Under the pieces are notes generated by a model, which was given only the letters and a program-made list of their open reading frames with translations, was not told where the DNA came from and searched no databases. A DNA stretch of 64,000 nucleotides from Candidatus Woesearchaeota archaeon (GTDB lineage: Archaea; Nanobdellota; Nanobdellia; Woesearchaeales; 0-14-0-80-44-23), in NCBI GenBank assembly GCA_038874135.1, contig JAVZCZ010000001.1, forward strand, positions 480,001-544,000, given 5' to 3'. Positions 1 to 64,000 of this stretch are shown here, one piece after another; position 1 is the stretch's first letter, and each line of letters starts with the position of its first letter. The position numbers and the translations under genes are program-made.

Positions 1-733
1 CTTCTGAGTACTTCCTGTTTCCTGCAACAGCGTCTATGAACTGGCCCAAGCTTATGTCTTCCTTTATTATAACATCTGCATTCATAATTTTGAACTCTTT
101 TAGTGTTGAAGCTACATCTTCCCTGGTTAGGTTAGAGAGCTTGACTGTTGCTGTAATGTTGATACCACCCCGCTCTTTCTTTTCAATCTTTACATCTGGC
201 GAGTGCTGGTTTAGTCTTATCCCTGCGTTGTAGAGCTCCTTTCTCACTGTTTCCAGCTGTCTCTGAACATCGTACGCCTCAACTACGAGAAGGATGAGAT
301 CCGCATTTCTCAGAACCGAGATTGCCTCTTTTCCTCTGCCTGTGCCCTCTGCTGCTCCTCCCAGTATTCCCGGAAGGTCCAGGATCTGTATTTTTGCCTG
401 CTTGTATTCTAAAAGTCCTGGAATGCACTCCAAGGTTGTGAAGTTGTAGCTTGCAGTTTTTGAATTTGCATTGGTAAGCCTGTTTATGAGAGTTGATTTT
501 CCAACTGAGGGAAGTCCTATGAGAGCCACTGTTGCGTCGCCACTCTTTCTAACAGCATATGATGGGCCCTTTGACCCCCTTTTTGCTTCCCTTCTTGCTT
601 CCAGCTGTTCTTTAAGCCTTGCAATTTTTACCTTAAGTAAGCCTATTGCGTGTTCTGTTCTCTTGTTGTATTTTGTCTTGCTCAGCTCCTTCTCTAGTGC
701 CCTTATCTGTTCTATGATTCTCTGCTCGCTCAT
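1..733 (-). CDS. DRG/OBG-family GTP-binding protein (runs off the window start)
   Basis: Not in the ORF track. Manual translation from ATG at 733 gives MSEQRIIEQIRALEKELSKTKYNKRTEHAIGLLKVKIARLK, then GLPSVGKSTL (P-loop), YNFTTL and ILDLPGILEGAAEGTGRGKE, which are DRG signatures. Confidence 0.9.
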   Translation of the reverse strand, partial: MSEQRIIEQIRALEKELSKTKYNKRTEHAIGLLKVKIARLKEQLEARREAKRGSKGPSYAVRKSGDATVALIGLPSVGKSTLINRLTNANSKTASYNFTTLECIPGLLEYKQAKIQILDLPGILGGAAEGTGRGKEAISVLRNADLILLVVEAYDVQRQLETVRKELYNAGIRLNQHSPDVKIEKKERGGINITATVKLSNLTREDVASTLKEFKIMNADVIIKEDISLGQFIDAVAGNRKYSE

Positions 734-856
734 TCAGCTTTAGACAGTGGCGGGCAATTTTTAAAGGTTTTCAAGAAAAAGCATATTCTGTAAAATATAT
801 TTTGTAATACTCTTGTTTGCTAAATATTTATAAAACGGCTTTGGAACATCAACAAT

Positions 857-1435
857 ATGAATGAGACTAATCTTAGCGCAATTGCAGAGACAGTTAGCAC
901 AATAAAGAGCGTCTCGGTAGTTTTTAACGAGTTTCTAATAGCCTCATTCATAATAGTTGTAGGGTTCTTTATAGGAACCTTCGCTGGAAAAATCATCAGG
1001 AAACTCCTCGCAATACTTGGTTTGGACCAGTTTGTTAGAAGAGCCTTTAAGACCAACCTGCCGCTAGAAAGCTTCATAGCATTCCTAATAACTTCTGCTG
1101 CCTATGTAATTTCAATAATAATCGCGCTTAACCAGCTTGGAATTGCTGCAGCGGTTTTTAAGGTGATCTCAGCCGTGATAGTTTTTCTCCTCTTAGTCTC
1201 AATGGGGCTCTACATAAAAGACATACTTCCCAACTTCTTTGCAGGAATCAACATAATAAGCACAAGGAAGATAAGAGTTGGGGACCATCTTAAGATTGAT
1301 GACAGAACAGAAGGAGACGTGGTAAGGGTGGATATTACTGAGATATGTCTCAAGGGTGCTGAGGGCGAGCTCATATATGTGCCTCCAGCCTTGATTCAGA
1401 AGTCAAAGGTTGAGATAAGAAAGAAGATAGGATGA
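857..1435 (+). CDS. small-conductance mechanosensitive channel (MscS) family protein
   Basis: Three hydrophobic helices followed by KDILPNFFAGI..IRVGDHLKI..EGDVVRVDI..IYVP, the MscS beta domain. Confidence 0.8.
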   Translation: MNETNLSAIAETVSTIKSVSVVFNEFLIASFIIVVGFFIGTFAGKIIRKLLAILGLDQFVRRAFKTNLPLESFIAFLITSAAYVISIIIALNQLGIAAAVFKVISAVIVFLLLVSMGLYIKDILPNFFAGINIISTRKIRVGDHLKIDDRTEGDVVRVDITEICLKGAEGELIYVPPALIQKSKVEIRKKIG

Positions 1436-1441
1436 AGATTC

Positions 1442-1726
1442 TTACAGTATGCTCTCCAACAAAGAAGCGATGTTCCAAAGCTGAGTCCTGGTGTATGGTT
1501 GTATGTTAGTGTCGTCAGCTATCTCATCCAGCTCGTTCAAAGCCTTATGAATCCTAAGAGATAGTTCGCCCTGTTCCAGAAGCGCCTGCCTGGCATTGGC
1601 TATCTTCGCCTTGACATTTCTTGGAACAGTACTGTCATTTTCTAACTCCTGCATAAACTCAATTATTTCTGAAAGCTTTTTCTCATTCTTGGAATCTTTC
1701 GCATTTTTCGCCGCCATTTCAACCAC
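1442..1726 (-). CDS. UPF0147 family protein
   Basis: DSTVPRNVK...LDEIADDTNIQPYTRTQLWNIASLLE motif. Confidence 0.85.
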   Translation of the reverse strand: MVEMAAKNAKDSKNEKKLSEIIEFMQELENDSTVPRNVKAKIANARQALLEQGELSLRIHKALNELDEIADDTNIQPYTRTQLWNIASLLESIL

Positions 1727-1760
1727 GCTCCTTAAAAATTATTAGTTGAAAACGCTTTTT

Positions 1761-2102
1761 TTATTTATGATGCTGATGAGCATGGGAATTAAGATTTTCC
1801 ACAACCCTCTTTTGAAGCTCAGAAGCCTTCTTTTTCATGGCTTCTTCCTGCTTCTCAATTGAGCTTATCCTTAAATTAAGTATTTCCTTCTTAGACTCAA
1901 GATCCGACTTTACAGCATCCCTATCCGCCAGGACCATGACGCCTCCAACAATCTTGTAAACCTTCTCTGCATTCTGAATTTGTTCCAAAGCAGATTCAAC
2001 TTCGGCAAGCTGAAGCTGAAAATTCTGCTTTTGAAGCGAAAGATTTTGAAATGCCTGTTCCATTGCTTGAAGCTCAGCTATTGAAGAATCCTCATCTGCC
2101 AT
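1761..2102 (-). CDS. pfdB: prefoldin beta subunit
   Basis: Coiled coil - VYKIVGGVMV hairpin - coiled coil; conserved archaeal order rpl37ae-rpoP-pcc1-pfdB. Confidence 0.92.
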   Translation of the reverse strand: MADEDSSIAELQAMEQAFQNLSLQKQNFQLQLAEVESALEQIQNAEKVYKIVGGVMVLADRDAVKSDLESKKEILNLRISSIEKQEEAMKKKASELQKRVVENLNSHAHQHHK

Positions 2103-2130
2103 TTAAACCAGCCCTCCTCATTCAAAAAGT

Positions 2131-2370
2131 TTACAAGTGCTGCTCAACTAGAGCAACCATCTTCCTGAAAATTGTTTCATACCTTCGCAGCGAACCGCTT
2201 CTCAGCTTGAAATCTTCATCGTCACGCGCAGCAAAACTTATCTCAACTCCGGAATTAATGGCAGATACCTTATATTCTGCCCCGAGCTCAGGAGAGATTG
2301 CCTCCGCCATCAGCTCAGCATAGGCAGAATCTGCTTGAAGTAAAACTGAAACCTGCTTACAGCCTACAAT
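2131..2370 (-). CDS. KEOPS complex Pcc1-like subunit (start uncertain)
   Basis: AEAISPEL...VEISFAARD...LR pattern and position between rpoP and pfdB; the ORF-track extension to 2484 overlaps rpoP and is probably not translated. Confidence 0.6.
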   Translation of the reverse strand: MVGCKQVSVLLQADSAYAELMAEAISPELGAEYKVSAINSGVEISFAARDDEDFKLRSGSLRRYETIFRKMVALVEQHL

Positions 2371-2371
2371 C

Positions 2372-2512
2372 TTATCTTGCCTTGACGCTAGTTGGAATTG
2401 TTCTTGGTTTGAAAAGGATCTTGCTGCCGCAGTAGGGGCATCTGACCTTTCTTTTGACATAGTTATCCGCCACCTTTTTCCCACAAACCATGCACTTGTA
2501 TTCCATGCTCAT
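2372..2512 (-). CDS. rpoP: DNA-directed RNA polymerase subunit P (Rpo12)
   Basis: Too short for the ORF track. Manual translation MSMEYKCMVCGKKVADNYVKRKVRCPYCGSKILFKPRTIPTSVKAR* is the Rpo12 zinc ribbon; its ATG overlaps the rpl37ae stop. Confidence 0.93.
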   Translation of the reverse strand: MSMEYKCMVCGKKVADNYVKRKVRCPYCGSKILFKPRTIPTSVKAR

Positions 2513-2766
2513 CACTCAGTAGCTTCCTCTTTCAGAGCTAAACTCTTCTTTTCAATGCTATAGGCTGAAGCTGCAAACTCTGCCCCGCACTTGCTGCACT
2601 TCCAAATTCCAAGAGCCACTCTCTTAACCTTGTTATAGTGGCAGTATGGGCATTTCAGCCTCTTTTTATAGTATTCCGCTTCAATCTTTCCAAGCTTTAG
2701 TTTCAAAGTCCTGCCATACCTGGTTCCAAACCTGTTGGCTGATTTCGCCTCTGATTTCTTCGCCAA
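2512..2766 (-). CDS. rpl37ae: 50S ribosomal protein L37Ae (eL43)
   Basis: RFGTRYG..CPYC..VKRVALGIWKCSKCG motif; TTG start. Confidence 0.95.
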   Translation of the reverse strand: MAKKSEAKSANRFGTRYGRTLKLKLGKIEAEYYKKRLKCPYCHYNKVKRVALGIWKCSKCGAEFAASAYSIEKKSLALKEEATE

Positions 2767-2838
2767 AATAATCGCCTCTATTATTTAAAAGAGATTTTGC
2801 CCTCTTTTAAAAACTTTTCTAATATTTCAAATAAGGGA

Positions 2839-2912
2839 TGGGGCTGCCCGGATTCGAACCGGGGTCATTCGGTCCCAAACCGAAGAGGATAGCCAGGCTA
2901 CCCCACAGCCCC
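2839..2912 (-). tRNA. tRNA-Pro (UGG)
   Basis: GGGGCTG/CAGCCCC acceptor stem, anticodon arm TTCGG-TTTGGGA-CCGAA, T-loop GGTTCGAATCC; CCA not encoded. Confidence 0.95.
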
Positions 2913-3009
2913 TTTTTAGCAACCAAAGATTTAGCCAATCTTTTTAAAGCTTTCCAAGGGAAAGCCCCCCATACAAACTTTTATAAACGGTACTGATTCC
3001 CTTAAAAAC

Positions 3010-4101
3010 ATGGATGACGCCCAGAGGTTTAAGCTTAAAAAGTTAATAGCCGAGCTTAAAAAGTATAGGGGAAGGCACACTGAGCTCGTATCAGTTTACA
3101 TACCTCAAGATTATGACATTAACAAGGTAATCTCGCAGCTCTCACAAGAAGAGGGAACCGCTACCAACATAAAGTCTACCTCCACCAGAAAAAATGTAAT
3201 TGACGCTCTGGAAAGGATGATTCAGCACCTGAAATTATACCCAAAAACGCCACCCCACGGGCTGGCCGTCTTCTCAGGAAATGTGGCTGAGCGTGAGGGC
3301 GACAGCGATGTGCGGGTTTGGAGCATAGAACCGCACCTGCCATTAAAGATAAGAATCTACAGGTGCGACAAGGCATTCGTAACAGAGCCGCTAGAGCAGA
3401 TGCTGGAATCAAAGGACAGCTACGGCCTCGTAGTCATGGATAGAAGGGAAGCCACTCTCGCACTGCTAAGCGGAAAGAGCGTAACCATACTTGCAAAGAC
3501 GCACTCAATGGTGCCTGGAAAGTTCAAAGCAGGAGGCCAGTCTGCAATGAGGTTCCTCAGACTAAGAGAGGGAGCTGCCAAGGACTTCTACAAGAAGGTG
3601 GCAGAATACATGAAGGAGCAATTCCTAGGGCGAGATCTTAAAGGAATAATCGTTGGGGGACCGGGACCTACAAAGTACGAGCTCGTGGAGGGCAACTACA
3701 TAACAAACGATGTAAAGAAAAAGATAATAGCTGTCAAGGATATAACTTACACTGACGAGTTTGGAATAAACGAGCTAATAGAAAAAAGCGAGGATGTGCT
3801 GGCTGAAGCTGAGATAACTGAAGAGAAAAACCTGATGCACAGGTTCTTTGACCTACTTGCGAAGAATCCCTCAAAAGTGGCTTATGGGCCAGAGATAGTT
3901 TACAACCTGCTCTCGGCAGGGGTAGTGGACACTCTCCTCATTTCAGAATCGCTGAAGGATGAGGAAATAGAGAGGTTTGAAACAGAAGCTGAAAAGTTTG
4001 GAACAGGTGTAAAGATAATCTCCACAGAAACAAACGAAGGAGTTCAGCTTAAGGAGCTCGGTGGAGTCGCCGCCCTTCTAAGGTATGAATACAGCTCTTA
4101 A
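3010..4101 (+). CDS. prf1: peptide chain release factor aRF1
   Basis: TATNIKS, YRCDKAF and GGQS motifs. Confidence 0.97.
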   Translation: MDDAQRFKLKKLIAELKKYRGRHTELVSVYIPQDYDINKVISQLSQEEGTATNIKSTSTRKNVIDALERMIQHLKLYPKTPPHGLAVFSGNVAEREGDSDVRVWSIEPHLPLKIRIYRCDKAFVTEPLEQMLESKDSYGLVVMDRREATLALLSGKSVTILAKTHSMVPGKFKAGGQSAMRFLRLREGAAKDFYKKVAEYMKEQFLGRDLKGIIVGGPGPTKYELVEGNYITNDVKKKIIAVKDITYTDEFGINELIEKSEDVLAEAEITEEKNLMHRFFDLLAKNPSKVAYGPEIVYNLLSAGVVDTLLISESLKDEEIERFETEAEKFGTGVKIISTETNEGVQLKELGGVAALLRYEYSS

Positions 4102-4112
4102 GTGTTCTAAAA

Positions 4113-4799
4113 ATGGAAGAGCAGACATGTTTAGAGGGCTTCAAAGAGCTTTTTCCTAAAGAGAAGCCTCCCCACTTCCAGATTAAATACCGCATTGGAA
4201 GGAGAAGGTACTCTGCATCTGCCAGGCTGTTTAAGCATGCGTGGAAGCTTCAGTTCATCCTTGGGAATGAATGGAAAGAAGTTTCAGAAGAGATAAAAAA
4301 GGGGCTCTTTCAAGAGATGATTGTCCGCATCTTAAAGAGAAAGGTGCATCCAACCCTTAACATGAAGCTTTACAGCTCATTTGTAAAGAACATCCACCTC
4401 TCAATTCCAAAAGACAGAGTAGATGCTGAGCTGAAAGAATCATTTGACCGAGTCAACGAGAAATACTTTCACGGGCTTATGGAGATGCCCAACTTAAAGT
4501 TTGAAGGAAACTCCACAAGGCATCTGGCAGAATACGACTTTCACGAGGACATGATAAGAGTCAGCCAAATCTTTAGAGGAGCTCCCAAAGAGATACTGGA
4601 CTACCTGGTATACCATGAACTTCTGCACAAGAGCTTAAAATTCAAGTATTCCAACGGGAGAAACTACTATCATACTGAGAAGTTTCGCAGGATGGAGCTT
4701 CAGTTTGAAAATGCTGAGGAAATAGAAAGAAGAATTGAAGAATTTCTAAAATCAAAAAGAGGTAGAAACTGGAAAAGTTTATTATTCAGAAATGATTAG
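4113..4799 (+). CDS. SprT/YgjP-like zinc metalloprotease domain protein
   Basis: FDRVNEKYF...LDYLVYHELLH...HTEKFRRME (HExxH). Confidence 0.7.
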   Translation: MEEQTCLEGFKELFPKEKPPHFQIKYRIGRRRYSASARLFKHAWKLQFILGNEWKEVSEEIKKGLFQEMIVRILKRKVHPTLNMKLYSSFVKNIHLSIPKDRVDAELKESFDRVNEKYFHGLMEMPNLKFEGNSTRHLAEYDFHEDMIRVSQIFRGAPKEILDYLVYHELLHKSLKFKYSNGRNYYHTEKFRRMELQFENAEEIERRIEEFLKSKRGRNWKSLLFRND

Positions 4800-4807
4800 C
4801 TGAACAT

Positions 4808-5500
4808 ATGCAGGAAGAAAAGATTCCCTCAGGAAGCGACGCGATTGACCACCTCTTAAGCGGGGGCTACGAAAAGGACGTGATTACTGTCATATACGGT
4901 CCTTCCGGCTCTGGAAAGACAAACATATGCCTGTGCGCAATTGCCAGCATTGCTCCCAAAAAGAAAGTAATCTTCATGGACACCGAAGGCGGCTTCTCAA
5001 TAACCAGACTATACCAAATTGTAGGAAACTCTGAAAAGATAATGAAAAATGTAATGGTGCTGCAACCGACAAACTTTGAAGAGCAGCTGGCTGACTTTGA
5101 AAGGCTTAAGGACCTAGTTGATGAGAATATTGGCATCATAATAATAGACACTATAAGCAGTCTGTACAGGATTGAAAGGACTGAGGAAGACATAAAAGGG
5201 ATAAACAGCTCTCTTGGAAGAATGCTTAACTACCTCTCACAGATTGCCAGAAAGCAGAAGATTCCAGTTCTCATAACCTCTCAAGTTTACTCAGACTTTG
5301 AAAACAAGGGGAGAATAAAGATAGTTGGCGGAGACATAGTTAGGTACAGCGGAAAATGTCTGATAGAGCTTCAGCAGCTGGAAAATTCAAGAATAGCAGT
5401 TCTCCGAAAGCACCGAAGCTTGCCCGAGGGGAACCAGGTGGCTTTTGAAATAAAAGAGAAAGGAGTATTCTTGGTTAAGAGGAGGTTTTCAATCTTCTAA
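4808..5500 (+). CDS. radB: DNA repair and recombination protein RadB
   Basis: GPSGSGKTN Walker A, DTEGGFS, C-terminal KHR motif, no RadA N-terminal domain. Confidence 0.93.
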   Translation: MQEEKIPSGSDAIDHLLSGGYEKDVITVIYGPSGSGKTNICLCAIASIAPKKKVIFMDTEGGFSITRLYQIVGNSEKIMKNVMVLQPTNFEEQLADFERLKDLVDENIGIIIIDTISSLYRIERTEEDIKGINSSLGRMLNYLSQIARKQKIPVLITSQVYSDFENKGRIKIVGGDIVRYSGKCLIELQQLENSRIAVLRKHRSLPEGNQVAFEIKEKGVFLVKRRFSIF

Positions 5501-6366
5501 GCTTTGTAGTGCTTCATTCTAATCCAGTAATACAGAAACTCCTGCGCGTAAGCAGAATTTTTCTGAAAGGTCTTCCTACCAAACTCCTCGGCATGCTTAG
5601 TACTCAGATTCTTACCCTTAAAAAAAACTTGTGAAACTGCCCTCCTTATCCACACATCAGTTGGAAATGCCTCTCCGAAGCCAAGAGAAAATGCCAGCAC
5701 GCAGTCAGCCACCTTACTGCCCACCCCTCTGAGCTTCATAAGTTCAAGCTTAGCAGCCTCGTACGGCATGCTTGAAATTGTTGAGAAGAATCGGTTAAAC
5801 TTCTGGTCAGCAGTTCTTCCGTAAGTAGAGGATAAAACCTGCCCAATCAGTACGGGATAAAAGCGTGCCCTAAATCCCAAGCCACACTTCTTAAGAGATT
5901 TTTCACACGCGCCAGCTGAAAGTTCCGAAGGGGTTGGAAATGAGTATGTTTCAAAGCCCTCAAAGCTTATTCTACTGCCAAATCTCCTGCTAAGCAGGTT
6001 AAGATTTCTCTTTATCCTGGGAATGTTAGAAGCTGAGGAAGCCACATAGCTAATTAGACACTCAAAAGGCTCCTGCCTTATCAGCCTGAGCCCAAAAGCA
6101 GAGCTTATAACCTCTCCTGGAAGTCCAGCCCTGCCGAGCTGCAAAACTATGCGGCTGTAATCCTCATCAAGAGAAAAATAATGCCTAACAAAAGCTGAGT
6201 TTCCGCTTGAAATCCTAAACTCAAGATTATCGCCGTCTTGGCGAGCCACAATAATCCTGTCCCCCGCAGTTATGTAATAATAGTCTCCGAGCTTCTCCCA
6301 CCTGAATATTTGGCCGCACTCAACCGTCTTTTTAAGGTCAAAATTTCTTACTCGAATCCTTGCCAT
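5497..6366 (-). CDS. 8-oxoguanine DNA glycosylase (OGG1 family)
   Basis: ECGQIFRW, GLRLIRQEPFECLIS, HhH LRGVGSKVADC, FPTDVW. Confidence 0.9.
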   Translation of the reverse strand: MARIRVRNFDLKKTVECGQIFRWEKLGDYYYITAGDRIIVARQDGDNLEFRISSGNSAFVRHYFSLDEDYSRIVLQLGRAGLPGEVISSAFGLRLIRQEPFECLISYVASSASNIPRIKRNLNLLSRRFGSRISFEGFETYSFPTPSELSAGACEKSLKKCGLGFRARFYPVLIGQVLSSTYGRTADQKFNRFFSTISSMPYEAAKLELMKLRGVGSKVADCVLAFSLGFGEAFPTDVWIRRAVSQVFFKGKNLSTKHAEEFGRKTFQKNSAYAQEFLYYWIRMKHYKA

Positions 6367-6439
6367 GATGAGTACTAAAATGGTTTCATTTATTAAGTTT
6401 GGGAAAGAGTTATAAAGCAGTTAAAAATTCTAAAGCTCC

Positions 6440-7159
6440 ATGACAGAGCTGATGTATCTCAAAGACTGCTACCTCAGAGAGTTTGAAGCAAGAGTCACTT
6501 TTATTCAAGGAAGAATTATTGAACTGGACCGGACGGCATTTTATCCTGAATCTGGCGGGCAGCCCTCCGACCGAGGCTTCCTAGAATTTAATGGAAAAAC
6601 CGCTGAAGTGGTTAATGTGCGAAAGGAAGGCGGCAGAGTGCTGCACGAGCTAGCTGCAGATGCTGAAGTTTTAGGCATCACTCTTGGCGGGGCAGTGAAG
6701 TGCATTGTTGACTGGAATAGAAGGTACCTATTCATGAGATACCATACTGCCTGCCACGTGCTCTCAGCAGTGATATGCAGAAATGAACAGGATGTTGAAA
6801 TCACGGGAAACCAGATTGGAGAGGAAAAAACCAGGATGGACTTCAGTCTGAAAAGCTTTGACAGGGAAAAACTTGCCAAATATGAAGAGGAAGCCAATGC
6901 TGAAATTCAGAAGGCTCTCCCCGTAAGAATTGAATTTTTAGAGAGGGAGGAAGCCTTTAAAATCCCGGGGCTGGTTAAGCTGAGAAAGCTGCTGCCAGAA
7001 TCTTTAAAAGTCATACGGATAGTTTCAATTGACGGCTTAGACCAGCAGGCTTGCGGCGGAACCCATGTGAAGAACACTTCTGAGATTGGAAAGATAAAAA
7101 TCATAGGAAGTGAGAACAAGGGAAAGGACAACAGGAGAATCTACTTCACCCTAAGCTGA
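6440..7159 (+). CDS. alanyl-tRNA editing protein AlaX-M
   Basis: FYPESGGQPSD, MRYHTACH and CGGTH zinc ligands; 239 aa free-standing. Confidence 0.92.
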   Translation: MTELMYLKDCYLREFEARVTFIQGRIIELDRTAFYPESGGQPSDRGFLEFNGKTAEVVNVRKEGGRVLHELAADAEVLGITLGGAVKCIVDWNRRYLFMRYHTACHVLSAVICRNEQDVEITGNQIGEEKTRMDFSLKSFDREKLAKYEEEANAEIQKALPVRIEFLEREEAFKIPGLVKLRKLLPESLKVIRIVSIDGLDQQACGGTHVKNTSEIGKIKIIGSENKGKDNRRIYFTLS

Positions 7160-7399
7160 ATCTTCCAAAGCCCTACTCTTCCTAACAGGCTCGTAATAAT
7201 CTATCTTTTTCTCCCTCTTAAGCTCTTCCATCCTGCTTATCAGCTTCTCTGAAGATTCTGCAAACCTGAGATGATAAACTCCAGTAGCGTACTTATAAAC
7301 TATCTCAATTCCGAACTGCGAGAGCTCTCTTAATAGCAAATCCTCATTAAAGCTCGTCCTAACAAAGAACTCGCCCTTAACCTCATCTTCTAGGGACAT
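7151..7399 (-). CDS. small protein resembling a subtilisin prodomain / I9-like inhibitor
   Basis: GEFFVR...FGIEIVYKYATGVYHLRF...IDYYEP pattern; ATG at 7399 with GGAGG upstream; overlaps the end of the S8 protease gene. Confidence 0.5.
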   Translation of the reverse strand: MSLEDEVKGEFFVRTSFNEDLLLRELSQFGIEIVYKYATGVYHLRFAESSEKLISRMEELKREKKIDYYEPVRKSRALEDSA

Positions 7400-8612
7400 T
7401 CCAATCCCTCCAGCAGGGTACACTGGCTTTTGAGCTCTGGCCGCTTAAAATTCTTGCGATTTTGGAATCATAATAGTTTGAGAGCAGAGCATCCGCCCTC
7501 ACAAGACCTGCTCCGAAAGCTTCCTGTGGGACGCCCTGTTGGGATATTGGCTGAGCAGTATCTGCCAGCCGCCTTTCAACAAGATTAACATCCATACCTA
7601 GTGAGAGCCCCAGAGCAATCGCGCCTGAAACGTGGGGAGCTGCCATTGAGGTGCCTGACAGCATCCTGTAAGAGCCGCCTGGATATGAAGAAACAATCTC
7701 AACTCCCGGCGCAGAGATGTCTACCAGATCATTTATGTTGCTGAAGTAGGCATGCCTGTTCATCCTATCTACTGCCGCTACGGATATGACTGGCTGAAAG
7801 GATGCTGGATAATCATATATTGGAGCCGCGTCGTTGCCAGCTGCAGCGCACATTATGAGGCCATGCTTGTGAGCGTAGTAGCAGAGCTCCTTAAAGGCTT
7901 CTGAATAGTCTGGTGCTCCGAGGCTCATATTCACAATTTGTAATCTCTTCTTCAATGCCCATTCGATTCCGAGCATCACAGTTGCCTCGCTACCAGAGCC
8001 GTCCTCATCCAGAACTCTTAAGGCGTATAGTCTAGCTCCTGGAGCGACTCCGCAGTTTCTTCCTGCAATAATGCCTGCAACATGGGTGCCGTGCCCGTTA
8101 AGATCCATAGGCTTTGAATTATTTAGGATGAAGTCAAAGCCCTTATCATCTGAAAACCTGGAGGATATTTCAGGATGAGAGTAGTCGCAGCCAGTGTCTA
8201 TCACGCCTACTGAAACTTCTGAGCCTGTTGAGAGCTTCCAAGCCTCATATGCTCCAATATTTTCAAGGTTCCAGAGCCTCTCGCCATGATCTAGAGAATA
8301 GTTTATGCCCTTCCTCATTGGAGGTATTGAAACCTTAGCAGAGGGCTCTATTGAGAGTATCTGCTCCAGAGCACTTCTCACCTCGCGACTTAGAAGCCAG
8401 GAGCGGCGTTCCTTATACTTTAAGCTTGCAAGCCGCTCAGCATCCTTAACGCTGCACTCTAAGGCAAGGTATGGAATCAGTTCAAAAGCCCTGCACCTGC
8501 CAAACCTTCTAAGCGTGTTATAAGCCTTCTCCTTATCCGAAACTTCTATTATTAGCTCTATGCCTCCTTTCGCATTTTTAAGCGTTGAAAAAATTTTATC
8601 AATTTCAGCCAT
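7383..8612 (-). CDS. S8 family (subtilisin-like) serine protease with no evident signal peptide
   Basis: Catalytic triad motifs VIDTG, HGTHVAG, GTSMAAPH; oxyanion AAGN. Confidence 0.95.
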   Translation of the reverse strand: MAEIDKIFSTLKNAKGGIELIIEVSDKEKAYNTLRRFGRCRAFELIPYLALECSVKDAERLASLKYKERRSWLLSREVRSALEQILSIEPSAKVSIPPMRKGINYSLDHGERLWNLENIGAYEAWKLSTGSEVSVGVIDTGCDYSHPEISSRFSDDKGFDFILNNSKPMDLNGHGTHVAGIIAGRNCGVAPGARLYALRVLDEDGSGSEATVMLGIEWALKKRLQIVNMSLGAPDYSEAFKELCYYAHKHGLIMCAAAGNDAAPIYDYPASFQPVISVAAVDRMNRHAYFSNINDLVDISAPGVEIVSSYPGGSYRMLSGTSMAAPHVSGAIALGLSLGMDVNLVERRLADTAQPISQQGVPQEAFGAGLVRADALLSNYYDSKIARILSGQSSKASVPCWRDWNVPRR

Positions 8613-8697
8613 GAGGAGAATTTTAATTTTAAGTTAAATAATGCTTATCACAAATTTCTCGGAAGTCCTTCGGAATTGGTCGCAAGAGTTTCAAGAC

Positions 8698-9933
8698 TCA
8701 TCTTAAGGATAAGATGAGGGAACGCACCTCTTCTCTGAGAATGCGCTCGTCATCCCTCCTGAGCTTAAGCTCAGCAGTAACAAATCCTGAATTCCCACCG
8801 CCCTTGCCAGAAAAGAGTGAGAATACTGTATTATTAAGAAATTCCAGTAGGTCTGAATCCAGATCTGAAGAGCGCATAAGGTAAATGTTCGCTTTCTCTT
8901 CACCCGTTCTGTTTATTAGCAAAACAAACGCCTGTTTTGAGCACAGGGCTGACATGCCTTTAACTATAACCTTCTGCTCCTCGCCCTCAAGAGTCTCAGA
9001 ATAGAAGCTTATGCCGAAAAGCCTCTCGGGAGTTATACTAGAAATCCTTCTCAGCAAATCCTGCTGGTGCCTCTCCTTCAACTCCCTATTCTCATTCCAA
9101 AGCTTAAGAGTGTCTTCAAATACAGAGTCACTCCTTCCTAAAAGCGCAGATATCCTTCTAAAATCCCTCGAATGCCTAAAAACCTCTCTAAAAGCATGCT
9201 CGGCAACTTTGAACTTTATCTCAAACTTTGAGCTTCCTAAACTTTTAAGAGAGGTTACCAGAACGAGCTTCAACTCAGAAGTATTCTCAACGTGGGTGCC
9301 CGTGCAGGCAGAAGCGTCAACCCCGACAATCTCAACCCTCCTAACAAATTCGTCCTTAATCCTGTCAGCCTTAATCCGCAAATCCGAATCAGAAAGAGCC
9401 TCCTGCGGTGCGAGGTAAGAAATCCTAAACGCCCGCCCCTCTTTTACTATAGAATTTGCAAGCTCCTCAGCCTCAAACATGAGATTCCAATTAAGAGAAG
9501 AAGCCCTAACAAAAAATGATGACTCCTCAGCACCTATTGAAACCTTATCAATTTCAACACTGAGAGAGTGTTCACCCATCACGCGTTTCAAACAGGCAAA
9601 TAGCAGATGCTCTCCAGAATGCATAAGCGTGTAAGCCCTCCTAAGCTGAGAATTCACCTCAAAAATAACCTTCTGCCCCTCAGAAATACTTCCCGAAAAC
9701 CTTGAACATCTGTGCATTATCAAACCGCCATCCTCAAAGGAGTCCTCAACCTCGGCATAAAAGCCATCTCCAGAGATTACTCCCCTATCAGAAGGCTGGC
9801 CTCCGGAAGCTGGCCTGAAAGGGCTCTTCTCAGCGCCTACTAATAAAAAGCTTCCCTCCCGCCTTACGGCCCTGACAGGCTCCGCTGATTTGAGAATTCC
9901 CGAATCGTAAAACTGGAATAGCTCCCGCCTCAT
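8698..9933 (-). CDS. AlaX-like editing protein with C-terminal DHHA1 (C-Ala-like) domain
   Basis: SGGQPSD, HSGEH, CTGTH, C-terminal GKGGG. Confidence 0.8.
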   Translation of the reverse strand: MRRELFQFYDSGILKSAEPVRAVRREGSFLLVGAEKSPFRPASGGQPSDRGVISGDGFYAEVEDSFEDGGLIMHRCSRFSGSISEGQKVIFEVNSQLRRAYTLMHSGEHLLFACLKRVMGEHSLSVEIDKVSIGAEESSFFVRASSLNWNLMFEAEELANSIVKEGRAFRISYLAPQEALSDSDLRIKADRIKDEFVRRVEIVGVDASACTGTHVENTSELKLVLVTSLKSLGSSKFEIKFKVAEHAFREVFRHSRDFRRISALLGRSDSVFEDTLKLWNENRELKERHQQDLLRRISSITPERLFGISFYSETLEGEEQKVIVKGMSALCSKQAFVLLINRTGEEKANIYLMRSSDLDSDLLEFLNNTVFSLFSGKGGGNSGFVTAELKLRRDDERILREEVRSLILSLR

Positions 9934-10014
9934 TACTCCCGCTTTGCCCGGAGGGTATAAAAAATTATCTGAAAATGTTTAAATACTAAACTCGCATTAA
10001 ATGCATCTTAGGGG

Positions 10015-10275
10015 GTGAACTATTTGGAAGAAGAAGTTGGAAGGATAACGCACTACTTCTCAAAGATAGGAGTTGCCGTTCTTAAGCTTTCAGGCAGCAT
10101 AAGGGTTGGAGACACTATAAGGATAAGGGGCCACTCCACAGACTTCAAGCAGAAGGTAAGCTCAATGCAGGTTGAGCACAAAAACATCCCTGAAGCAAAG
10201 TCTGGAGATGAAGTAGGGCTAAAAGTGGAATCGCAAGTCAGAGAGGGAGACCTAGTTTATCTTGTTAAGGAGTAG
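10015..10275 (+). CDS. small EF-Tu domain II-like beta-barrel protein
   Basis: VGRITHYFSKIGVAV..IRVGDTI..SMQVEH..AKSGDEVGLKV..VREGD. Confidence 0.8.
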   Translation: MNYLEEEVGRITHYFSKIGVAVLKLSGSIRVGDTIRIRGHSTDFKQKVSSMQVEHKNIPEAKSGDEVGLKVESQVREGDLVYLVKE

Positions 10276-11369
10276 AGGTTTTTCAGGCGCATCAGCGCCC
10301 TCCTCTTATCAAAATCTCCAACCTGAGCATCCCTTATGGCATCTCTCAACACGCTAACATTCTCATCCATAAGGGCAGTATCCACAGGGTATGGAATTCC
10401 GTCCTTGCCACCGTGCGCAAAGCTGAACCTGGCAGGATCATCCCAGGAAGCGCCGCACCCGTAGATGAGCTCAGAGATAAGTGCGAGAGCCCTCACTGCT
10501 TTAGCCCCAAACCCCCTAACTGAGATTAGCTCTTCATAAGTTTCCGGCTGAAGCTCGTAAGCTGCCTTGAGAGTTTCAAAGTCGCGCTTCCCCATCCTGG
10601 GAATAGTGTGCATCCGCGGCATGGATAAACTCTTAAACTGGGAATACTCCAAGAGCGAACGCTGCTCTGAACAGCACGAATTCAACATCCTGACAATCCT
10701 GCCAGGCCCGTCGCAAGCCAGGTCAACGCTGCACTTCCTAGCAGCCCTGCTTTCACGAGAAGTCATGTTCAGAACATCCTGCTTCAAGGTGTAGGAAAAG
10801 ATTGCGGAGTGCGGCTCCTCAACGAAGCTTTCAAAGCCTGAAAGCCAATGATACCTGCGGGCGTATTGTGAAGCCTGACTCATGCCCTGCTGCACGACAG
10901 CGTATGAGCCGTCCTCAGCCAGAAAGAAGGAGTGGTGATAAAGCTGGAATCCGTCCTGCACCAGAGCATTATCCACCTTGGCAATAAGCCTTGAAGCCCT
11001 CTGCAGCTCCTCAGCCCGAGAACTTCCCATACCGAAAGATTCAGAAGCTTCAATAATCTCAGAAGGAGTGCCTCTTGAAGCAGAACCCTTGCCTCCGAGC
11101 ACCAAAACTCCGTCCTCAGGCGTTAAAGCCTCCTTAAGAGCAGCGCACACAGTAGTAGTAAGCCCGGAAGAGTGCCAGTCAAATCCGAGAACGCTGCCCA
11201 GGCATTGGAAGAAGTAAGGATCAGAAATTCTCCTAAGAAATTCACTCCTGCCATACTCAAAGATGATGAATCTTGAAATCTCGCCTCCAAGCCGCACCAT
11301 CCTCGGAAAGAGCCATCTTGGACACCTTCCCGAGTGAAGCGGCAGCTCTGCACACCCCGTCCTATTCAT
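10257..11369 (-). CDS. DUF763 domain protein
   Basis: LPLHSGRCPRWL, DWHSSGLTT, ARRYHW, FAHGGKDGIPYPVD. Confidence 0.9.
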   Translation of the reverse strand: MNRTGCAELPLHSGRCPRWLFPRMVRLGGEISRFIIFEYGRSEFLRRISDPYFFQCLGSVLGFDWHSSGLTTTVCAALKEALTPEDGVLVLGGKGSASRGTPSEIIEASESFGMGSSRAEELQRASRLIAKVDNALVQDGFQLYHHSFFLAEDGSYAVVQQGMSQASQYARRYHWLSGFESFVEEPHSAIFSYTLKQDVLNMTSRESRAARKCSVDLACDGPGRIVRMLNSCCSEQRSLLEYSQFKSLSMPRMHTIPRMGKRDFETLKAAYELQPETYEELISVRGFGAKAVRALALISELIYGCGASWDDPARFSFAHGGKDGIPYPVDTALMDENVSVLRDAIRDAQVGDFDKRRALMRLKNLYSLTR

Positions 11370-11424
11370 AGAAAAAAAGATTTAATAAAATGAATTAAAA
11401 GGATTGCGCAGAGGTGTCCAATGC

Positions 11425-12069
11425 CTAAACCCCGCGCCTAGGACAGAGCCTTTTCAATATGCAGAGCTCGCACTTAGGCTTAAGAGCATTACACACCATC
11501 CTCCCGTGCGATATTAAAAGAAATGAAATGTTCCTCCACTCTCTCCTGGGAAGAAGCGTCATGAGATCCTGTTCTATAACCCTCGGATCACGACTTCTAG
11601 TAAAGCCAAGCCTGAATGAAAGCCTCCTAACATGAGTGTCAACAACTATGCCCTTAACAACTCCAAAGCCCTCAGAGAGCACAAGATTCGCAGTCTTCCT
11701 GGCAACACCTGGAAGGCTGAGAAGGTCATCCATACTAGCAGGAACCCTGGAATTAAACCTCTCCACTATAGCCCTAGAAGCCTCAACTATGCGCCTCGCC
11801 TTCAAGTGGTAAAAACCAGTGCTCCTAATAATCCCTTCTAGCTCCTTAACATCCGCCCTGGCAAAATCCTCAGGAGTTCTAAACCTCTTAAAGAGCACTG
11901 GCGTCACAGCATTAACCCTAGCGTCAGTACACTGCGCAGAAAGCATGGTAGCTATGAGAAGCTGAAAAGGGTTTGAAAACCTCAAAGCAGTTCCGGGAAT
12001 GCCATACTCCCGCTTGAGAATTCTCACAACCCTAATTGCACGATCCCTTTCAGAATGGTTCACACGCAT
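11425..12069 (-). CDS. nth: endonuclease III
   Basis: LSAQCTD, HhH LPGVARKTAN, VDTHVRR, C-X6-C-X2-C-X5-C Fe-S motif. Confidence 0.96.
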   Translation of the reverse strand: MRVNHSERDRAIRVVRILKREYGIPGTALRFSNPFQLLIATMLSAQCTDARVNAVTPVLFKRFRTPEDFARADVKELEGIIRSTGFYHLKARRIVEASRAIVERFNSRVPASMDDLLSLPGVARKTANLVLSEGFGVVKGIVVDTHVRRLSFRLGFTRSRDPRVIEQDLMTLLPRREWRNISFLLISHGRMVCNALKPKCELCILKRLCPRRGV

Positions 12070-12177
12070 AAGAAGACAAATGTTAAATCAAATTAAAAGC
12101 TTTACTCAAAATGCTAAAGCAAAACAAGTTTCAGCAAGATGTAAGCACAAAAATTCTTGCATATATCTTTAGAAAAA

Positions 12178-12216
12178 AATTTCCACTGGACTTGCGTTGT
12201 AGAAATATTTTTAAAT
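12178..12216. promoter_or_regulatory. cas12a upstream region: inverted repeat ATTTCCAC-N12-GTAGAAAT followed by TATA-like TTTTTAAAT
   Basis: Read directly; the TATA-like element lies about 30-40 bp before the start codons and the inverted-repeat arms resemble the CRISPR repeat stem. Confidence 0.45.
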
Positions 12217-12242
12217 GAAGAAAAAATTAAAGGAAATAGGGG

Positions 12243-15200
12243 GTGGGTTATATTATGATTGAATCAAGAACTTCAATCTGGGATGAGTGCACTGGGCTTT
12301 ACAAATTAAAGAAGACCTTAAGATTCAGGCTGAAACCGATTGGCAAAACAGAAGAGTTCATAATAGAAAGGAAGATTATAGAAAATGACGAAGAACTTGC
12401 CAGAGATTCTGAAAGAGCTAAAAAAATAATAGATGAATATTATAGAAATTTCATAGCAGACAGGTTAAGAAATACAAAAATTAGCCTAGATAGTCTAAAA
12501 GAGTATGAAAAAAAGTATTTAGAGTTGAAAAAAGACAAAAAGAATAAAAACGCAACAAAAGAGTTCTCTACAATTCAAAAAAACCTCATTAAAGAAGTTC
12601 ACGATAAGTTCTTTGAAGGTACACAAAAAAATGAATTATTTGAAGACGACTTAATTAAAAATAGACTTCCCAATTGGTTAGAAAAAGAAAAAAGAGAAGA
12701 AGACAGAAAATTGATAGAAAAATTCAATAAGTTTGTTACATATTTTCATCCATTTTTTGAAAAAAGAAAAAATGTATTCTCAAATGAGGAGAAATCCACC
12801 TCGCTATTTTACAGAATTGTTGGTGAAAATTTACCAAGATATATTGATAACATAAAAAAGTATGAGAAGATAAGTCAATATTCAGATTTTGATTGCAGCA
12901 CACTAGAGAAAGAATTCTATCATGAATTAGGGGAAAAAAAATTAGATGAATTTTTCAAACTTGAAAACTTTAATGAGTTCCTAAGCCAGGAAGGAATAGA
13001 CAGATTCAACCTCGTAATAGGTGGTAAGTCGTTAGAAGGTAATAAAAAAATTCAGGGGCTCAACGAGCTGATTAACCTGTACTCCCAAAAACAGCCTGAA
13101 GACAAAAAACGGGAAATAAAAAAACTTTTAATGGTGCCACTATACAAGCAAATTCTAGGAGAAAAAAATACATTCTCTTTTGCTGAAGCAAAAATAGAAG
13201 ACGATGTAGAAGTAGTATCTACACTTCATGAGTTCTACACAGGAATCTCAAATGAGTTTGAAATAATAAAAAACATTTTTGAAAATATACTACAATACGA
13301 CGCTAGTGGGATCTATTTAAAAAAATCCTCTCTGAGTTACATATCTAAGGAGATATATAATGAGTGGGATCTTATTAATAGAGGATTAGATGCGTACGCA
13401 CAAAAAGACTTAAAAACTAAAAAAGAAAGAGACGCTTGGCTTAAAAAGACGTATTTTTCTCTAGAAGAAATTAAACAGTCATTAAGCTGCCTAGACGAAG
13501 AAGGTAAGTATTGGCAAACCTTTTTTGAGTACTACGCTGGAAAAAATAGCATTATAACGAAGCTTATAGATCAAGTAAAAGAAAAATACTCTCAGCTTAG
13601 CGAATTAAAACCGACTAAAAACGAGAAAGCACTCACAAAAGAAGAGAACTACAAAGATGTAGAAAAGATAAAGGAATTTTTAGATGTAGCTATGCAGCTG
13701 TATAAGATAATAAAACCGTTCAACTTAAGAAATAAAGAAGAAAGCTCACCATTGGAGATTAACGCAGAGTTCTACAACAAATTTGAAGAAGCATACGAAC
13801 CTTTTGAAAAAATCGTAGGAGTATATAACAGAATAAGAAATTATGTGACACAAAAACCTTTCAGCACTGATAAAATAAAAATAACATTCAAAAAATCAAA
13901 ATTATTAAACGGTTGGGATGTTAACAAAGTAAAAGATTGTCGGGGAATAATATTGGAGAAGGAAGGAAAATACTTCTTAGGTATTATTGAAGATACGGAA
14001 GAATTCGATAGGATAAAAAAGAAGGAAGAAGTAAAAGGACCAGCATATAAACTTGTGGAGTACAAATTAATTCCTGAACCTGCAAAAGAATTGGCACATG
14101 TGTTTTTTTCAGAAAAATACAAAAAAATGTATCCAATTCCTAAAGAGATAGAAGAAATAAGAAAGTATGCTAGTTACAGCAAAAATGCGAAGCTGCAAGA
14201 TGGTTATGAGAAGAAGGAATTCAAAATTGAGGACTGCCATAAGATGATAAACTTTTACAAAGAGGGTATAAAAAAACATCCGGAATGGAACAAGAAGTTT
14301 AATTTTAAATTCAAAGAAACATCTGAGTACAAAGATATTAAAGAATTTTTCCAAGATGTTCATAACCAGGCGTATGAAATAGAGTATGAATACATACCTG
14401 AATCTGAAATAAATCAAATGGTAAATGATGGCAAGCTGTACCTATTCCAGCTGTGGAACAAAGATTTTTCACCCTACTCAAAAGGTAGGAAGAACCTGCA
14501 CACGCTCTACTGGCAGGCATTATTCAGTGAAGAAAACCTAAAGGATGTAAAATTCAAGTTAGACGGAGGCGCAGAAATTTTTTTCAGAAATAAATCCATA
14601 GAAAATCCCACAATTCACCGAGCAGGGGGACCTATTGAAAACAAGAATCCAATTAGAGAAAAAGAAAGAAGCATATTCAAATATGACATCATAAAGGACA
14701 GGAGGTATACGGAAAACCAGTTCTTTTTACATTGCCCAATAACACTAAATTTCAAATTAGAAGAATTAAAAAGAAAAGATCTAAACAAAAATATCAACGA
14801 GATTATAGAGAAAAATCACTCAAAGGTTAACATTCTAAGCATTGACCGCGGTGAGAGAAACCTGCTGTATTACACACTGCTCTCACCTGAAGGGAGGATA
14901 ATAGAACAAAAATCATTAAACATTTTATACGATGATATTAATAGAAAACACTCATACTGGGATAAGCTTGATGAACTTGAACAAGAAAGGAAACGAGCAA
15001 GAGTAAACTGGAGCAAAATAAAGAATATAAAAGAGATGAAAGAGGGTTACCTATCAAAGGCAGTTCACGATATCTGCAAAATGGCTGTGGAGCATAATGC
15101 AGTGATAGTTTTAGAAGACTTAAACACCGAATTCAAGCGCGGAAGATCAAAGATAGAAAAACAGGTATACCAGAAGTTTGAAAAGATGCTAATTAATAAG

Positions 15201-15995
15201 TTAAACTACCTCGTATTCAAAGACAGGGAAGAAACGCAAAAAGGCGGACTGTTAAATGCATATCAGCTAACCAGCCAATTTACATCATTTGAGGAAATAG
15301 GAAAACAAACGGGAATAATATTCTATGTAGATGCGGGCTACACTTCAGCCATATGTCCCAAAACAGGATTTGTAAATATGCTCCACCCAAAGTACACAAA
15401 CATAAAAGCTGCACAGGACTTTTTCAAAAGATTTAAGTCAATAAGATACAACAGTAAAGAGAAATACTTTGAATTCACTTTCAAGTATGCAGACTTCTTA
15501 GAAAAAGACTCTAAAAATGAATACAACCAGAAAGAATGGACTGTTTGCAGCTTTGGAACGAGATTTGTAATAAAGAAGAAAAACAATTTGATAACTGGAG
15601 AAACTGAAGAGGTGCATGTAACGGAAAAACTCAAGGACCTATTCAAAAAGGAAGGAATCACATACGAGGATGAAAGAAACCTTGTTAAAGAGATAATTAA
15701 AAGCGAGAATAAGACATTCTTTGAAGAATTGATCTACCTGTTAAGATTAGTTCTGCAAATGAGAAACTTTGACAGTCAAAAAAATGAAGATTTTATATTG
15801 TCCTGCGTGAGAGATGCTTCGGGAAACTTCTTTGACTCTAGAAGAGCAGATAAGGATGAACCTCAAAATGCAGACGCAAACGGAGCATTACATATAGGAC
15901 TAAAAGGAATTCTGACAATCAAAAAGATCATTAAAGGAGAAAAACCTCATGTAGATAGGGAAGAGTATCTAGAATATGTGATAGCGAGGCACTGA
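12243..15995 (+). CDS. cas12a: type V-A CRISPR effector Cas12a (Cpf1); start may be ATG 12255
   Basis: KTLRFRLKPIGKT, RNYVTQKP, GWDVNK, LYLFQLWNKDFS, NLHTLYW; RuvC-I SIDRGERNL, RuvC-II VLEDLN, RuvC-III NADANGA; Nuc LQMRN; 1250 aa. Confidence 0.98.
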   Translation: MGYIMIESRTSIWDECTGLYKLKKTLRFRLKPIGKTEEFIIERKIIENDEELARDSERAKKIIDEYYRNFIADRLRNTKISLDSLKEYEKKYLELKKDKKNKNATKEFSTIQKNLIKEVHDKFFEGTQKNELFEDDLIKNRLPNWLEKEKREEDRKLIEKFNKFVTYFHPFFEKRKNVFSNEEKSTSLFYRIVGENLPRYIDNIKKYEKISQYSDFDCSTLEKEFYHELGEKKLDEFFKLENFNEFLSQEGIDRFNLVIGGKSLEGNKKIQGLNELINLYSQKQPEDKKREIKKLLMVPLYKQILGEKNTFSFAEAKIEDDVEVVSTLHEFYTGISNEFEIIKNIFENILQYDASGIYLKKSSLSYISKEIYNEWDLINRGLDAYAQKDLKTKKERDAWLKKTYFSLEEIKQSLSCLDEEGKYWQTFFEYYAGKNSIITKLIDQVKEKYSQLSELKPTKNEKALTKEENYKDVEKIKEFLDVAMQLYKIIKPFNLRNKEESSPLEINAEFYNKFEEAYEPFEKIVGVYNRIRNYVTQKPFSTDKIKITFKKSKLLNGWDVNKVKDCRGIILEKEGKYFLGIIEDTEEFDRIKKKEEVKGPAYKLVEYKLIPEPAKELAHVFFSEKYKKMYPIPKEIEEIRKYASYSKNAKLQDGYEKKEFKIEDCHKMINFYKEGIKKHPEWNKKFNFKFKETSEYKDIKEFFQDVHNQAYEIEYEYIPESEINQMVNDGKLYLFQLWNKDFSPYSKGRKNLHTLYWQALFSEENLKDVKFKLDGGAEIFFRNKSIENPTIHRAGGPIENKNPIREKERSIFKYDIIKDRRYTENQFFLHCPITLNFKLEELKRKDLNKNINEIIEKNHSKVNILSIDRGERNLLYYTLLSPEGRIIEQKSLNILYDDINRKHSYWDKLDELEQERKRARVNWSKIKNIKEMKEGYLSKAVHDICKMAVEHNAVIVLEDLNTEFKRGRSKIEKQVYQKFEKMLINKLNYLVFKDREETQKGGLLNAYQLTSQFTSFEEIGKQTGIIFYVDAGYTSAICPKTGFVNMLHPKYTNIKAAQDFFKRFKSIRYNSKEKYFEFTFKYADFLEKDSKNEYNQKEWTVCSFGTRFVIKKKNNLITGETEEVHVTEKLKDLFKKEGITYEDERNLVKEIIKSENKTFFEELIYLLRLVLQMRNFDSQKNEDFILSCVRDASGNFFDSRRADKDEPQNADANGALHIGLKGILTIKKIIKGEKPHVDREEYLEYVIARH

Positions 15996-16000
15996 AAAAA

Positions 16001-16561
16001 TTGGAAGAAAATATAATCATATCAAACATAAACGACTTCATATTCTGTCCGAGAAGCATCTACTTTCACAATCTTTACAGCAATTATGATGAACACCTAT
16101 ATCATGAAAACCCGCAAGTGGAAGGAAGAATAGTTCACAATAGCATTGACAAAAAACAATACAGCACAAGGCGAGACGTTCTTCAAGGAGTTGAAGTTTA
16201 CAGCGAATCTTTGGGAGTGATAGGTAAAATAGACTTATTTGACAAAAAAGAAGGAGTTCTAACAGAGCGTAAGAAGAGAATAAGCAGGATTTACGAAGGC
16301 TATCTTCTCCAGATGTATGCACAGTACTTCTGCTTAACTGAAATGGGATTTGCAGTCAAAAAAATACGACTGTACTCAGTAATGGACAACAAGACATACG
16401 AGGTAAAAATTCCTGGAGATGAAGACCTACATAAGCTTATGGAATTGCTGAAAAGAATGAGAAGTTTCAGGCTGGAAGACAAATCTTTTTCTCAAAACTT
16501 AAAAAAATGTGAAAAATGCATATATCGCAATATGTGCGATTACTACGCAGATGATGAGTAA
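16001..16561 (+). CDS. cas4: type V-A (PREFRAN-type) Cas4
   Basis: NDFIFCPRSIYF, GKIDLF, ERKK, QMYAQ, C-terminal CEKCIYRNMC Fe-S ligands. Confidence 0.95.
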   Translation: MEENIIISNINDFIFCPRSIYFHNLYSNYDEHLYHENPQVEGRIVHNSIDKKQYSTRRDVLQGVEVYSESLGVIGKIDLFDKKEGVLTERKKRISRIYEGYLLQMYAQYFCLTEMGFAVKKIRLYSVMDNKTYEVKIPGDEDLHKLMELLKRMRSFRLEDKSFSQNLKKCEKCIYRNMCDYYADDE

Positions 16562-17525
16562 ACCCGACTTTATGGAAAAGCAGGTTCTGTTTTTAGAGAG
16601 TAGTGAAGCTAAAAAAATATCATTCAAAAATTCAAATCTTCAAGTTACAGATGAAAATGGAAGGATAATACTTCAAAACTCCTGCCACAAAATATTTTTA
16701 GTCTTTATCCGGGGAGAGTTCACTATAACTTCTGTGCTTCTTAAGAATGCAAAGAGGTTTGGATTTCCACTAGTTTTTCTGACTTACTCTCTAAGACCAT
16801 ATCTGGTTTACAATGCAGGCACTGAAGGTAACTTCCTTCTAAGAAGAGTGCAATATTCGTGCAACAGAAGTTTTGAAATTGCAAAACACATAGTCTACAA
16901 TAAAGTATTAAATCAAGTTCAACTGATGAAATCGCTGAGATATAAAACAAAAGAAGAAAAAAAGGCAATAGAGATTATTGAAAAATTGTTAACATCTATA
17001 AAAACAGCTAATGACGAACAAGAACTCCTGGGCATTGAAGGAGAATCCTCAAAGCTATTCTTCAGAACATACTTCAAAAACATTAACTTCAGCGGCAGAA
17101 AACCTCGGATAAAACCGGACATATACAACTGCCTATTAGACATAGGATACACCTACCTGTTTCAATTCATTGAAGCAAACCTGAGCCTATACGGATTTGA
17201 CCTATACTGCGGAGTATATCACAAGCAGTTCTATCAGCGAAAATCATTAGTGTGCGACATCATAGAGCCTTTCAGGTGCGTCATAGAAAAGAGAATTCGC
17301 ACAAGTTGCAATCTGAAACAAATTGATGAAAAAGATTTTGTAAGTATACAGGGAAGATACGAGCTAAAAAAAGAAGCAACACAAAAATACAGTGAAATAC
17401 TACTAAGAGCAATTCTAGAATACAAACAGGACATCTTCCTTTATGTAAGATCATACTACCGCGCATTCATAAAACAGAAGGAAATAGAGGCGTACCCAAT
17501 ATTTAGGATAGGTGAGGATAGATGA
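16551..17525 (+). CDS. cas1: type V-A (PREFRAN-type) Cas1; likely start ATG 16551
   Basis: LLGIEG, GRKPR, LDIGY, GVYH, SLVCDIIEPFR. Confidence 0.96.
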   Translation: MMSKPDFMEKQVLFLESSEAKKISFKNSNLQVTDENGRIILQNSCHKIFLVFIRGEFTITSVLLKNAKRFGFPLVFLTYSLRPYLVYNAGTEGNFLLRRVQYSCNRSFEIAKHIVYNKVLNQVQLMKSLRYKTKEEKKAIEIIEKLLTSIKTANDEQELLGIEGESSKLFFRTYFKNINFSGRKPRIKPDIYNCLLDIGYTYLFQFIEANLSLYGFDLYCGVYHKQFYQRKSLVCDIIEPFRCVIEKRIRTSCNLKQIDEKDFVSIQGRYELKKEATQKYSEILLRAILEYKQDIFLYVRSYYRAFIKQKEIEAYPIFRIGEDR

Positions 17526-17794
17526 TGATACTAGCATATGACATAAGAGAAGATGATTTGAGAAACAGGTTCAACAAATTTATCAGGCAGTATGGAAGAA
17601 GACTCCAGTTCTCAGTTTATGAAATAAGCAACAGCGAAAGGATACTAAGCATAGTTAAACTTGAGATAAGGGAAAGCTTTGAAAAAGAATTCCAGCAAAG
17701 CGACAGCGTACTAATATTTGAAGTGAATAATCCTGAAAAAGTAATAAGATTTGGATATGCAAAAAACGAGGAAGATGATCTGGTCTTCGGATAA
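17522..17794 (+). CDS. cas2: CRISPR-associated Cas2
   Basis: LAYDIRED, YGRRLQFSVYE, DSVLIF. Confidence 0.96.
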   Translation: MMILAYDIREDDLRNRFNKFIRQYGRRLQFSVYEISNSERILSIVKLEIRESFEKEFQQSDSVLIFEVNNPEKVIRFGYAKNEEDDLVFG

Positions 17795-18003
17795 AAAATG
17801 CAAACCTCAGTCTGAATGCAAAATTATAAAAAAAGAGTTTCTCTTCACAAAAAAGAGCAAGCTTTTTAAATAACAAAGTCACAACATCCTTTCGTTTCCT
17901 ATGCAAAAGAGATGTGTCGTAGAGTAACTTCTACGCCGAAAACCGCAAATTTTGTCGTATATCAACCCCCTAAAATTCATATTCCTACCCCTAAGTGGGA
18001 CCT
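17795..18003 (+). promoter_or_regulatory. CRISPR leader
   Basis: AT-rich non-coding 209 bp between cas2 and the first repeat; TATA-like TTTTTAAATA at about 17863-17872; the degenerate repeat is at the far end of the array. Confidence 0.75.
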
Positions 18004-18493
18004 GTCTAATAATTCGTAATAATTTCTACTGTTGTAGATTCTCAGTTTTCTCAGAATTATTTTCAACGTCGTCTAATAATTCGTAATAATTTCTACTGTT
18101 GTAGATTTTTTCAAAAAAAGTCTTTAATTTTGTAATTTGTCTAATAATTCGTAATAATTTCTACTGTTGTAGATCTCATAATATTTTTTTAGCCCAGCAT
18201 GTCTAATAATTCGTAATAATTTCTACTGTTGTAGATCGAAATCACTCTAATTGAGCCGAACGATGGTCTAATAATTCGTAATAATTTCTACTGTTGTAGA
18301 TGGCTATGTTTATAAATTCAAATCCTTCGTCTAATAATTCGTAATAATTTCTACTGTTGTAGATGTTTGCTTGTTCTAATATTTTTTTTGTTGTCTAATA
18401 ATTCGTAATAATTTCTACTGTTGTAGATACAAGGTATGATTCTACAGAATAAGTTTGGTCTAATAATTCGTAATAATTTCTACTGTTGTAGCT
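18004..18493 (+). CRISPR. type V-A CRISPR array: 8 x 36-nt repeat GTCTAATAATTCGTAATAATTTCTACTGTTGTAGAT, 7 spacers of 26-32 nt
   Basis: Repeats start at 18004, 18071, 18139, 18201, 18266, 18329, 18393 and 18458; canonical AATTTCTACTGTTGTAGAT 3' handle; last repeat ends GTAGCT. Confidence 0.99.
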
Positions 18494-18585
18494 TATTTTT
18501 CAATATTTTAGCCAATAATTGGAGTAGGTCTACTTTGCGGATTAGATTCAAAACCTTTATATTCCCCTTTTTTATTCTCCAAGTT

Positions 18586-21093
18586 ATGCTTTCGGATAAG
18601 GAGGTTAAAAGGGAGTTGAGAAGGGCTGCTTCTATGGAGCCTGAGAAGTATTATGCAGTTGATTTTCTGAAGGGTCAGGGCTTTTCTCGGCATCAGTGTT
18701 CCAGGTGTGGGAAGTTCTTTTGGAGTGTTGAGGATTCTGATGTCTGCGGAGATCCTGCCTGTTCGGGAGGTTTCAGGTTTATCGGGGATACTCCTGCCAA
18801 GAGGAGGTTGAGCTATGTTGAGGTCTGGGCTGAGTTTTCCAGGTTCTTTTCTGAGAGGGGGTATTCTCCTATTAAGAGGTATCCTGTGGCTGCTAGGTGG
18901 CGCGACGATACTGACTTCGTGCAGGCTTCCATTTATGACTTTCAGCCTTTCGTGGTTTCCGGCGAGGTTGAGCCTCCTGCCAACCCGCTTGTTGTTCCGC
19001 AGTTCTGCCTCCGCTTTAATGATGTGGATAATGTTGGCATAACTGGTGCTCACTATACAGGTTTTGTGATGATTGGCCAGCATGCTTTTACAAGTCCTGA
19101 GGGTTTTGATCAGGAGAGGTATTTTAGGGACATTTTTGAGTGGCTCACGCTCGGGCTTGGAATTCCTAAGGCTGAGTTGAAGTTTCACGAGGACGCTTGG
19201 GCTGGAGGCGGTAATGCCGGTCCCTGTATGGAGTACTTCTGCCGAGGGCTTGAGCTTGGCAATCAGGTTTACATGCGGTATCAGGTTACTGAGGGTGGTC
19301 TTAAGCCTTTGAGGCTTAATGTTCTTGACATGGGTATGGGGCATGAGAGGAATGCCTGGTTTACTAATGCTACGAGCACTAGTTATGAGGCTGTTTTTCC
19401 TGAGGTTATGAAGTATCTTTATGATAGGACCGGCTTTCGTACTGATCAGGCTCTTATGCGGAGGTTCCTACCGTATGCTTCATATCTTAATGCTGATGAG
19501 GTTGAGGATATTGAGGCGGTTTGGGCTGATATTGCAGATAAGCTCGGAGTTTCTAAGGATGAGTTGAAGAATAAGATCTCCAGGTCTGCTGCTCTGTATT
19601 CTATTGCTGAGCACGCGAGGAGTTTGCTATTTGCAATCTCTGACGGGGTTCTCCCCAGTAATGTTGCCGGCGGCTACAATCTTAGGATGCTTCTCAGGCG
19701 GGCTTTATCCCTTATTGAGAGGTACGGCTGGGATGTCTCCCTTGCTGAGGTTTGCAGGATTCATGCTGAGGAGCTTAAGCCTTTGTTCCCGGAGCTTTCG
19801 GAAGGGTTAGATGGTGTGGAGAAGATTCTGAATTATGAAAGGGAGAAGTATCTTGAGAGCAGGAGGAATGCTAAGCGCATTGTGGAAGGCTTGGCTTCTA
19901 AGAGGATTACTGCTGAGCTTCTCGTTCAGCTTTACGACAGTCACGGCATAAGTCCGGATTTTGTCAGGCAGGAGCTCGGAGCTAGGGGCATTAGTGTGGA
20001 CGTTCCTGAAAATTTTTACTCACTACTTTCAGAGAGGCACTCCGTGGGCGTTCAGAAAACTTCAACTAAGAAGGGCGTGCCTCTCGACCTGTCAGGGCTG
20101 CCGCAGACTGAGGCTTTATACTTTGGAGATTACACTCTAACTAAGTTCTCAGCAAGGGTGCTTAGGATTATTGATGGAAGGTATGTCGTGCTGGACAGGA
20201 CTGCTTTTTATCCCACATCTGGAGGGCAGCTGCACGATACCGGCACGCTGGGGAGTTCAAAAGTGTTGGAATGCTTTAAGGATGGGGGTATAATAGTGCA
20301 CCTTGTAGATTCTCCAAGATTTAGGGAAGGCGAATTGGTTGAAGGCGTTGTGGACTTTGAGAGGAGGCTTCAGCTGGCTCAGCATCATACATCTGCTCAC
20401 ATTGTAAATGCTGCTGCCAGGATCGTGCTTGGAAGGCACGTCTGGCAGGCTGGCGCTTCTAAGAGTTTGGAGCACGCTCGTCTGGACATAACCCATTACA
20501 AGCTGCTGGAAAGGCAGGAAGTTGCCAGGATTGAGGAGGAAGCTAACAGGATTGTGCAGGCTGATATTCCGGTGAGGAAGTTTTTCCTTCCAAGGGCTGA
20601 GGCTGAGCGGCGTTACGGATTCTCAATCTATCAGGGCGGCGCTGTTCCCGGCAGGGAGCTGAGGATTGTTGAGATTCCAGGTGTGGATGTGGAAGCGTGC
20701 GGGGGCACGCATCTTAACAGAACTGGAGAGGTTCGCAGCATAAGGATTCTGAGAACTTCAAAGGTTCAGGACGGCATAATAAGAATTGAGTTCGTTTCAG
20801 GAAGGGCTGCTGAAGTGCTCTCTTCTGAGGAGAACAGGATTATAAGTGAGCTCTCAGAAATTCTGAACTGCGAGAGGGAGCAGATTCCCGGAAGGGTTGG
20901 TGAGCTGTTTGACTGGTGGAAGAGGATTGTCAAGAAGGGTGAGGACAAGTTAAAGTTTAAGCTTTCTTCAGAGGAGAGGCTTAAAGCTTCTAATGCTCAG
21001 ATAATCTCGGCTGCTGCTGAGCGTTTGAAAACTCAGCCTGAGCACCTGGTGAAAACGGTTAAGAGGTTCTTAGAAGAGATTAAAAAATCTTAA
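18586..21093 (+). CDS. alaS: alanine--tRNA ligase (archaeal type)
   Basis: ARWRDD..ASIYDFQP, LRFNDVDNVG, DMGMGHER, editing HHTSAH and CGGTH; ATG 18586 preferred because the ORF-track start lies inside the array. Confidence 0.95.
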   Translation: MLSDKEVKRELRRAASMEPEKYYAVDFLKGQGFSRHQCSRCGKFFWSVEDSDVCGDPACSGGFRFIGDTPAKRRLSYVEVWAEFSRFFSERGYSPIKRYPVAARWRDDTDFVQASIYDFQPFVVSGEVEPPANPLVVPQFCLRFNDVDNVGITGAHYTGFVMIGQHAFTSPEGFDQERYFRDIFEWLTLGLGIPKAELKFHEDAWAGGGNAGPCMEYFCRGLELGNQVYMRYQVTEGGLKPLRLNVLDMGMGHERNAWFTNATSTSYEAVFPEVMKYLYDRTGFRTDQALMRRFLPYASYLNADEVEDIEAVWADIADKLGVSKDELKNKISRSAALYSIAEHARSLLFAISDGVLPSNVAGGYNLRMLLRRALSLIERYGWDVSLAEVCRIHAEELKPLFPELSEGLDGVEKILNYEREKYLESRRNAKRIVEGLASKRITAELLVQLYDSHGISPDFVRQELGARGISVDVPENFYSLLSERHSVGVQKTSTKKGVPLDLSGLPQTEALYFGDYTLTKFSARVLRIIDGRYVVLDRTAFYPTSGGQLHDTGTLGSSKVLECFKDGGIIVHLVDSPRFREGELVEGVVDFERRLQLAQHHTSAHIVNAAARIVLGRHVWQAGASKSLEHARLDITHYKLLERQEVARIEEEANRIVQADIPVRKFFLPRAEAERRYGFSIYQGGAVPGRELRIVEIPGVDVEACGGTHLNRTGEVRSIRILRTSKVQDGIIRIEFVSGRAAEVLSSEENRIISELSEILNCEREQIPGRVGELFDWWKRIVKKGEDKLKFKLSSEERLKASNAQIISAAAERLKTQPEHLVKTVKRFLEEIKKS

Positions 21094-21150
21094 TCTTGCA
21101 CTGGACATTTTCTGAAAACATTTAAATTTTGTTTGTGAAACATTTACTTT

Positions 21151-22434
21151 ATGAAGGTTCTCTGCCTTAAATGCAAGGGGCGCGGCTTCTGCGGCAGGGA
21201 GTACTGCCCCGTATATGCTAAGGCAAACTCTATGCTCAAGATAAAGAAGGTTCTGCTTTCAGGAATGAAGGAGGAGTTCTATTCAAAAGCCCCTTCCGTG
21301 CTTGTGGGCAGGAGCGGCTATCCTGATGTGAATGTCGGAATACTCGCACCCCCTGAAGTTCCTGAGCTTCTGGAGCAGGCTGAGCTTTATGATGCTCCCA
21401 GGCTGTGGAGCGGGATGAACTTCTCAGTTGGAAAGATAATTGAGCTTAGGTCTGGCCTTATTAATTCCAGAGCGAGGGCTAGAGTTAATAGTGCATCTTC
21501 CAGGAATTATAGCAGGCTTCTGGAGCTTGCTCAGGAGGTGAGCATGGCTTCTAAGCCCGTGGATGTTGAGATTTATGTTGAGGAGGTTCCCAGGTTCAGG
21601 GTGAACCTGAGCCCTGAGCTGGCTCCTTTTGGTCCTGAGGCGAAGCTTAAGAGCGCCGTGCTTGCTGAGAATCCCAGGGTTAGCCCTGCTGTTGAGAAGG
21701 CAGTTTCAGATTACGACTTGAAGGCGTCTGAGGCGATATCCACACTCTTTTCCAAGGGCTTTGATGAGAATGCTATAGTTAGGCTTTTGAGCACAGGCAC
21801 TCTGGGAGTTAGGAGTGAGAGAAAGCTTGTTCCTACGAGGTGGGCGATAACTGCTGTAGATGATGCTCTCGGCAGGGAGCTGACTGGAGAGGTTAAGCAG
21901 TTTAGCATTTCAGACCCTCTGGCTTTCTTCGGCGGATATCTGGGAAACTATTATCTAGTTCTGCTCTTTCCCGAAGTTTGGAGTTATGAGCTGTTTGAAA
22001 CCTACATGCCAAAGGCTGAGTGGAATCTGAGCAATGAGGTGCAATTCATGACTGACTACGAGCCGTATGAGGGGAGAAGCGCTTATGCTGAGGAGTGCTC
22101 AGGCGGTTATTATGCTGCAAGGCTGGCAATACTTGAAAGGCTTAAAGCTATGAGAAGGCAGGCGTCAGTGCTCGCAATAAGAGTAATTACTGGAGAGTAT
22201 TTCTGCCCGCTTGGAGTGTGGGTTGTGAGGGAGGCTTCTCGTAAGGCGATGTCTTCCAAGCCTTTGGAGTTTGGAGATTCTGCGCTTATGCTCAGGTATG
22301 CTGAAGTTTTTCTTAAGAAGAAGTTTGGACTTGATGCTCATTTAATATTTAAGAGGAGCAGGCTTCTCAGACGCCTCCTTGGACAGGCTAAGCTAACTCA
22401 GTTCTTCTCTTCAGGAGAAGCAAAAAGTATTTAA
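21151..22434 (+). CDS. Nre family DNA repair protein (NreA-like)
   Basis: N-terminal CLKCKGRGFCGREYCP, LVPTRWAITAVD, GGYYAARL, PLGVWVVRE, C-terminal PIP box QAKLTQFF. Confidence 0.9.
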   Translation: MKVLCLKCKGRGFCGREYCPVYAKANSMLKIKKVLLSGMKEEFYSKAPSVLVGRSGYPDVNVGILAPPEVPELLEQAELYDAPRLWSGMNFSVGKIIELRSGLINSRARARVNSASSRNYSRLLELAQEVSMASKPVDVEIYVEEVPRFRVNLSPELAPFGPEAKLKSAVLAENPRVSPAVEKAVSDYDLKASEAISTLFSKGFDENAIVRLLSTGTLGVRSERKLVPTRWAITAVDDALGRELTGEVKQFSISDPLAFFGGYLGNYYLVLLFPEVWSYELFETYMPKAEWNLSNEVQFMTDYEPYEGRSAYAEECSGGYYAARLAILERLKAMRRQASVLAIRVITGEYFCPLGVWVVREASRKAMSSKPLEFGDSALMLRYAEVFLKKKFGLDAHLIFKRSRLLRRLLGQAKLTQFFSSGEAKSI

Positions 22435-22459
22435 AGAGTTCCAGTTTGCGATATCTTAT

Positions 22460-22537
22460 AGCGGGGTAGAGCAGACAGGAGTGCTCGGCGGGCTCATAAC
22501 CCGCAGGTCGGCGGTTCAAATCCTCCCCCCGCTACCA
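22460..22537 (+). tRNA. initiator tRNA-Met (CAU)
   Basis: A1-U72, three consecutive G-C pairs in the anticodon stem GCGGG-CTCATAA-CCCGC, encoded CCA. Confidence 0.95.
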
Positions 22538-22608
22538 TTTTTTCATGTTTTTCTCACACTTCGGTTATATTTTTATATCTGTAAAGATAAGCTGGTTAAG
22601 GGGGTTTT

Positions 22609-23028
22609 ATGAAAAGGTTTGAATTCCTTCCAAAGACTGCTGATGTAAAGCTGAGGGCTTTCGGCAGAAGTTTTGAGGAAGCGTTAGAAAACGCTGCCCA
22701 GGCGATGACCTCTCTGATGGTAGAAGGCTCAGTGAAAGGAACAACTAAGCGGGAAATTGAAGTGGTTTCAGATTCTAGAGAGGAGTTGGCAGTGAAATTT
22801 TTAGAGGAGCTTCTCTTCTTAAGAGATTCTGAGGGCTTACTCCTCTCCAAGGTTGAAGGGATTAGGGTTAAGAGAGAGAAAATGCGATTCAAGCTTAATG
22901 CTGTCATAACTTTTGATTCAATAAGAAATTATGAGTATAGAGAGGTTGTTAAGGCGGTTACTTTCAACGAGCTTAGACTGTTTAGAAGTGGGAACAAAGT
23001 AGTCTTACAGGTTGTGCTGGACACTTGA
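22609..23028 (+). CDS. archease
   Basis: TADV...VKAVTF...VVLD; adjacent to rtcB. Confidence 0.92.
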   Translation: MKRFEFLPKTADVKLRAFGRSFEEALENAAQAMTSLMVEGSVKGTTKREIEVVSDSREELAVKFLEELLFLRDSEGLLLSKVEGIRVKREKMRFKLNAVITFDSIRNYEYREVVKAVTFNELRLFRSGNKVVLQVVLDT

Positions 23029-23042
23029 AGGAGGTGCTAAGG

Positions 23043-24464
23043 ATGGAGGTTCGCAGGGTTAATGATATGATTTGGGAGATTCCCAAGAGCGGGCAGATGA
23101 GGGTGCCTGCAAGGGTGTACGCTTCAGAGGAGCTTCTCAGGAAGATGAAGGAGGATAAGACGCTGCAGCAGCTGGCGAACGTGGCTTCCCTTCCTGGAAT
23201 TTTAAAATACGCTATAGCGATGCCCGACGCTCATGAGGGTTACGGCTTCCCGATAGGCGGAGTCGCTGCCTTTGACATTGAAGATGGGATAATCTCCCCT
23301 GGAGGCGTCGGCTACGACATAAACTGCTCTGTTAGGCTTGTTAGAACTGAATACCACGAGAGGAACATCTCTGCAAAGAAAAAGGAGCTCCTAGATGCGA
23401 TATTCAGGGAGGTGCCAGCAGGTCTTGGAAAGGAGAGTGCAATACGCCTCTCTAAGGATGAGGTTAGAGAGCTAGTGGAGAAGGGAGCGGAATGGGCTGT
23501 TGAACACGGTTATGGCTTCAGAAGGGACTTGGAAAGAGTTGAAGAGAACGGGAGGATGAGGGATGCTGATGCAAGATTCGTTTCTGAAAGGGCGATCAGG
23601 AGGGGCGTACCCCAGCTCGGAACCCTTGGGAGTGGAAACCACTTTCTGGAAATACAAAGGGTGGACCGAATCTACAATGAGAAGACTGCTAGGGCTTTCG
23701 GAATAGACGCTGAAGGGCAAATAACAGTCATGATACACTGCGGAAGCAGAGGGCTTGGCCACCAAGTAGCTTCAGATTATATAGAACTCATGGAGAAGAA
23801 GTACGAATATGCGCACCTTCCCGACAGGGAGCTTGTGAACGCGCCTATAAATTCCGAGCTTGGTCAGAGGTATTATAAGGCTATGAGTGCTGCTGCAAAC
23901 TTCGCATTTGCTAACAAGCAGATGATTACGCACTGGGTGCGCTCAGTGTTTGAAAAGGTGTTGGGCTCATCCGAAAAAATGGAAGTAGTCTATGATGTCT
24001 GCCACAACATTGCAAAATTTGAAAAGCACAATGTTGAAGGCGAGCTTAGAAGGGTTTGCGTGCACAGAAAGGGGGCAACGCGCTCCTTCGGAGCCGGCAG
24101 GGAGGAAGTGCCTGAAGCGTACAGGAGCTTCGGTCAGCCTGTTATAATTCCCGGAAGCATGGGCACTGCCTCATACCTCTTAGTTGGAACAAGAACTGCT
24201 GAAGAGATAAGCTTCGGCTCAACTGCTCACGGAGCTGGAAGGGTTTCAAGCAGGTCTGCAGCGCTTAGGAACATAAGAGGAGAAGAGGTTGCCAAAGAAT
24301 TAGAGGCTAAGGGCATATCTGTCAGGGGTGTCTCGTGGAAGGGAATTGCCGAAGAGGCTCCTTCGGTTTATAAAGATATTGATGAAGTTGTAAGGGTTTC
24401 AAACTCATTAGGCATAGGAAACCTCGTAGCTAGGCTTGTACCTATTGCAGTAATGAAAGGATAA
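23043..24464 (+). CDS. rtcB: RNA-splicing/repair ligase RtcB
   Basis: MPDAHEGYGFPIG, GYDINC, GSGNHFLE, HCGSRG, HRKGAT, HGAGR, EEAPSVYK. Confidence 0.97.
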   Translation: MEVRRVNDMIWEIPKSGQMRVPARVYASEELLRKMKEDKTLQQLANVASLPGILKYAIAMPDAHEGYGFPIGGVAAFDIEDGIISPGGVGYDINCSVRLVRTEYHERNISAKKKELLDAIFREVPAGLGKESAIRLSKDEVRELVEKGAEWAVEHGYGFRRDLERVEENGRMRDADARFVSERAIRRGVPQLGTLGSGNHFLEIQRVDRIYNEKTARAFGIDAEGQITVMIHCGSRGLGHQVASDYIELMEKKYEYAHLPDRELVNAPINSELGQRYYKAMSAAANFAFANKQMITHWVRSVFEKVLGSSEKMEVVYDVCHNIAKFEKHNVEGELRRVCVHRKGATRSFGAGREEVPEAYRSFGQPVIIPGSMGTASYLLVGTRTAEEISFGSTAHGAGRVSSRSAALRNIRGEEVAKELEAKGISVRGVSWKGIAEEAPSVYKDIDEVVRVSNSLGIGNLVARLVPIAVMKG

Positions 24465-24473
24465 AAGTGCAAC

Positions 24474-25391
24474 ATGAAGCCAACACTTAAGAAAATTTTG
24501 TCACTCATAAGCGCCTCCCTGATTGGCCTATACTCAGTCAGCATGTGCAGCTACGAACTGAGCAAGCGTGGGCTGAGCAGGCCTGAAAGGCGGGATTATG
24601 AGGTTGCAATCTCACTTCACAACCACACTCCTTTCTTAAAAAGTGCAGATGCTGGACTTGAGGAGCTAGTGGAATGCGCTTTCAAGCAGGACATAGACAT
24701 TCTAGCATTGACAGATGCGAATAGTGAAGAAAATTTCTATTACCTTAAGGATAAGTATTCCGGCGTGCTATCAGGATATAATGTTCAAGACTTAGGCTCA
24801 GTATTGAAGATTTCTAAGATTAGTGATTCTGAAGATGTAATTTACATCCTAGCCGGCTACGAGTTTCACAGGCCTTCCGGACATATCCTAATAATCGGTC
24901 AGAATTGTAGGATAAATCTTGATTGTAAAAGCACGAGCGAGGATGCTATCCTTGCGGGGAAAAATTCTGGAGCCATCGTGATAATTCCACACCCTTTTGT
25001 TACTTCCTGGAATGTCGGGGGTGTTGGTGAAGATAAGCTTAAGGAACTTTATAATGAAGTTGATGCAATAGAATCATTCAACGCTCAGGCAGTCTGTATA
25101 TATCCGATAATTGCGGACCTACACCAAGCGAATTTGAAAGCTAGTAATTTTTGTGAAGAATTAAAGGTTCCCGGAGTTTCAAATTCTGATTCTCATATTG
25201 CATCTCATGTTGGGCTATCTTACATTCTTGTGGATAAAAGCAAAATTGACTTCAGCAGTGGAGAAGCAATTGTAAATTCTCTTAGAAATGTCATAAGGAG
25301 TGGCGAGTTTAGGAATTATGAGAGGTATGCTTCCTGGTTTGAGACTGTGCGCTGGGCTGCAATTTCCAGAATTCTTAGCAGGAAGAGATGA
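24474..25391 (+). CDS. PHP-domain phosphoesterase with N-terminal hydrophobic anchor
   Basis: LHNHT, ALTD, GYE, GHI, IPHPF, IESFN, NSDSH. Confidence 0.8.
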   Translation: MKPTLKKILSLISASLIGLYSVSMCSYELSKRGLSRPERRDYEVAISLHNHTPFLKSADAGLEELVECAFKQDIDILALTDANSEENFYYLKDKYSGVLSGYNVQDLGSVLKISKISDSEDVIYILAGYEFHRPSGHILIIGQNCRINLDCKSTSEDAILAGKNSGAIVIIPHPFVTSWNVGGVGEDKLKELYNEVDAIESFNAQAVCIYPIIADLHQANLKASNFCEELKVPGVSNSDSHIASHVGLSYILVDKSKIDFSSGEAIVNSLRNVIRSGEFRNYERYASWFETVRWAAISRILSRKR

Positions 25392-25392
25392 A

Positions 25393-25995
25393 TCATATGT
25401 CTATTATCTTTCCCTTCCTACCTACATTTATGACGCGCGTTTTGCCTATCATCTCTTCAAGGCCTTCTGCCTCGTGCACGTGACTGCACAGCAGGATGTC
25501 AGGCTTCAAGCGCTCAACCGCTCTTCTGACGCCGTCACTTCCCTTGAAGAAGTCTGTCATCTTTTCCATTAGCGTGCCTGAGGGGTGAACGTGAGTTACC
25601 ATTATCTTCTTATCAGCATCCCTCACTCCTTCAAAGCCCTTTTTGAGCAGGTTGTATATCTCAGATTCGGAAAGTTTGAAAAGGCCTATGTTGGCGCCGC
25701 CAGCTCCGAATATTCCTACATTCTTATACCTTACTGAGTAGCCGTGAAGGTTAACTGCTCCATAGAGCCTTGAAAGGAAGTCTGCAGTGGCTAAAGTCTC
25801 GTGGTTTCCGGGCACTAGCAGAACTTTCTTATTCTTCTTCACGAAGGGACCTATAAGGTTCTCTGTTGAGCGCTCACCATATGTTATGTCGCCGCATATT
25901 ACCACTAAGTCAACATTCTTCTTTTCAGCCTCTTCAGCCAGCTTCTTGGCAAGCCCGACATCTCCGTGGATGTCCCCAAATGCTAGAATTCTCAT
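25393..25995 (-). CDS. calcineurin-like metallophosphoesterase
   Basis: DIHG, GDIT, GNHE, THVHP, SHVHE. Confidence 0.9.
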   Translation of the reverse strand: MRILAFGDIHGDVGLAKKLAEEAEKKNVDLVVICGDITYGERSTENLIGPFVKKNKKVLLVPGNHETLATADFLSRLYGAVNLHGYSVRYKNVGIFGAGGANIGLFKLSESEIYNLLKKGFEGVRDADKKIMVTHVHPSGTLMEKMTDFFKGSDGVRRAVERLKPDILLCSHVHEAEGLEEMIGKTRVINVGRKGKIIDI

Positions 25996-26621
25996 TTTCT
26001 TATTATTCCCTTAATCACTTTTGATATTGGAAGAATTTCCCTCTTTTGAGCCCTGCTAACTATTCTGACCTGCTCTCCGGAAAGGTCTATGATTGTTGAT
26101 GGATACCCCTTCTTTTCCCCTTCATAAATTATCAGGTCCATCTTTTCTTTTATCTCGGGGTTAAGATTTTCAAGAGAAGTCATAAACTCCTCTCCGGTTA
26201 TGTTAGCACTAGTTGTCACTACAGGTATTCCGAGCTGGCTTACAAATTCTGAAAACCAGTGGTTCGGAATTCTGACACCAATCGTCTCCCAGCCGTTATT
26301 GACTTCCTTGGCAACTGCGTTTCTATTCTTAAGCTTGAATATTAGGGTGTATGGGCCTGGCAGCTTCTTTATCCATTCTTCTGCAAATTGCGGGACTACG
26401 CAGTTCCTGTATATCCAGTCAATGTTTGGAATTATTATTGAGAATGGCATTATCTCCCTCTTTTTGATTGTTCTAACCCGCTGAACGCATTTGCTCTTGT
26501 TTGCCACGCACCCTATCCCGTAGATTGTATCTGTCGGGTGTATGAAGATTGCACCCTGTCTTATTATCTCTAGGAATCTTTGCTTGTTTAGTATGAATTC
26601 CTCTTTTGAAACTATTTCCAT
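25992..26621 (-). CDS. L-threonylcarbamoyladenylate synthase (TsaC/YrdC domain, short form)
   Basis: PTDTIYGIG, KKR, PGPYT, GVRIP, TTSAN, PSTIID; likely start ATG 26621. Confidence 0.9.
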   Translation of the reverse strand: MEIVSKEEFILNKQRFLEIIRQGAIFIHPTDTIYGIGCVANKSKCVQRVRTIKKREIMPFSIIIPNIDWIYRNCVVPQFAEEWIKKLPGPYTLIFKLKNRNAVAKEVNNGWETIGVRIPNHWFSEFVSQLGIPVVTTSANITGEEFMTSLENLNPEIKEKMDLIIYEGEKKGYPSTIIDLSGEQVRIVSRAQKREILPISKVIKGIIRK

Positions 26622-26680
26622 AAGAAAAAGAGAGTGTTCATGAAGTTTAAAAATATTGTTAAAATTTATAAGATAGATGC

Positions 26681-27133
26681 TTATTTGATGCATATCTTGA
26701 GGCTTGCCTTAAGCGGCTTTCCCTGCAATGTTGCCAGAACCACTTCTCCTGAATTCAGGTTTGAGCATTTGGAAAGCTTGTTTATCTCCATTATCTGGCT
26801 CTCTCCATAACTTGCTGTGAATTTGTAGTCTTCCTTTCTCACTCCGAGAGAGCTGTCAAGTATTTGGGTAACTACTTGTTTTACATTTTCACACTCCTTA
26901 CTTTGAGGGTCTTCGCCGCATTTTTCAAGCGCATCCTTTATTGTACCTTCTCCGTAGCTCGTACTTACCAAGGCGTTTACAAAGCTCCAGGCAAGTTTGC
27001 TATACTGAACTTCTTTTGTGACTGAAGGCTTTTTTGCATTTGAAGAGGTCAGTCCCACTACAAAGAGTACTAAGAGAATTAAGATCACTACTGCAATTGC
27101 GATTCCCAATATTTCCGTCTGCGCCCGTCTCAT
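26681..27133 (-). CDS. pilin-like protein with class III signal peptide
   Basis: MRRA|QTEILGIAIAVVILILLVLFVV. Confidence 0.7.
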   Translation of the reverse strand: MRRAQTEILGIAIAVVILILLVLFVVGLTSSNAKKPSVTKEVQYSKLAWSFVNALVSTSYGEGTIKDALEKCGEDPQSKECENVKQVVTQILDSSLGVRKEDYKFTASYGESQIMEINKLSKCSNLNSGEVVLATLQGKPLKASLKICIK

Positions 27134-27609
27134 ATGTAAACCCTCACAGAGAGCATCCCAAAAGAGTACTGTTCTGAAGTTGCATTGTATGCTGTAACTG
27201 GAAATTCAAACAGAGTACTGCTTTTTCCCTTTCCATTTGTAATAATAAATGTGCCAACCTCAGGGTATATCAGAGAGAGCTTTATCTCATAGTTGTATGC
27301 TCTGGAAGAATATGCGCCAAATGCGGTTGAGTAGAATATGTTTTTCTCCTTTTGTTTAAAAACTAAAAACTTATAGATGTCTATGCAGTTCTGCACATCG
27401 CATCTTATCTCAGGCATGTTAAGAATAACCTGAGCAAGGGCAGCTGCTTGAAGCTCTCTCCTATCATTCAGCTGCTGAGATGACAACTCCTGCTGTTTTT
27501 TTGACAAGAACAGCATTGCAAAGAGTATTAGGGCTGTAAAGAAGACTACGGCAAGTATTACTTCTAACATTCTTCCCTGAGCCTTCCCTTTTAGTAAATT
27601 GTTGGGCAT
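27130..27609 (-). CDS. pilin-like protein with class III signal peptide
   Basis: KGKA|QGRMLEVILAVVFFTALILF. Confidence 0.65.
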   Translation of the reverse strand: MPNNLLKGKAQGRMLEVILAVVFFTALILFAMLFLSKKQQELSSQQLNDRRELQAAALAQVILNMPEIRCDVQNCIDIYKFLVFKQKEKNIFYSTAFGAYSSRAYNYEIKLSLIYPEVGTFIITNGKGKSSTLFEFPVTAYNATSEQYSFGMLSVRVYI

Positions 27610-28616
27610 GAGTTCCTCTCCATCATACTTTCTCTTGAAGATATTTTTTGGATGTGACTCTCAAGCTGGGAGAATGTTGAACTATCAGGCTTTAATATTT
27701 GAGGACTGCTGAGGAAGTCGGCATATGCCAAGAGTTCATTTTTCGCTTCTTGAAGGCTCACCTTGCAAACATTACTCTCAACAAAATTAGAAAGCATAAC
27801 TGCACGCTGGGCAGAAAGGTTAATTATCCCGACCAAACGGTTAAGCGCCTTATTAGCGGAGCAGGAATACTCATCAGCATTTTCAGAAAGAACTGCTCCA
27901 GCCATCATCTCGTCACTGAGGTATGCTAATGTATTATGCCCTGTTGGAGTGTAGTAGGTTACGGTTCCAAAGGAGTTCTTTTCTGAGCTTATCTTAACAA
28001 CTGAGACCTGAGTGTTTATCATCTTTTTTACACTGTCTGGCGGTTCCTCATTGAAGTAAACTATCCTAACGCTTTTTCCCTTCCTGCGCTGTATTGCTGA
28101 GGTTATTGATTCAACCTCACCAACTTCTGAAATGTCAGTTCCTTCGGGAAGTATGCGTTTGAGCAGTGGGATCATATAGTCATTTTGCGGGTTTCTGACA
28201 AGCAGGTAGCTATCTGCGGGAGATGTTAGTAGGATTATGCTTCCCGCATTCATGGGTATTTGCCAAGATATGCTCTTCATAAATATGCTGCCAGAATCAG
28301 AGGATAGTTTTTTAGGAGCAAACGCAGAGCCAATATCAACTGGCTGGATTTTTTCATGAACTTGAATTCCGCCATCCTCGCAGCTAAAGGTTGCAGATAG
28401 TTTTCCAAGGTTGATTTGCAAGTAGGACTCCTTCTGAGATGAAGAGTACGCGCTGAGCACTGCAGATTCTAATGAGTCTCTTACTGCAATTGCTTGGTTC
28501 AGTTCTGAGGCTGAGCGTTGTACGGAGATAAATTTGAAAATTACAAACAAGAAGACTCCCGCTCCTATCAGAACATATATCCAGTTTATCTGAGTTTCTA
28601 CTTCAGCCCTTTTCAT
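27591..28616 (-). CDS. larger pilin-like protein with class III-like signal peptide
   Basis: MKRA|EVETQINWIYVLIGAGVFLFVIF. Confidence 0.6.
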   Translation of the reverse strand: MKRAEVETQINWIYVLIGAGVFLFVIFKFISVQRSASELNQAIAVRDSLESAVLSAYSSSQKESYLQINLGKLSATFSCEDGGIQVHEKIQPVDIGSAFAPKKLSSDSGSIFMKSISWQIPMNAGSIILLTSPADSYLLVRNPQNDYMIPLLKRILPEGTDISEVGEVESITSAIQRRKGKSVRIVYFNEEPPDSVKKMINTQVSVVKISSEKNSFGTVTYYTPTGHNTLAYLSDEMMAGAVLSENADEYSCSANKALNRLVGIINLSAQRAVMLSNFVESNVCKVSLQEAKNELLAYADFLSSPQILKPDSSTFSQLESHIQKISSRESMMERNSCPTIY

Positions 28617-28627
28617 TTTTATCAGAA

Positions 28628-31600
28628 CTACTTAGCATGCTTCTTTTTTGAACTGACTTCTTTTTTGCCTTTCGCTATTATTTTTTGCAGCTCCTGCTTT
28701 ATCTTTTCCTTCTCACTTTTTCTGTCTGCAGCTATCTTTTTGAGTTCTGCTCGCATTTCAAGCTCGTCTAAGCTCTTTTCTTCTCTTCTTTTGTTTTCTT
28801 CAGCTTCTTTACTTTCTCGCGGTGCTTCAGCTGGCTGAGAAACCTCAGAGGTGTCATATATTGGGCTTTCTGTTTCTTTCTTGCTGTTATATTCTTCAAA
28901 CTTGCTGAAGAGTTTCGCCCTTTCTTTCTCCCTGACAAGCGCCCTTATTCTGGCAATCTGCTCAGGAGTCATCCCGGCAAACTCCCGTATGTCTGGACGG
29001 GGACCTAATTCAGAGCTTCTTTGTTTACTTAAGAGGATTGGTGACCCTTCTGATCCTTTTCCCAGATTTCTTAGTTGAATTCCTCCACCTTTGAAATCCG
29101 GAGGAGCATTAAATAGTGGTTTCTTGCTTTTCTTCTGCTGGGCAGTGTAGTAATAGTATAATAGTCCTCCCCCGCCAATAATGAGTATTACTATGAGGAG
29201 AATTAAGAGAAGATTGCTTCCTCCAGATGCTGGAGCGCACTTTCTATCTTTACAATTTCCAGATTCGCAGTCTAGGTCGCCTTCACACGCTTTGCCTTCT
29301 GTGCAAGGAGCACAGCTTCCTCCGCAGTCAACATCCGTCTCATCACCGTCTTTTTTACCATCCTTGCAAGTAGAAGTACAGACATCATCTTCACAAATCA
29401 AGGAGCCGTAACAGTCTTTATTAACCTTACACTTTTTGCCCTCGTTGCATGGAGTGCAGCTTCCCCCGCAGTCAACATCTGTCTCATCACCATTCAATGT
29501 TTCGTCGGAACAGGTGTCGTTGGTTGTATTAGTATTTATGGAGCAGAATCCGTTTAGGCAAACAAGACCTTTTTGGCAGTCAGAGTCAAGTATGCAGCTA
29601 GATCCCAAGGGGCAGGGATCACACTCTTTTCCTCCGCAGTCAACTCCAGTTTCTCCATATTCAGAATCTTTCTTATGATTAGTGCAGTGCGGGTTAACTA
29701 TGCAGCGCTTTGTTGTGTTGTCACAAAGTTTTGAGTTGCAATCAGTATTGTTTATGCAGAGCTTTCCATCAGGGCAAGGATCGCAGGAGTTTCCACCGCA
29801 GTCAACATCTGTCTCGTTGCCATTCTTTACGCCATCATTGCATCCTGGGAGTATGCACTTTTTTGAAGTGATGTTGCAAAGCCCCGTCTTGCAGTCACGG
29901 TTTATGGTACAGTTTTTTCCTCCTTCACAAGGAATACAAAATCCGCCGCCGCAGTCAACATCTGTTTCTTGACCGTTCTTTATACCATCCTCGCACGGAT
30001 TGTAACTCAGGTTTATTCTTACGCCGTCGCTCTTATTAAAGCCAACCCTTCCAGAATAATCAGTAACCCACGCGTAGATGTAATAAACACTATTGTTCTT
30101 AAGTTCCAGCCCCTCAATGTAGAAATAGCCATCTTCCGGAGCGCCGCTTTCTGTAAAGTTCTCGGAAATAGAAATTCCATTCTGATCATACACCTGATAG
30201 GAATATTTAGCTATTCCGCAGCTGGGCTCCGGATCATCAGCGCTTATTTTCACTCTCAGTTTTTCTGCTGAGAAGCTTATGTTCTGATATCCTGCATATC
30301 CTGAGGAGTCGTCAACAGAGACTACAGGATCTGCGGAGTCTAAGCGGACTGTAAATTTCTTTTCTGCATAATCTGAATCGCCCACTTGGCAATAGACGAT
30401 GTAATCCTGACTATTCATATTTTCGGGAACGGTGACTGCTGAGTAGAAAGAATAGTCAGAGCCCTGCATCTTATTCGAATTTGAATAATCAGCTTTGCTG
30501 CCCTCATTCCAGAAACACTCTGCCCTCTTGTTTGTAGTAACTTTCAGAGTGAACTCGCGAGAAGATGTGCAGAGGATTGAAGATGGTGTAAGCGGAGGGG
30601 ATTCTATTAATATTTTTAGCGGCGTGCTGGTGTTCACTGTAAATTTTATTGAAGCATTAGATTCAAGTCCAGAAAGCCCAGTGCAGCGCACAATATAATT
30701 ATAAACTTTATTATCAACTAAATCGGTGAGGAGTGCACCCTTGGTATAAGTGTATCCGAAACGAAAGTTTGAATCATCCTTCTCAAAAGGAATCCACACT
30801 GGATAGGTGTTAGCTTCATACTTGAAATATTCGCATGCTGTTGGCTGATCTGTAGTTACTCTCAAATATGTTTTAAGAGGGCTCTCATAAACCGAAGGGG
30901 CTTCAAGAGTTATCTTCGGCCTGGAAGTTATCTTAGTAAAACCGTAAGTGTATGTCCTACCAGCAGGCGAACAATTGAGCATTATGGATATCTCTTTGAA
31001 CTCAGCGATGCTTGAAAGGTCAAGGGGTGCAGAGTATATTAAGGGGTTATTAGTTGAATTTAGTTTCTGTTTGACGCCGCTAGGGTAAACTATTGAGCAG
31101 GGCTGGTCCTCTGGAAGAATATCGCTCAACTGCACCGTGAGATTTAATTTACTCAGATTTGTGTAGACGTGCTGGACATAATCTGGATACTGCACTGGAT
31201 TAGTTATCCAAGCATCTGGCTGTTCATATATTAAAACTTGCGCTTCCTGTCCCCAGTTTCTTTCGTCAATAGTTGTGTAGGTTCCCCAAACTGTTGCAGA
31301 TCCGGGGCTGATTCCTGTAAAAATGTTGGGGCTATCACTGCTCTGCTCTAGAACATAGGCGTTATTAGTTCCGAAGGTTACATTGGGTGTAACATCCATC
31401 TGATAATTATCTCCGTAGTTGACAATTCCTCTAAAAGGAATGCTAGTGCCGACGTAGCTTGCTGCGTAGGGAGGAACTATATAGAATGCAGGGTTAATTA
31501 TGCCTTTCGGCTGCACTATGAGGGAGAAATTAATTGATTTGTAAGATCTGTAGGCTGCATACAATTGTACAGTCCCCTCTTTTTGTCCAACTACGCACTT

Positions 31601-32569
31601 TCCATCTTCAGAAATTGTTGCAATTGAAGTGTTAGTTGAGACGAGCGTGTAATCTTCAACTTTTGTGCAAGAATAACTGCACTCGCTGTCAATCGTGCAT
31701 AAAAAAACATTAATCAGGTTGCATCCGATGCTTCCTTCCGATATTATAAGTTGAGACGGGGAATAGACCTGTAACATTGAATATGAAGCATTCTTAACAA
31801 CACTAATAACGGTATAGTTGCTTCTGATATTACTTCCGTAGGAGTATGTCGCATTAACCTTCGCAGTGCCCAACGCTTTTGCAGTGATATTATTGTCTGC
31901 AATTGTTATTATGTTGGTGTCATTACTGCTGAACACAGCTTGGCTTGAAATCATACTATTTGTGTTATCGCTGTAATAGGCAAAAACTGAGAGTATGCTT
32001 GAAACGGGGTATGAGCAGCCTAACGAAAGGTTCAGCACGCGTGGAAATACCACTATTGAACTCAGATTTACAGGGCATACTGCATCTGCTCCATCGCAGT
32101 TCTCATCAACACCATTTCCGCAGATTTCAGAATTTCCTGGATACTTGTTAGGATTAGCATCATCACAATCAAATGGTCCTTGGGTGCATACACCGTTACT
32201 TTGATAATAGCCATCCTTGTCTCTGTCTATGCAGGCAAGCACTTTAATTATTATTGAATAGTTTTCAGTGTTGTTTAGAATGTCTCTGTAGGTTATATTC
32301 AAACTATAAGTCCACCCGAAGTATAAGTTGGATGCTCTGTACTGGTAGGAAGTATTATCTTCAGATGTACTTATATGGCTTAGTTCCAGTTCACTTCCGT
32401 AAGAATTGTAAAGTTTTATGCTAAGTATTACTACCGGCTCTTCAAATTTTATTTTTATCAGGGGTTGTGTAGAACCGGTTTCAATTGTTTGAGGTTCTTC
32501 TTGCGCAAATCCTGGCAGGGCTAAGAGGAGTGTTAAAATGGTAAGATATAGAACTATGTTTTTTTGCAT
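28628..32569 (-). CDS. membrane-anchored Cys-rich surface protein with Ig-like domains and ETDVDCGG repeats
   Basis: Signal peptide; DRDKDGY..DCDD..EICGNGVDENCDG putative metal-binding motif; five ET(D/G)VDCGG repeats; TM helix near the C-terminus and charged cytoplasmic tail. Confidence 0.75.
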   Translation of the reverse strand: MQKNIVLYLTILTLLLALPGFAQEEPQTIETGSTQPLIKIKFEEPVVILSIKLYNSYGSELELSHISTSEDNTSYQYRASNLYFGWTYSLNITYRDILNNTENYSIIIKVLACIDRDKDGYYQSNGVCTQGPFDCDDANPNKYPGNSEICGNGVDENCDGADAVCPVNLSSIVVFPRVLNLSLGCSYPVSSILSVFAYYSDNTNSMISSQAVFSSNDTNIITIADNNITAKALGTAKVNATYSYGSNIRSNYTVISVVKNASYSMLQVYSPSQLIISEGSIGCNLINVFLCTIDSECSYSCTKVEDYTLVSTNTSIATISEDGKCVVGQKEGTVQLYAAYRSYKSINFSLIVQPKGIINPAFYIVPPYAASYVGTSIPFRGIVNYGDNYQMDVTPNVTFGTNNAYVLEQSSDSPNIFTGISPGSATVWGTYTTIDERNWGQEAQVLIYEQPDAWITNPVQYPDYVQHVYTNLSKLNLTVQLSDILPEDQPCSIVYPSGVKQKLNSTNNPLIYSAPLDLSSIAEFKEISIMLNCSPAGRTYTYGFTKITSRPKITLEAPSVYESPLKTYLRVTTDQPTACEYFKYEANTYPVWIPFEKDDSNFRFGYTYTKGALLTDLVDNKVYNYIVRCTGLSGLESNASIKFTVNTSTPLKILIESPPLTPSSILCTSSREFTLKVTTNKRAECFWNEGSKADYSNSNKMQGSDYSFYSAVTVPENMNSQDYIVYCQVGDSDYAEKKFTVRLDSADPVVSVDDSSGYAGYQNISFSAEKLRVKISADDPEPSCGIAKYSYQVYDQNGISISENFTESGAPEDGYFYIEGLELKNNSVYYIYAWVTDYSGRVGFNKSDGVRINLSYNPCEDGIKNGQETDVDCGGGFCIPCEGGKNCTINRDCKTGLCNITSKKCILPGCNDGVKNGNETDVDCGGNSCDPCPDGKLCINNTDCNSKLCDNTTKRCIVNPHCTNHKKDSEYGETGVDCGGKECDPCPLGSSCILDSDCQKGLVCLNGFCSINTNTTNDTCSDETLNGDETDVDCGGSCTPCNEGKKCKVNKDCYGSLICEDDVCTSTCKDGKKDGDETDVDCGGSCAPCTEGKACEGDLDCESGNCKDRKCAPASGGSNLLLILLIVILIIGGGGLLYYYYTAQQKKSKKPLFNAPPDFKGGGIQLRNLGKGSEGSPILLSKQRSSELGPRPDIREFAGMTPEQIARIRALVREKERAKLFSKFEEYNSKKETESPIYDTSEVSQPAEAPRESKEAEENKRREEKSLDELEMRAELKKIAADRKSEKEKIKQELQKIIAKGKKEVSSKKKHAK

Positions 32570-32605
32570 CCCTTCTATTCACCTCTTTTTTAAAAAACGC
32601 TTACT

Positions 32606-35600
32606 TTATTCAACTGTTACATTTAGCACACTTGGAGCCCTGGTGTTTATTTTGAAGTGTGAATTTGCAGCGTTTGCCTCTGTTATTTCTGTGTTATCTG
32701 AGGTTGTTGCATTTAAGGTTATATGTGCAAATTGTCTTATCTTGTAAAGTTTTGACTGGTGAGTAATGGATGGAACTATGACTATTTTGAATTCAAAGTT
32801 TGTATTGTCTGCAGTGATAAAATTAGAGATTGTCTCATTATAATCCCCGTTGTTCAGAGCATAACCCACACTGTTTAGGGTTACTGGTTGCGTGAAATTT
32901 AGCCAAACCCTGTATTCGCCCTTTCCCATCATTGGCAGCCCTTCAAAAATTATTGAATCTGGGAACTGCACCTGTACTTTAACATTCGGCAGGTAGTATA
33001 GGTTATATGACTTTTCTAACCTGTTAGACCCTTTTTGGCAGCTTAGAGTAAATAGGTAATTAGAGTAGTTTAATCCTTCAAAGTTTACCTGGAACTCTTG
33101 AGCTTCCCTGCTGAATGTGCTTGATTTAACCTTTTGCTGAGCGTCCTTGTCAATCGTGAATGTACATGTTGCTTCCTTATTCAACCTTGCCATAACGCTC
33201 AAGTTGTACTTGTTTCCTGAAGGAGTGTAAAAATATATCAGATTGTCAGGTAGCCTTAGAGAATCATCGGCAAATGTTATCACTATCTTATATGTTTGCA
33301 GGGACTCTTGATTATAATAATCATCTACTGCATAATATCTAAGGTAGTATACTCCTCTTTCAGTCAGATCCCTTTTTGAAATAGAGTAGTTTACAATATC
33401 GGTTGTGTCGATGTTCCAACTTGTCACATTATCCGGGCAGCAGTTCGGCTCTTTTGATATGCAGTATCCAAACTCTCTAACTGTCTCGCTGAAGTTGAAA
33501 TTAACTGTCAGCTTATTAGTATTAGCATCATAATTCCAAGATGTCACATTTGTAACGGGAGGAGTATTGTCTGACAGGCATCTCTCAGTGAGAGCAAATT
33601 CTTCGCGCGTGCAATCATTCTTCCCATCAAAATTTGCATCCTTCAAACAGATTGAATTAGCAGCATCCCATACGCACCTGAGCTTTTTGCAAGAGTCAGT
33701 AGTTGCATTAGTCCTTACAGGCTGTCCTTCTGGGCAGTATTCAAACTCAGAATAGGATGGGTTGCCCTCGCATTCTTCCCTGCTTTTATACATTGTGCAG
33801 TTCAAATTCTGGATTTCAGAGCAGGACTTACAAGTCCCGTCCTCCATCTTACAGCTTCCCAAGAGGGAGCACGCTTCAGGAGTGCATCCTGAAAACAACG
33901 AGTTACACCTATCACAATTACCTTCTGGAGGTACTGAATAGCATATTCCCATGTTCAGCTCCTTTATAGTGTCCGTCCAGTTACATTGTATGCCGCAGTT
34001 GTTATTCAGACATGCTTCTTTTGAGAGAAATTCTGAACATCTGAGGTTTGCCCTGCAGGAATAGCACGCGTCTATTGTTGTTTGCGAGAAGTCGTAGTAG
34101 CAGCTTTTTGAATCGCAACTATCTTTTGAGTAGAATAGACCAAGCGGGTTTCCGGAAGAGCGACACTCGTCTGGTTGCACGCATTTTGTGCCAACATGAG
34201 CATCTCTCTTTTCAAGAGCGCAGTAGGTATTAGCGCTGATTTCTGAGCAGTTCAGAGTAGCATACTGCGAATTAGAAGAGTTTTTATAGACTAAAAGTTC
34301 ATTGGATATCGGCTCGTTTGAGGAATTGCAGCTGTACCTCAGGTTTGCAGTTGGAGTGTTTTTGAGAAGTTGTCCCGACCTTTTTTCAATGCAGAACTCA
34401 TCCATTGGGAATACTCCTTCACAGAGTTGACTTCCAGTTGTGATCGTGGTGCTGTTTGGTGCCGAACGGCCTCCGTTGTAGTATACCGCTGTAACTGCGT
34501 ATTTATATGTAGTATTCCACCTAAGGTCTTTTGCATCGGTGTAGCTTTTACTTAAAACCTTTAATGATTTTTCAAGCGTGAATGAGGATCCGGATTTTAT
34601 GCTTCGGTTTACTTCGTAATATGCGATTTGCGGGTCGCAAGCAGTTTCCCAGCTTAGCTGGATGTCTGTCCTTCCCTGAACTGGTTCTGCTTTCAAATTT
34701 GAGACCTTAGGATTATTGCAGGCTGGATCAGTTGAAGAGTAAAGTGTGAAGTTCACTTCATCGCCCACTTTCATATTCTGCTTTGAAGCTGGAGAATAGC
34801 TGCTTTTGTATGCTACCAAGTCGTAATAATCTTTTGTAAGATTACTCTTCTTAATTTCATAATACCCGTTTTTATCAGTAACGGCTCCCACGCCTGCTTG
34901 CACTAAAACAACATATGCGCCTTCAATAGCTCCTCTGGTTGAGTTCTTGACATACCCGTAAAATAGGAGTTCTTGTGATGGAAGGTTCCCTCCACCCCCT
35001 CCTGCTGAGGCGCATTGCTCACAGCACACCTTTGTGCTATCAGCACAAGTCCTGTCTGCAATTGGGTAAGTATTCTCAGAGCAGCTGTCACAACATTGGT
35101 AGGGAGCAGTACAGTTAGATGTGGTATTTCTAGCATAACACATTCCATCAGAGCCGCACTGCAGCCCGCCGCATCCTCCGCAGTATGTGCAGTTTGAGAT
35201 TATGTCGCCCTTTTCCGTGCAAAATAGCGGGCTGTCATACACTCCTTGACCAACAGGATTACCCATGCATCCCGGAGTGCACCTCGGATTAGAATTTCCA
35301 GCGCACTCGCCCTCCTGATTTTCCTTTATGCAGTTTTCTGGCTGCTGCGAGATGTCGCATTTGATATTTTCTTCATTAATTTCTAGGTTTAAACTTGCTA
35401 TCTGCATATCTATGAGATTTTTAGAACCATAGTAGCATAACTCCTGATTGTTGGCTGTTATCTTGCAACAAACAGTCATGGTATAATATGCAAGAGAGCT
35501 ATCCTGGCAGCTTGTGCTCTCAAAGAATATAGTGGGACTAGTAAGGTCATTACATTCATCTTGTGAGACATCATCATAAAATGTTGGTCTTAGCCCTAAG

Positions 35601-35740
35601 GCTAAGTCGTCTACTATGCAGCAGCCTTTACCGCTTGAACTTAAACTCATAATAAATATGAATATGCTTAAAAAAGACAGAGTGATTACAGCTCTTCTTA
35701 GATGATTCTTCAGATTGGCTTGCTTGCGAGAAACATTCAT
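32606..35740 (-). CDS. secreted Cys-rich multidomain surface protein (carboxypeptidase-regulatory-like and FN3-like domains)
   Basis: N-terminal hydrophobic segment; GYVKN..IEGAYV..TDKNGYY; FN3-like LSW...YEVNRS...YKYAVTAV; many Cys. Confidence 0.7.
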   Translation of the reverse strand: MNVSRKQANLKNHLRRAVITLSFLSIFIFIMSLSSSGKGCCIVDDLALGLRPTFYDDVSQDECNDLTSPTIFFESTSCQDSSLAYYTMTVCCKITANNQELCYYGSKNLIDMQIASLNLEINEENIKCDISQQPENCIKENQEGECAGNSNPRCTPGCMGNPVGQGVYDSPLFCTEKGDIISNCTYCGGCGGLQCGSDGMCYARNTTSNCTAPYQCCDSCSENTYPIADRTCADSTKVCCEQCASAGGGGGNLPSQELLFYGYVKNSTRGAIEGAYVVLVQAGVGAVTDKNGYYEIKKSNLTKDYYDLVAYKSSYSPASKQNMKVGDEVNFTLYSSTDPACNNPKVSNLKAEPVQGRTDIQLSWETACDPQIAYYEVNRSIKSGSSFTLEKSLKVLSKSYTDAKDLRWNTTYKYAVTAVYYNGGRSAPNSTTITTGSQLCEGVFPMDEFCIEKRSGQLLKNTPTANLRYSCNSSNEPISNELLVYKNSSNSQYATLNCSEISANTYCALEKRDAHVGTKCVQPDECRSSGNPLGLFYSKDSCDSKSCYYDFSQTTIDACYSCRANLRCSEFLSKEACLNNNCGIQCNWTDTIKELNMGICYSVPPEGNCDRCNSLFSGCTPEACSLLGSCKMEDGTCKSCSEIQNLNCTMYKSREECEGNPSYSEFEYCPEGQPVRTNATTDSCKKLRCVWDAANSICLKDANFDGKNDCTREEFALTERCLSDNTPPVTNVTSWNYDANTNKLTVNFNFSETVREFGYCISKEPNCCPDNVTSWNIDTTDIVNYSISKRDLTERGVYYLRYYAVDDYYNQESLQTYKIVITFADDSLRLPDNLIYFYTPSGNKYNLSVMARLNKEATCTFTIDKDAQQKVKSSTFSREAQEFQVNFEGLNYSNYLFTLSCQKGSNRLEKSYNLYYLPNVKVQVQFPDSIIFEGLPMMGKGEYRVWLNFTQPVTLNSVGYALNNGDYNETISNFITADNTNFEFKIVIVPSITHQSKLYKIRQFAHITLNATTSDNTEITEANAANSHFKINTRAPSVLNVTVE

Positions 35741-35858
35741 TTTTCACCAGCTCTCTTTTTTAAAATTTTGTATTGCTAAATAGCAAATTCATTTAAAAAA
35801 CTTTCTATGTTAGATTAGGATAACTTTTTTATATAACCCCTGTTTTCAAGATGGAACC

Positions 35859-38800
35859 GTGGCAGAGTTAGCGAAGGAGTACAACTTCAGCAGGATAGAA
35901 GAGGAAACTCTGAAGTTTTGGAAGGAGTCTGGAATAAATGAGAGGATGCTCTCCGCCAAGAGAAGAAAGATATTCTCATTCTTAGAGGGACCTCCCACTG
36001 CGAACGCCCCTCCAGGACTTCATCACGCTGAGGTTAGAATCTTTAAGGACCTCGTTTGCAGGTTCAAATTCATGCAGGGCTACGCCGTTCCCAGGAAGGG
36101 CGGTTGGGACTGCCATGGGCTTCCTGTTGAAGTGCAGGTTGAGAAGCAGCTTGGCTTGAATTCTAAAAAGGAAGTGCTGAATTATGGAATTGACAAGTTT
36201 AATCAGAAGTGCAGGGAGGATGTCTTCAGCTTCATAGGCGCTTGGAACGAGTTTACTGAGCGCCTGGCATACCTTATAGATTTGAAAAATCCCTACAGGA
36301 CTCTGGACAACGAGTATATTGAAAGCGTATGGTGGTCTCTCAAGGAGCTTTACAAGAAGGGGCTGCTGTTTGTAGATTATAAGGTAGTGCCCTACTGCCC
36401 GAGGTGCGGAACATCCCTGTCAAGCCACGAGGTAGCACTGGGCTATAAGGATGTTACTGAGGATAGCGTGACCTGCAAGTTCAAAGTTAAAGGGATGGCT
36501 AACACTTACCTGCTCGCCTGGACTACAACTCCCTGGACCCTGCCCAGCAATTTGGCTCTGGCAGTGCATCCGGATTTTGATTACGCATTTATCGCGGATG
36601 GGGACAACACATACATAATGGCAGAAGCCCTTGCAGGAAAATATTTTGACAGGCCTCAGATTGTTAAGAAGGTGAAGGGCTCCGAGCTTATAGGCGTGAG
36701 TTACGAGCCCATATTCCCATACTTTGCTGAAAAATTCAAGGATTCTAATGAGAAGGCGTTCGTAGTTATAGGTGCCGATTATGTTACCCTGGAAGATGGG
36801 ACTGGGATAGTTCATCAGGCTCCTGCTTTTGGCGAGGACGATTTTGAGAGCTGCAAGCGGGCTGGCATTGGCTTTGTGAATCCTGTTTCTGAAGATGGCA
36901 GATTTACTTCCGAGGTTTCTGATTTTGAAGGAATGTTCGTTAAGGATGCTGACCGCAGGATAATAGAAGTGCTTCAAGAGAGGGGAATCCTTTTCAAGAA
37001 GGAAAGGTACACTCATGCATACCCTTTCTGTTGGAGGTGTAATACACCCTTGCTTTATTATGCTAGGCAGTCCTGGTTCATAAGGGTTAGCCAGTTCAGG
37101 CAGAAGCTCCTTGAAAAAAACTCTGAGATAAGCTGGTATCCGGAGCACATAAAGGATGGAAGGTTTGGAAACTGGCTGGAAGGGGCAAAGGATTGGGCCC
37201 TCTCAAGGAGTAAGTTCTGGGGGACTCCCCTGCCGATTTGGAAGTGCCAGAGCTGCGGTGTTGAAGAGGCAATTGGAAGCGTTGCAGAGTTGAGAGAGAA
37301 GGGACTTAATGTTCCTAAAAATTTGGACCTGCACAAGCCGTTCATAGATGAAGTAAAACTTAGGTGCAAGTGCGGGGGGGAGATGACACGAGTTCCAGAT
37401 GTTATTGACTGCTGGTATGATTCGGGATCTGCATCCTTTGCCCAGTTCCACTACCCTTTTGAAAACAAGAGGGAATTCAGAAAGAGGTTCCCCTACGATT
37501 TCATTGCAGAAGCCACTGACCAAACTAGGGGCTGGTTCTATACTCTGCATGTTTTAGGAACGCTGCTGTTTGATTCTCCAGCATATAAGAGTGTTGTATG
37601 TGCAGGTCTTCTAGTGGATGAGAATGGAGAGAAGATGAGCAAGAGCAAGGGCAACATAATAAACCCCTGGGATGCATTCAGGGAGGTTGGCGTGGATGCT
37701 GTAAGACTCCAAATGTGCTATACCTCCCCCGGGCTTCCGAAGAAGTTTAGCTACAAGCTGGTTAGGGAGAGCGTTTATCCATTCATAAATGCCTTCTGGA
37801 ATTCAGCATACTTCCTCTCAGAGTGCATAAAGGGCAAGGAGTTGAAAGAGGTAAAGGAAGTAACACAGCTAGCGTGCTCATCAAAATCTAAGGATAGGCG
37901 TAAGGGCATCAGAGCATTAAAGGAGATGAACCTTCAAAAAGAGGACTTATGGATAATCTCAAGAGCCAACACTACTGTTAAAGAGTGCACAGCCGCCCTG
38001 GAGGGAAATGAGTACCACAACGCGTTGAAATCGCTCATACAGTTTGCTGTTGAAGACGTTTCAAGATGGTACCTCAAGTTGACAAGGAGAAGGATGGAAA
38101 GCGGCGACCCTGCAGCAATTGCTTCAATGCTTTACGCATTAGACAGGCTATGTAGGATGACCGCACCACTAGCCCCTTACATCAGCGAAGAGATTTATCA
38201 GAAGCTCCTGAGAAGTGTAACATCTGAAAGTGAGAGCATACATGAGTGCAACTGGCCCCAATTTGAAAAGCTGTTGAATAATAAGAAGTTGGAATTTGAA
38301 ATGGAATTTGCCAGAAAGGCTGTCACTTCAATACTCTCGCTCAGAGATGAAGCAAACATGGGTGTCAGGTGGCCTCTCTCAGAAGCAACATTCGTTTCAG
38401 CAGATTCAAGCATTAGGCGTGCAGTAAAACGGATGGCTGGAGTTGTTTGCACTCAAGCAAACATAAAGAAGCTGAGAATCGTTGCTAGAAGCAACAAGAT
38501 AATTTCAGAGATAAAACCTGAATATGCCAAGCTGGGACCCGCCTTTGCCAAGAAGACTCCGAAGGTTGTGGAGATTCTCAGAAATGAAGATCCTAAGAAG
38601 GTGATATCTGACATAGAAAGAACTGGAGAGTTTAAGATAAATGTGGATGGTGAAGAACTCGCAATAAAGCCGGAGCACCTTGTAATTGAGAGAAAGGCAT
38701 CCTCAGGATACCTGCTTGACTATGAAAATAATTATGCTGTGCTTTTACACCCAGAGTTGAATGAGGAGCTGATTGCAGAGGGCTACGCGCGGGAGATTAT

Positions 38801-39035
38801 AAGACGAGTTCAGGAAATACGAAAGAATCTTGGCATGAAAAAGGAGGACAGAATAATACTTTCAATTTCTTCAGCAGAAGAAGCCCTGAGACTTATAGGT
38901 AAGGAAAGGATAATTTCGGAGATAAAGCAAATAACCGGCTCCTCAGAGTTGAAAATCTCAACATCAAAGGAAGCGGGTGCTGAAATTTTCAAGATAAAGG
39001 ATTACGAGTTCTGGATAAGCATATCAAAAGTTTAG
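35859..39035 (+). CDS. ileS: isoleucine--tRNA ligase
   Basis: EGPPTAN, GWDCHGLP, WTTTPWTLPSN, DQTRGWFY, KMSKS. Confidence 0.97.
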   Translation: MAELAKEYNFSRIEEETLKFWKESGINERMLSAKRRKIFSFLEGPPTANAPPGLHHAEVRIFKDLVCRFKFMQGYAVPRKGGWDCHGLPVEVQVEKQLGLNSKKEVLNYGIDKFNQKCREDVFSFIGAWNEFTERLAYLIDLKNPYRTLDNEYIESVWWSLKELYKKGLLFVDYKVVPYCPRCGTSLSSHEVALGYKDVTEDSVTCKFKVKGMANTYLLAWTTTPWTLPSNLALAVHPDFDYAFIADGDNTYIMAEALAGKYFDRPQIVKKVKGSELIGVSYEPIFPYFAEKFKDSNEKAFVVIGADYVTLEDGTGIVHQAPAFGEDDFESCKRAGIGFVNPVSEDGRFTSEVSDFEGMFVKDADRRIIEVLQERGILFKKERYTHAYPFCWRCNTPLLYYARQSWFIRVSQFRQKLLEKNSEISWYPEHIKDGRFGNWLEGAKDWALSRSKFWGTPLPIWKCQSCGVEEAIGSVAELREKGLNVPKNLDLHKPFIDEVKLRCKCGGEMTRVPDVIDCWYDSGSASFAQFHYPFENKREFRKRFPYDFIAEATDQTRGWFYTLHVLGTLLFDSPAYKSVVCAGLLVDENGEKMSKSKGNIINPWDAFREVGVDAVRLQMCYTSPGLPKKFSYKLVRESVYPFINAFWNSAYFLSECIKGKELKEVKEVTQLACSSKSKDRRKGIRALKEMNLQKEDLWIISRANTTVKECTAALEGNEYHNALKSLIQFAVEDVSRWYLKLTRRRMESGDPAAIASMLYALDRLCRMTAPLAPYISEEIYQKLLRSVTSESESIHECNWPQFEKLLNNKKLEFEMEFARKAVTSILSLRDEANMGVRWPLSEATFVSADSSIRRAVKRMAGVVCTQANIKKLRIVARSNKIISEIKPEYAKLGPAFAKKTPKVVEILRNEDPKKVISDIERTGEFKINVDGEELAIKPEHLVIERKASSGYLLDYENNYAVLLHPELNEELIAEGYAREIIRRVQEIRKNLGMKKEDRIILSISSAEEALRLIGKERIISEIKQITGSSELKISTSKEAGAEIFKIKDYEFWISISKV

Positions 39036-39078
39036 GTTTATCAAAAATTTTTTATACTCCTTGAAACAAGTGTTAAGC

Positions 39079-39564
39079 ATGCGCCTGGCCTCAAAAGACA
39101 TTCCACTCTCAGAGATAACACTTAGGAAGTATGAAAGGCCAAGCTCTTCTGACAGGAGAGAACTTGTCAAAAAGCTGTGCCTATCCATAGGCCTTCTAAA
39201 TCCTGGAGACTCAAGAGATGTTGTTGTAGATATACTTTCTACACTTATGGAAGCGAAGAAGAAAAAGCGCTGGATGAGGGCTGAGGATATAAGAGACTCT
39301 TTAATCAACAAGAGGAAAGTTAAAAACTCTCCAAACTCAGGATGCGCACTTTCAAACATTAGAAGGCAGCTTCTACGCTTGAGAAATATTGGTCTTGTAG
39401 AAAAATCCAAAAACAAGTACAGAATAGTTGAATTTGGGGTTCTGCCAGAAATTTTTGAGGAGAAAACGCTGAGATACATCGTGGAGCCAGCTCTTGAAAG
39501 GATAAAAGAGCATCTTTCCGCCGTGGAAAACGCTTACTGTCTGACGAGAAAACAAAAACTTTAA
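39079..39564 (+). CDS. putative winged-helix transcription regulator
   Basis: PLSEITLRKYERP...SNIRRQLLRLRNIGLVEK..KYRI wHTH-like pattern. Confidence 0.6.
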   Translation: MRLASKDIPLSEITLRKYERPSSSDRRELVKKLCLSIGLLNPGDSRDVVVDILSTLMEAKKKKRWMRAEDIRDSLINKRKVKNSPNSGCALSNIRRQLLRLRNIGLVEKSKNKYRIVEFGVLPEIFEEKTLRYIVEPALERIKEHLSAVENAYCLTRKQKL

Positions 39565-39660
39565 ATACCAATTAAATATTAGAGGAGAAGATGGGGTTTT
39601 GTGGGGGGAAATTGCTTTGCAATTCCTCAATAGCCCCTAAAAAACAAAAGGTGAGAAAGC

Positions 39661-39903
39661 ATGGAAGTAGTTGCAAAGGTTGGTGTGAAGAAGGAAGACG
39701 GCTACCTGTATTTTATAGACAAGCAGGGAGACATCTCCAGAACAAAGATGGTAAGAGGAAGAGCCAAGAAGGGAAAGCAGAAGGCAGAAAAGGTTGCTAA
39801 GGTTGGAGTAAAGAAGGAGCCAGGATACCTCTACTTTGTAGACAAGAAGGGAAATGTCGCAAGGGCCAAGATGGTCCGAGGCGGAAGAAAGAAGAAGAGG
39901 TAA
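39661..39903 (+). CDS. small basic protein with an internal tandem duplication
   Basis: Two copies of VAKVGVKKExGYLYFxDKxGxxxRxKMVRG. Confidence 0.75.
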   Translation: MEVVAKVGVKKEDGYLYFIDKQGDISRTKMVRGRAKKGKQKAEKVAKVGVKKEPGYLYFVDKKGNVARAKMVRGGRKKKR

Positions 39904-39942
39904 AAAGAGCTAAATTTTCTATTTTTTTATTACCCTATATTT

Positions 39943-40278
39943 TTAGAAAACTCTTGACCTTCTCAAAATAGCGTCGAGTTCGGACTTGAGAAATGGTTTT
40001 GAAGGATTAAACATCCTCTTAAACTCTTTCCCCCTGAAAAGCAGAACCACAGTGGGAACTCTTGAAACTCCTAGCTGCTCTGCGAGGTCAGGATTACCGT
40101 CAATGTTGGAATTAAAAAAGAGAATTTTTCCTTCATACTCAGCTGAGAGCTCTTCAAAAGATTGAGAAAAACTTCTGCAAGCACTATCCCATAAAGTTGT
40201 AAAGCTGAGCGCCACAGGCAGAGAAGATCCTAAAACGTCCTTATCAAAATCTAACTTGTCCGCATTCTGAATCGGCAT
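39943..40278 (-). CDS. thioredoxin-fold protein lacking the CxxC motif (WDSAC)
   Basis: FDKDVL..PVALSF..WDSAC..NID.NPDLAEQLGVSRVPTVVLL. Confidence 0.75.
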   Translation of the reverse strand: MPIQNADKLDFDKDVLGSSLPVALSFTTLWDSACRSFSQSFEELSAEYEGKILFFNSNIDGNPDLAEQLGVSRVPTVVLLFRGKEFKRMFNPSKPFLKSELDAILRRSRVF

Positions 40279-40282
40279 AAGC

Positions 40283-41566
40283 TCACCTCTCAGCACGAAT
40301 CTCGCGGATACCATTCATATAGGGTATTAGGGCTCTTGGAATTAAAACAGAGCGGTCCTTCTGCTGATAATTTTCAAGTATAGCCCTCATTATCCTAGAA
40401 GTTGCTAAGCCAGTATTATTCAGAGTGTGCACATACTCCTTAGAACCATCCTTCTTCCTATACTTTATGTTAAGGCGAACTGCCTGGTACGAGGTGCAGT
40501 TTGAACATGAAGTAACCTCAGCGTACTTCCGCTCTCTTGGAAACCAGGCTTCAATATCATACTTCTTAGCAGCAATTATACCTATGTCTCCAGTGCAAAT
40601 GTTCACAACCCTGTAAGGTATCTCTAAAGCTTCAAGCAGCTCTTCAGAATTCCTCTGTATCTGCTCGTGAATCTTCCAGGAATCCTCCGGCTTACAAAAA
40701 ACAACCTGTTCAACCTTATTGAACTGGTGCATTCTGAAAAGCCCGCGTGTGTCAACCCCGTGGCTTCCAATCTCCTTCCTAAAACAGGGGCTTATGCCAA
40801 CATAAAATATTGGAAGCTCACTCTCATCAAAAACTTCACCAGCGTGCATCGCAACTATGGGATGCTCAGAAGTTGCAATCATAAAGAGGTCTTCACCTTC
40901 TATTTTGTACATCACATTCTGAAAATCCTCAAGAGATGTAACGCCCTCATAAGCCCTTCTGCCAAGCATAAAGGGAGGCTCCACAAGCCTAAACCCCTTC
41001 TTAAGAAGGTGATCTATTGCGAATCTCTGAAGGGCCAGGTCTAAAAGTGCAAGCTCGCCCTTCAAGTATACAAAGCCACTTCCAGAAACCTCGCCCGCCT
41101 TCTTAAAATCTGCAACTCCGAGCTGTTCTGCAAGCTCCCCGTGAGGAAGGAGCTCAAAATCAGGCACTTTTGGAAAACCCCACCTCTTAACCTCAACATT
41201 TTCTGAAGAGTCCTTCCCAACAGGCACAGAATCGTGAAGCATATTAGGAATTCGCATACGGTAATACAAGATTTTTTCCTCTATTGAAGCGACCTCTCCC
41301 TCTATGAGTTTTATCTGCTCGGGAATTGACGCTGCCTCTTTTAAAAGAGCAGAAACATCCTTACCCAATTTCTTATTCTCATTTATCTGCTTGGAAATAG
41401 AATTCCGCTGAGCCCTAAGCCGCTCCAGGCTCGAATTTAGTGATTTAAGCCTTGAATAAAGCTCAACTATCTCGTCAACCCACTTCTGCTTTTCCAGGTC
41501 ATTCCTCTTCTGAAGATTGCGCTTCACAACTTCAGGATGCTCTACAATAAATCTCAATTCCAACAT
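40283..41566 (-). CDS. serS: serine--tRNA ligase
   Basis: ATSEHP, CFRKEIG, GLFRMHQFNKVEQ, EVTSCSNC, HTLNNTG. Confidence 0.97.
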   Translation of the reverse strand: MLELRFIVEHPEVVKRNLQKRNDLEKQKWVDEIVELYSRLKSLNSSLERLRAQRNSISKQINENKKLGKDVSALLKEAASIPEQIKLIEGEVASIEEKILYYRMRIPNMLHDSVPVGKDSSENVEVKRWGFPKVPDFELLPHGELAEQLGVADFKKAGEVSGSGFVYLKGELALLDLALQRFAIDHLLKKGFRLVEPPFMLGRRAYEGVTSLEDFQNVMYKIEGEDLFMIATSEHPIVAMHAGEVFDESELPIFYVGISPCFRKEIGSHGVDTRGLFRMHQFNKVEQVVFCKPEDSWKIHEQIQRNSEELLEALEIPYRVVNICTGDIGIIAAKKYDIEAWFPRERKYAEVTSCSNCTSYQAVRLNIKYRKKDGSKEYVHTLNNTGLATSRIMRAILENYQQKDRSVLIPRALIPYMNGIREIRAER

Positions 41567-41668
41567 CTTACTCGCCCATTTACAAATACCTTAGGAAGTA
41601 TAAATAATTTACTAATGATTGGAAAAAATGGCAAAATTTTTATATGCACTACTAAAAATTTGCTCGCT

Positions 41669-42970
41669 ATGGAATTTCTAAGATACGAAGAAGTCCCCTT
41701 CGGCCACTGGGGAATAATAAACACTGAAAACTTTAAGAGAGAACTAATAAAAGAATACGGGCAGGACAACCCTGATGGAGCTGAAGCACTTAACAATTTC
41801 AGCCTTGAAGAGATAATTAAAAGAATGGAAGAAGAGGCGTGTCCAGCCCTGGAAAGGGTGCTCAGAAAGATTCCAAAAAAGAGATGGGACCTAACACTCT
41901 CAAAAAACATACGCCTAGAAGTAAATGGAAATAAAATTCTCCTAAACGACAAATACGACGGCAGATTTGCCCTGATAAGCGCAGTAAGGGGCTTGCGCCC
42001 AGTAGAATATTCTGAAAAGAAGGAAGAACCTAAACCTGAGCAGGACATATTTGCAAGGATAATCACGGGAGAAGACTACGCCATAACAATCGCAAAAGAC
42101 GAAAAAGAAGCAGAACACCCATTCAGCAAAAGCCCAAAAAAGGAAGAACTAACAAAGTACAAAGCAGTTACAATAATCAACAGGTTTCCCGCATACGCAA
42201 GAATAATTGACCAAACCCTCGAAGGATACATAAACGTGAAAATAGGTGGGAAACATACCAAAATCTCAAAGGGCATAAATCTTGTAACAATACCAATAGC
42301 ATACTACGAAAGAATAGAAGAAGCAAGTCCAGAAGAGCTTGGAGCAATGCTCTCCTCAATGAAAACCGCAATATCATATGTCAGAAGTGCTGCCGAAGCA
42401 GTAGGCATAAGATACATACCGACATACCCCTTCTTCAACATTGGAAAAAATGTCGGCGGAAGCCTAAAAAGACTACACGCACAGGCATACATAGACCTAA
42501 ACCAGGACGGCCATGGAAGCACAATGGAAGACATACTAAAAGCCTTTGAAGAACAGCAAAAAGAAGGCAGGTGCAAGTTCTGCATCCCAAGCGAGTGGCA
42601 GAAGCGCGAATTCTTAATATACGAAAACGAGTTCTGCTCAGCATACGCAACGAGAGCACCAATCAGAAACTTTGACACAAAAATAATACCAAAAAGGCAT
42701 GTAGAAGACATCACAATGCTCAGCAGAGAAGAACTAAACAGCATAGGAGAGGCACTAATAAGAATCTCAAAAGCCCTCAACAAGATAGGAGCACACCCTG
42801 ACAGAAACATACTAATATACCAGAGGCCATTCAACTACGAATCATTCTTCCACATGTTCATACAAGTACTCCCATTTGAAAATGTTGGCGGCATGGAAAT
42901 GATGGACGAAGCAAGAGTCGTAAGAGTAGACCCAGCGGACTTCGCAGAGAAAATGAGAGAGATTATATAG
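41669..42970 (+). CDS. GalT/HIT-superfamily nucleotidyltransferase (galactose-1-phosphate uridylyltransferase-like)
   Basis: NRFPA, FFNIGKNVGGSLKRLHAQ (HxHxQ variant), CKFC, IIPKRHV, FHMFIQVLP..GGME; likely start ATG 41669. Confidence 0.7.
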   Translation: MEFLRYEEVPFGHWGIINTENFKRELIKEYGQDNPDGAEALNNFSLEEIIKRMEEEACPALERVLRKIPKKRWDLTLSKNIRLEVNGNKILLNDKYDGRFALISAVRGLRPVEYSEKKEEPKPEQDIFARIITGEDYAITIAKDEKEAEHPFSKSPKKEELTKYKAVTIINRFPAYARIIDQTLEGYINVKIGGKHTKISKGINLVTIPIAYYERIEEASPEELGAMLSSMKTAISYVRSAAEAVGIRYIPTYPFFNIGKNVGGSLKRLHAQAYIDLNQDGHGSTMEDILKAFEEQQKEGRCKFCIPSEWQKREFLIYENEFCSAYATRAPIRNFDTKIIPKRHVEDITMLSREELNSIGEALIRISKALNKIGAHPDRNILIYQRPFNYESFFHMFIQVLPFENVGGMEMMDEARVVRVDPADFAEKMREII

Positions 42971-43029
42971 TCAATTTTTATAAAATTTAAAATAGAGTTT
43001 AATTCATAGCTATTGGTTTATTAAAAAAA

Positions 43030-46000
43030 TTAGCAAACATACTTAGTTGTTCCATCTGGTTGTTTAACTTTACAACTATTTCCAAAAGGATTAACGCTTG
43101 TTGGAGTTGGAAGTTTTTTAGTAGTACTATCCTCTACCATAGTAGTCACTTCGGTATTAGTAGTAGTCACTTCAGTATTAGTAGTTCCAGTACATCCAGT
43201 GATGCGTTTACATTTATAACAATCCTCATTAGGATTGCTACATGCATATTCACTTTTAACAGTGCATGCATAACAATTATCAGGATCAGATGGATCATCA
43301 GAGTAGCAGATGTATGGACAAGTGCAATAATAACACTTTCCTGAGCTGCAAGAGTATGTTGATGATAAATCTTGACAATGCGTACTAGAAGGAGGACTTA
43401 AAGCGCAGTTATAACCTGGATTGGATGTTGGGCAGGCGCTAACAACACCATCGCACTTATAGCAATAGTATCCTGCTGAACAGAAATATTCATTAGATAC
43501 ATTTGTGCAGCCGGTTGGAATTGGATTATTTGTTACATTCTTAACACACCTGAAAGTCCAAGCCTTAGTACTCATGTCTGGCACTCTTACACAGCGGGAG
43601 TCATAAGAAGTACAAGAACAATAATTGTGATATAGTGAATAACAATTATCAGGAGTGTTACAATTGGCTTCTGTGTAAGATTCAGGACATCCTCCATATA
43701 TGCTTGGACACTGTACATCTTGCGTTGTTGTAGGTGCGGCATAGCAGTGGTAGGAAGTTCCCTGATCGGTACAATTTTTATTAACTACAGCAGTTCTTAT
43801 CTTGAAGGTTTTGTTTGAGTATAATGGTCCGTTTCCAAAATTTAACCAGTTGCCCAGCCAGGGCACAAATTGGTCTGGATCATATACTCCGACTCGGACT
43901 GAACAGTTGTTGCAGTTTATGTTTGGAATGTTCCACTGGTATTTGTTAATGGATGTTGAAAGAGAGTACGCAATTGGTGAATTATCATTACTAATTTCCC
44001 AAGCGCTTCCATTGTAAAATATTATTCTTATTGGCTTGTCTGAGGGCAGGTTTGCTGAGGTCCATTCAATAGTGTAGGGTGCTCCGCCGGTTAGCTCTTC
44101 ACCGCTAGCTGGTTTAATAAGTGTTATTGCGGCTTCTATTGTCGGACTGCAATCTTCGGGACAGTTGCACCTATTCTCCAAAGAATCGCACACCCCGTTT
44201 CCACACTTTGCAGTGCAATACTCACCAGTTGCCTGGCTGCACCCTCCATTTGTGAGATTTGCTGAATTGTTAATTTTAGAAAGTCCGGGACAGCACTGCT
44301 TATTGTTAACAACTTGCTGTCCTTCTGAAATGCAGTCTTCAACTCTAACCTGAACTGTAGAATTCACAAGCTGCTTTCCATTTACAAGGGCTATGATGGT
44401 AATGTTATAAATACCTATTGATTGCGGAGTCCAGGAATAAGATTTCTGCCCTGAAGAGAGATATGCAATCATGGTTGAGGTACAAGTGTAGGAAGAGACT
44501 GCCCTTCCTGAAATTGGGATGCCCAGAACTGCTGCGCCTTGCAAATCTGAACCATGCTGAGTTGATGAGGGGTAAGTAATGACGCATTCTCCAGTCTCGT
44601 TGCAACCGCAACTTGCCCCTGCAGGGGGATGAATGGCGGGACAGGAATCTCCATTGTTTACTACTTTGCATTGATCGCCGCACCAGCTGCAAGAACAGCC
44701 CGTGAGCTTATTAATAATTACGCAAGCGCCTTCTATGCATTGACCATCGCAGTTGTGAGTCTCATTCTTAACACTACTTCCTTCACAGTAATATTCTGTC
44801 AGAATGTTGGCAGCGCAACTATCTGAGAATTCAAAGGTTCCTGAAGAATTAGTAATAGTAACCCTTCCTGCAGTGCTATAACTTAGTCCATTGTCGGAAT
44901 CAGTGCAGGTAGGACCTGAGACTATTGAAAAGGTATTGTTTACATACAACTGACGACCTCCCACAACAGCCCACATTAAATTACTAAGGTTGTATATACC
45001 AACCCTGATTAAACAGTTAGAACAAGAAGCCTGAGGAACAGTCCAGTCGTAGCCTACCTCTGCATTAATGTCAGCACGTATTGGAATGTTACTACTTAAA
45101 AAGCTCCAGCTGGACCCGTCATAGAATAGGATAGCCCACACTAGATTGGAAGTATCAACTCCGGAAACTTGATAACTTCCACTTATGTGATAAACAGAGC
45201 CGGCAGGCAAAACCTCTCCAGAACTAGGATTATTTAGATAAACAGAAGCTTGTGGAGAAAACTCGCCTGAAGCAGACTGCATGATAAAATCCTGACATTC
45301 CTCAGTTGAGGAGTTACAGACCTTTCCATCTGGACAGCCGCATTCTGTGCATTTATTCACCAATTGTAAGTTTTCACACTTCTTCGGTTTTGAAACAGAA
45401 CAGTCTCCCGCAAAAGTTCCATCATCGCAGGCAGAGACATCAGAGCAATTTGAAACATACACTGCAAAGTTGCTAACAAAATCAGCAGCCTCCCCCCTCA
45501 CATCCCAAGCGATTTGTACAGGGCTGTTAATGCCATGGACGCTGTCCTGAGCTGGGGCTGATATTGTCAGCTGCGCATTACAGGCTCTGCAGCTACCTCC
45601 GCAGTCAACGCCGAGCTCATCAGAATCCCTCACGCAGTTGTTACATTTGTTCAAAGAGCTGGCTTCCTCTCCAATTCGCAGCATTGCTGTCAGTTGAGGC
45701 CAGCTCTCAAGCAGGGATTCAAAGTTTGCTGACTGCGTCTTCTGCCTGTTTATGAAGTAGGAGCAGGATGCGTCCTTTACGCACGCTCCTTGATACTTTT
45801 TGTTTATCTGTTCGCAGATGTCTGTATTGAAGTTTGAATATTTTATTATGAGGAAGGTGTCTCCAGCCCAATCATATACTGAGCCCTTCACCTGCCTGCC
45901 ATTCACACTGGCTAGGTATATCCTGTTTGAGTTTATGTTGCTGAACTGGAGCTGGTCGTTCTGACCGCTTCGGAAGAGGGAGTTAAGTATCTGTTTGAAG

Positions 46001-48996
46001 AAGGCTATTATTGAAGACACTAAGGATTGTGAGAATTCAAAGTTTTGGTTACTGAAAATCATTAGTTGAAGCTTCGGATTGTACCATACGGACCTATCTG
46101 AACATGAAAAATACCTATCTTCTTGGGAGTTTACATTGTTGCAGAAGGTGCTCGTCCTATTTATAAGCTGCATCGTATCGTTTATTGGGATGTTTAGTGC
46201 GGTTCCTGCAATCACTCGCTCAGCCATAGAATCCTTATACCTGAGTATGCAGAAGCTGTTAAAGCATGGAAAGCCTACACCGTTGTTTGAACACTGCCTT
46301 AAAAGGTTTTGTGAAGCCGGCTGGTAGTCGTAATAGTTGAGGCTGTACTCGTATTCGTCGCAAAAGATTGTGTAATTTTGTATTGAGTTGGTTTTAGTGT
46401 AGTTGAGAAGGGCTGCTGCCACCAGCGAAGTCCTAGTTACCCAGTTACCATCATCACAATAATGATCCAAAATAAACTGCCCAGAATTCACACAGCGGGG
46501 CTTATCATTAGAAAAGTAGGCACTAACATTCCCATTCCTAGACAAATTCCCACCAGGATCCACAAGACACTGCGAAGCCTCCAAACAGCAGCCCGAAACC
46601 CCATCCCAAGTGTGCTTCTGAACGCACTTCTCACCGCCGCAGTTTTGACCATACCCAACATTACCATTGACATTACAGATTGAAGGACAAGTACAGCCCA
46701 AACCGCACGAGCAGTTAGTAGTGCAGTCGTTAAGAGGCTGAGTTGAAGTGCAGCCTCCAGTGCATCCTGAACTCGTGCAGGTCTGATCCGGCATCATAGT
46801 GCAACTCTGATATGCACACCTGTTTGAACTGCACGAGGGATTATAGTAGCATGTTGTAGATTCGTTATAGCTGGAACAGCAAGGCAGAGACTGAGAACAA
46901 TATTGATCCTTCTTAGGACCGCAGCCCTTAATGCCGCCACAGTTGTCACCATTAGGTATCTCCCCCTCCTTGTTACAGCCCTGAGGGCATAAGCAGCCGT
47001 AAGAGCACTGGCAGGTTCCACAATTATCTAAACTCAACCTGGAAGTGCACGCTTCACACCTTCCATTATTGCAAGTCAGCCCAGCATCACACTTCGTACC
47101 CACAACATAACAGCTTCCACCGCAGCCGTTACTTCCTGTATATGTGGTGCCGCAATCAACATTAGAAGGAGCAGGACAACTAGGAGTGCAGCCGCCACTA
47201 TTACAACTATCGTTCGGGTACCTATTAAGGCAAGAGTAATCAGCATTAACATTATCACAGCAACCATTCTGATCAGGATCTTTATAATTACACTTCCCAT
47301 TTATACAGCCCAAAACATTGCACTTCCCATTACTATTAGGCGAAACAGAACAAGAACCGCCAGAAGAACCGCCACAAGTTTCTCCATTAGCAATCGCTTG
47401 ACCACTCTTCACACAGCCGGAAGCAGCACAATAACATGCAAAATTGGTATTCGGAAGATTAGACTCCATACATGTACTAGTACAATCATTCAACTTCTTA
47501 AGACAACCCTTACCATCATCCCTCATCAGATAAGAACCATCCTCACACTGAGAACAATAACCGCCACTACACAACATATGATACTCGGTGCATGACAAAG
47601 CGCTAGCAGATTTACAGCCATCAGATGCACAATACTTTGGAATAACATTATTATTTCTGTCACACGAACTTGAAACAGTGGTGCCCCCACTAGTACAGGA
47701 AGTAACCGCAAAACGAGTAACTTGACTTGAAGAATTGCCAGAACAAGAACCGCCAGAAGAACCGCCACAAGTTTCTCCATTAGCAATCGCTTGACCACTC
47801 TTCACACAGCCGGAAGCAGCACAATAACATGCAAAATTGGTATTCGGAAGATTAGACTCCATACATGTACTAGTACAATCATTCAACTTCTTAAGACAAC
47901 CCTTACCATCATCCCTCATCAGATAAGAACCATCCTCACACTGAGAACAATAACCGCCACTACACAACATATGATACTCGGTGCATGACAAAGCGCTAGC
48001 AGATTTACAGCCATCAGATGCACAATACTTTGGAATAACATTATTATTTCTGTCACACGAACTTGAAACAGTGGTGCCCCCACTAGTACAGGAAGTAACC
48101 GCAAAACGAGTAACTTGACTTGAAGAATTGCCAGAACAGGAAGATGCACTTTGTACAGTCAGCTGTGCAGGAATACTTCCAGGACAAGAATAATATGTAT
48201 AGCTGCCTGAAGTTGAAGGTGCAGTAAAAGTTCCTTGGCCAATTCTTATCTGACTCCCTTTACAAACCATCGGATTTACAGGATTACACCCCTGAGAATC
48301 ACATATCTTAACCTGAGAAACATCTGCGCTAGTGTAGGTTGGGGTTAATTGCGCTGTAACCTGCCCCCCTGGAGCAACAGAAGCTGAAGAAAGAGAAAAA
48401 GAATAACCAATTTTGCACCCATCCTTAATATCTATCGTCCTTCTTACATAACCTGGAATGCACTTTGAACACGCTCCACTCTCACACATCGTGTTATAAT
48501 CCTCTAAGGTGCAGTTGTATGCTTTCTGAATGCATCCTCCGTTGCTGCAGAAAACATCTAGAACTTGAGTTTTATCTGCACTGCACTGATCAAACATTTG
48601 AGCAGAGACATCTGTACATGAATGGTACACAAACCTTGTGCCTCCCGATTGCCCTTGGCAGGGAATACAATCGTTGTTTAAACATTTCCCAAGAATTGTG
48701 CTTGGAGAAGTGGCTGCAACGCACGTTTGATAATCGCAAGCTGTACGATTCCATTTACAGTAATATACATAATTGCGTATATTTGAATCAAATGTATAAA
48801 GAAGATTTGCGCAATAATGACACATATACTTCCCTGCTAAATCATAATAGATATATGAATTAGAATCACTTCTTGATGTATCAATTTGATAACCCGAAGG
48901 AGGTAATTCTCCACATCCAGCATTAACATTTACAGATACAATTATGATGAAAAGAGTAATTAATGAGATAATTAAATAAAGCGAGCTATTTTTCAT
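43030..48996 (-). CDS. giant (~1990 aa) secreted Cys-rich mosaic surface protein
   Basis: Signal peptide MKNSSLYLIISLITLFIIIVSVNVNA; dense Cys repeats; two Ig-like modules (PxSGExLxxG..Y..I..FYxGSxW..W); core shared with 49152..51794. Confidence 0.75.
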   Translation of the reverse strand: MKNSSLYLIISLITLFIIIVSVNVNAGCGELPPSGYQIDTSRSDSNSYIYYDLAGKYMCHYCANLLYTFDSNIRNYVYYCKWNRTACDYQTCVAATSPSTILGKCLNNDCIPCQGQSGGTRFVYHSCTDVSAQMFDQCSADKTQVLDVFCSNGGCIQKAYNCTLEDYNTMCESGACSKCIPGYVRRTIDIKDGCKIGYSFSLSSASVAPGGQVTAQLTPTYTSADVSQVKICDSQGCNPVNPMVCKGSQIRIGQGTFTAPSTSGSYTYYSCPGSIPAQLTVQSASSCSGNSSSQVTRFAVTSCTSGGTTVSSSCDRNNNVIPKYCASDGCKSASALSCTEYHMLCSGGYCSQCEDGSYLMRDDGKGCLKKLNDCTSTCMESNLPNTNFACYCAASGCVKSGQAIANGETCGGSSGGSCSGNSSSQVTRFAVTSCTSGGTTVSSSCDRNNNVIPKYCASDGCKSASALSCTEYHMLCSGGYCSQCEDGSYLMRDDGKGCLKKLNDCTSTCMESNLPNTNFACYCAASGCVKSGQAIANGETCGGSSGGSCSVSPNSNGKCNVLGCINGKCNYKDPDQNGCCDNVNADYSCLNRYPNDSCNSGGCTPSCPAPSNVDCGTTYTGSNGCGGSCYVVGTKCDAGLTCNNGRCEACTSRLSLDNCGTCQCSYGCLCPQGCNKEGEIPNGDNCGGIKGCGPKKDQYCSQSLPCCSSYNESTTCYYNPSCSSNRCAYQSCTMMPDQTCTSSGCTGGCTSTQPLNDCTTNCSCGLGCTCPSICNVNGNVGYGQNCGGEKCVQKHTWDGVSGCCLEASQCLVDPGGNLSRNGNVSAYFSNDKPRCVNSGQFILDHYCDDGNWVTRTSLVAAALLNYTKTNSIQNYTIFCDEYEYSLNYYDYQPASQNLLRQCSNNGVGFPCFNSFCILRYKDSMAERVIAGTALNIPINDTMQLINRTSTFCNNVNSQEDRYFSCSDRSVWYNPKLQLMIFSNQNFEFSQSLVSSIIAFFKQILNSLFRSGQNDQLQFSNINSNRIYLASVNGRQVKGSVYDWAGDTFLIIKYSNFNTDICEQINKKYQGACVKDASCSYFINRQKTQSANFESLLESWPQLTAMLRIGEEASSLNKCNNCVRDSDELGVDCGGSCRACNAQLTISAPAQDSVHGINSPVQIAWDVRGEAADFVSNFAVYVSNCSDVSACDDGTFAGDCSVSKPKKCENLQLVNKCTECGCPDGKVCNSSTEECQDFIMQSASGEFSPQASVYLNNPSSGEVLPAGSVYHISGSYQVSGVDTSNLVWAILFYDGSSWSFLSSNIPIRADINAEVGYDWTVPQASCSNCLIRVGIYNLSNLMWAVVGGRQLYVNNTFSIVSGPTCTDSDNGLSYSTAGRVTITNSSGTFEFSDSCAANILTEYYCEGSSVKNETHNCDGQCIEGACVIINKLTGCSCSWCGDQCKVVNNGDSCPAIHPPAGASCGCNETGECVITYPSSTQHGSDLQGAAVLGIPISGRAVSSYTCTSTMIAYLSSGQKSYSWTPQSIGIYNITIIALVNGKQLVNSTVQVRVEDCISEGQQVVNNKQCCPGLSKINNSANLTNGGCSQATGEYCTAKCGNGVCDSLENRCNCPEDCSPTIEAAITLIKPASGEELTGGAPYTIEWTSANLPSDKPIRIIFYNGSAWEISNDNSPIAYSLSTSINKYQWNIPNINCNNCSVRVGVYDPDQFVPWLGNWLNFGNGPLYSNKTFKIRTAVVNKNCTDQGTSYHCYAAPTTTQDVQCPSIYGGCPESYTEANCNTPDNCYSLYHNYCSCTSYDSRCVRVPDMSTKAWTFRCVKNVTNNPIPTGCTNVSNEYFCSAGYYCYKCDGVVSACPTSNPGYNCALSPPSSTHCQDLSSTYSCSSGKCYYCTCPYICYSDDPSDPDNCYACTVKSEYACSNPNEDCYKCKRITGCTGTTNTEVTTTNTEVTTMVEDSTTKKLPTPTSVNPFGNSCKVKQPDGTTKYVC
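43141..43182. repeat. 2 x 21-bp tandem repeat encoding TNTEVTT
   Basis: AGTAGTCACTTC(G/A)GTATTAGT twice. Confidence 0.85.
45596..45641. repeat. 46-bp dispersed repeat identical to 50611..50656
   Basis: CCTCCGCAGTCAACGCCGAGCTCATCAGAATCCCTCACGCAGTTGT present in both paralogues. Confidence 0.9.
46397..46620. repeat. 224-bp dispersed repeat, copy 1 (copy 2 at 51454..51677)
   Basis: Aligned by eye: 3 substitutions in 224 bp. Confidence 0.92.
47346..48138. repeat. in-frame 393-bp tandem duplication (131 aa)
   Basis: 47346..47738 is repeated from 47739; the translated units are identical. Confidence 0.95.
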
Positions 48997-49151
48997 TTTT
49001 ATCTCTTTCTCATCAAAATATGTTGCTCCACAAGTATTATTTCTACTCAATTCGGTTTCACATTTTTTATATTTTTAAATTTTTCTTTTTTAAACTAGTT
49101 ATAAATCTATTTTAGGTAAATTTATTTTAGGTTTTTAGGCAAGAGAATTTT

Positions 49152-51794
49152 TTATGCAGATACAATACAGCAGGCAGTTCCACAGCAGCCGTATTCGCAA
49201 CACTTATTATTACAGCAGCTCTCGCCTTCATCGCACATTTTATTTCCGCAGCATACTGTTCCTGGACATTCGCACGGGTCAATTGCGCACGATCCATCGC
49301 CTGTGCAGCAGATAAGACCTGTGCATTGGTACTCGCAAGCTCCAGTATTAGGATTGCAGGCGTAACATGGCGAACAGGTAACTCCCTTACATTTATCTAT
49401 AGGAACGCAGCTTCCTCTGCCGTCACATTCCTCATCTGAACTGCATTTTGACTCGCACAGTCCGGTTTCTGCATTACACTGTTGACAATCATCTTCGTTA
49501 CATCCCACATCTACACAAGTAACATCTTTGCATTCTCCATTTTCACATTTTTGGTTTAAGTTGCACCCTACACATCTTCCCTGTACGCAAGTTTCACAAT
49601 TGTTGGCGTCGCACGGCGGATTGCAGCTGTTTCCATTACCGCCCCCGCAGTCCTTAGTACCAGCGCAGCTTCCACCGCAACCATCAGAGCAGGTACTGCC
49701 TGTACAGGTATTGGAAGCACAAGAACAATCAGGAACGCAAGGTCCCACTCCGCAGTTATCATTAAGTGACTTGCCAAAACAAGCGCTGTCAGAATAAACA
49801 TTATCACAACAGCCGTTCACAGCAGACTTGTAAACGCAAACATTATTAGAACAAGCCAAAGCAGAAGTGCACTTACCCTCCTCATTAGGCGAAACAGAAC
49901 AAGAACTGCCACAAGCAGCATTAACACTCTTACCAGAACAGGCAGAATCAGAAGAGACACCATCACAACAGCCGTTCACAGCAGACTTGTAAACGCACTT
50001 GGAATTAGAGCAGGTGAGCGCAGGGCAATTTCCATTCGCATCAGGAAGGTTTTGACATGTTGAGATGCAGACTCCGTTCTGACAGGTCTTTCCAGAATCG
50101 CACTTTGTGCCTATTACGCAGGTGTTGTTTCCGCAGCCGTCGCTTCCGTACTGTCCGCAGATTATCTCTGATGCTGAGGGGCAGCTTGGAGTGCAGCACT
50201 GCCCGTTGTAGCACACCTGGTTCTGAGTGCAGGTTGAGATGCAGCTTCCCTCGTAGCAGGTCTGGCATTCTCCGCAGACTACATTCTTGCACGGGTCTTC
50301 AAGTTTTATTCTCGTTGAGTTCTGTACGATCTGGCTGCTCTCTACATACGCTTTCACTATTATCTCGTATTCGCCTATGCTGTCCGGGCTTCTTGCTGGA
50401 ATCCAGATGTATTGACGTGCTGCCCCGTCATTTATCTGCTGGCTGACTAATGTCTGGTCGTTCTTTTTTATTATGATTTGGAAGCTTGTTATGTATGCTG
50501 TTGCTTCTCCTCCTAATGTCCAGTTTATTGTTACAGGCTTTGTGTATGGGATTTCTGAGTCTCTTTCTGGACTTTTGAGTGCCAGGCGGGTTCTGCATTG
50601 CCTGCAGCTGCCTCCGCAGTCAACGCCGAGCTCATCAGAATCCCTCACGCAGTTGTGGCATTTGTCTGTGCTTTCCGGGCTTTCTCCTATTCTTAGGGCT
50701 GCTGTTAGGTCTGGCCATTTTCTTAGTAGGTCTTGGTATTGCTCATTCATATTCCAGGATTCGGTGCTGGCGCTTATTAGGTATGTGCAGGCTTCTTCCT
50801 CTGTGCACGGGTTTAGCTGAGGATATGCTTTGTTTATTATGCTGCACATGTCCGTTTTGAATTTGGAGTATTTTATGTTTAGGCTGATGCTGCCCTGCCA
50901 GTTTTGTATTGTGCCTTCAACTCTTTTTCCATCTATGCTTGCAAGGTATATCCTGTCCGAGTTTAGCGGGCTGTATTCCGGTGTTGGATTTTCTTCTCTT
51001 CCAAATATGCTGTTAAGTATTCTTTTGAGGAAGCTTACTATCGCGTTTATTATGTAGGATGCGCCTGTTGGTTCAAAGTTGAACTCTGTCTTGCTGAATA
51101 TTATCGTTTGGAGTTCTGGATTGTACCAGGTTGTTGAGTCTTGGCACTTCTTGTATGCGTTTCCTCCTGACAGCGCGTTGTTGCAGAAGCTGTTTGACTT
51201 GTTTATGATTTCAAGCATTGATGAGTAGTTCTGATTGTTGAGCTGCCAGTTTAGTGCCGTTCCTAAGATTACTCTCTTCTCTGTTGGGGTTGAGTATTCT
51301 AGCACGCAGAAGCTGTTTGTGCAGGGTATTTGGAAGCCGTTGTAGTAGCATCTTCCTGAGAAGTAGTTAGCAGCTGGATTGTATGAGTAGTAGTTTAATG
51401 CGTACGAGTAGTTGTCGCAGAATAGTGTATAGTTGCTTATTGAGTTTTTGAGTGTGTAGTTGAGAAGGGCTGCTGCCACCAGCGAAGTCCTAGTTACCCA
51501 GTTACCATCGTCACAATAATGATCCAAAATAAACTGCCCAGAATTCACACAGCGGGGCTTATCATTAGAAAAGTAGGCGCTAACATTCCCATTCCTAGAC
51601 AAATTCCCACTAGGATCCACAAGACACTGCGAAGCCTCCAAACAGCAGCCCGAAACCCCATCCCAAGTGTGCTTCTGCACTCCTGAGCAGGATTCTTCAG
51701 CAGCAATGCTAGAAGATGTTAGAGTGAGTGCCAGCAGGGTTAATAATGCAAGTATTAGCAATACTCTCTTTTTTCTATGCATTTTTATCTTCAT
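49152..51794 (-). CDS. secreted Cys-rich surface protein, paralogue of 43030..48996
   Basis: Signal peptide; shared QKHTWDGVSGCC...WPxLTAxLRIGE...DSDELGVDCGG core; very Cys-rich C-terminus. Confidence 0.75.
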   Translation of the reverse strand: MKIKMHRKKRVLLILALLTLLALTLTSSSIAAEESCSGVQKHTWDGVSGCCLEASQCLVDPSGNLSRNGNVSAYFSNDKPRCVNSGQFILDHYCDDGNWVTRTSLVAAALLNYTLKNSISNYTLFCDNYSYALNYYSYNPAANYFSGRCYYNGFQIPCTNSFCVLEYSTPTEKRVILGTALNWQLNNQNYSSMLEIINKSNSFCNNALSGGNAYKKCQDSTTWYNPELQTIIFSKTEFNFEPTGASYIINAIVSFLKRILNSIFGREENPTPEYSPLNSDRIYLASIDGKRVEGTIQNWQGSISLNIKYSKFKTDMCSIINKAYPQLNPCTEEEACTYLISASTESWNMNEQYQDLLRKWPDLTAALRIGESPESTDKCHNCVRDSDELGVDCGGSCRQCRTRLALKSPERDSEIPYTKPVTINWTLGGEATAYITSFQIIIKKNDQTLVSQQINDGAARQYIWIPARSPDSIGEYEIIVKAYVESSQIVQNSTRIKLEDPCKNVVCGECQTCYEGSCISTCTQNQVCYNGQCCTPSCPSASEIICGQYGSDGCGNNTCVIGTKCDSGKTCQNGVCISTCQNLPDANGNCPALTCSNSKCVYKSAVNGCCDGVSSDSACSGKSVNAACGSSCSVSPNEEGKCTSALACSNNVCVYKSAVNGCCDNVYSDSACFGKSLNDNCGVGPCVPDCSCASNTCTGSTCSDGCGGSCAGTKDCGGGNGNSCNPPCDANNCETCVQGRCVGCNLNQKCENGECKDVTCVDVGCNEDDCQQCNAETGLCESKCSSDEECDGRGSCVPIDKCKGVTCSPCYACNPNTGACEYQCTGLICCTGDGSCAIDPCECPGTVCCGNKMCDEGESCCNNKCCEYGCCGTACCIVSA
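49803..49997. repeat. 36-bp internal direct repeat (49803..49838 and 49962..49997)
   Basis: ATCACAACAGCCGTTCACAGCAGACTTGTAAACGCA twice, 159 bp apart (CVYKSAVNGCCD). Confidence 0.85.
51454..51677. repeat. 224-bp dispersed repeat, copy 2
   Basis: Near-identical to 46397..46620. Confidence 0.92.
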
Positions 51795-52437
51795 CTTGTT
51801 TTGAGTATATAAATTTATTTTTTAGCTCTGGCTCTCGGAATAGTTCGTTCATGTTTCGGTTCAGTCCGAGCTCTCTCAGCAGGCTTAATATGTCATATGG
51901 ATTTCTCATATTATCAGGCGTTTCCGCAAGGGATGCTGCCCTTATTGGGACTTTGTAGGTCTGTGCGATTTTTATGTTGCGCAGTATCCTGCCCAGTATT
52001 TCGGAACTGGCTTCATTTTCCAGTATTTGCGAAGCTGAGATGCCTATCGCCTTTCCATTTCTAATAGCTTCTGAGCATAGCACCTGGTTTAGTCCTGAGC
52101 TTCTATATTTTGAGCTTCCAGTACTTGAAGTTTCAAGCTCAAATATCATGCTTACCTGATTTTTTTTAAAAAAATTGGGAGAGAATCCCCTGCCGATCAT
52201 TGCGCAGTTAAACCTTCTGTTGTACTGGTTTATGTTTTTTGCCTTTGTGTTTTCAATCAGGATTCCCGCGCTTATTGAAAAATCCTGGTACAAGCCGGAT
52301 ATTTCCCTTAAAAGTTGGAGCTTTTCTTCATACTCTTTGGGGTGGTAGAGCAGCATTATTCCCTTGTAGCCTAAGCTTCGTGCTCTTATTATAAAATCCT
52401 TCTCATCCTGTTTTGGGATTACAATGTCTGTGAGCAT
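51775..52437 (-). CDS. ribonuclease P subunit Rpp30-like
   Basis: ARSLGY...SGLNQVLC..A...ILGRILRNIKIAQTYKVP..ASLA...MRNPYDILSL..LGL. Confidence 0.75.
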   Translation of the reverse strand: MLTDIVIPKQDEKDFIIRARSLGYKGIMLLYHPKEYEEKLQLLREISGLYQDFSISAGILIENTKAKNINQYNRRFNCAMIGRGFSPNFFKKNQVSMIFELETSSTGSSKYRSSGLNQVLCSEAIRNGKAIGISASQILENEASSEILGRILRNIKIAQTYKVPIRAASLAETPDNMRNPYDILSLLRELGLNRNMNELFREPELKNKFIYSKQDEDKNA

Positions 52438-53273
52438 CTTGTTTCGCCAATTCTGCTTATAATCTGGCATGCCCTGCACTCTCTTTCCCCTGAGGGCATT
52501 CCGCAGGTTTTACACCTGCCGATTACCTGCTTCGGAGTTTTAATCCTGTTGATCAGACAAATGTGTGTTGTTATGATGTCTTTTAGTATTTTTGGGTTTT
52601 CCCTTTTTAAGATGCTTATCTCAGATTCTACTGAGCGCCTGAAAGCGTTCTTTCTGTAGGGGCACTGTTTTGCCGGTGCGGGTATCCCTTTAATCTTGGC
52701 ATATTTTATTATTTGCTCCTCGCTTATGAAGAATAGGGGCTTCAGTCTGGGAGTTAGTCCTTCCTGCTTAAGCTCTGAGAGGTACGGCTTCTGAGCTTTA
52801 AGCTCTCTCAGATTTGTCTTGAATAGGTTCATCAGAACTGCTTCTGCCTCATCATCCAGGTTGTGACCCGTTATCAAGCAGTCATATCCTCTTGAGTATT
52901 TGTTTATAAGCCACCTTCTCAGCACTCCGCAGGCAGAGCACGCGTTTAGGTTTGTTTTTTTCACAATTTCTTGGAGTGTGATTCCGAATTCCCTTTTAAA
53001 TGAGATTATTTTTAAAGGTATGCCGTTTTGATTACAGAACTTCTTGAGCGATTCTTCTGTTTCATCTCTATAGTGTGGGATTCCCTCGTTGACAAGCAGC
53101 GCGGTTACCCTTTTGAAGTATTTTGAAGCGAGATATAATGCAGTGGTTGAGTCCTTTCCTCCAGAACAGGCTGCAATTACTCTTGCATCAGGGGAGAGGT
53201 TTGAGTATTTTTTTATTGTACGCCTTACCCTGCGTTCTATCTCTCTACAGAATTCTGCTTCGTCCTTTTTCAT
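52419..53273 (-). CDS. tRNA 2-thiolation protein (TtuA/Ncs6 family)
   Basis: PP-loop SGGKDS, CSACGVLRR, TGHNLDDEAE, CPY, C-terminal CKTCG..CRAC. Confidence 0.88.
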   Translation of the reverse strand: MKKDEAEFCREIERRVRRTIKKYSNLSPDARVIAACSGGKDSTTALYLASKYFKRVTALLVNEGIPHYRDETEESLKKFCNQNGIPLKIISFKREFGITLQEIVKKTNLNACSACGVLRRWLINKYSRGYDCLITGHNLDDEAEAVLMNLFKTNLRELKAQKPYLSELKQEGLTPRLKPLFFISEEQIIKYAKIKGIPAPAKQCPYRKNAFRRSVESEISILKRENPKILKDIITTHICLINRIKTPKQVIGRCKTCGMPSGERECRACQIISRIGETRCSQTL

Positions 53274-54465
53274 CTTGCCCGAATAGGATTAACTCTTTTT
53301 TTGTAAGCGCTTCTTCTATTAGCCGCCTGAGCGGCATTTTAGATTCTATCTCTTTTATTCTTTCAAGGCTTGATTGAGTTGCTGGATGCTTAGGGAGAGC
53401 AGTACACTTGACATCTGAGGCTATTGAGATGTCGTAAGTTCCTATGCTCTTGGCAATTTGTATTATTTCCTCTTTGCTCAGCCCTATCAGCGGCCTTAAC
53501 ACTGGCTTTGAGGATGCGCTTTCTTCAACTTCAAGGTTGGTGATTGTTTGAGAGGCGACCTGCGCCAGGCTGGAGCCGTCCACTACTGCTGAGGCGCCTT
53601 CTTCTTCTGCCAGCTTTGAAGCAATTCTAAGCATGTTGGACTTGCAGAGTACGCACACATACTTTGAGCCTCTAGCCACAAACTCCTGCATTATCCTGCC
53701 GGTTTTTATTATGCAGAGCTTAAGAGGCTCTCCGTAGTAGTATTCTGCAAGCTTTGAGCAAACCTTTTTCACCCTGTCCAGGTCCCCTTCTGAGTAGTAT
53801 GGGCTTTGGTCTAGGTGCAGCAGCGTCACCCTGCAACCCTTGCGCATCATAAGCCAGGCTGCTACTGGGCTGTCTATTCCTCCTGAAATTAGGCAGATGA
53901 GCTTGCCTGAGCTTCCGGTAGGAAGCCCTCCGGGGCCTTTTATTTTTTCTGTGAATAGGTATATCTCCCCCTGTTCAACAATCTCTATTCCGAGGTAGAA
54001 TTCTGAGTTTTGCAGTTGGACTCTGGCGCCCGTCTCTTCAACTATGAATGCTCCAACCTGCTCGTTGATGTGTACTGAATCAATTGGAAATTTCTTGTCT
54101 GAACGCTTGGCTGCTATTTTAAAGCTGGAAGATGAGGAGAGCCCCTTCTCTTTTAGGAGCTGTAGTGCTTTTGTTTTTATTTCTTCCATCAGATTGGGAG
54201 TGCTTCTTTTTATTTCAACTGCTGGGCTGAAGGACGCTATCCCGAAAACTTTGGAGAGGCATTCTGATTTTTCGTATATGTCCTCTTTCAGGTGGATTAT
54301 TAGCCGTCCCCTATGCCTATTCACTCTTTCATAGCTTATGTTGTGCCTTTTTAGACAGAGTTTTATGTTGTGCGCCAGCTGCTTTTCAAAGAATGCCCTA
54401 TTCTGCCCTTTGAGGAAGATTTCGTTGTATCTTACCAGGATGTGGTACCTTGGGGTGTGCATCAC
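53245..54465 (-). CDS. thiI: tRNA 4-thiouridine synthase ThiI
   Basis: RYNEIFLKG, THUMP domain, GPGGLP, SGGIDSPVA, CVLCK, QVASQT, RPL. Confidence 0.93.
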   Translation of the reverse strand: MMHTPRYHILVRYNEIFLKGQNRAFFEKQLAHNIKLCLKRHNISYERVNRHRGRLIIHLKEDIYEKSECLSKVFGIASFSPAVEIKRSTPNLMEEIKTKALQLLKEKGLSSSSSFKIAAKRSDKKFPIDSVHINEQVGAFIVEETGARVQLQNSEFYLGIEIVEQGEIYLFTEKIKGPGGLPTGSSGKLICLISGGIDSPVAAWLMMRKGCRVTLLHLDQSPYYSEGDLDRVKKVCSKLAEYYYGEPLKLCIIKTGRIMQEFVARGSKYVCVLCKSNMLRIASKLAEEEGASAVVDGSSLAQVASQTITNLEVEESASSKPVLRPLIGLSKEEIIQIAKSIGTYDISIASDVKCTALPKHPATQSSLERIKEIESKMPLRRLIEEALTKKELILFGQDEKGRSRIL

Positions 54466-54484
54466 TTGTTGGTTTTAGCTTTGT

Positions 54485-54700
54485 CTATAAATCTTTTATC
54501 CTCACGCTGGCTTTCTGACGCCCCTTCTTTTTAAGCCGCTGCCTTGCCAGTGAGAACAACCCTATAAATAAGGATATGATAAAGAGAAGTACCGCTGCGA
54601 GAAGCCAGAAAAGAACTACTGGAATTAGGAATATTATAATTAGCGCTGCAATGAGTATTGAAACCATCCAGGCCAAAGCTAAGATGATTCTGTTTCTCAT
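54485..54700 (-). CDS. small membrane protein
   Basis: Long hydrophobic stretch and basic tail; translationally coupled to lgt. Confidence 0.6.
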   Translation of the reverse strand: MRNRIILALAWMVSILIAALIIIFLIPVVLFWLLAAVLLFIISLFIGLFSLARQRLKKKGRQKASVRIKDL

Positions 54701-55488
54701 TTTTTCCTCCTTCTGCTTTTAATCTCATTTTTAGTTTTTGAGAGTTTGAAAAGCATGGGAATTGAGATAATTATTATAATTATTGAAGTAAATTGTCCCA
54801 GTGTTAGTCCAAAAATGACATAGTCGGGCTCTCTGAAGAATTCTACAAAGAACCTGAAAGCAGAATAGATTAGCATGAAGCTCCAGAATATAGAGCCGTC
54901 CTTCCTTCTTATCTTAAGTTTGAATATTAAATTAAGTATTATAAATGTTGCAAAATCAGTTATTGACTCGTAAAGCTGAGAGGGGTGTCTGAACCCTTCT
55001 GCTTCAGCAAACTTTACTGCCCAGGGCACGCTGGTGATTCTACCGTAGAGTTCTCCATTTATGAAGTTGGCTATCCTTCCAAGTGCTAGCCCAAGCGATA
55101 ATGGAATGACTGCCAGATCTGCAATCTGCCAGAATTTGAGCTTCCTCTTTTTTGAATAAAGCCAGAGTCCTAAAAATCCTCCCAGGAATGCCCCGTGAGC
55201 CGCTAGGCCTCCATGCCAGATGGCTATTATTTCAATCGGGTTATTTATATAGAATTGTGGGTTGTGCAGCAGGATGTGGTCCAGTCTTGCTCCTAATAGT
55301 CCGAATAGCACCATGATGAAGAGGGCGTTGTATAACTCTTCTTCATTAACTTCAGGATTTAGACGCTTGTACTCTCTGCTTATGAAGAATATTCCGAATA
55401 GAACTGAGAGAGCCATGAAAAGTCCGTAGTACCTTATTTGTAGTTGTCCGATTTGAAGGATTACTGGATTAATATTGTGTATAAACAT
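54697..55488 (-). CDS. lgt: prolipoprotein diacylglyceryl transferase Lgt
   Basis: IRYYGL, LGARL, IWHGGLAAHG, GRIANFINGELYG signature, RHPSQLYE, FRFFVEFFREPD, GQ. Confidence 0.92.
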   Translation of the reverse strand: MFIHNINPVILQIGQLQIRYYGLFMALSVLFGIFFISREYKRLNPEVNEEELYNALFIMVLFGLLGARLDHILLHNPQFYINNPIEIIAIWHGGLAAHGAFLGGFLGLWLYSKKRKLKFWQIADLAVIPLSLGLALGRIANFINGELYGRITSVPWAVKFAEAEGFRHPSQLYESITDFATFIILNLIFKLKIRRKDGSIFWSFMLIYSAFRFFVEFFREPDYVIFGLTLGQFTSIIIIIISIPMLFKLSKTKNEIKSRRRKK

Positions 55489-55529
55489 AAAAATTAGTGA
55501 AATAAAAGAAGGAATAAAAAGTTTTGCGT

Positions 55530-56690
55530 TCAGCCGCAGCTTCCTGAGGGAGCTGGAGCCTGCTGGCTTACTGTAGCATTACAGCCTGCCATTCCTTCAT
55601 TATACTTGCAGAACTGCTGCTGCACGCTTGCAGCCTGTATCCCTCCGAAGGTGTACCTGTTGTTTGCAAGCCATGTTGGAGATGCTCCTATTCCTAAAGC
55701 CCGTGCAATTTTTATGTCTTCGCTCAGAAGATTTTTTCCCTCAGTTCCATTGAAGCAAGATTCCACTTTAGCTATATCAACTCCTGTGTTTTGAGCGCAG
55801 TTGTGCCAGTCGTTCCCTCTTATGCCTTCCTTGCTCCTGCACACTATGTAGTCTAACCACTGTTTTGGAGAGTATTTCTTCACGCAAAGCTGTATTATGT
55901 CTTCATCCGCCTCGTAAGGTCCGTGTAAGCTGTTGAAAACTCCTGGAGAGGTCTCATCTGCAATGTAGTGCACATCATAGGTCATGTTCGGCATCACCTT
56001 AACTAGTTCTCCCAGGGCAATAACTGCTAGCTTGCCGTATGGGCAGTCGCTCATTATGAAAACCTGCAGGTTTCCTGGTTTGTTATCTCTGCACGCTAGG
56101 GAATTTATGCACTCAGGATCCTGACAGTCTATAAGTGCGTTGCCATTGTCATCTATCCCGTTGTCACAGATTTCTGCAGTGGGATCAAAGCTGGCTCCGA
56201 TTCTCAGAGATAAATATTTTTCAGCCTTGTCAAGGTATGGTGATATTATTGAATAGTTTGCTGTAGTGTTTACGCTCGGCGTAAATAAAATTGCGGGCAG
56301 GTATTTTATTTTAGTTGATGCCATCAGCTCTCTTGCCTTTTTGTCAGAGTAGTCAAGCTGGGTTATTTTTACTTCTGGAAGTATGGACTTTAGCTGTGGA
56401 ACTAAAACCTGGACTGCCTGTTCGCAGTCTGCACATCTTTTGTCGCTTATAACTATCATTTCCGGTGTTGAGGTCTGAGTTGGCAGTCCGTTGTATTTCA
56501 CAGTGAAGATGTGGAGAGCTGTCAAAATTGAGAACACTGCAATTATCGCTAGCAATGTTATGCTCAGATATTTCCAGCCGTTCCTCTTAACATGATGTTT
56601 TGCAATAAGTATCTTCTCATGAAGTTTGTGCTTCTTTGCCTCGTGATGTTCAGCTTTTTTCTCTTTATGTTCTTCTTTTTCTTCTTCCAT
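55530..56690 (-). CDS. membrane-anchored thioredoxin-fold (DsbA/GILT-like) protein
   Basis: TM helix, CADC, FIMSDCPYG, SLHG..E, GIGASPTW; also an EICDNGIDDNGN..DCQDPEC motif. Confidence 0.65.
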   Translation of the reverse strand: MEEEKEEHKEKKAEHHEAKKHKLHEKILIAKHHVKRNGWKYLSITLLAIIAVFSILTALHIFTVKYNGLPTQTSTPEMIVISDKRCADCEQAVQVLVPQLKSILPEVKITQLDYSDKKARELMASTKIKYLPAILFTPSVNTTANYSIISPYLDKAEKYLSLRIGASFDPTAEICDNGIDDNGNALIDCQDPECINSLACRDNKPGNLQVFIMSDCPYGKLAVIALGELVKVMPNMTYDVHYIADETSPGVFNSLHGPYEADEDIIQLCVKKYSPKQWLDYIVCRSKEGIRGNDWHNCAQNTGVDIAKVESCFNGTEGKNLLSEDIKIARALGIGASPTWLANNRYTFGGIQAASVQQQFCKYNEGMAGCNATVSQQAPAPSGSCG

Positions 56691-56826
56691 AACACCTCAC
56701 CCTAAAAACAGAAAGATGAGATAGCAGCTCTTTTTAAAACTTTCCAATAAGTGCACTGCGTTTAGCGAATTTCGTACTCAAAAGGTTACAAAAACTTTAA
56801 TAAAACTAAATATCTAGTATTGTATT

Positions 56827-57357
56827 ATGAGATGCTTTGTCTGCATAAAAGTGCCTGAAGAGATTAGAAGAGAGCTTGAAGTTGCTGCTAACCTTCTGCG
56901 GGGAATAAGAGGAGTTTCCTTGGCAAAGGAGTTTCATATCACACTTAAATTTCTTGGAGAAATTGATACCAATGTTGTTGAGATGGTAAAAGCACGGTTG
57001 GAAGAAGTGAGGTATAGAAGATTTAAAGTTGAAGTTAGAGGCTTAGGATTTTTCCCGAATAGGAAAAGAATGAGAGTAATCTGGGCTGGCGCGCATTCTA
57101 AGGAGCTAAATGATTTGGCTTTTGAGGTTGACTCAGCTTTAGAAAAAGCGGGCTTTACTAAAGAGAGATTTTCTCCACATATAACCCTTGCGCGCGTAAA
57201 GAATTTTCAGGAGAGAGAAAAGATAGGAATGGCACTCTCCAAGATTTTAATAAAGCCGAGCTCATTCAGTGTGTCAAGCTTCTTTCTAGAGCGTTCTGAA
57301 CTGAAAAGAGAGGGGCCGTGCTACTCTGACATTGCAGAGTTTAAGCTTTCAGAGTGA
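56827..57357 (+). CDS. thpR: RNA 2',3'-cyclic phosphodiesterase (2H phosphoesterase)
   Basis: Two HITL motifs (FHITLKFLG, PHITLARVK). Confidence 0.92.
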   Translation: MRCFVCIKVPEEIRRELEVAANLLRGIRGVSLAKEFHITLKFLGEIDTNVVEMVKARLEEVRYRRFKVEVRGLGFFPNRKRMRVIWAGAHSKELNDLAFEVDSALEKAGFTKERFSPHITLARVKNFQEREKIGMALSKILIKPSSFSVSSFFLERSELKREGPCYSDIAEFKLSE

Positions 57358-57628
57358 GTGTGAGCTTTACAGCGTAGAATATAAGAAGTGCGAGTAGGAA
57401 GCAGAGCATTCCGAGTGTGAGTTCCAGCGCAAGCCTCCACGCATTTTTTATCTTTCCCGATTCAAGCCTTCTGGAAAGGTGTAAAACATACAAGTATAAG
57501 AATAGTGCTAGGAGTATTATTATATAATATGGAAACCCTGCTGCTAGGAAGAATATGCTGAAAAAAGTGAAGAGCATGATAAACATCATTATAGAGTGCT
57601 TAGTTGGTTTTAGAAAAATGCCGTTCAA
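57341..57628 (-). CDS. small membrane protein
   Basis: Three hydrophobic segments; coupled to the mre11 stop. Confidence 0.55.
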   Translation of the reverse strand: MNGIFLKPTKHSIMMFIMLFTFFSIFFLAAGFPYYIIILLALFLYLYVLHLSRRLESGKIKNAWRLALELTLGMLCFLLALLIFYAVKLTLTLKA

Positions 57629-58863
57629 GGATCTCCCCCTGCGTATTCTGTGAGAATTTTTTTAAAGTCCTCTTTCAGTCTCACTTCAAAATCCTGAACC
57701 CTTTCACCCTCCTTCCGCTCTGCGGATAGTATTTCCATCAGAGTGGAGAGGAACTGTTTTGTTTTGTCAGCACCAATCTTTTCAACAGTCATTGATGGAG
57801 CGTTTTCTGTAAGCATCCTTTCTTCTATCTCGCGTACTGAGCCTGAAGATGAGGATATGCTTTCAAATTCTTCCGTGCTCAGAAGGCTGGTGTTTTTTAG
57901 AACTGTAAAAGCACCCCTTGAATAGAGCTCTTCATATATCTCATTAAACGGAATGTCTGAGGTCTTTCCCGAAGCGAGCCTTCCTGACAGGCGTATTAGC
58001 ACTATCGTATTTATGAGCTCCTTTCCAGCTGTTTTTTCAACTATCTCAGAATGAACCTCCTGTGGCGATTTTCCATCACAAACTATCTTTATTGGAAGAA
58101 CATTGTAAAGTATTATTGGCTGGTATTCCTGAGAGAGTTCTCCTCCAGAATATTCAACAATGTAAAAGCCGCCGTGCTGTAGCTCTTCTAATTCAGAGAA
58201 GCTGTTTGGGAATAGAGGTCCGGGATATGCAAAAAGTCCATACCCTTTTATTTCGGCGCTGTGAACTATGTGAACATGGCCTCCTGCGTAGTATGAAAAT
58301 CTTTTTGGGAAGAAGGAGAGCGGTGAAGTTTCAAACCACTGTTCTCCTGGAAGGAGCTCTTGGACTGGGCTGTGGAACATGAAGATCTTAAAACCATCTT
58401 CAGCTTCAAGAAGCTCCCTGTCTAGGCTTTCGTAGTATGAAGATTCAAGCATTCCCCTCTTTCCTAATATGCCTGTAATTTTTGCTCCTGTTTTTTTATC
58501 TATTGTGAATTTGAGTCTGAGTTTTGAATCCTCAACCCTGCCACGGAAGACATTGGTGAAGAGGTTTGCGTTTTCAAGCACGTCCAGCATTGTCTTTCCA
58601 GACGGGCTGAAATCGTGGCTTCCAGGGATTACATAAACAGGAATACCTGCAGCTTTCAACTGGCTAAGCCCGTATACTGCCTCCTTCAGAGAATCTATTG
58701 ATGGGAAGGATGTGTTGAAAAGGTCTCCGGATATTAGTATGAAGTCAACTTGCCTCTCAATGCATATCTCTACAGCTCTTGAAAATGCTTGCAGGTTAGC
58801 GTTTCTCAGCAGGGGTTCCCTCCAGGCGCCTATGTGACAGTCTGCAATGTGAGCGAATCTCAT
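57625..58863 (-). CDS. mre11: Mre11/SbcD-like DNA repair nuclease
   Basis: ADCHIG, SGDLF, PGSHD, FMFH, GGHVH, YPG. Confidence 0.85.
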   Translation of the reverse strand: MRFAHIADCHIGAWREPLLRNANLQAFSRAVEICIERQVDFILISGDLFNTSFPSIDSLKEAVYGLSQLKAAGIPVYVIPGSHDFSPSGKTMLDVLENANLFTNVFRGRVEDSKLRLKFTIDKKTGAKITGILGKRGMLESSYYESLDRELLEAEDGFKIFMFHSPVQELLPGEQWFETSPLSFFPKRFSYYAGGHVHIVHSAEIKGYGLFAYPGPLFPNSFSELEELQHGGFYIVEYSGGELSQEYQPIILYNVLPIKIVCDGKSPQEVHSEIVEKTAGKELINTIVLIRLSGRLASGKTSDIPFNEIYEELYSRGAFTVLKNTSLLSTEEFESISSSSGSVREIEERMLTENAPSMTVEKIGADKTKQFLSTLMEILSAERKEGERVQDFEVRLKEDFKKILTEYAGGDP

Positions 58864-59008
58864 ATGCTTTAAGAATTCGTCCTAATTTAAAAAAGTATTG
58901 AAGCCATTCTGAGTTAAAAATAGCGTGTTCTGAATAAAAAGTTTTATATATAACTTAATTATTGTGGAGAGATAGAATGTATTCATGCTTTTGAAGGTGA
59001 TTTGAAAA

Positions 59009-59272
59009 ATGGCAGGAGAAGAAAAAAAGCTGAGCGCCCAGCTCATAGGGAAAACTGTTGTTAGCAAGACGGGAAAGAAATTTGGAGAAGTTGGGGACAT
59101 AATATTTGAAACCAAGTCGGGAGAGCTTATTCACATAGTTCTTAAAAATCCGACAGTGTACACTGAAAAGCTTGAGCTGGAAAAGGACAAGGATGGTAAT
59201 ATTTTAATACCCTTCAGTGCAGTGATTGCTACCGGCGACTTCCTCGTAGTTTCTGAGGAAGACATCGTTTAA
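59009..59272 (+). CDS. PRC-barrel domain protein (CdpB-like)
   Basis: LIGKTVVSKTGKKFGEVGDIIFETKSGEL...IPFSAVIATGDFLVV. Confidence 0.88.
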   Translation: MAGEEKKLSAQLIGKTVVSKTGKKFGEVGDIIFETKSGELIHIVLKNPTVYTEKLELEKDKDGNILIPFSAVIATGDFLVVSEEDIV

Positions 59273-59282
59273 TTTTTTAATT

Positions 59283-60506
59283 TTAAATAATTCTTATACT
59301 GCTGATTATCTTCTGTATAATTGGAGCTAGAAGGCCCATTATTACGAGAAGCAGGAATGCCAGGTTTATTACCTTCCAGATCTTGTCTGCGCGCTTCTTA
59401 TTGCTGTAAATGTCTAGGAGTGCAACCTGCAATATTCTGGCGCCGTCAGTTACGAATATTGGAAGCAGGTTGGTTAGGCCTATGAATAGGTTAAAGAGGA
59501 ATATCCACCTGATTAGCTCCTTTAGCCAGGAATATGCAGGGTATATTCCTTTATATTTCGGGTTGACCTCTCTTATGTTCTTAATATTTTGAATTCCAAG
59601 ATATGCCCTGTTTGGGTTTGAAGGATGCTGACTTGTAATTAAGGAGTATGATGCATTGTTATTTGAAAGAGTTACCTGCTGTCCAGGCTTAACGCAGTAG
59701 TACAGCTGGGTTATGAAGTATTCTGAAGAATTAACTTGAACGCCGTTGAATGTGTTGAAGATTGTGTTGTTAGGAATTCCTGCAATGCCTGCTGGCACGG
59801 AACTGTTTATCACTGTAAATGCAAATCCTGTAGGTGTTGTTAGTTTGTCTTCAAATGGGGCAAGAGTGTTGTTGGATGAGTCTGCCACATATGGCAGTGC
59901 TGCAAATATTATCATTGCAAGAATTATGTTAATTATTGGCCCTGCAGCAAGTATTGAGTACTGCTGTATTGGACTTTTCTTTTTCATCTCTTTTTCATCC
60001 GGTTCAACAAATGCTGCGGGGAATACTGGTGCTATTATTCCTAGAACTGCAAAGCCGCTGGACTTTATCTTTAGGTTGTGAGCAGAAGCCATAATCCCGT
60101 GGGCAAGCTCGTGCACAAGTGCGATTAAAAAGAGTCCTACAAGCCAGTATGAGAATGAGAGATATCCTATTCCGGGAATTTGAGTGCCCGGGTATATGAG
60201 TGCCATGCCGGTTTCTGTTGTAGCTGGACTTATTAGGAATTTAAGCATGGTTCTGAGTATGTTGTAGGAGATGAAGAGCATTCCTGCAAATGCGAATCCG
60301 ATGAAGCAGTATCCGAGCAGGATTATTACCCTTCTGTACCTGTCAGATATCCTCTTCATAAGCCCCAATCCCAAGCGCGTCTTGTAGAGTATGATGTAGA
60401 TTATGGGATAAACGATTTTTTGGACTGTTAACTTTTTTTTGTTCTTGAGCATTATTATTGAGAGCACTGCTATGAATACCAGAAATGCTAGTATGTCATA
60501 ATTCAT
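59283..60506 (-). CDS. site-2 protease (M50) family membrane metalloprotease
   Basis: VHELAHG, AFVEPDE, AGP..N, NLLP..DG. Confidence 0.92.
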   Translation of the reverse strand: MNYDILAFLVFIAVLSIIMLKNKKKLTVQKIVYPIIYIILYKTRLGLGLMKRISDRYRRVIILLGYCFIGFAFAGMLFISYNILRTMLKFLISPATTETGMALIYPGTQIPGIGYLSFSYWLVGLFLIALVHELAHGIMASAHNLKIKSSGFAVLGIIAPVFPAAFVEPDEKEMKKKSPIQQYSILAAGPIINIILAMIIFAALPYVADSSNNTLAPFEDKLTTPTGFAFTVINSSVPAGIAGIPNNTIFNTFNGVQVNSSEYFITQLYYCVKPGQQVTLSNNNASYSLITSQHPSNPNRAYLGIQNIKNIREVNPKYKGIYPAYSWLKELIRWIFLFNLFIGLTNLLPIFVTDGARILQVALLDIYSNKKRADKIWKVINLAFLLLVIMGLLAPIIQKIISSIRII

Positions 60507-60594
60507 AAATTAGAAATTTGCTTGGTTGTTTAAAAAAGTTTTGAATTTTGGAATGTTGGAAAGTTTTAAAAGAAGCGGAGCATTAGGTTTTTAC

Positions 60595-61821
60595 ATGTCC
60601 AGCCTTGCTGCTAAAAGGGGTGATTCGCATATTGATGTCATAATAAGCCTTGCCATATTCATACTCTTTCTCAGCTGGTTCTTTGCTTTCATACAGCCCC
60701 AGTATGCTAGTTTTGTGGGACAAAAAACTGCCCTTTCCACTGTAGAATCCGCGCTTTCAGCGGCCTACTGGGAGGTACAGCAGGTTCCACTTTTCATCTA
60801 TTCGAATTCTTCAGGGAAGATGCCAATCGTTGTGAAATTTCCTTTTGGCTGGGGTGAGCATAATATGAGATTTCTGCCTGAGAGAGATTTTGCCCTTTTA
60901 AGGGGAAGGTTGTTCTTTTTAGGCTCTCCTGCAGAGTCGCCTTTTCTCTTAACTTATTCAAACTGGAGCACTAATAAGAGTGTAACTGACTGCGGGTTGT
61001 ATTATAGCGATGAGAGTGTCACCTCGCTGAATGTTCGGGCTGATTTTAGCGGGCAGATATTAAAATCATTACAGTATGATGGCGCCGAGCTTGTCAGGGA
61101 TTTTCTCATACTGCTAAATGAGGAAGAGCCCGGCTTTGAGAATTCCAGCATGGAAGACAGAGGCTTCATAGTTTTGAATAAATTTGAAAGTGAAGAAAGT
61201 TATGTTTTGTATGTGTTCTTCTGTAACAGCTCAGCTATGTTTATTATGACTGGTTCAAGCTCAGAAAAGAACATAAAATTGAAATTCACTCCAGTTAATA
61301 TGACTCATTATTACATTAATAATGAATTTAACGGGCCCTTGTCTGAGCTTACAGACGGCTTGCTGGCTGGGAATGTGACTTCTCTTTTTATTTATGAGAA
61401 CATTTCCGGAAGGGGCTTTGAATTGCTTTCAGAGGATGCTTTCAGTGTTGAACACTACTCATCCAATTTTGAGATTGCGAGTAATGGAACTTCTATGATT
61501 TTTTGGATTGTACCCTTCCGAGAGAATTATTCAGGTAATGAATTTGAGACCATGTTTGGCTACAATTACTCTTTTGGCGTGATTAGAAGGATAAGAGGGT
61601 TGAATCCATATTATTTTTCAAAAGCCAACCTTTTTAAAAACGAGCTTGACGGAATTGGAGAGTACTACCTAAACATATCCTGTCCTTCCCTAAATTATTT
61701 TGAAGGAAACTTGAAAGAGAGCGATTTAAAAAACATTTATGCTGCCTCTCTGCTCAAGTATGCAGTTTTTTCAAATGGCAGTTTGGAGAGGTGTGTGGTG
61801 CATGAGGGCATTGCGAAGTAG
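60595..61821 (+). CDS. pilin-like/secreted protein with class III-like signal peptide
   Basis: KRG|DSHIDVIISLAIFILFLSWFF from ATG 60595. Confidence 0.6.
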   Translation: MSSLAAKRGDSHIDVIISLAIFILFLSWFFAFIQPQYASFVGQKTALSTVESALSAAYWEVQQVPLFIYSNSSGKMPIVVKFPFGWGEHNMRFLPERDFALLRGRLFFLGSPAESPFLLTYSNWSTNKSVTDCGLYYSDESVTSLNVRADFSGQILKSLQYDGAELVRDFLILLNEEEPGFENSSMEDRGFIVLNKFESEESYVLYVFFCNSSAMFIMTGSSSEKNIKLKFTPVNMTHYYINNEFNGPLSELTDGLLAGNVTSLFIYENISGRGFELLSEDAFSVEHYSSNFEIASNGTSMIFWIVPFRENYSGNEFETMFGYNYSFGVIRRIRGLNPYYFSKANLFKNELDGIGEYYLNISCPSLNYFEGNLKESDLKNIYAASLLKYAVFSNGSLERCVVHEGIAK

Positions 61822-62194
61822 GGGCTTTGCCAAAACTGTTGAGATGCTGATTGCAGTTTCAATAATCTTCACATTCTCACTAATCATAATTCCACAAAGC
61901 GCCAGATTCTCAGAACAGGATTTAGACCTGTCATTCTTAGATGGACTTGCATTAGATGAAAATTTCAGAAGGGCAGTTCTTTACGAAAATGTTTCTGCAG
62001 TTAATATTTATGTGAGGGATGCTATGGATTCAGCTGGCTTGCAGAGGTTAAACTTTACCTTATCAATTTCAAAAGATCCATCTTCTACAATTTCTCTACC
62101 ATCGCGCGATGTTAAGGCATATTCAATGTTTGTAAGTGCAGAGAAAGAGCTTCTAGGACCTAAGATTCTAAGGGTTTATGTTTGGAAGGATTAA
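61802..62194 (+). CDS. pilin-like protein with class III signal peptide
   Basis: SRG|FAKTVEMLIAVSIIF from ATG 61802; C-terminal LRVYVW. Confidence 0.65.
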   Translation: MRALRSRGFAKTVEMLIAVSIIFTFSLIIIPQSARFSEQDLDLSFLDGLALDENFRRAVLYENVSAVNIYVRDAMDSAGLQRLNFTLSISKDPSSTISLPSRDVKAYSMFVSAEKELLGPKILRVYVWKD

Positions 62195-62200
62195 AAAAAT

Positions 62201-62608
62201 TTATGGGCTGAGCACCTTTTTTTCAAGGTCGGATGCATCTGAAGGAATTTTATCTGCATAGTATAGAGGCACTAGGATTATGTCTCCCGGGTGTAGCTGC
62301 TCTGGCTTCTTGCCGTTTACTTGTTCCATGATTTCAATCAGCACATTTCTTTGGTTTGAAACAAGGTTCCAACGCTGCTCATTCAATGATTCCAGCAGAC
62401 TATAATATGTATCGCCCTTACCAACCTTCACGGGTATGAGCTTATAGTCGCCGCCGAACAATCCATCCAGGTGTATGCACTGTTCATTATTATAAGAGTA
62501 TGTTGAGAAGTTTATTGGAGAATTCAACATGTTATATGCAAGTTTAAAAGTGCCAATCCCAAGGGTTGCTATTGCGATGTAAGGAACAATTTTTTTTATT
62601 AAACTCAT
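62201..62608 (-). CDS. membrane-anchored LysM domain protein
   Basis: N-terminal hydrophobic helix; VKVGKGDTYYSL...IMEQVNG..PEQLHPGDIILVP. Confidence 0.75.
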   Translation of the reverse strand: MSLIKKIVPYIAIATLGIGTFKLAYNMLNSPINFSTYSYNNEQCIHLDGLFGGDYKLIPVKVGKGDTYYSLLESLNEQRWNLVSNQRNVLIEIMEQVNGKKPEQLHPGDIILVPLYYADKIPSDASDLEKKVLSP

Positions 62609-62726
62609 ATTATCACCCTTCCAAATTTTATTGTTACTATTTAGTAGTAATAATACTAATATTTAAAGCTTTCGATTGTCATTTATATTCTGTCAAAGAA
62701 AAAGATGAAAAAAGAGGACTTAAATT

Positions 62727-63323
62727 CTAATCCTCTGAAAAGTCATCTATCTTGTATGAAAACTCTTCATCACTCTTTATAACGCCCCTCTTCTTCAAAT
62801 ACTCTCTCGCCAGGATGAAGAAGAGTATTCCTAAGCTCTTTTTTCCCTTGTTATTGCATGGAACTACTAAGTCAAGATAGTTCGCCTGATTGTTAGTGTC
62901 GCAAAGCCCAATTATTGGAATTCCTGTTTTGAAAGCGTCTAGAACTGCATTCTTATCTGGCCATGGGTCTGTTGCCAGGAGCAGTTTGGTTTCCATATAG
63001 ATTTTCAGATTCGGATTTGTAAGAGCTCCCGGAGGATACCTTCCTGTCAAGACCTTGATTCCTGTAATTTTAGAAAAAAGCTTGGCTGCCTTCCAGCCAT
63101 TCTCACGTCGGCTAACAACCAAGATGTCTTCTGGGGCATAGTGGGACAGCATATTCGCTGCAATTCTTATCCTCTCATCAATCGCCTGAAGGTTCATGAC
63201 TGAGAGCCCGTCAGGCCTTGTTTTGTAAATGAAGTTCTCCATATACTTCGTTTTGAACTTAGTTCCAATATGTATTCCCGACTTGAGATAGTCGTTTGTC
63301 GGCACTAAAAAAGATTCTGCCAT
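62727..63323 (-). CDS. rps2: 30S ribosomal protein S2 (uS2)
   Basis: YLKSGIHIGT, RPDGL, GRYPPGALTNP, CDTNN, PCNNKGKKSL; ATG 63323 with GGAGG SD. Confidence 0.97.
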   Translation of the reverse strand: MAESFLVPTNDYLKSGIHIGTKFKTKYMENFIYKTRPDGLSVMNLQAIDERIRIAANMLSHYAPEDILVVSRRENGWKAAKLFSKITGIKVLTGRYPPGALTNPNLKIYMETKLLLATDPWPDKNAVLDAFKTGIPIIGLCDTNNQANYLDLVVPCNNKGKKSLGILFFILAREYLKKRGVIKSDEEFSYKIDDFSED

Positions 63324-63425
63324 TTTAGTTTTCCTCCTGCAGGTGCTTAGAAGCACTGCATTTTTTTAACCTCAGCAGTTTCACCCTTTCGGGCAGCTTC
63401 CGAGCTACTGCGCTCGGGCTTTGGT
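63324..63425 (-). promoter_or_regulatory. candidate structured 5' leader RNA of rps2
   Basis: Stems CCGAGC/GCUCGG and GCCC-GAAA-GGGU, loop pairing GCAGU/ACUGC, SD-proximal hairpin; TATA-like TTTATAAA about 25-30 nt upstream. Confidence 0.55.
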
Positions 63426-63476
63426 ATTATTCTTAGGGGTTTAACAAGCTGTTTATAAATTTAACTCAGAAAAAAA

Positions 63477-63824
63477 TTACTTCTTGAGGGAGAGTATCGC
63501 CGCTGCTATGTCCCCTTTTGAGGCTATGAGCGCTTTTTCTGCCTCTTTCCTGCTGACAGATGCACCTTGCATTACCATCTCTATGTCTTCCTCGCTTATT
63601 TCAGGGATTGGAGGCAAGTTCTCTTCAGTGATCCTACCGCTTATCTGAAAAGAATCTTCACCGCCCATTTTGATTTTTATTACATGAGGCGTTGTAATTC
63701 TAATGTTTTTATCCTTGCATCTTATTATTACTTCTTCTGCTTCAATATTTTCTTGAGAGATTCCCAGCTGGCGCATTGCCTGGCTGAGCTGTCGCGGATT
63801 TATCCGGGGATACAAAATTATCAC
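63477..63824 (-). CDS. nac: nascent polypeptide-associated complex protein (NAC)
   Basis: NPRQLSQAMRQLGI..AEEVII..SFQISG; UBA-like EDIEMV..SRKEAEKAL..GDIAAAI. Confidence 0.93.
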   Translation of the reverse strand: MIILYPRINPRQLSQAMRQLGISQENIEAEEVIIRCKDKNIRITTPHVIKIKMGGEDSFQISGRITEENLPPIPEISEEDIEMVMQGASVSRKEAEKALIASKGDIAAAILSLKK

Positions 63825-63825
63825 C

Positions 63826-64000
63826 TTACTTAGAAAACCCGAACCATGAATAGCCGAGAGTGTGAAGCAGCACCTCTATCAGGATTACAGCAAGTATCAT
63901 GATTAACACTTGTTCCGGTTTTATTTGAAGCTTGCTGCCTGTTGAATCCGAAAAACTTATGAGACCTCCTCCGCTTGACGGAAGCCTTATCTTATTATCT
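63826..64000 (-). CDS. preprotein translocase subunit Sec61beta (5' truncated)
   Basis: Manual translation DNKIRLPSSGGGLISFSDSTGSKLQIKPEQVLIMILAVILIEVLLHTLGYSWFGFSK*. Confidence 0.88.
   Translation of the reverse strand, partial: DNKIRLPSSGGGLISFSDSTGSKLQIKPEQVLIMILAVILIEVLLHTLGYSWFGFSK

Follow-up and report, generated by a model that had tools for sequence, protein, structure and literature searches.

A type V-A (Cas12a) CRISPR-Cas locus with an unusual DNA-recognition pocket on a Woesearchaeota chromosome

The original 2015 survey of Cpf1 reportedly included the Cas12a proteins of Candidatus Methanoplasma termitum and Ca. Methanomethylophilus alvus, an archaeal precedent for type V-A systems; both hosts are Methanomassiliicoccales, not DPANN archaea. 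Among thermotolerant enzymes, YmeCas12a is 1362 aa long and <27% identical to the Lb, As or Fn proteins, and CmeCas12a is 1288 aa long (PMC8986864), whilst standalone repeat-like units (SRUs) have been described at V-A loci (PMC10120712). Here we describe a Cas12a locus in a 64,000-nt stretch of DNA from Candidatus Woesearchaeota archaeon (GCA_038874135.1 JAVZCZ010000001.1:480001-544000), to which we refer as the window.

Gene content, effector residues and array

Judged by its sequence, the locus is a type V-A CRISPR-Cas system, a cas4-cas1-cas2 adaptation module adjoining a single large effector. The island runs cas12a-cas4-cas1-cas2, a 209-nt leader and an array of eight repeats and seven spacers, with nth and alaS on either side. 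This is the complete arrangement described in an initial annotation of the same DNA, and every gene in it was recovered with Pfam matches. Its features, in window coordinates, are as follows.

11425..12069, minus strand: nth (endonuclease III / HhH-GPD), the left host flank (Pfam HhH-GPD, E 1.7e-25)
12178..12203, plus strand: standalone repeat-like unit (SRU), which differs from the crRNA handle by one substitution and 8 extra nt in the loop
12208..12216, plus strand: TATA-like TTTTTAAAT, read from the sequence, a candidate promoter element for cas12a
12255..15995, plus strand: cas12a, 1246 aa from ATG 12255, the frame being open from GTG 12243 (five Cas12a Pfam domains)
13908..14099, plus strand: PAM-contacting positions N556, K562, C566, E616, A618 and H619, numbered from GTG 12243 (alignment to FnCas12a)
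16001..16561, plus strand: cas4, 186 aa, TTG start (Pfam Cas_Cas4)
16551..17525, plus strand: cas1, 324 aa from ATG 16551, ORF 16509/16551-17525 (Pfam Cas_Cas1, E 4e-50)
17522..17794, plus strand: cas2, 90 aa (Pfam CRISPR_Cas2)
17795..18003, plus strand: leader, with TTTTTAAATA at ~17864-17873 (sequence)
18004..18493, plus strand: CRISPR array, eight 36-nt repeats and seven spacers of 26-32 nt
18494..18546, no strand: right island junction, host sequence being conserved from 18547 on
18547..18575, plus strand: conserved alaS promoter region, including TTTATAT (match to genomes G001-G003)
18586..21093, plus strand: alaS, 835 aa, the right host flank (Pfam tRNA-synt_2c; 835 aa in other assemblies)

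The 1246-aa form of cas12a is also the one called in other assemblies, as is a cas1 of 324 aa, the start of which aligns with Cas1 of the nearest loci. The true start of alaS is most likely ATG 18586, rather than 18436 within the array. Cas1 is 58% identical to Cas1 of the nearest loci with its catalytic residues conserved relative to them, and Cas4, 58-59% identical to that of the two nearest loci, conserves four Cys (Fe-S) and the D..ExK motif.

The effector matches the Cas12a Pfam REC1, REC2, PI, RuvC and NUC domains at E 1e-19 to 6e-83, with PF18501, PF21918, PF22222, PF18516 and PF18510 all exceeding their cut-offs, and aligns over its full length with solved Cas12a structures (ReChb, 1055 bits; FnCas12a, E ~1e-279). 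In native numbering, the RuvC residues D868/E958/D1211 align with Fn D917/E1006/D1255, and Nuc R1174 aligns with Fn R1218; this triad and the Nuc Arg are invariant in 121/121 homologues. Residues H792/K801/K818 align with the conserved pre-crRNA RNase residues Fn H843/K852/K869, and the protein thus appears to keep its own pre-crRNA processing site. The alignment to FnCas12a in this way bears out the intact catalytic and processing residues that had been read from the sequence.

In a search of 5.8 billion proteins, the best identity outside the host's own strains was 47%, or 48% when aligned columns alone are counted; the synthetic ancestor ReChb is 44% identical. As the nearest homologue is just 47-48% identical, we regard the protein as an uncharacterised Cas12a orthologue in a DPANN-rich clade, as the initial annotation had thought possible; no near-identity to a characterised Cas12a was found. 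The tree, built with FastTree only and with few tips taxonomically labelled, places it on a long branch (0.81) in a 33-row clade (support 98), which contains seven of the eight rows labelled archaeal, the window's own among the seven. It is an ordinary member of the known Cas12a kind with an unusual DNA-recognition pocket.

Repeats 1-7 are identical, as first noted, whilst repeat 8 (18458-18493) is degenerate and ends GCT, not GAT. All seven spacers are unique, and the genome has one array with this repeat. The 36-nt repeat folds into a 5-bp handle stem-loop (-4.8 kcal/mol), and its last 19 nt, AAUUUCUACUGUUGUAGAU, equal a Cas12a crRNA scaffold that appears in 48 publications, among them a study of FnCas12a. 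No intergenic anti-repeat was found, and there is therefore no sign of a tracrRNA; the best repeat complement (16/21 nt) falls within the cas12a coding sequence and looks fortuitous. By analogy with the family, an array transcript would start from the leader, and Cas12a would itself cut the pre-crRNA via H792/K801/K818 to leave the 19-nt handle and a spacer. The effector complex would then locate PAM-flanked DNA for cleavage by the single RuvC site with Nuc R1174 assisting, whilst new spacers would be put in at the leader end by Cas4-Cas1-Cas2.

Acquisition, assembly and strain differences

The host genome is a single closed contig of 909,956 bp, 99.4% complete, assigned to the Woesearchaeota (DPANN). 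The best matches of the flanking AlaRS are to Woesearchaeota/Nanoarchaeota MAGs at 55-59% identity, in agreement with the DPANN-like host first proposed. At 0.91 Mb, the genome is that of a tiny, symbiotic-type archaeon. The GC content of the island is 33.0%, against ~47% in its flanks, 47-52% in neighbouring 500-nt windows and 40.8% in the genome (z = -2.45 among all 6.25-kb windows of the genome), which confirms the visible AT-richness relative to both flanks. In two genomes of the same family (G002 and G003) nth and alaS enclose 1.2 kb of small unrelated genes and no cas genes, and in a same-genus genome (G001) a Cas12f/Cas14-like effector with cas4, cas2 and cas1 abuts alaS, its Cas1 and Cas4 being 31% and 20% identical to the window's. 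Among 400 other genomes of the order nine have a Cas12a, and none of the three other family genomes does. The AT-richness, the cas-free nth-alaS interval, the different locus in G001 and this patchy distribution together support the horizontal acquisition suggested in the initial annotation. To the right of the island, region 18547..18575 matches the same-genus genome at 27/29 nt and has an exact 18-nt core in common with G003 and a 16-nt core with G002, in each case directly upstream of alaS. We put at about 0.9 the probability that a Woesearchaeota chromosome here carries a genuine and complete type V-A immune locus, which it gained horizontally, with other DPANN archaea the probable donors, at a variable site immediately before the alaS promoter.

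Two array haplotypes, A with seven spacers and B with 17, occur in strains whose cas genes are identical base for base, and the two haplotypes have no spacer in common. Between A and B strains there are 0 differences across 6,125 bp (nth end, intergenic region, cas genes and leader), the leader being 100% identical between strains carrying different arrays, whilst the flanks show 20 differences in the ~8.9 kb compared. This complete spacer turnover strengthens the earlier description of the locus as apparently active, and complete replacement of the array could reflect recombination between strains rather than fresh acquisition.

Three other origins for the island have to be weighed against horizontal gain by the chromosome. 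The sharp GC drop at both edges, together with the frequency with which CRISPR arrays break or mis-join assemblies, would suit an assembly or binning artefact in which a foreign contig had been joined at 12.1 kb and 18.5 kb. However, an identical Cas12a with nth on its left is present on nine contigs, from four other NCBI assemblies and one Logan assembly of an SRA run; three of those NCBI assemblies run through from cas2 across the array to alaS (two of them with a different array length), and the window's own genome is one contig. With the very same protein and both junctions found again in four or more other assemblies, the island is not a chimera; the junctions at its edges, which the initial annotation had flagged as a place where the claim might fail, are the same in independent assemblies, and we find an artefact barely credible. 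Foreign GC and sharp edges could also mark the cargo of an integrated mobile element (a transposon, provirus or plasmid) rather than a free-standing chromosomal locus, yet an integrase, a transposase and a tRNA gene are all absent from the 6.4 kb, as are terminal inverted repeats and a target-site duplication, and the sole similarity between the edges is that of the SRU to the terminal repeat, so that such an element is very improbable.

The locus might also be old, vertically inherited in this lineage and lost from the sampled relatives: resident cas loci are commonly low in GC, a DPANN-rich Cas12a clade exists and the family sample consists of three other genomes. This is difficult to reconcile with the non-homologous type V locus at alaS in the same genus and its distant Cas1 and Cas4, with the other small genes that fill the site in two family members, with a nearest Cas12a at 47% identity when AlaRS of the same-genus genome is at 72%, or with a 6.1-kb island free of strain differences between flanks that differ. 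We consider vertical descent improbable, and horizontal gain remains the preferred reading.

PAM pocket, protein composition and the upstream repeat-like unit

The pocket that contacts the PAM reads KELAH in place of KMLPK, with Cys at the As-N552 position. Column counts show C566, E616 and A618 each to be unique (1/121 homologues), whilst at the His619 column His is found in 3/121 and Lys in 106/121; the WED Lys, K562, is kept, and the PI Lys column is that of His619. From the KELAH motif and Cys566 we infer, more weakly than the foregoing, that the PAM may be something other than TTTV. The 24 spacers of the two haplotypes gave no protospacer in the databases and genomes searched: IMG/VR was searched with the 22 PAM-proximal nt of each of the window's seven spacers and of the newest spacer in haplotype B, metagenome contigs with one spacer, the window's genome with all 24 and 400 genomes of the order with both arrays.

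The composition of the protein is also distinct. Its IVYWREL fraction is 0.431 (homologue mean 0.382, sd 0.014, maximum 0.419) and its Glu content 11.9% against 8.3% in homologues, the highest of the 121 homologues for Glu and IVYWREL content. For the host, the proteome index comes to 54 C. Composition is consistent with thermotolerance, though the GC of the host 16S is only 54.2%, and the enzyme may be moderately thermostable.

The SRU, oriented as the array is, precedes the cas12a ATG by 50 nt. Outside the array, nothing else in the 0.91-Mb genome matches a strict handle pattern, for which 0.05 matches are expected, although the pattern was chosen post hoc. The sequence that follows it is the TATA-like box itself, which elsewhere resembles just the leader TTTTTAAAT, with the seed mismatched (by eye), and inspection by eye found no spacer-like match to the cas12a promoter with a PAM after the SRU. 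In four related loci (L085, L087, L010 and L011) the 600 nt preceding cas12a hold no counterpart; the SRU is identical in same-species strains, which is uninformative on conservation. It may have a regulatory or recombination role. A Shine-Dalgarno-like run, GGGGGTG, follows the TATA-like motif at 12239-12245. The motif TTTTTAAAT, seen both ahead of cas12a and within the leader, occurs 97 times genome-wide and so is no more than compatible with a promoter; TATA-like elements may drive transcription of the island.

Taken further, these features would describe a naturally re-targeted, heat-adapted archaeal Cas12a, in which four changed PAM-contacting positions (KMLPK to KELAH, Asn to Cys) give a PAM other than TTTV, the Glu-rich and Asn/Asp/Ser-poor make-up gives activity at ~50-60 C, and the cassette, bracketed by the upstream repeat-like unit and the terminal repeat, is exchanged among co-existing strains and sister species at a defence hotspot immediately before alaS. 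We offer this whole only tentatively, as a possibility short of probable. The same pocket could instead signal decay, or a switch to another function such as self-regulation, in an effector whose genes are intact and which has no canonical PAM-dependent DNA interference; four PAM-contacting positions unique or nearly so among 121 homologues, the zero protospacers in the searches made and a repeat-like unit at the cas12a promoter would all fit. Yet the nuclease and RNase residues are all retained, the reading frame is uninterrupted and does not vary between strains, the diverse arrays keep identical repeats, and Arg, His or Asn also occur at the PAM-Lys column in other natural homologues, which makes a loss of interference unlikely.

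Comparison with known systems

The type V-F Cas14/Cas12f loci of DPANN archaea (PDB 7C7L, 7L48) resemble the locus in G001, with its 619-aa TNB + RuvC effector, which differs from the window's in effector family, adaptation module and strand, and is absent from the window. The thermotolerant CmeCas12a and YmeCas12a (PMC8986864) and CtCas12a (PMC10692460) were sought for activity at 55-65 C and have been tested biochemically, whereas the window's Cas12a is likened to them by its thermophile-like composition. Like SRUs and CreR mini-arrays (PMC10120712; 10.1101/2023.03.10.532045), the window's repeat-like unit has the orientation of the array and lies just upstream of cas12a beside a putative promoter, and, paired with the degenerate last repeat, it encloses the entire cassette, as in the Francisella remnant case (PMC10120712); unlike the published elements, it has a C-A mismatch in its stem and a loop 8 nt larger.

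With the V-A locus of Francisella novicida U112 and its FnCas12a (PDB 5MGA, 5NG6, 8Y0B) the window shares domain order, catalytic and RNase residues, a 36-nt repeat with an identical 19-nt crRNA handle and the order cas12a-cas4-cas1-cas2-array. It differs in its archaeal host, in length (1246 aa vs 1300 aa), in its much higher Glu and in the PAM-contacting residues, Fn M668, P670, K671 and N617 being replaced by E, A, H and C. The DPANN MAG proteins (Candidatus Ainarchaeum sp., Woesearchaeota and Diapherotrites; P0004, P0007, P0060) and those of nine same-order genomes belong to the same clade, except the Diapherotrites sequence. These relatives have the same cas12a-cas4-cas1-cas2-array order, handle-type repeats (identical in the handle at the nearest loci) and small-genome archaeal hosts, whereas the window's Cas12a stands apart by its 44-48% identity to them, its long branch and PAM-pocket residues of its own, most relatives having LPK or LPR.

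Gene content and boundaries of the Cas12a locus

The initial annotation described a complete Cas12a island between nth and alaS, and its coordinates and gene content were confirmed by open-reading frame calls, Pfam searches and inspection of the array. The four open-reading frames share one orientation and are spaced by 5-nt gaps or short overlaps; Pfam assigned them to Cas12a, Cas4, Cas1 and Cas2, the first with every one of its five family domains. The elements surrounding them are:

11425-12069, minus strand: nth, left neighbour of the island
12178-12203, plus strand: standalone repeat-like unit (SRU), 50 nt before the cas12a ATG and directly before a TTTTTAAAT box
12208-12216: TATA-like box before cas12a, followed by a GGGGGTG run and then the ATG
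Between cas2 and the array: 209-nt leader, with a TATA-like box at ~17864
18004-18493: CRISPR array, eight 36-nt repeats and seven unique spacers of 26-32 nt
Start most likely at ATG 18586: alaS, right neighbour of the island, also preceded by a TATA-like box

Repeats 1-7 are identical and repeat 8 is degenerate in its last three bases. An alternative alaS start at 18436 was rejected, as that long open-reading frame opens inside the array; the 835-aa form starting at ATG 18586 is the one called in other assemblies. Directly before alaS, 29 nt that include a TTTATAT box (18547-18575) are kept in all relatives compared, which places the right edge of the island within 18494-18546. Neither inverted terminal repeats nor a target duplication were found at the island edges. 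The TATA-like motif is frequent in this genome, and archaeal promoters would be expected to drive the island. The leader also holds a palindrome at 17926-17943 (CGTAGA-GTAACT-TCTACG), which echoes the repeat-stem arms GTAGA/TCTAC in reverse order.

GC content over the block is 27-38%, with an exact drop from the 47-52% before it and a return to 47% afterwards, giving a mean of 33.0% for the island versus 40.8% for the genome. The lowest-GC stretch of the genome lies outside the window at ~265-300 kb (29-32% over ~30 kb); it greatly exceeds the CRISPR island in size and probably represents further foreign DNA. A role for the island as replication origin was ruled out by cumulative GC skew across the whole genome, which reaches its lowest point at 93 kb and its highest at 602 kb, with the island at 492 kb; near the island (window 6000-25000) there is only a local dip or sign change, coincident with divergent gene orientation. 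Two further genes with AlaRS-type editing domains lie <10 kb from alaS (6440-7159 and 8698-9933), both AlaX-like with the C-terminal part of tRNA-synt_2c and a tRNA_SAD domain.

The window Cas12a aligns end to end with solved structures, the top match being the synthetic ancestral ReChb, followed by FnCas12a (E ~1e-279). Residue equivalences were read from FnCas12a chains in native numbering, and all catalytic and processing residues are aligned identities:

RuvC: window D868 / E958 / D1211; FnCas12a D917 / E1006 / D1255
Nuc: window R1174; FnCas12a R1218
Pre-crRNA processing: window H792 / K801 / K818; FnCas12a H843 / K852 / K869

The RuvC and Nuc residues are invariant in an alignment of the window protein and 120 homologues. 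The repeat folds as a canonical stem of 5 bp with a 4-nt loop, and its last 19 nt, AAUUUCUACUGUUGUAGAU, form the same crRNA scaffold as in 48 papers, one of them on FnCas12a. No anti-repeat able to encode a tracrRNA was found in the intergenic parts of the locus. Cas1 and Cas4 have retained their catalytic and Fe-S residues and are 58-59% identical to the corresponding proteins of the two nearest loci. Taken together, the domains, residues, crRNA handle, lack of an anti-repeat and adaptation genes cover every testable defining feature of subtype V-A, and on these predicted features we classify the system as type V-A, which is very probably functional. A 21-nt stretch within cas12a (15447-15467) is 76% complementary to the repeat, probably by chance in AT-rich coding sequence rather than as a tracrRNA anti-repeat.

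Acquisition at the alaS-upstream site

The window covers positions 480,001-544,000 of a genome assembled as one contig of 909,956 bp with a completeness rating of 99.4%, and its AlaRS has as best relatives proteins from MAGs named Candidatus Woesearchaeota or Nanoarchaeota (55-59% identity), in agreement with the DPANN-like host proposed initially. Nine contigs carry the identical 1246-aa Cas12a; they come from four further NCBI assemblies and a Logan assembly of an SRA run, with nth and a DUF763 gene left of cas12a in every contig shown, and three of the NCBI assemblies span the region from cas2 through the array to alaS. The same junctions thus recur in other assemblies, and a chimeric join, the main refutation foreseen in the initial annotation, can be dismissed.

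Horizontal acquisition, also proposed in the initial annotation, is supported by the same site in relatives. In two genomes of the same family the spacing between nth and alaS is only ~1.2 kb and is occupied by small unrelated genes, one for a DUF7670 protein and one for a nucleotidyltransferase; neither site yielded cas genes, repeat remnants or SRU remnants. In a genome of the same genus (G001), another type V locus abuts the alaS promoter on the opposite strand:

G001:C33:1-6600, 162-3815, minus strand: effector with cas4, cas2 and cas1, ending 140 nt from the alaS start

Its 619-aa effector carries a Cas12f TNB domain and a RuvC domain, with PDB matches, all weak, to TnpB-like transposases, Cas12f and Cas14a.1, and the locus appears type V-F-like with a Cas12f/Cas14-like effector. 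Its Cas1 and Cas4 share only 31% and 20% identity with those of the window, so the two loci were acquired independently. The G001 contig ends just past the effector, leaving the array unassembled, and nth lies on another contig beside 3.7 kb of other genes with no array, so that sharing of the hotspot is certain only on its alaS side. Cas12a is encoded by nine (~2%) of 400 other genomes sampled across the order and by none of the three from the same family. The cas-free sites, the unrelated G001 locus and this sparse distribution each argue for horizontal gain.

As to the donor, a quick, unrooted FastTree phylogeny of 59 sequences, whose tips are mostly unnamed, places the window Cas12a in a 33-row clade with seven of the eight rows labelled archaeal, its own among them (Woesearchaeota, Ainarchaeum, two genomes of the same order and two loci with archaeal gene context). 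A split with support of 98 separates this clade from one that contains every named bacterial sequence along with a single Diapherotrites sequence. This clade membership suggests that the donor was probably another DPANN archaeon.

Between a third and a half of V-A loci carry a standalone repeat unit upstream of cas12a, and in Francisella a unit of this kind, paired with the terminal repeat, marks the scar of a lost locus (PMC10120712). Here the SRU matches the crRNA handle with one substitution and a loop 8 nt larger, and is the sole non-array match in the whole genome to a strict pattern (0.05 expected, the pattern having been picked after seeing the sequence). The SRU and the terminal repeat flank the cassette in direct orientation, which would fit gain or loss of the cassette by recombination between them. 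In Moraxella, cas12a is repressed by CreR mini-arrays; for the spacer-like part of the SRU no PAM-flanked promoter target was found, nor was an SRU counterpart found within 600 nt upstream of cas12a in four related loci. Read on the minus strand, the SRU folds into a better hairpin (-6.5 kcal/mol), in which a G-U pair replaces the C-A mismatch and which is followed by a U run towards nth.

The locus is thus a real, complete and horizontally acquired type V-A system in a closed Woesearchaeota genome. It documents the gain of class 2 type V-A immunity by a DPANN archaeon at a specific chromosomal site, one used by a sister species for a Cas12f/Cas14-type system. Class 2 systems are few in archaea, II-D in DPANN excepted, in the 2025 CRISPR-Cas classification (PMC12669027).

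Strain variation and spacer turnover

Strains with identical Cas12a carry one of two array haplotypes:

Haplotype A, 7 spacers: window and GCA_038873495.1
Haplotype B, 17 spacers: GCA_038871545.1, GCA_038872315.1 and, over the part compared, GCA_038881075.1

The two haplotypes have no spacers in common, trailer end included, yet their terminal degenerate repeats are homologous. The window and a haplotype B contig are identical for 6,125 bp, a stretch that starts at the end of nth and takes in the intergenic region, cas12a-cas4-cas1-cas2 and the leader; ~14 differences would be expected there at the mean rate of the flanks (6 differences in ~5.8 kb to the left, 14 in ~2.1 kb of alaS). A base-identical island beside a differing alaS points to a recent sweep of the island or to recent recombination, and the simplest reading is that co-existing strains have recently shared the cas cassette, or that it has swept through them, whilst the arrays turned over. 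In a comparison of positions 11879-19082 between strains (against L108 and L109), the 589 nt after the array are likewise free of differences.

The description of the system as apparently active gains support: spacer replacement between strains fits use in nature and offers the strongest available indication of a system in use, although it does not itself prove interference. No protospacers were found in IMG/VR for the 22-nt PAM-proximal part of the seven window spacers and the newest haplotype B spacer, nor in metagenome contigs, searched with spacer 4 and with the full repeat, nor in the window's own genome for all 24 spacers at up to 4 mismatches. When the two arrays were compared with 400 genomes of the order, only repeat-to-repeat matches with other V-A arrays came back, and the array gave only chance or repeat-like matches to GenBank phages. 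One 40-nt site in a hypothetical gene of Morganella phage vB_Mm5 (PP397179.1, 150766-150805) is ~92% identical to the window repeat (E 1e-3), and could be a chance match or a phage-borne solitary repeat. What sets the locus above the routine is that it turns over spacers in nature, with strain-level replacement around a base-identical cas cassette, together with its alaS-upstream site, remodelled PAM pocket and thermophile-like composition.

An uncharacterised Cas12a orthologue

The closest match to the window Cas12a among 5.8 billion clustered proteins is a Candidatus Ainarchaeum protein at 47% identity (48% over aligned columns), and ReChb shares 44%. By these identities it is an uncharacterised orthologue and not a known enzyme, as first suspected. 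Its sequence is already public in several MAG assemblies, and no papers mentioning the assembly or run accessions were found. Cas12a genes annotated in DPANN MAGs are already known, and the first Cpf1 survey already included archaeal V-A systems. Two same-order genomes contain Cas12a-like open frames of 1537-1557 aa (G321:C1:713911-715464 and G160:C1:646874-648178), with RuvC/Nuc halves only 42-49% identical to that of the window, which may be enlarged variants.

The evidence for thermotolerance, judged weak in the initial annotation, appears better than that but mixed. The host proteome (536 long open-reading frames) has an IVYWREL fraction of 0.415, corresponding to ~54 °C by the Zeldovich relation, and the tRNA GC is 62%, whereas a 16S rRNA GC of only 54.2% and a charged-minus-polar bias of 4.6 look mesophilic against reference ranges. 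AlaRS has the highest IVYWREL of 15 orthologues (0.448, the others 0.385-0.416), as does Cas12a of 121 homologues (0.431; mean 0.382, sd 0.014, maximum 0.419). The Cas12a excess is due to Glu (11.9% vs. 8.3%), with fewer Asp, Asn and Ser; AT-rich codons are not its cause, because the FYMINK fraction is the same as the mean. A moderately thermophilic lifestyle is plausible, a hyperthermophilic one unlikely.

In the PAM pocket, alignment to FnCas12a shows that the WED lysine is retained (window K562, Fn K613), whilst the PI helix reads KELAH in the window versus KMLPK in Fn. His619 stands at Fn K671 (As K607, Lb K595), a column with Lys in 106, Arg in 9, His in 3 and Asn in 3 of 121 homologues. 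Three further residues are unique to the window among the 121: Glu616 (Met in 102), Ala618 (Pro in 113) and Cys566, at Fn N617/As N552 (Asn in 107). The engineered RR and RVR PAM variants carry their mutations at what we take to be the equivalents of the remodelled positions. From His619 and the unique Glu616, Ala618 and Cys566 it is reasonable to infer a changed PAM. With this pocket, the standard Fn-type crRNA handle and the thermophile-like composition, the enzyme would be, by sequence inference only, a sensible candidate for Cas12a tools that are PAM-expanded or LAMP-compatible. The known thermotolerant Cas12a proteins (Cme, Yme and Ct) are different proteins from that of the window, and with FnCas12a it has the standard crRNA handle in common but differs in its remodelled PAM pocket.

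Follow-up and report, generated by a model that had tools for sequence, protein, structure and literature searches.

A natural type V-A Cas12a with histidine at the PAM-lysine position in an archaeal CRISPR locus

The window, that is, the whole stretch of 64,000 nucleotides analyzed here, carries a type V-A CRISPR-Cas locus whose Cas12a has a histidine, His619, at the position of the minor-groove PAM lysine. Alignment shows that this lysine has been replaced, while the other lysines that contact the PAM are kept, and the residues for DNA cleavage and RNA processing are intact, as are the adaptation genes. We put the probability at roughly 50% that the protein is a functional type V-A Cas12a that still recognizes T-rich PAMs including TTTV, and that the swap removes the lysine acetylated by the anti-CRISPR AcrVA5, the presumed driver. 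The main value of the finding is a recurrent motif, together with a pair of natural alleles on which the question of anti-CRISPR escape can be put to a direct test.

The PAM-site histidine and the rest of the enzyme

The features of the locus are collected in Table 1. The original prediction had placed a 17-residue PAM helix at 14061-14111 and its histidine codon, which is CAT, at 14097-14099 (residue 619 if GTG 12243 is taken as residue 1), and this was confirmed. The residue equivalence was also right: His619 aligns without gaps to K671 of FnCas12a, and K595 of LbCas12a and K607 of AsCas12a are reached via the homologue P0048, whose H592 falls in the same column. Misalignment of His619 was rejected, and so was the sliding of a neighboring Lys into register, as K615 and K625 correspond to the separate residues Fn K667 and K677. 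The change from MLPK to ELAH likewise holds, with Glu616 for Met, Ala618 for Pro and His619 for Lys; A618 is found in 3/327 homologues. The replaced lysine does have the PAM-reading role ascribed to it, forming hydrogen bonds with T/A pairs of the PAM (PMC7556299, PMC11889556). The claimed deviation of the WED motif stood in part: V563 and C566 differ, at non-key sites, but the equivalent of the PAM-reading As K548 is kept as K562. A more unusual WED change than these two is K553 at the position of As T539, which is shared by 3/327 homologues.

Table 1. Positions of the cas12a locus and of selected Cas12a residues in the window
Feature	Position	Strand	Basis
cas12a, 1250 aa from GTG, type V-A effector	12243..15995	+	TIGR04330, 1187 bits over residues 15-1248 (cut-off 300); FnCas12a E 1e-279
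WED-II PAM loop, with conserved K562 (As K548) and the rare residues K553 (As T539), V563 and C566	13899..13940	+	homologue alignment
Loop-lysine-helix-loop segment of the PAM-interacting (PI) domain; K615 (Fn K667) and K625 (Fn K677) both kept	14061..14117	+	alignment, model
Glu616 at As M604, where most homologues have Met, and Ala618, where 285/327 have Pro	14088..14096	+	homologue alignment
His619 (CAT) at Fn K671 / Lb K595 / As K607 / Mb K635	14097..14099	+	alignment
RuvC catalytic D868, E958 and D1211, all intact	14844..15875	+	homologue alignment
cas4 (type V)	16001..16561	+	TIGR04328
cas1 (type V)	16509..17525	+	TIGR04329
cas2	17522..17794	+	TIGR01573
Leader	17795..18003	+	assigned by position
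CRISPR array, 8 repeats of 36 nt and 7 spacers of 26-32 nt	18004..18493	+	repeat with canonical Cas12a 3' hairpin handle; last repeat degenerate

The Cas12a profile matched the protein over its full length (REC, WED, PI, RuvC and Nuc). The RuvC triad is accompanied by R1174 of Nuc, the pre-crRNA processing residues H792 and K818 of WED-III lie in conserved columns, and the PAM residues As K548 / Lb K538 and As T167 are kept as K562 and T166. In an AlphaFold model of residues 505-860 (pLDDT 93), computed without DNA, helix 613-621 is retained, and the model matches Cas12a structures with a TM of up to 0.84. The lysine of canonical TTTV-reading enzymes (Fn K671 / Lb K595 / As K607) is missing, His619 standing in its place. 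On all the defining features that can be tested, the protein qualifies as a type V-A Cas12a; of the features of the canonical enzymes it lacks only the PAM lysine.

With FnCas12a, LbCas12a, AsCas12a and MbCas12a (5NG6, 5XUS, 5B43, 6IV6) the window protein shares full-length homology, the RuvC D/E/D and RNase His/Lys residues, the PI fold (TM 0.84), the cas4-cas1-cas2 genes, the canonical repeat handle and the K548/K667/K677 equivalents. It differs from them in having His in place of K671/K595/K607/K635, Glu for M604, Ala where the residue before the PAM lysine is Pro, Lys for T539 and LKKT for LSKT. Lys occupied the site in all of the solved-structure alignments inspected (Fn, Lb, Mb, Lb2 and ReChb). 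The same residue is replaced in the engineered K-to-R (RR) and K595A variants, whereas the window protein is natural and has His rather than Arg or Ala. HkCas12a and PiCas12a vary in PAM naturally via WED/PI residues (PMC7261169), but the Pi positions (K163, N599, S600, F604 and T628) differ from the His619 site. No mention of a His variant at the PAM-lysine site was found in the literature searched, the coverage of which was incomplete. Descriptions of the PAM lysine call it conserved and essential, and no other residue is the target of an enzymatic anti-CRISPR.

The locus and its host

The gene order cas12a-cas4-cas1-cas2-array, with 36-nt repeats that have the hairpin handle of Cas12a at their end, defines a type V-A locus. 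The host is an archaeon from hot-spring samples, assembled as a single 910-kb contig. The G+C content of the cas island is 33-35% versus 46-47% in the flanks. Searches of one genome from the same genus and one from the same family gave no match, and the island was therefore probably acquired horizontally by the archaeal host. In the region 12236-12257, GTG 12243 sits within a Shine-Dalgarno-like G run, and the true start of cas12a is therefore probably ATG 12255, in which case the histidine would be His615. The stretch just upstream of the gene, 12178-12216, repeats the repeat handle in degenerate form, interrupted by an insertion, and could be a regulatory repeat-like RNA.

Contigs from two runs of one study (57x and 40x), possibly the source of the assembly itself, showed zero differences from the window over 12000-18033, and an assembly error as the origin of His619 was rejected on this ground. 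In run X2 a contig whose cas genes are identical has a different trailer-end spacer, and its last repeat is a variant one; the repeat depth suggests about 10 copies. Because of this other trailer-end spacer the CRISPR system of the window looks alive.

Occurrence of histidine among Cas12a homologues

The original prediction had proposed aligning many Cas12a sequences to see whether His is common. In such alignments His was found at the PAM-lysine site in 7/120 close clusters and in 6/146 representatives at 50% identity, so that among the homologues compared it is uncommon but recurrent (4-6%). Residues other than Lys were present in about 22% of the 146 diverse representatives, and in the phylum of the host 7/10 Cas12a carry Arg or Asn. 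On a FastTree tree of 328 proteins, built without the helix from a set somewhat enriched in His by our own additions, the 19 His tips required 15 parsimony changes. The closest representative, P0122, also has His, yet it does not group with the window protein. A change from Lys to His takes two base changes (AAG versus CAT in the gut alleles described below).

The histidine does not usually travel alone. Of the His proteins, 16/19 have lost the Met three residues upstream (position i-3, As M604), against 15/256 of the Lys proteins; Asp or Thr is the usual replacement, and Glu that of the window, and in independent pairs the ratio was about 8:1 (median p 0.02). Since His arose repeatedly on the tree and loss of the i-3 Met accompanies it, the pair is, at the level of the alignment, a recurrent two-site motif and not a one-off. 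The His-bearing homologues (P0122/L014, the P0048 cluster, P0060, P0243, L035 and L052) resemble the window protein in the His itself and mostly have Asp or Thr at i-3; they are 38-48% identical to it, with His of independent origin on the tree. Among His-bearing homologues, Glu at i-3 plus Ala at i-1 was seen in the window protein only.

Several other unusual proteins were noted in the same alignments. About 22 Cas12a (P0136, P0148, P0163, L006, L069 and others) have Asn at the site within a D-I/V-Q-N motif, followed by a remodeled loop. In P0188, P0231, P0232, P0237 and P0249 the RuvC-I or RuvC-III Asp is replaced in the alignment, and one of them, P0249, is a His protein as well. Some archaeal ORFs for Cas12a (L009-L013 in G377, G350 and G088) reach 1435-1557 aa, apparently through large insertions around the PI region. 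A split Cas12a with a His allele (L020:6929-11930; genes for 347 and 877 aa) has lost cas4 and cas1, retains an 8-spacer array and is unchanged in several samples.

PAM usage of the gut Clostridia alleles

One gut Clostridia species (a 90%-identity cluster) contains both MLPK (Lys) and TLPH (His) alleles. In the closest Lys/His pair about 3% of the sites differ (97% identity), with a compact block of three residues at the helix. The spacers of the His alleles L091, L092 and L095 (68 spacers) and of the Lys alleles L015, L016, L026 and L370 (102 distinct spacers) were mapped at <=2 mismatches to two prophage families from related genomes, extended with IMG/VR relatives. TTTV preceded 14/19 protospacers of the His allele and 8/15 of the Lys allele (Fisher p = 0.29) against a TTTV background of 1.7%, a comparison made on an orthologue that is 40% identical to the window protein and has TLPH instead of ELAH, and one that reads the acquisition PAM rather than the breadth of interference. 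The non-TTTV flanks of the His-allele protospacers were TTCT (a one-base slip), TCTC, ATTC, GTTC and GTGA.

His is thus not linked to a shift away from TTTV, and the non-TTTV or shifted PAM of the original prediction is unsupported: for the one natural His allele whose spacers could be placed, TTTV flanks are no rarer than for the Lys allele of its species, and His recurs family-wide. The result shows that the gut His alleles persist with TTTV spacers, which they presumably use. The His-allele arrays are strain-unique and of considerable length, with 26 and 33 spacers. For the window Cas12a we consider it probable that TTTV is still usable. In type V-A systems Cas4 selects the acquisition PAM (PMC9419969, PMC13034035), and Cas4 is nearly alike between the gut Lys and His alleles; a relaxation of the PAM therefore lies beyond the reach of spacer flanks. 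In practical terms, loss of the PAM lysine alone does not predict a new PAM. At least three PI-helix alleles occur in one gut species (L015, L370, L091, L095 and L369), and one of them (P0095) is also without the Fn K667 equivalent.

Possible reasons for the replacement

How the enzyme could work without the lysine may be pictured as follows. The imidazole of His619 would take over the hydrogen bond to the PAM T/A pairs, and Glu616, one helical turn away, possibly positions His619 or keeps it protonated. The K595A mutant of LbCas12a still cleaves the canonical PAM, more slowly (PMC11889556), and the swap in the window probably costs some speed or stringency. With somewhat less assurance, it may have been favored by removing the lysine on which acetyltransferases of the AcrVA5 type act, within a surface patch also bound by AcrVA2.

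AcrVA5 acetylates the PAM lysine (PMC7556299, PMC13131331), and AcrVA5-like proteins are known from phages of Bacteroidota and Firmicutes (PMC10799925). The acetylation-site lysine (Mb K635, Lb K595) is absent from the window Cas12a, with His619 in its place, and the AcrVA2-bound peptide of 7CI2 spans the His619 segment, so that the inhibitors' targets coincide exactly with the residue and the segment that are altered. Other lysines of the protein could nevertheless be modified. At the N-terminus (12306-12317) the window protein has LKKT versus the LSKT recognized by AcrVA2, and none of the other homologues in a set of 261 has Lys there. Dong et al. reportedly described in 2019 a natural allele, K635R, that is resistant. 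To our knowledge, no type V-A anti-CRISPR has come from any archaeal virus, and we know of no inhibitor for the host of the window. Overall, the original prediction was right about the residue and its PAM-reading role, was not borne out on the PAM shift, and missed that the lysine is the acetylation site of AcrVA5.

The gut alleles vary at 32/80 sites in the PI region versus 30/420 in RuvC/Nuc, with further variable patches in REC1 (81-160) and REC2 (401-480), and a second cluster (P0069/P0284) behaves alike. Such patches fit an arms race at inhibitor-facing surfaces. Silent changes are also raised in the PI patch (30/80), however, and mosaic import therefore accounts for its variability without site-specific selection. 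Its amino-acid/silent ratio is only modestly above that of RuvC, and the patch consequently gives no demonstration of positive selection. No PF00583 acetyltransferase was detected in five complete phages attacking the host of a His allele, although AcrVA5 may escape that model. A sirtuin was not found in the host genome either, a result too weak to serve as evidence. We regard anti-CRISPR escape as a hypothesis for the driver of the swap, at somewhat less than even odds.

K-to-R at the PAM-lysine site belongs to engineered variants with an altered PAM. It is conceivable that His619 acts jointly with K553, E616 and A618 to widen recognition (to C at -2/-3, for example) or to move it off TTTV, and in this way catches viruses that escape through their PAM. 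Single WED/PI changes alter the PAM between near-identical natural orthologues (PMC7261169), strain variants of St1Cas9 also have differing PAMs (PMC6961573), and K553 and A618 are rare. We nevertheless regard a relaxed or shifted PAM as doubtful. Acquisition PAMs cannot reveal relaxation, but a true shift would render the TTTV-flanked spacers of the His alleles useless, and the equivalents of As K548, T167, Fn K667 and K677 are all kept. A relaxed PAM or slower cutting is conceivable, relaxation above all in view of the extra changes K553, E616 and A618. A bolder combination appears unlikely to us, namely that His, backed by an acidic residue one helical turn before it, is a convergent, acetylation-proof replacement of the PAM lysine, an anti-anti-CRISPR allele segregating within species, and that K553/E616/A618 of the window would also broaden the PAM or make it pH-sensitive.

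The site could also be nearly neutral, accepting K, R, H or N, in an island that drifted after its transfer into the archaeon. The frequency of residues other than Lys among the diverse representatives, and of R or N in the host phylum, agrees with such tolerance, as does the divergence of the window protein, which is <=53% identical to any protein found and has other rare residues too. A two-base change made about 15 times, coupled to i-3 and seen as a compact block of three residues when alleles of 97% identity are compared, makes this explanation distinctly unlikely. Finally, loss of the lysine could cripple DNA opening in a degenerating locus. K671A in FnCas12a abolishes the boost that Cas12a gives to spacer acquisition (PMC13034035), and the split His homologue L020 has lost its cas4 and cas1. 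With four intact genes, two runs without differences, an array that differs between samples and other His alleles adjoining long, strain-unique arrays, we consider decay very improbable.

The 97%-identical Lys and His alleles, set apart by their three-residue block, provide a ready test of whether hosts escape from acetylating inhibitors by replacing the target residue, and at what cost. The hot-spring His variant could serve as an inhibitor-insensitive, slower-cutting or thermotolerant Cas12a.

Targets of the spacers

The window spacers gave no self-target, and neither GenBank phages nor 400 genomes from the order of the host yielded a credible hit. Spacers 4, 7 and 5 had no exact match in IMG/VR, nor did spacers 4 and 7 in JGI metagenomes. 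The T-rich spacer 6 matched two related phage contigs (L352 and L353) behind TTTG with 4 mismatches, a hit that came from a merged pattern for spacers 1 and 6; it was judged to be due to chance because of three seed mismatches, low complexity and the lack of a match by any other spacer. A contig of run X3 overlapped spacer 2 over 35 nt with 5 mismatches, which was no better than other chance matches. Most window spacers were uncovered in runs X1 and X2, a mere hint given that contigs show presence and not absence. The arrays beside the His homologues L014, L020 and L035 had no credible targets, and neither the gut array L015 in GenBank phages nor L095 in plasmids gave any. Spacer 5 of L020 and spacers 10 and 13 of L035 resemble tRNA fragments, perhaps phage tRNAs or attachment sites.
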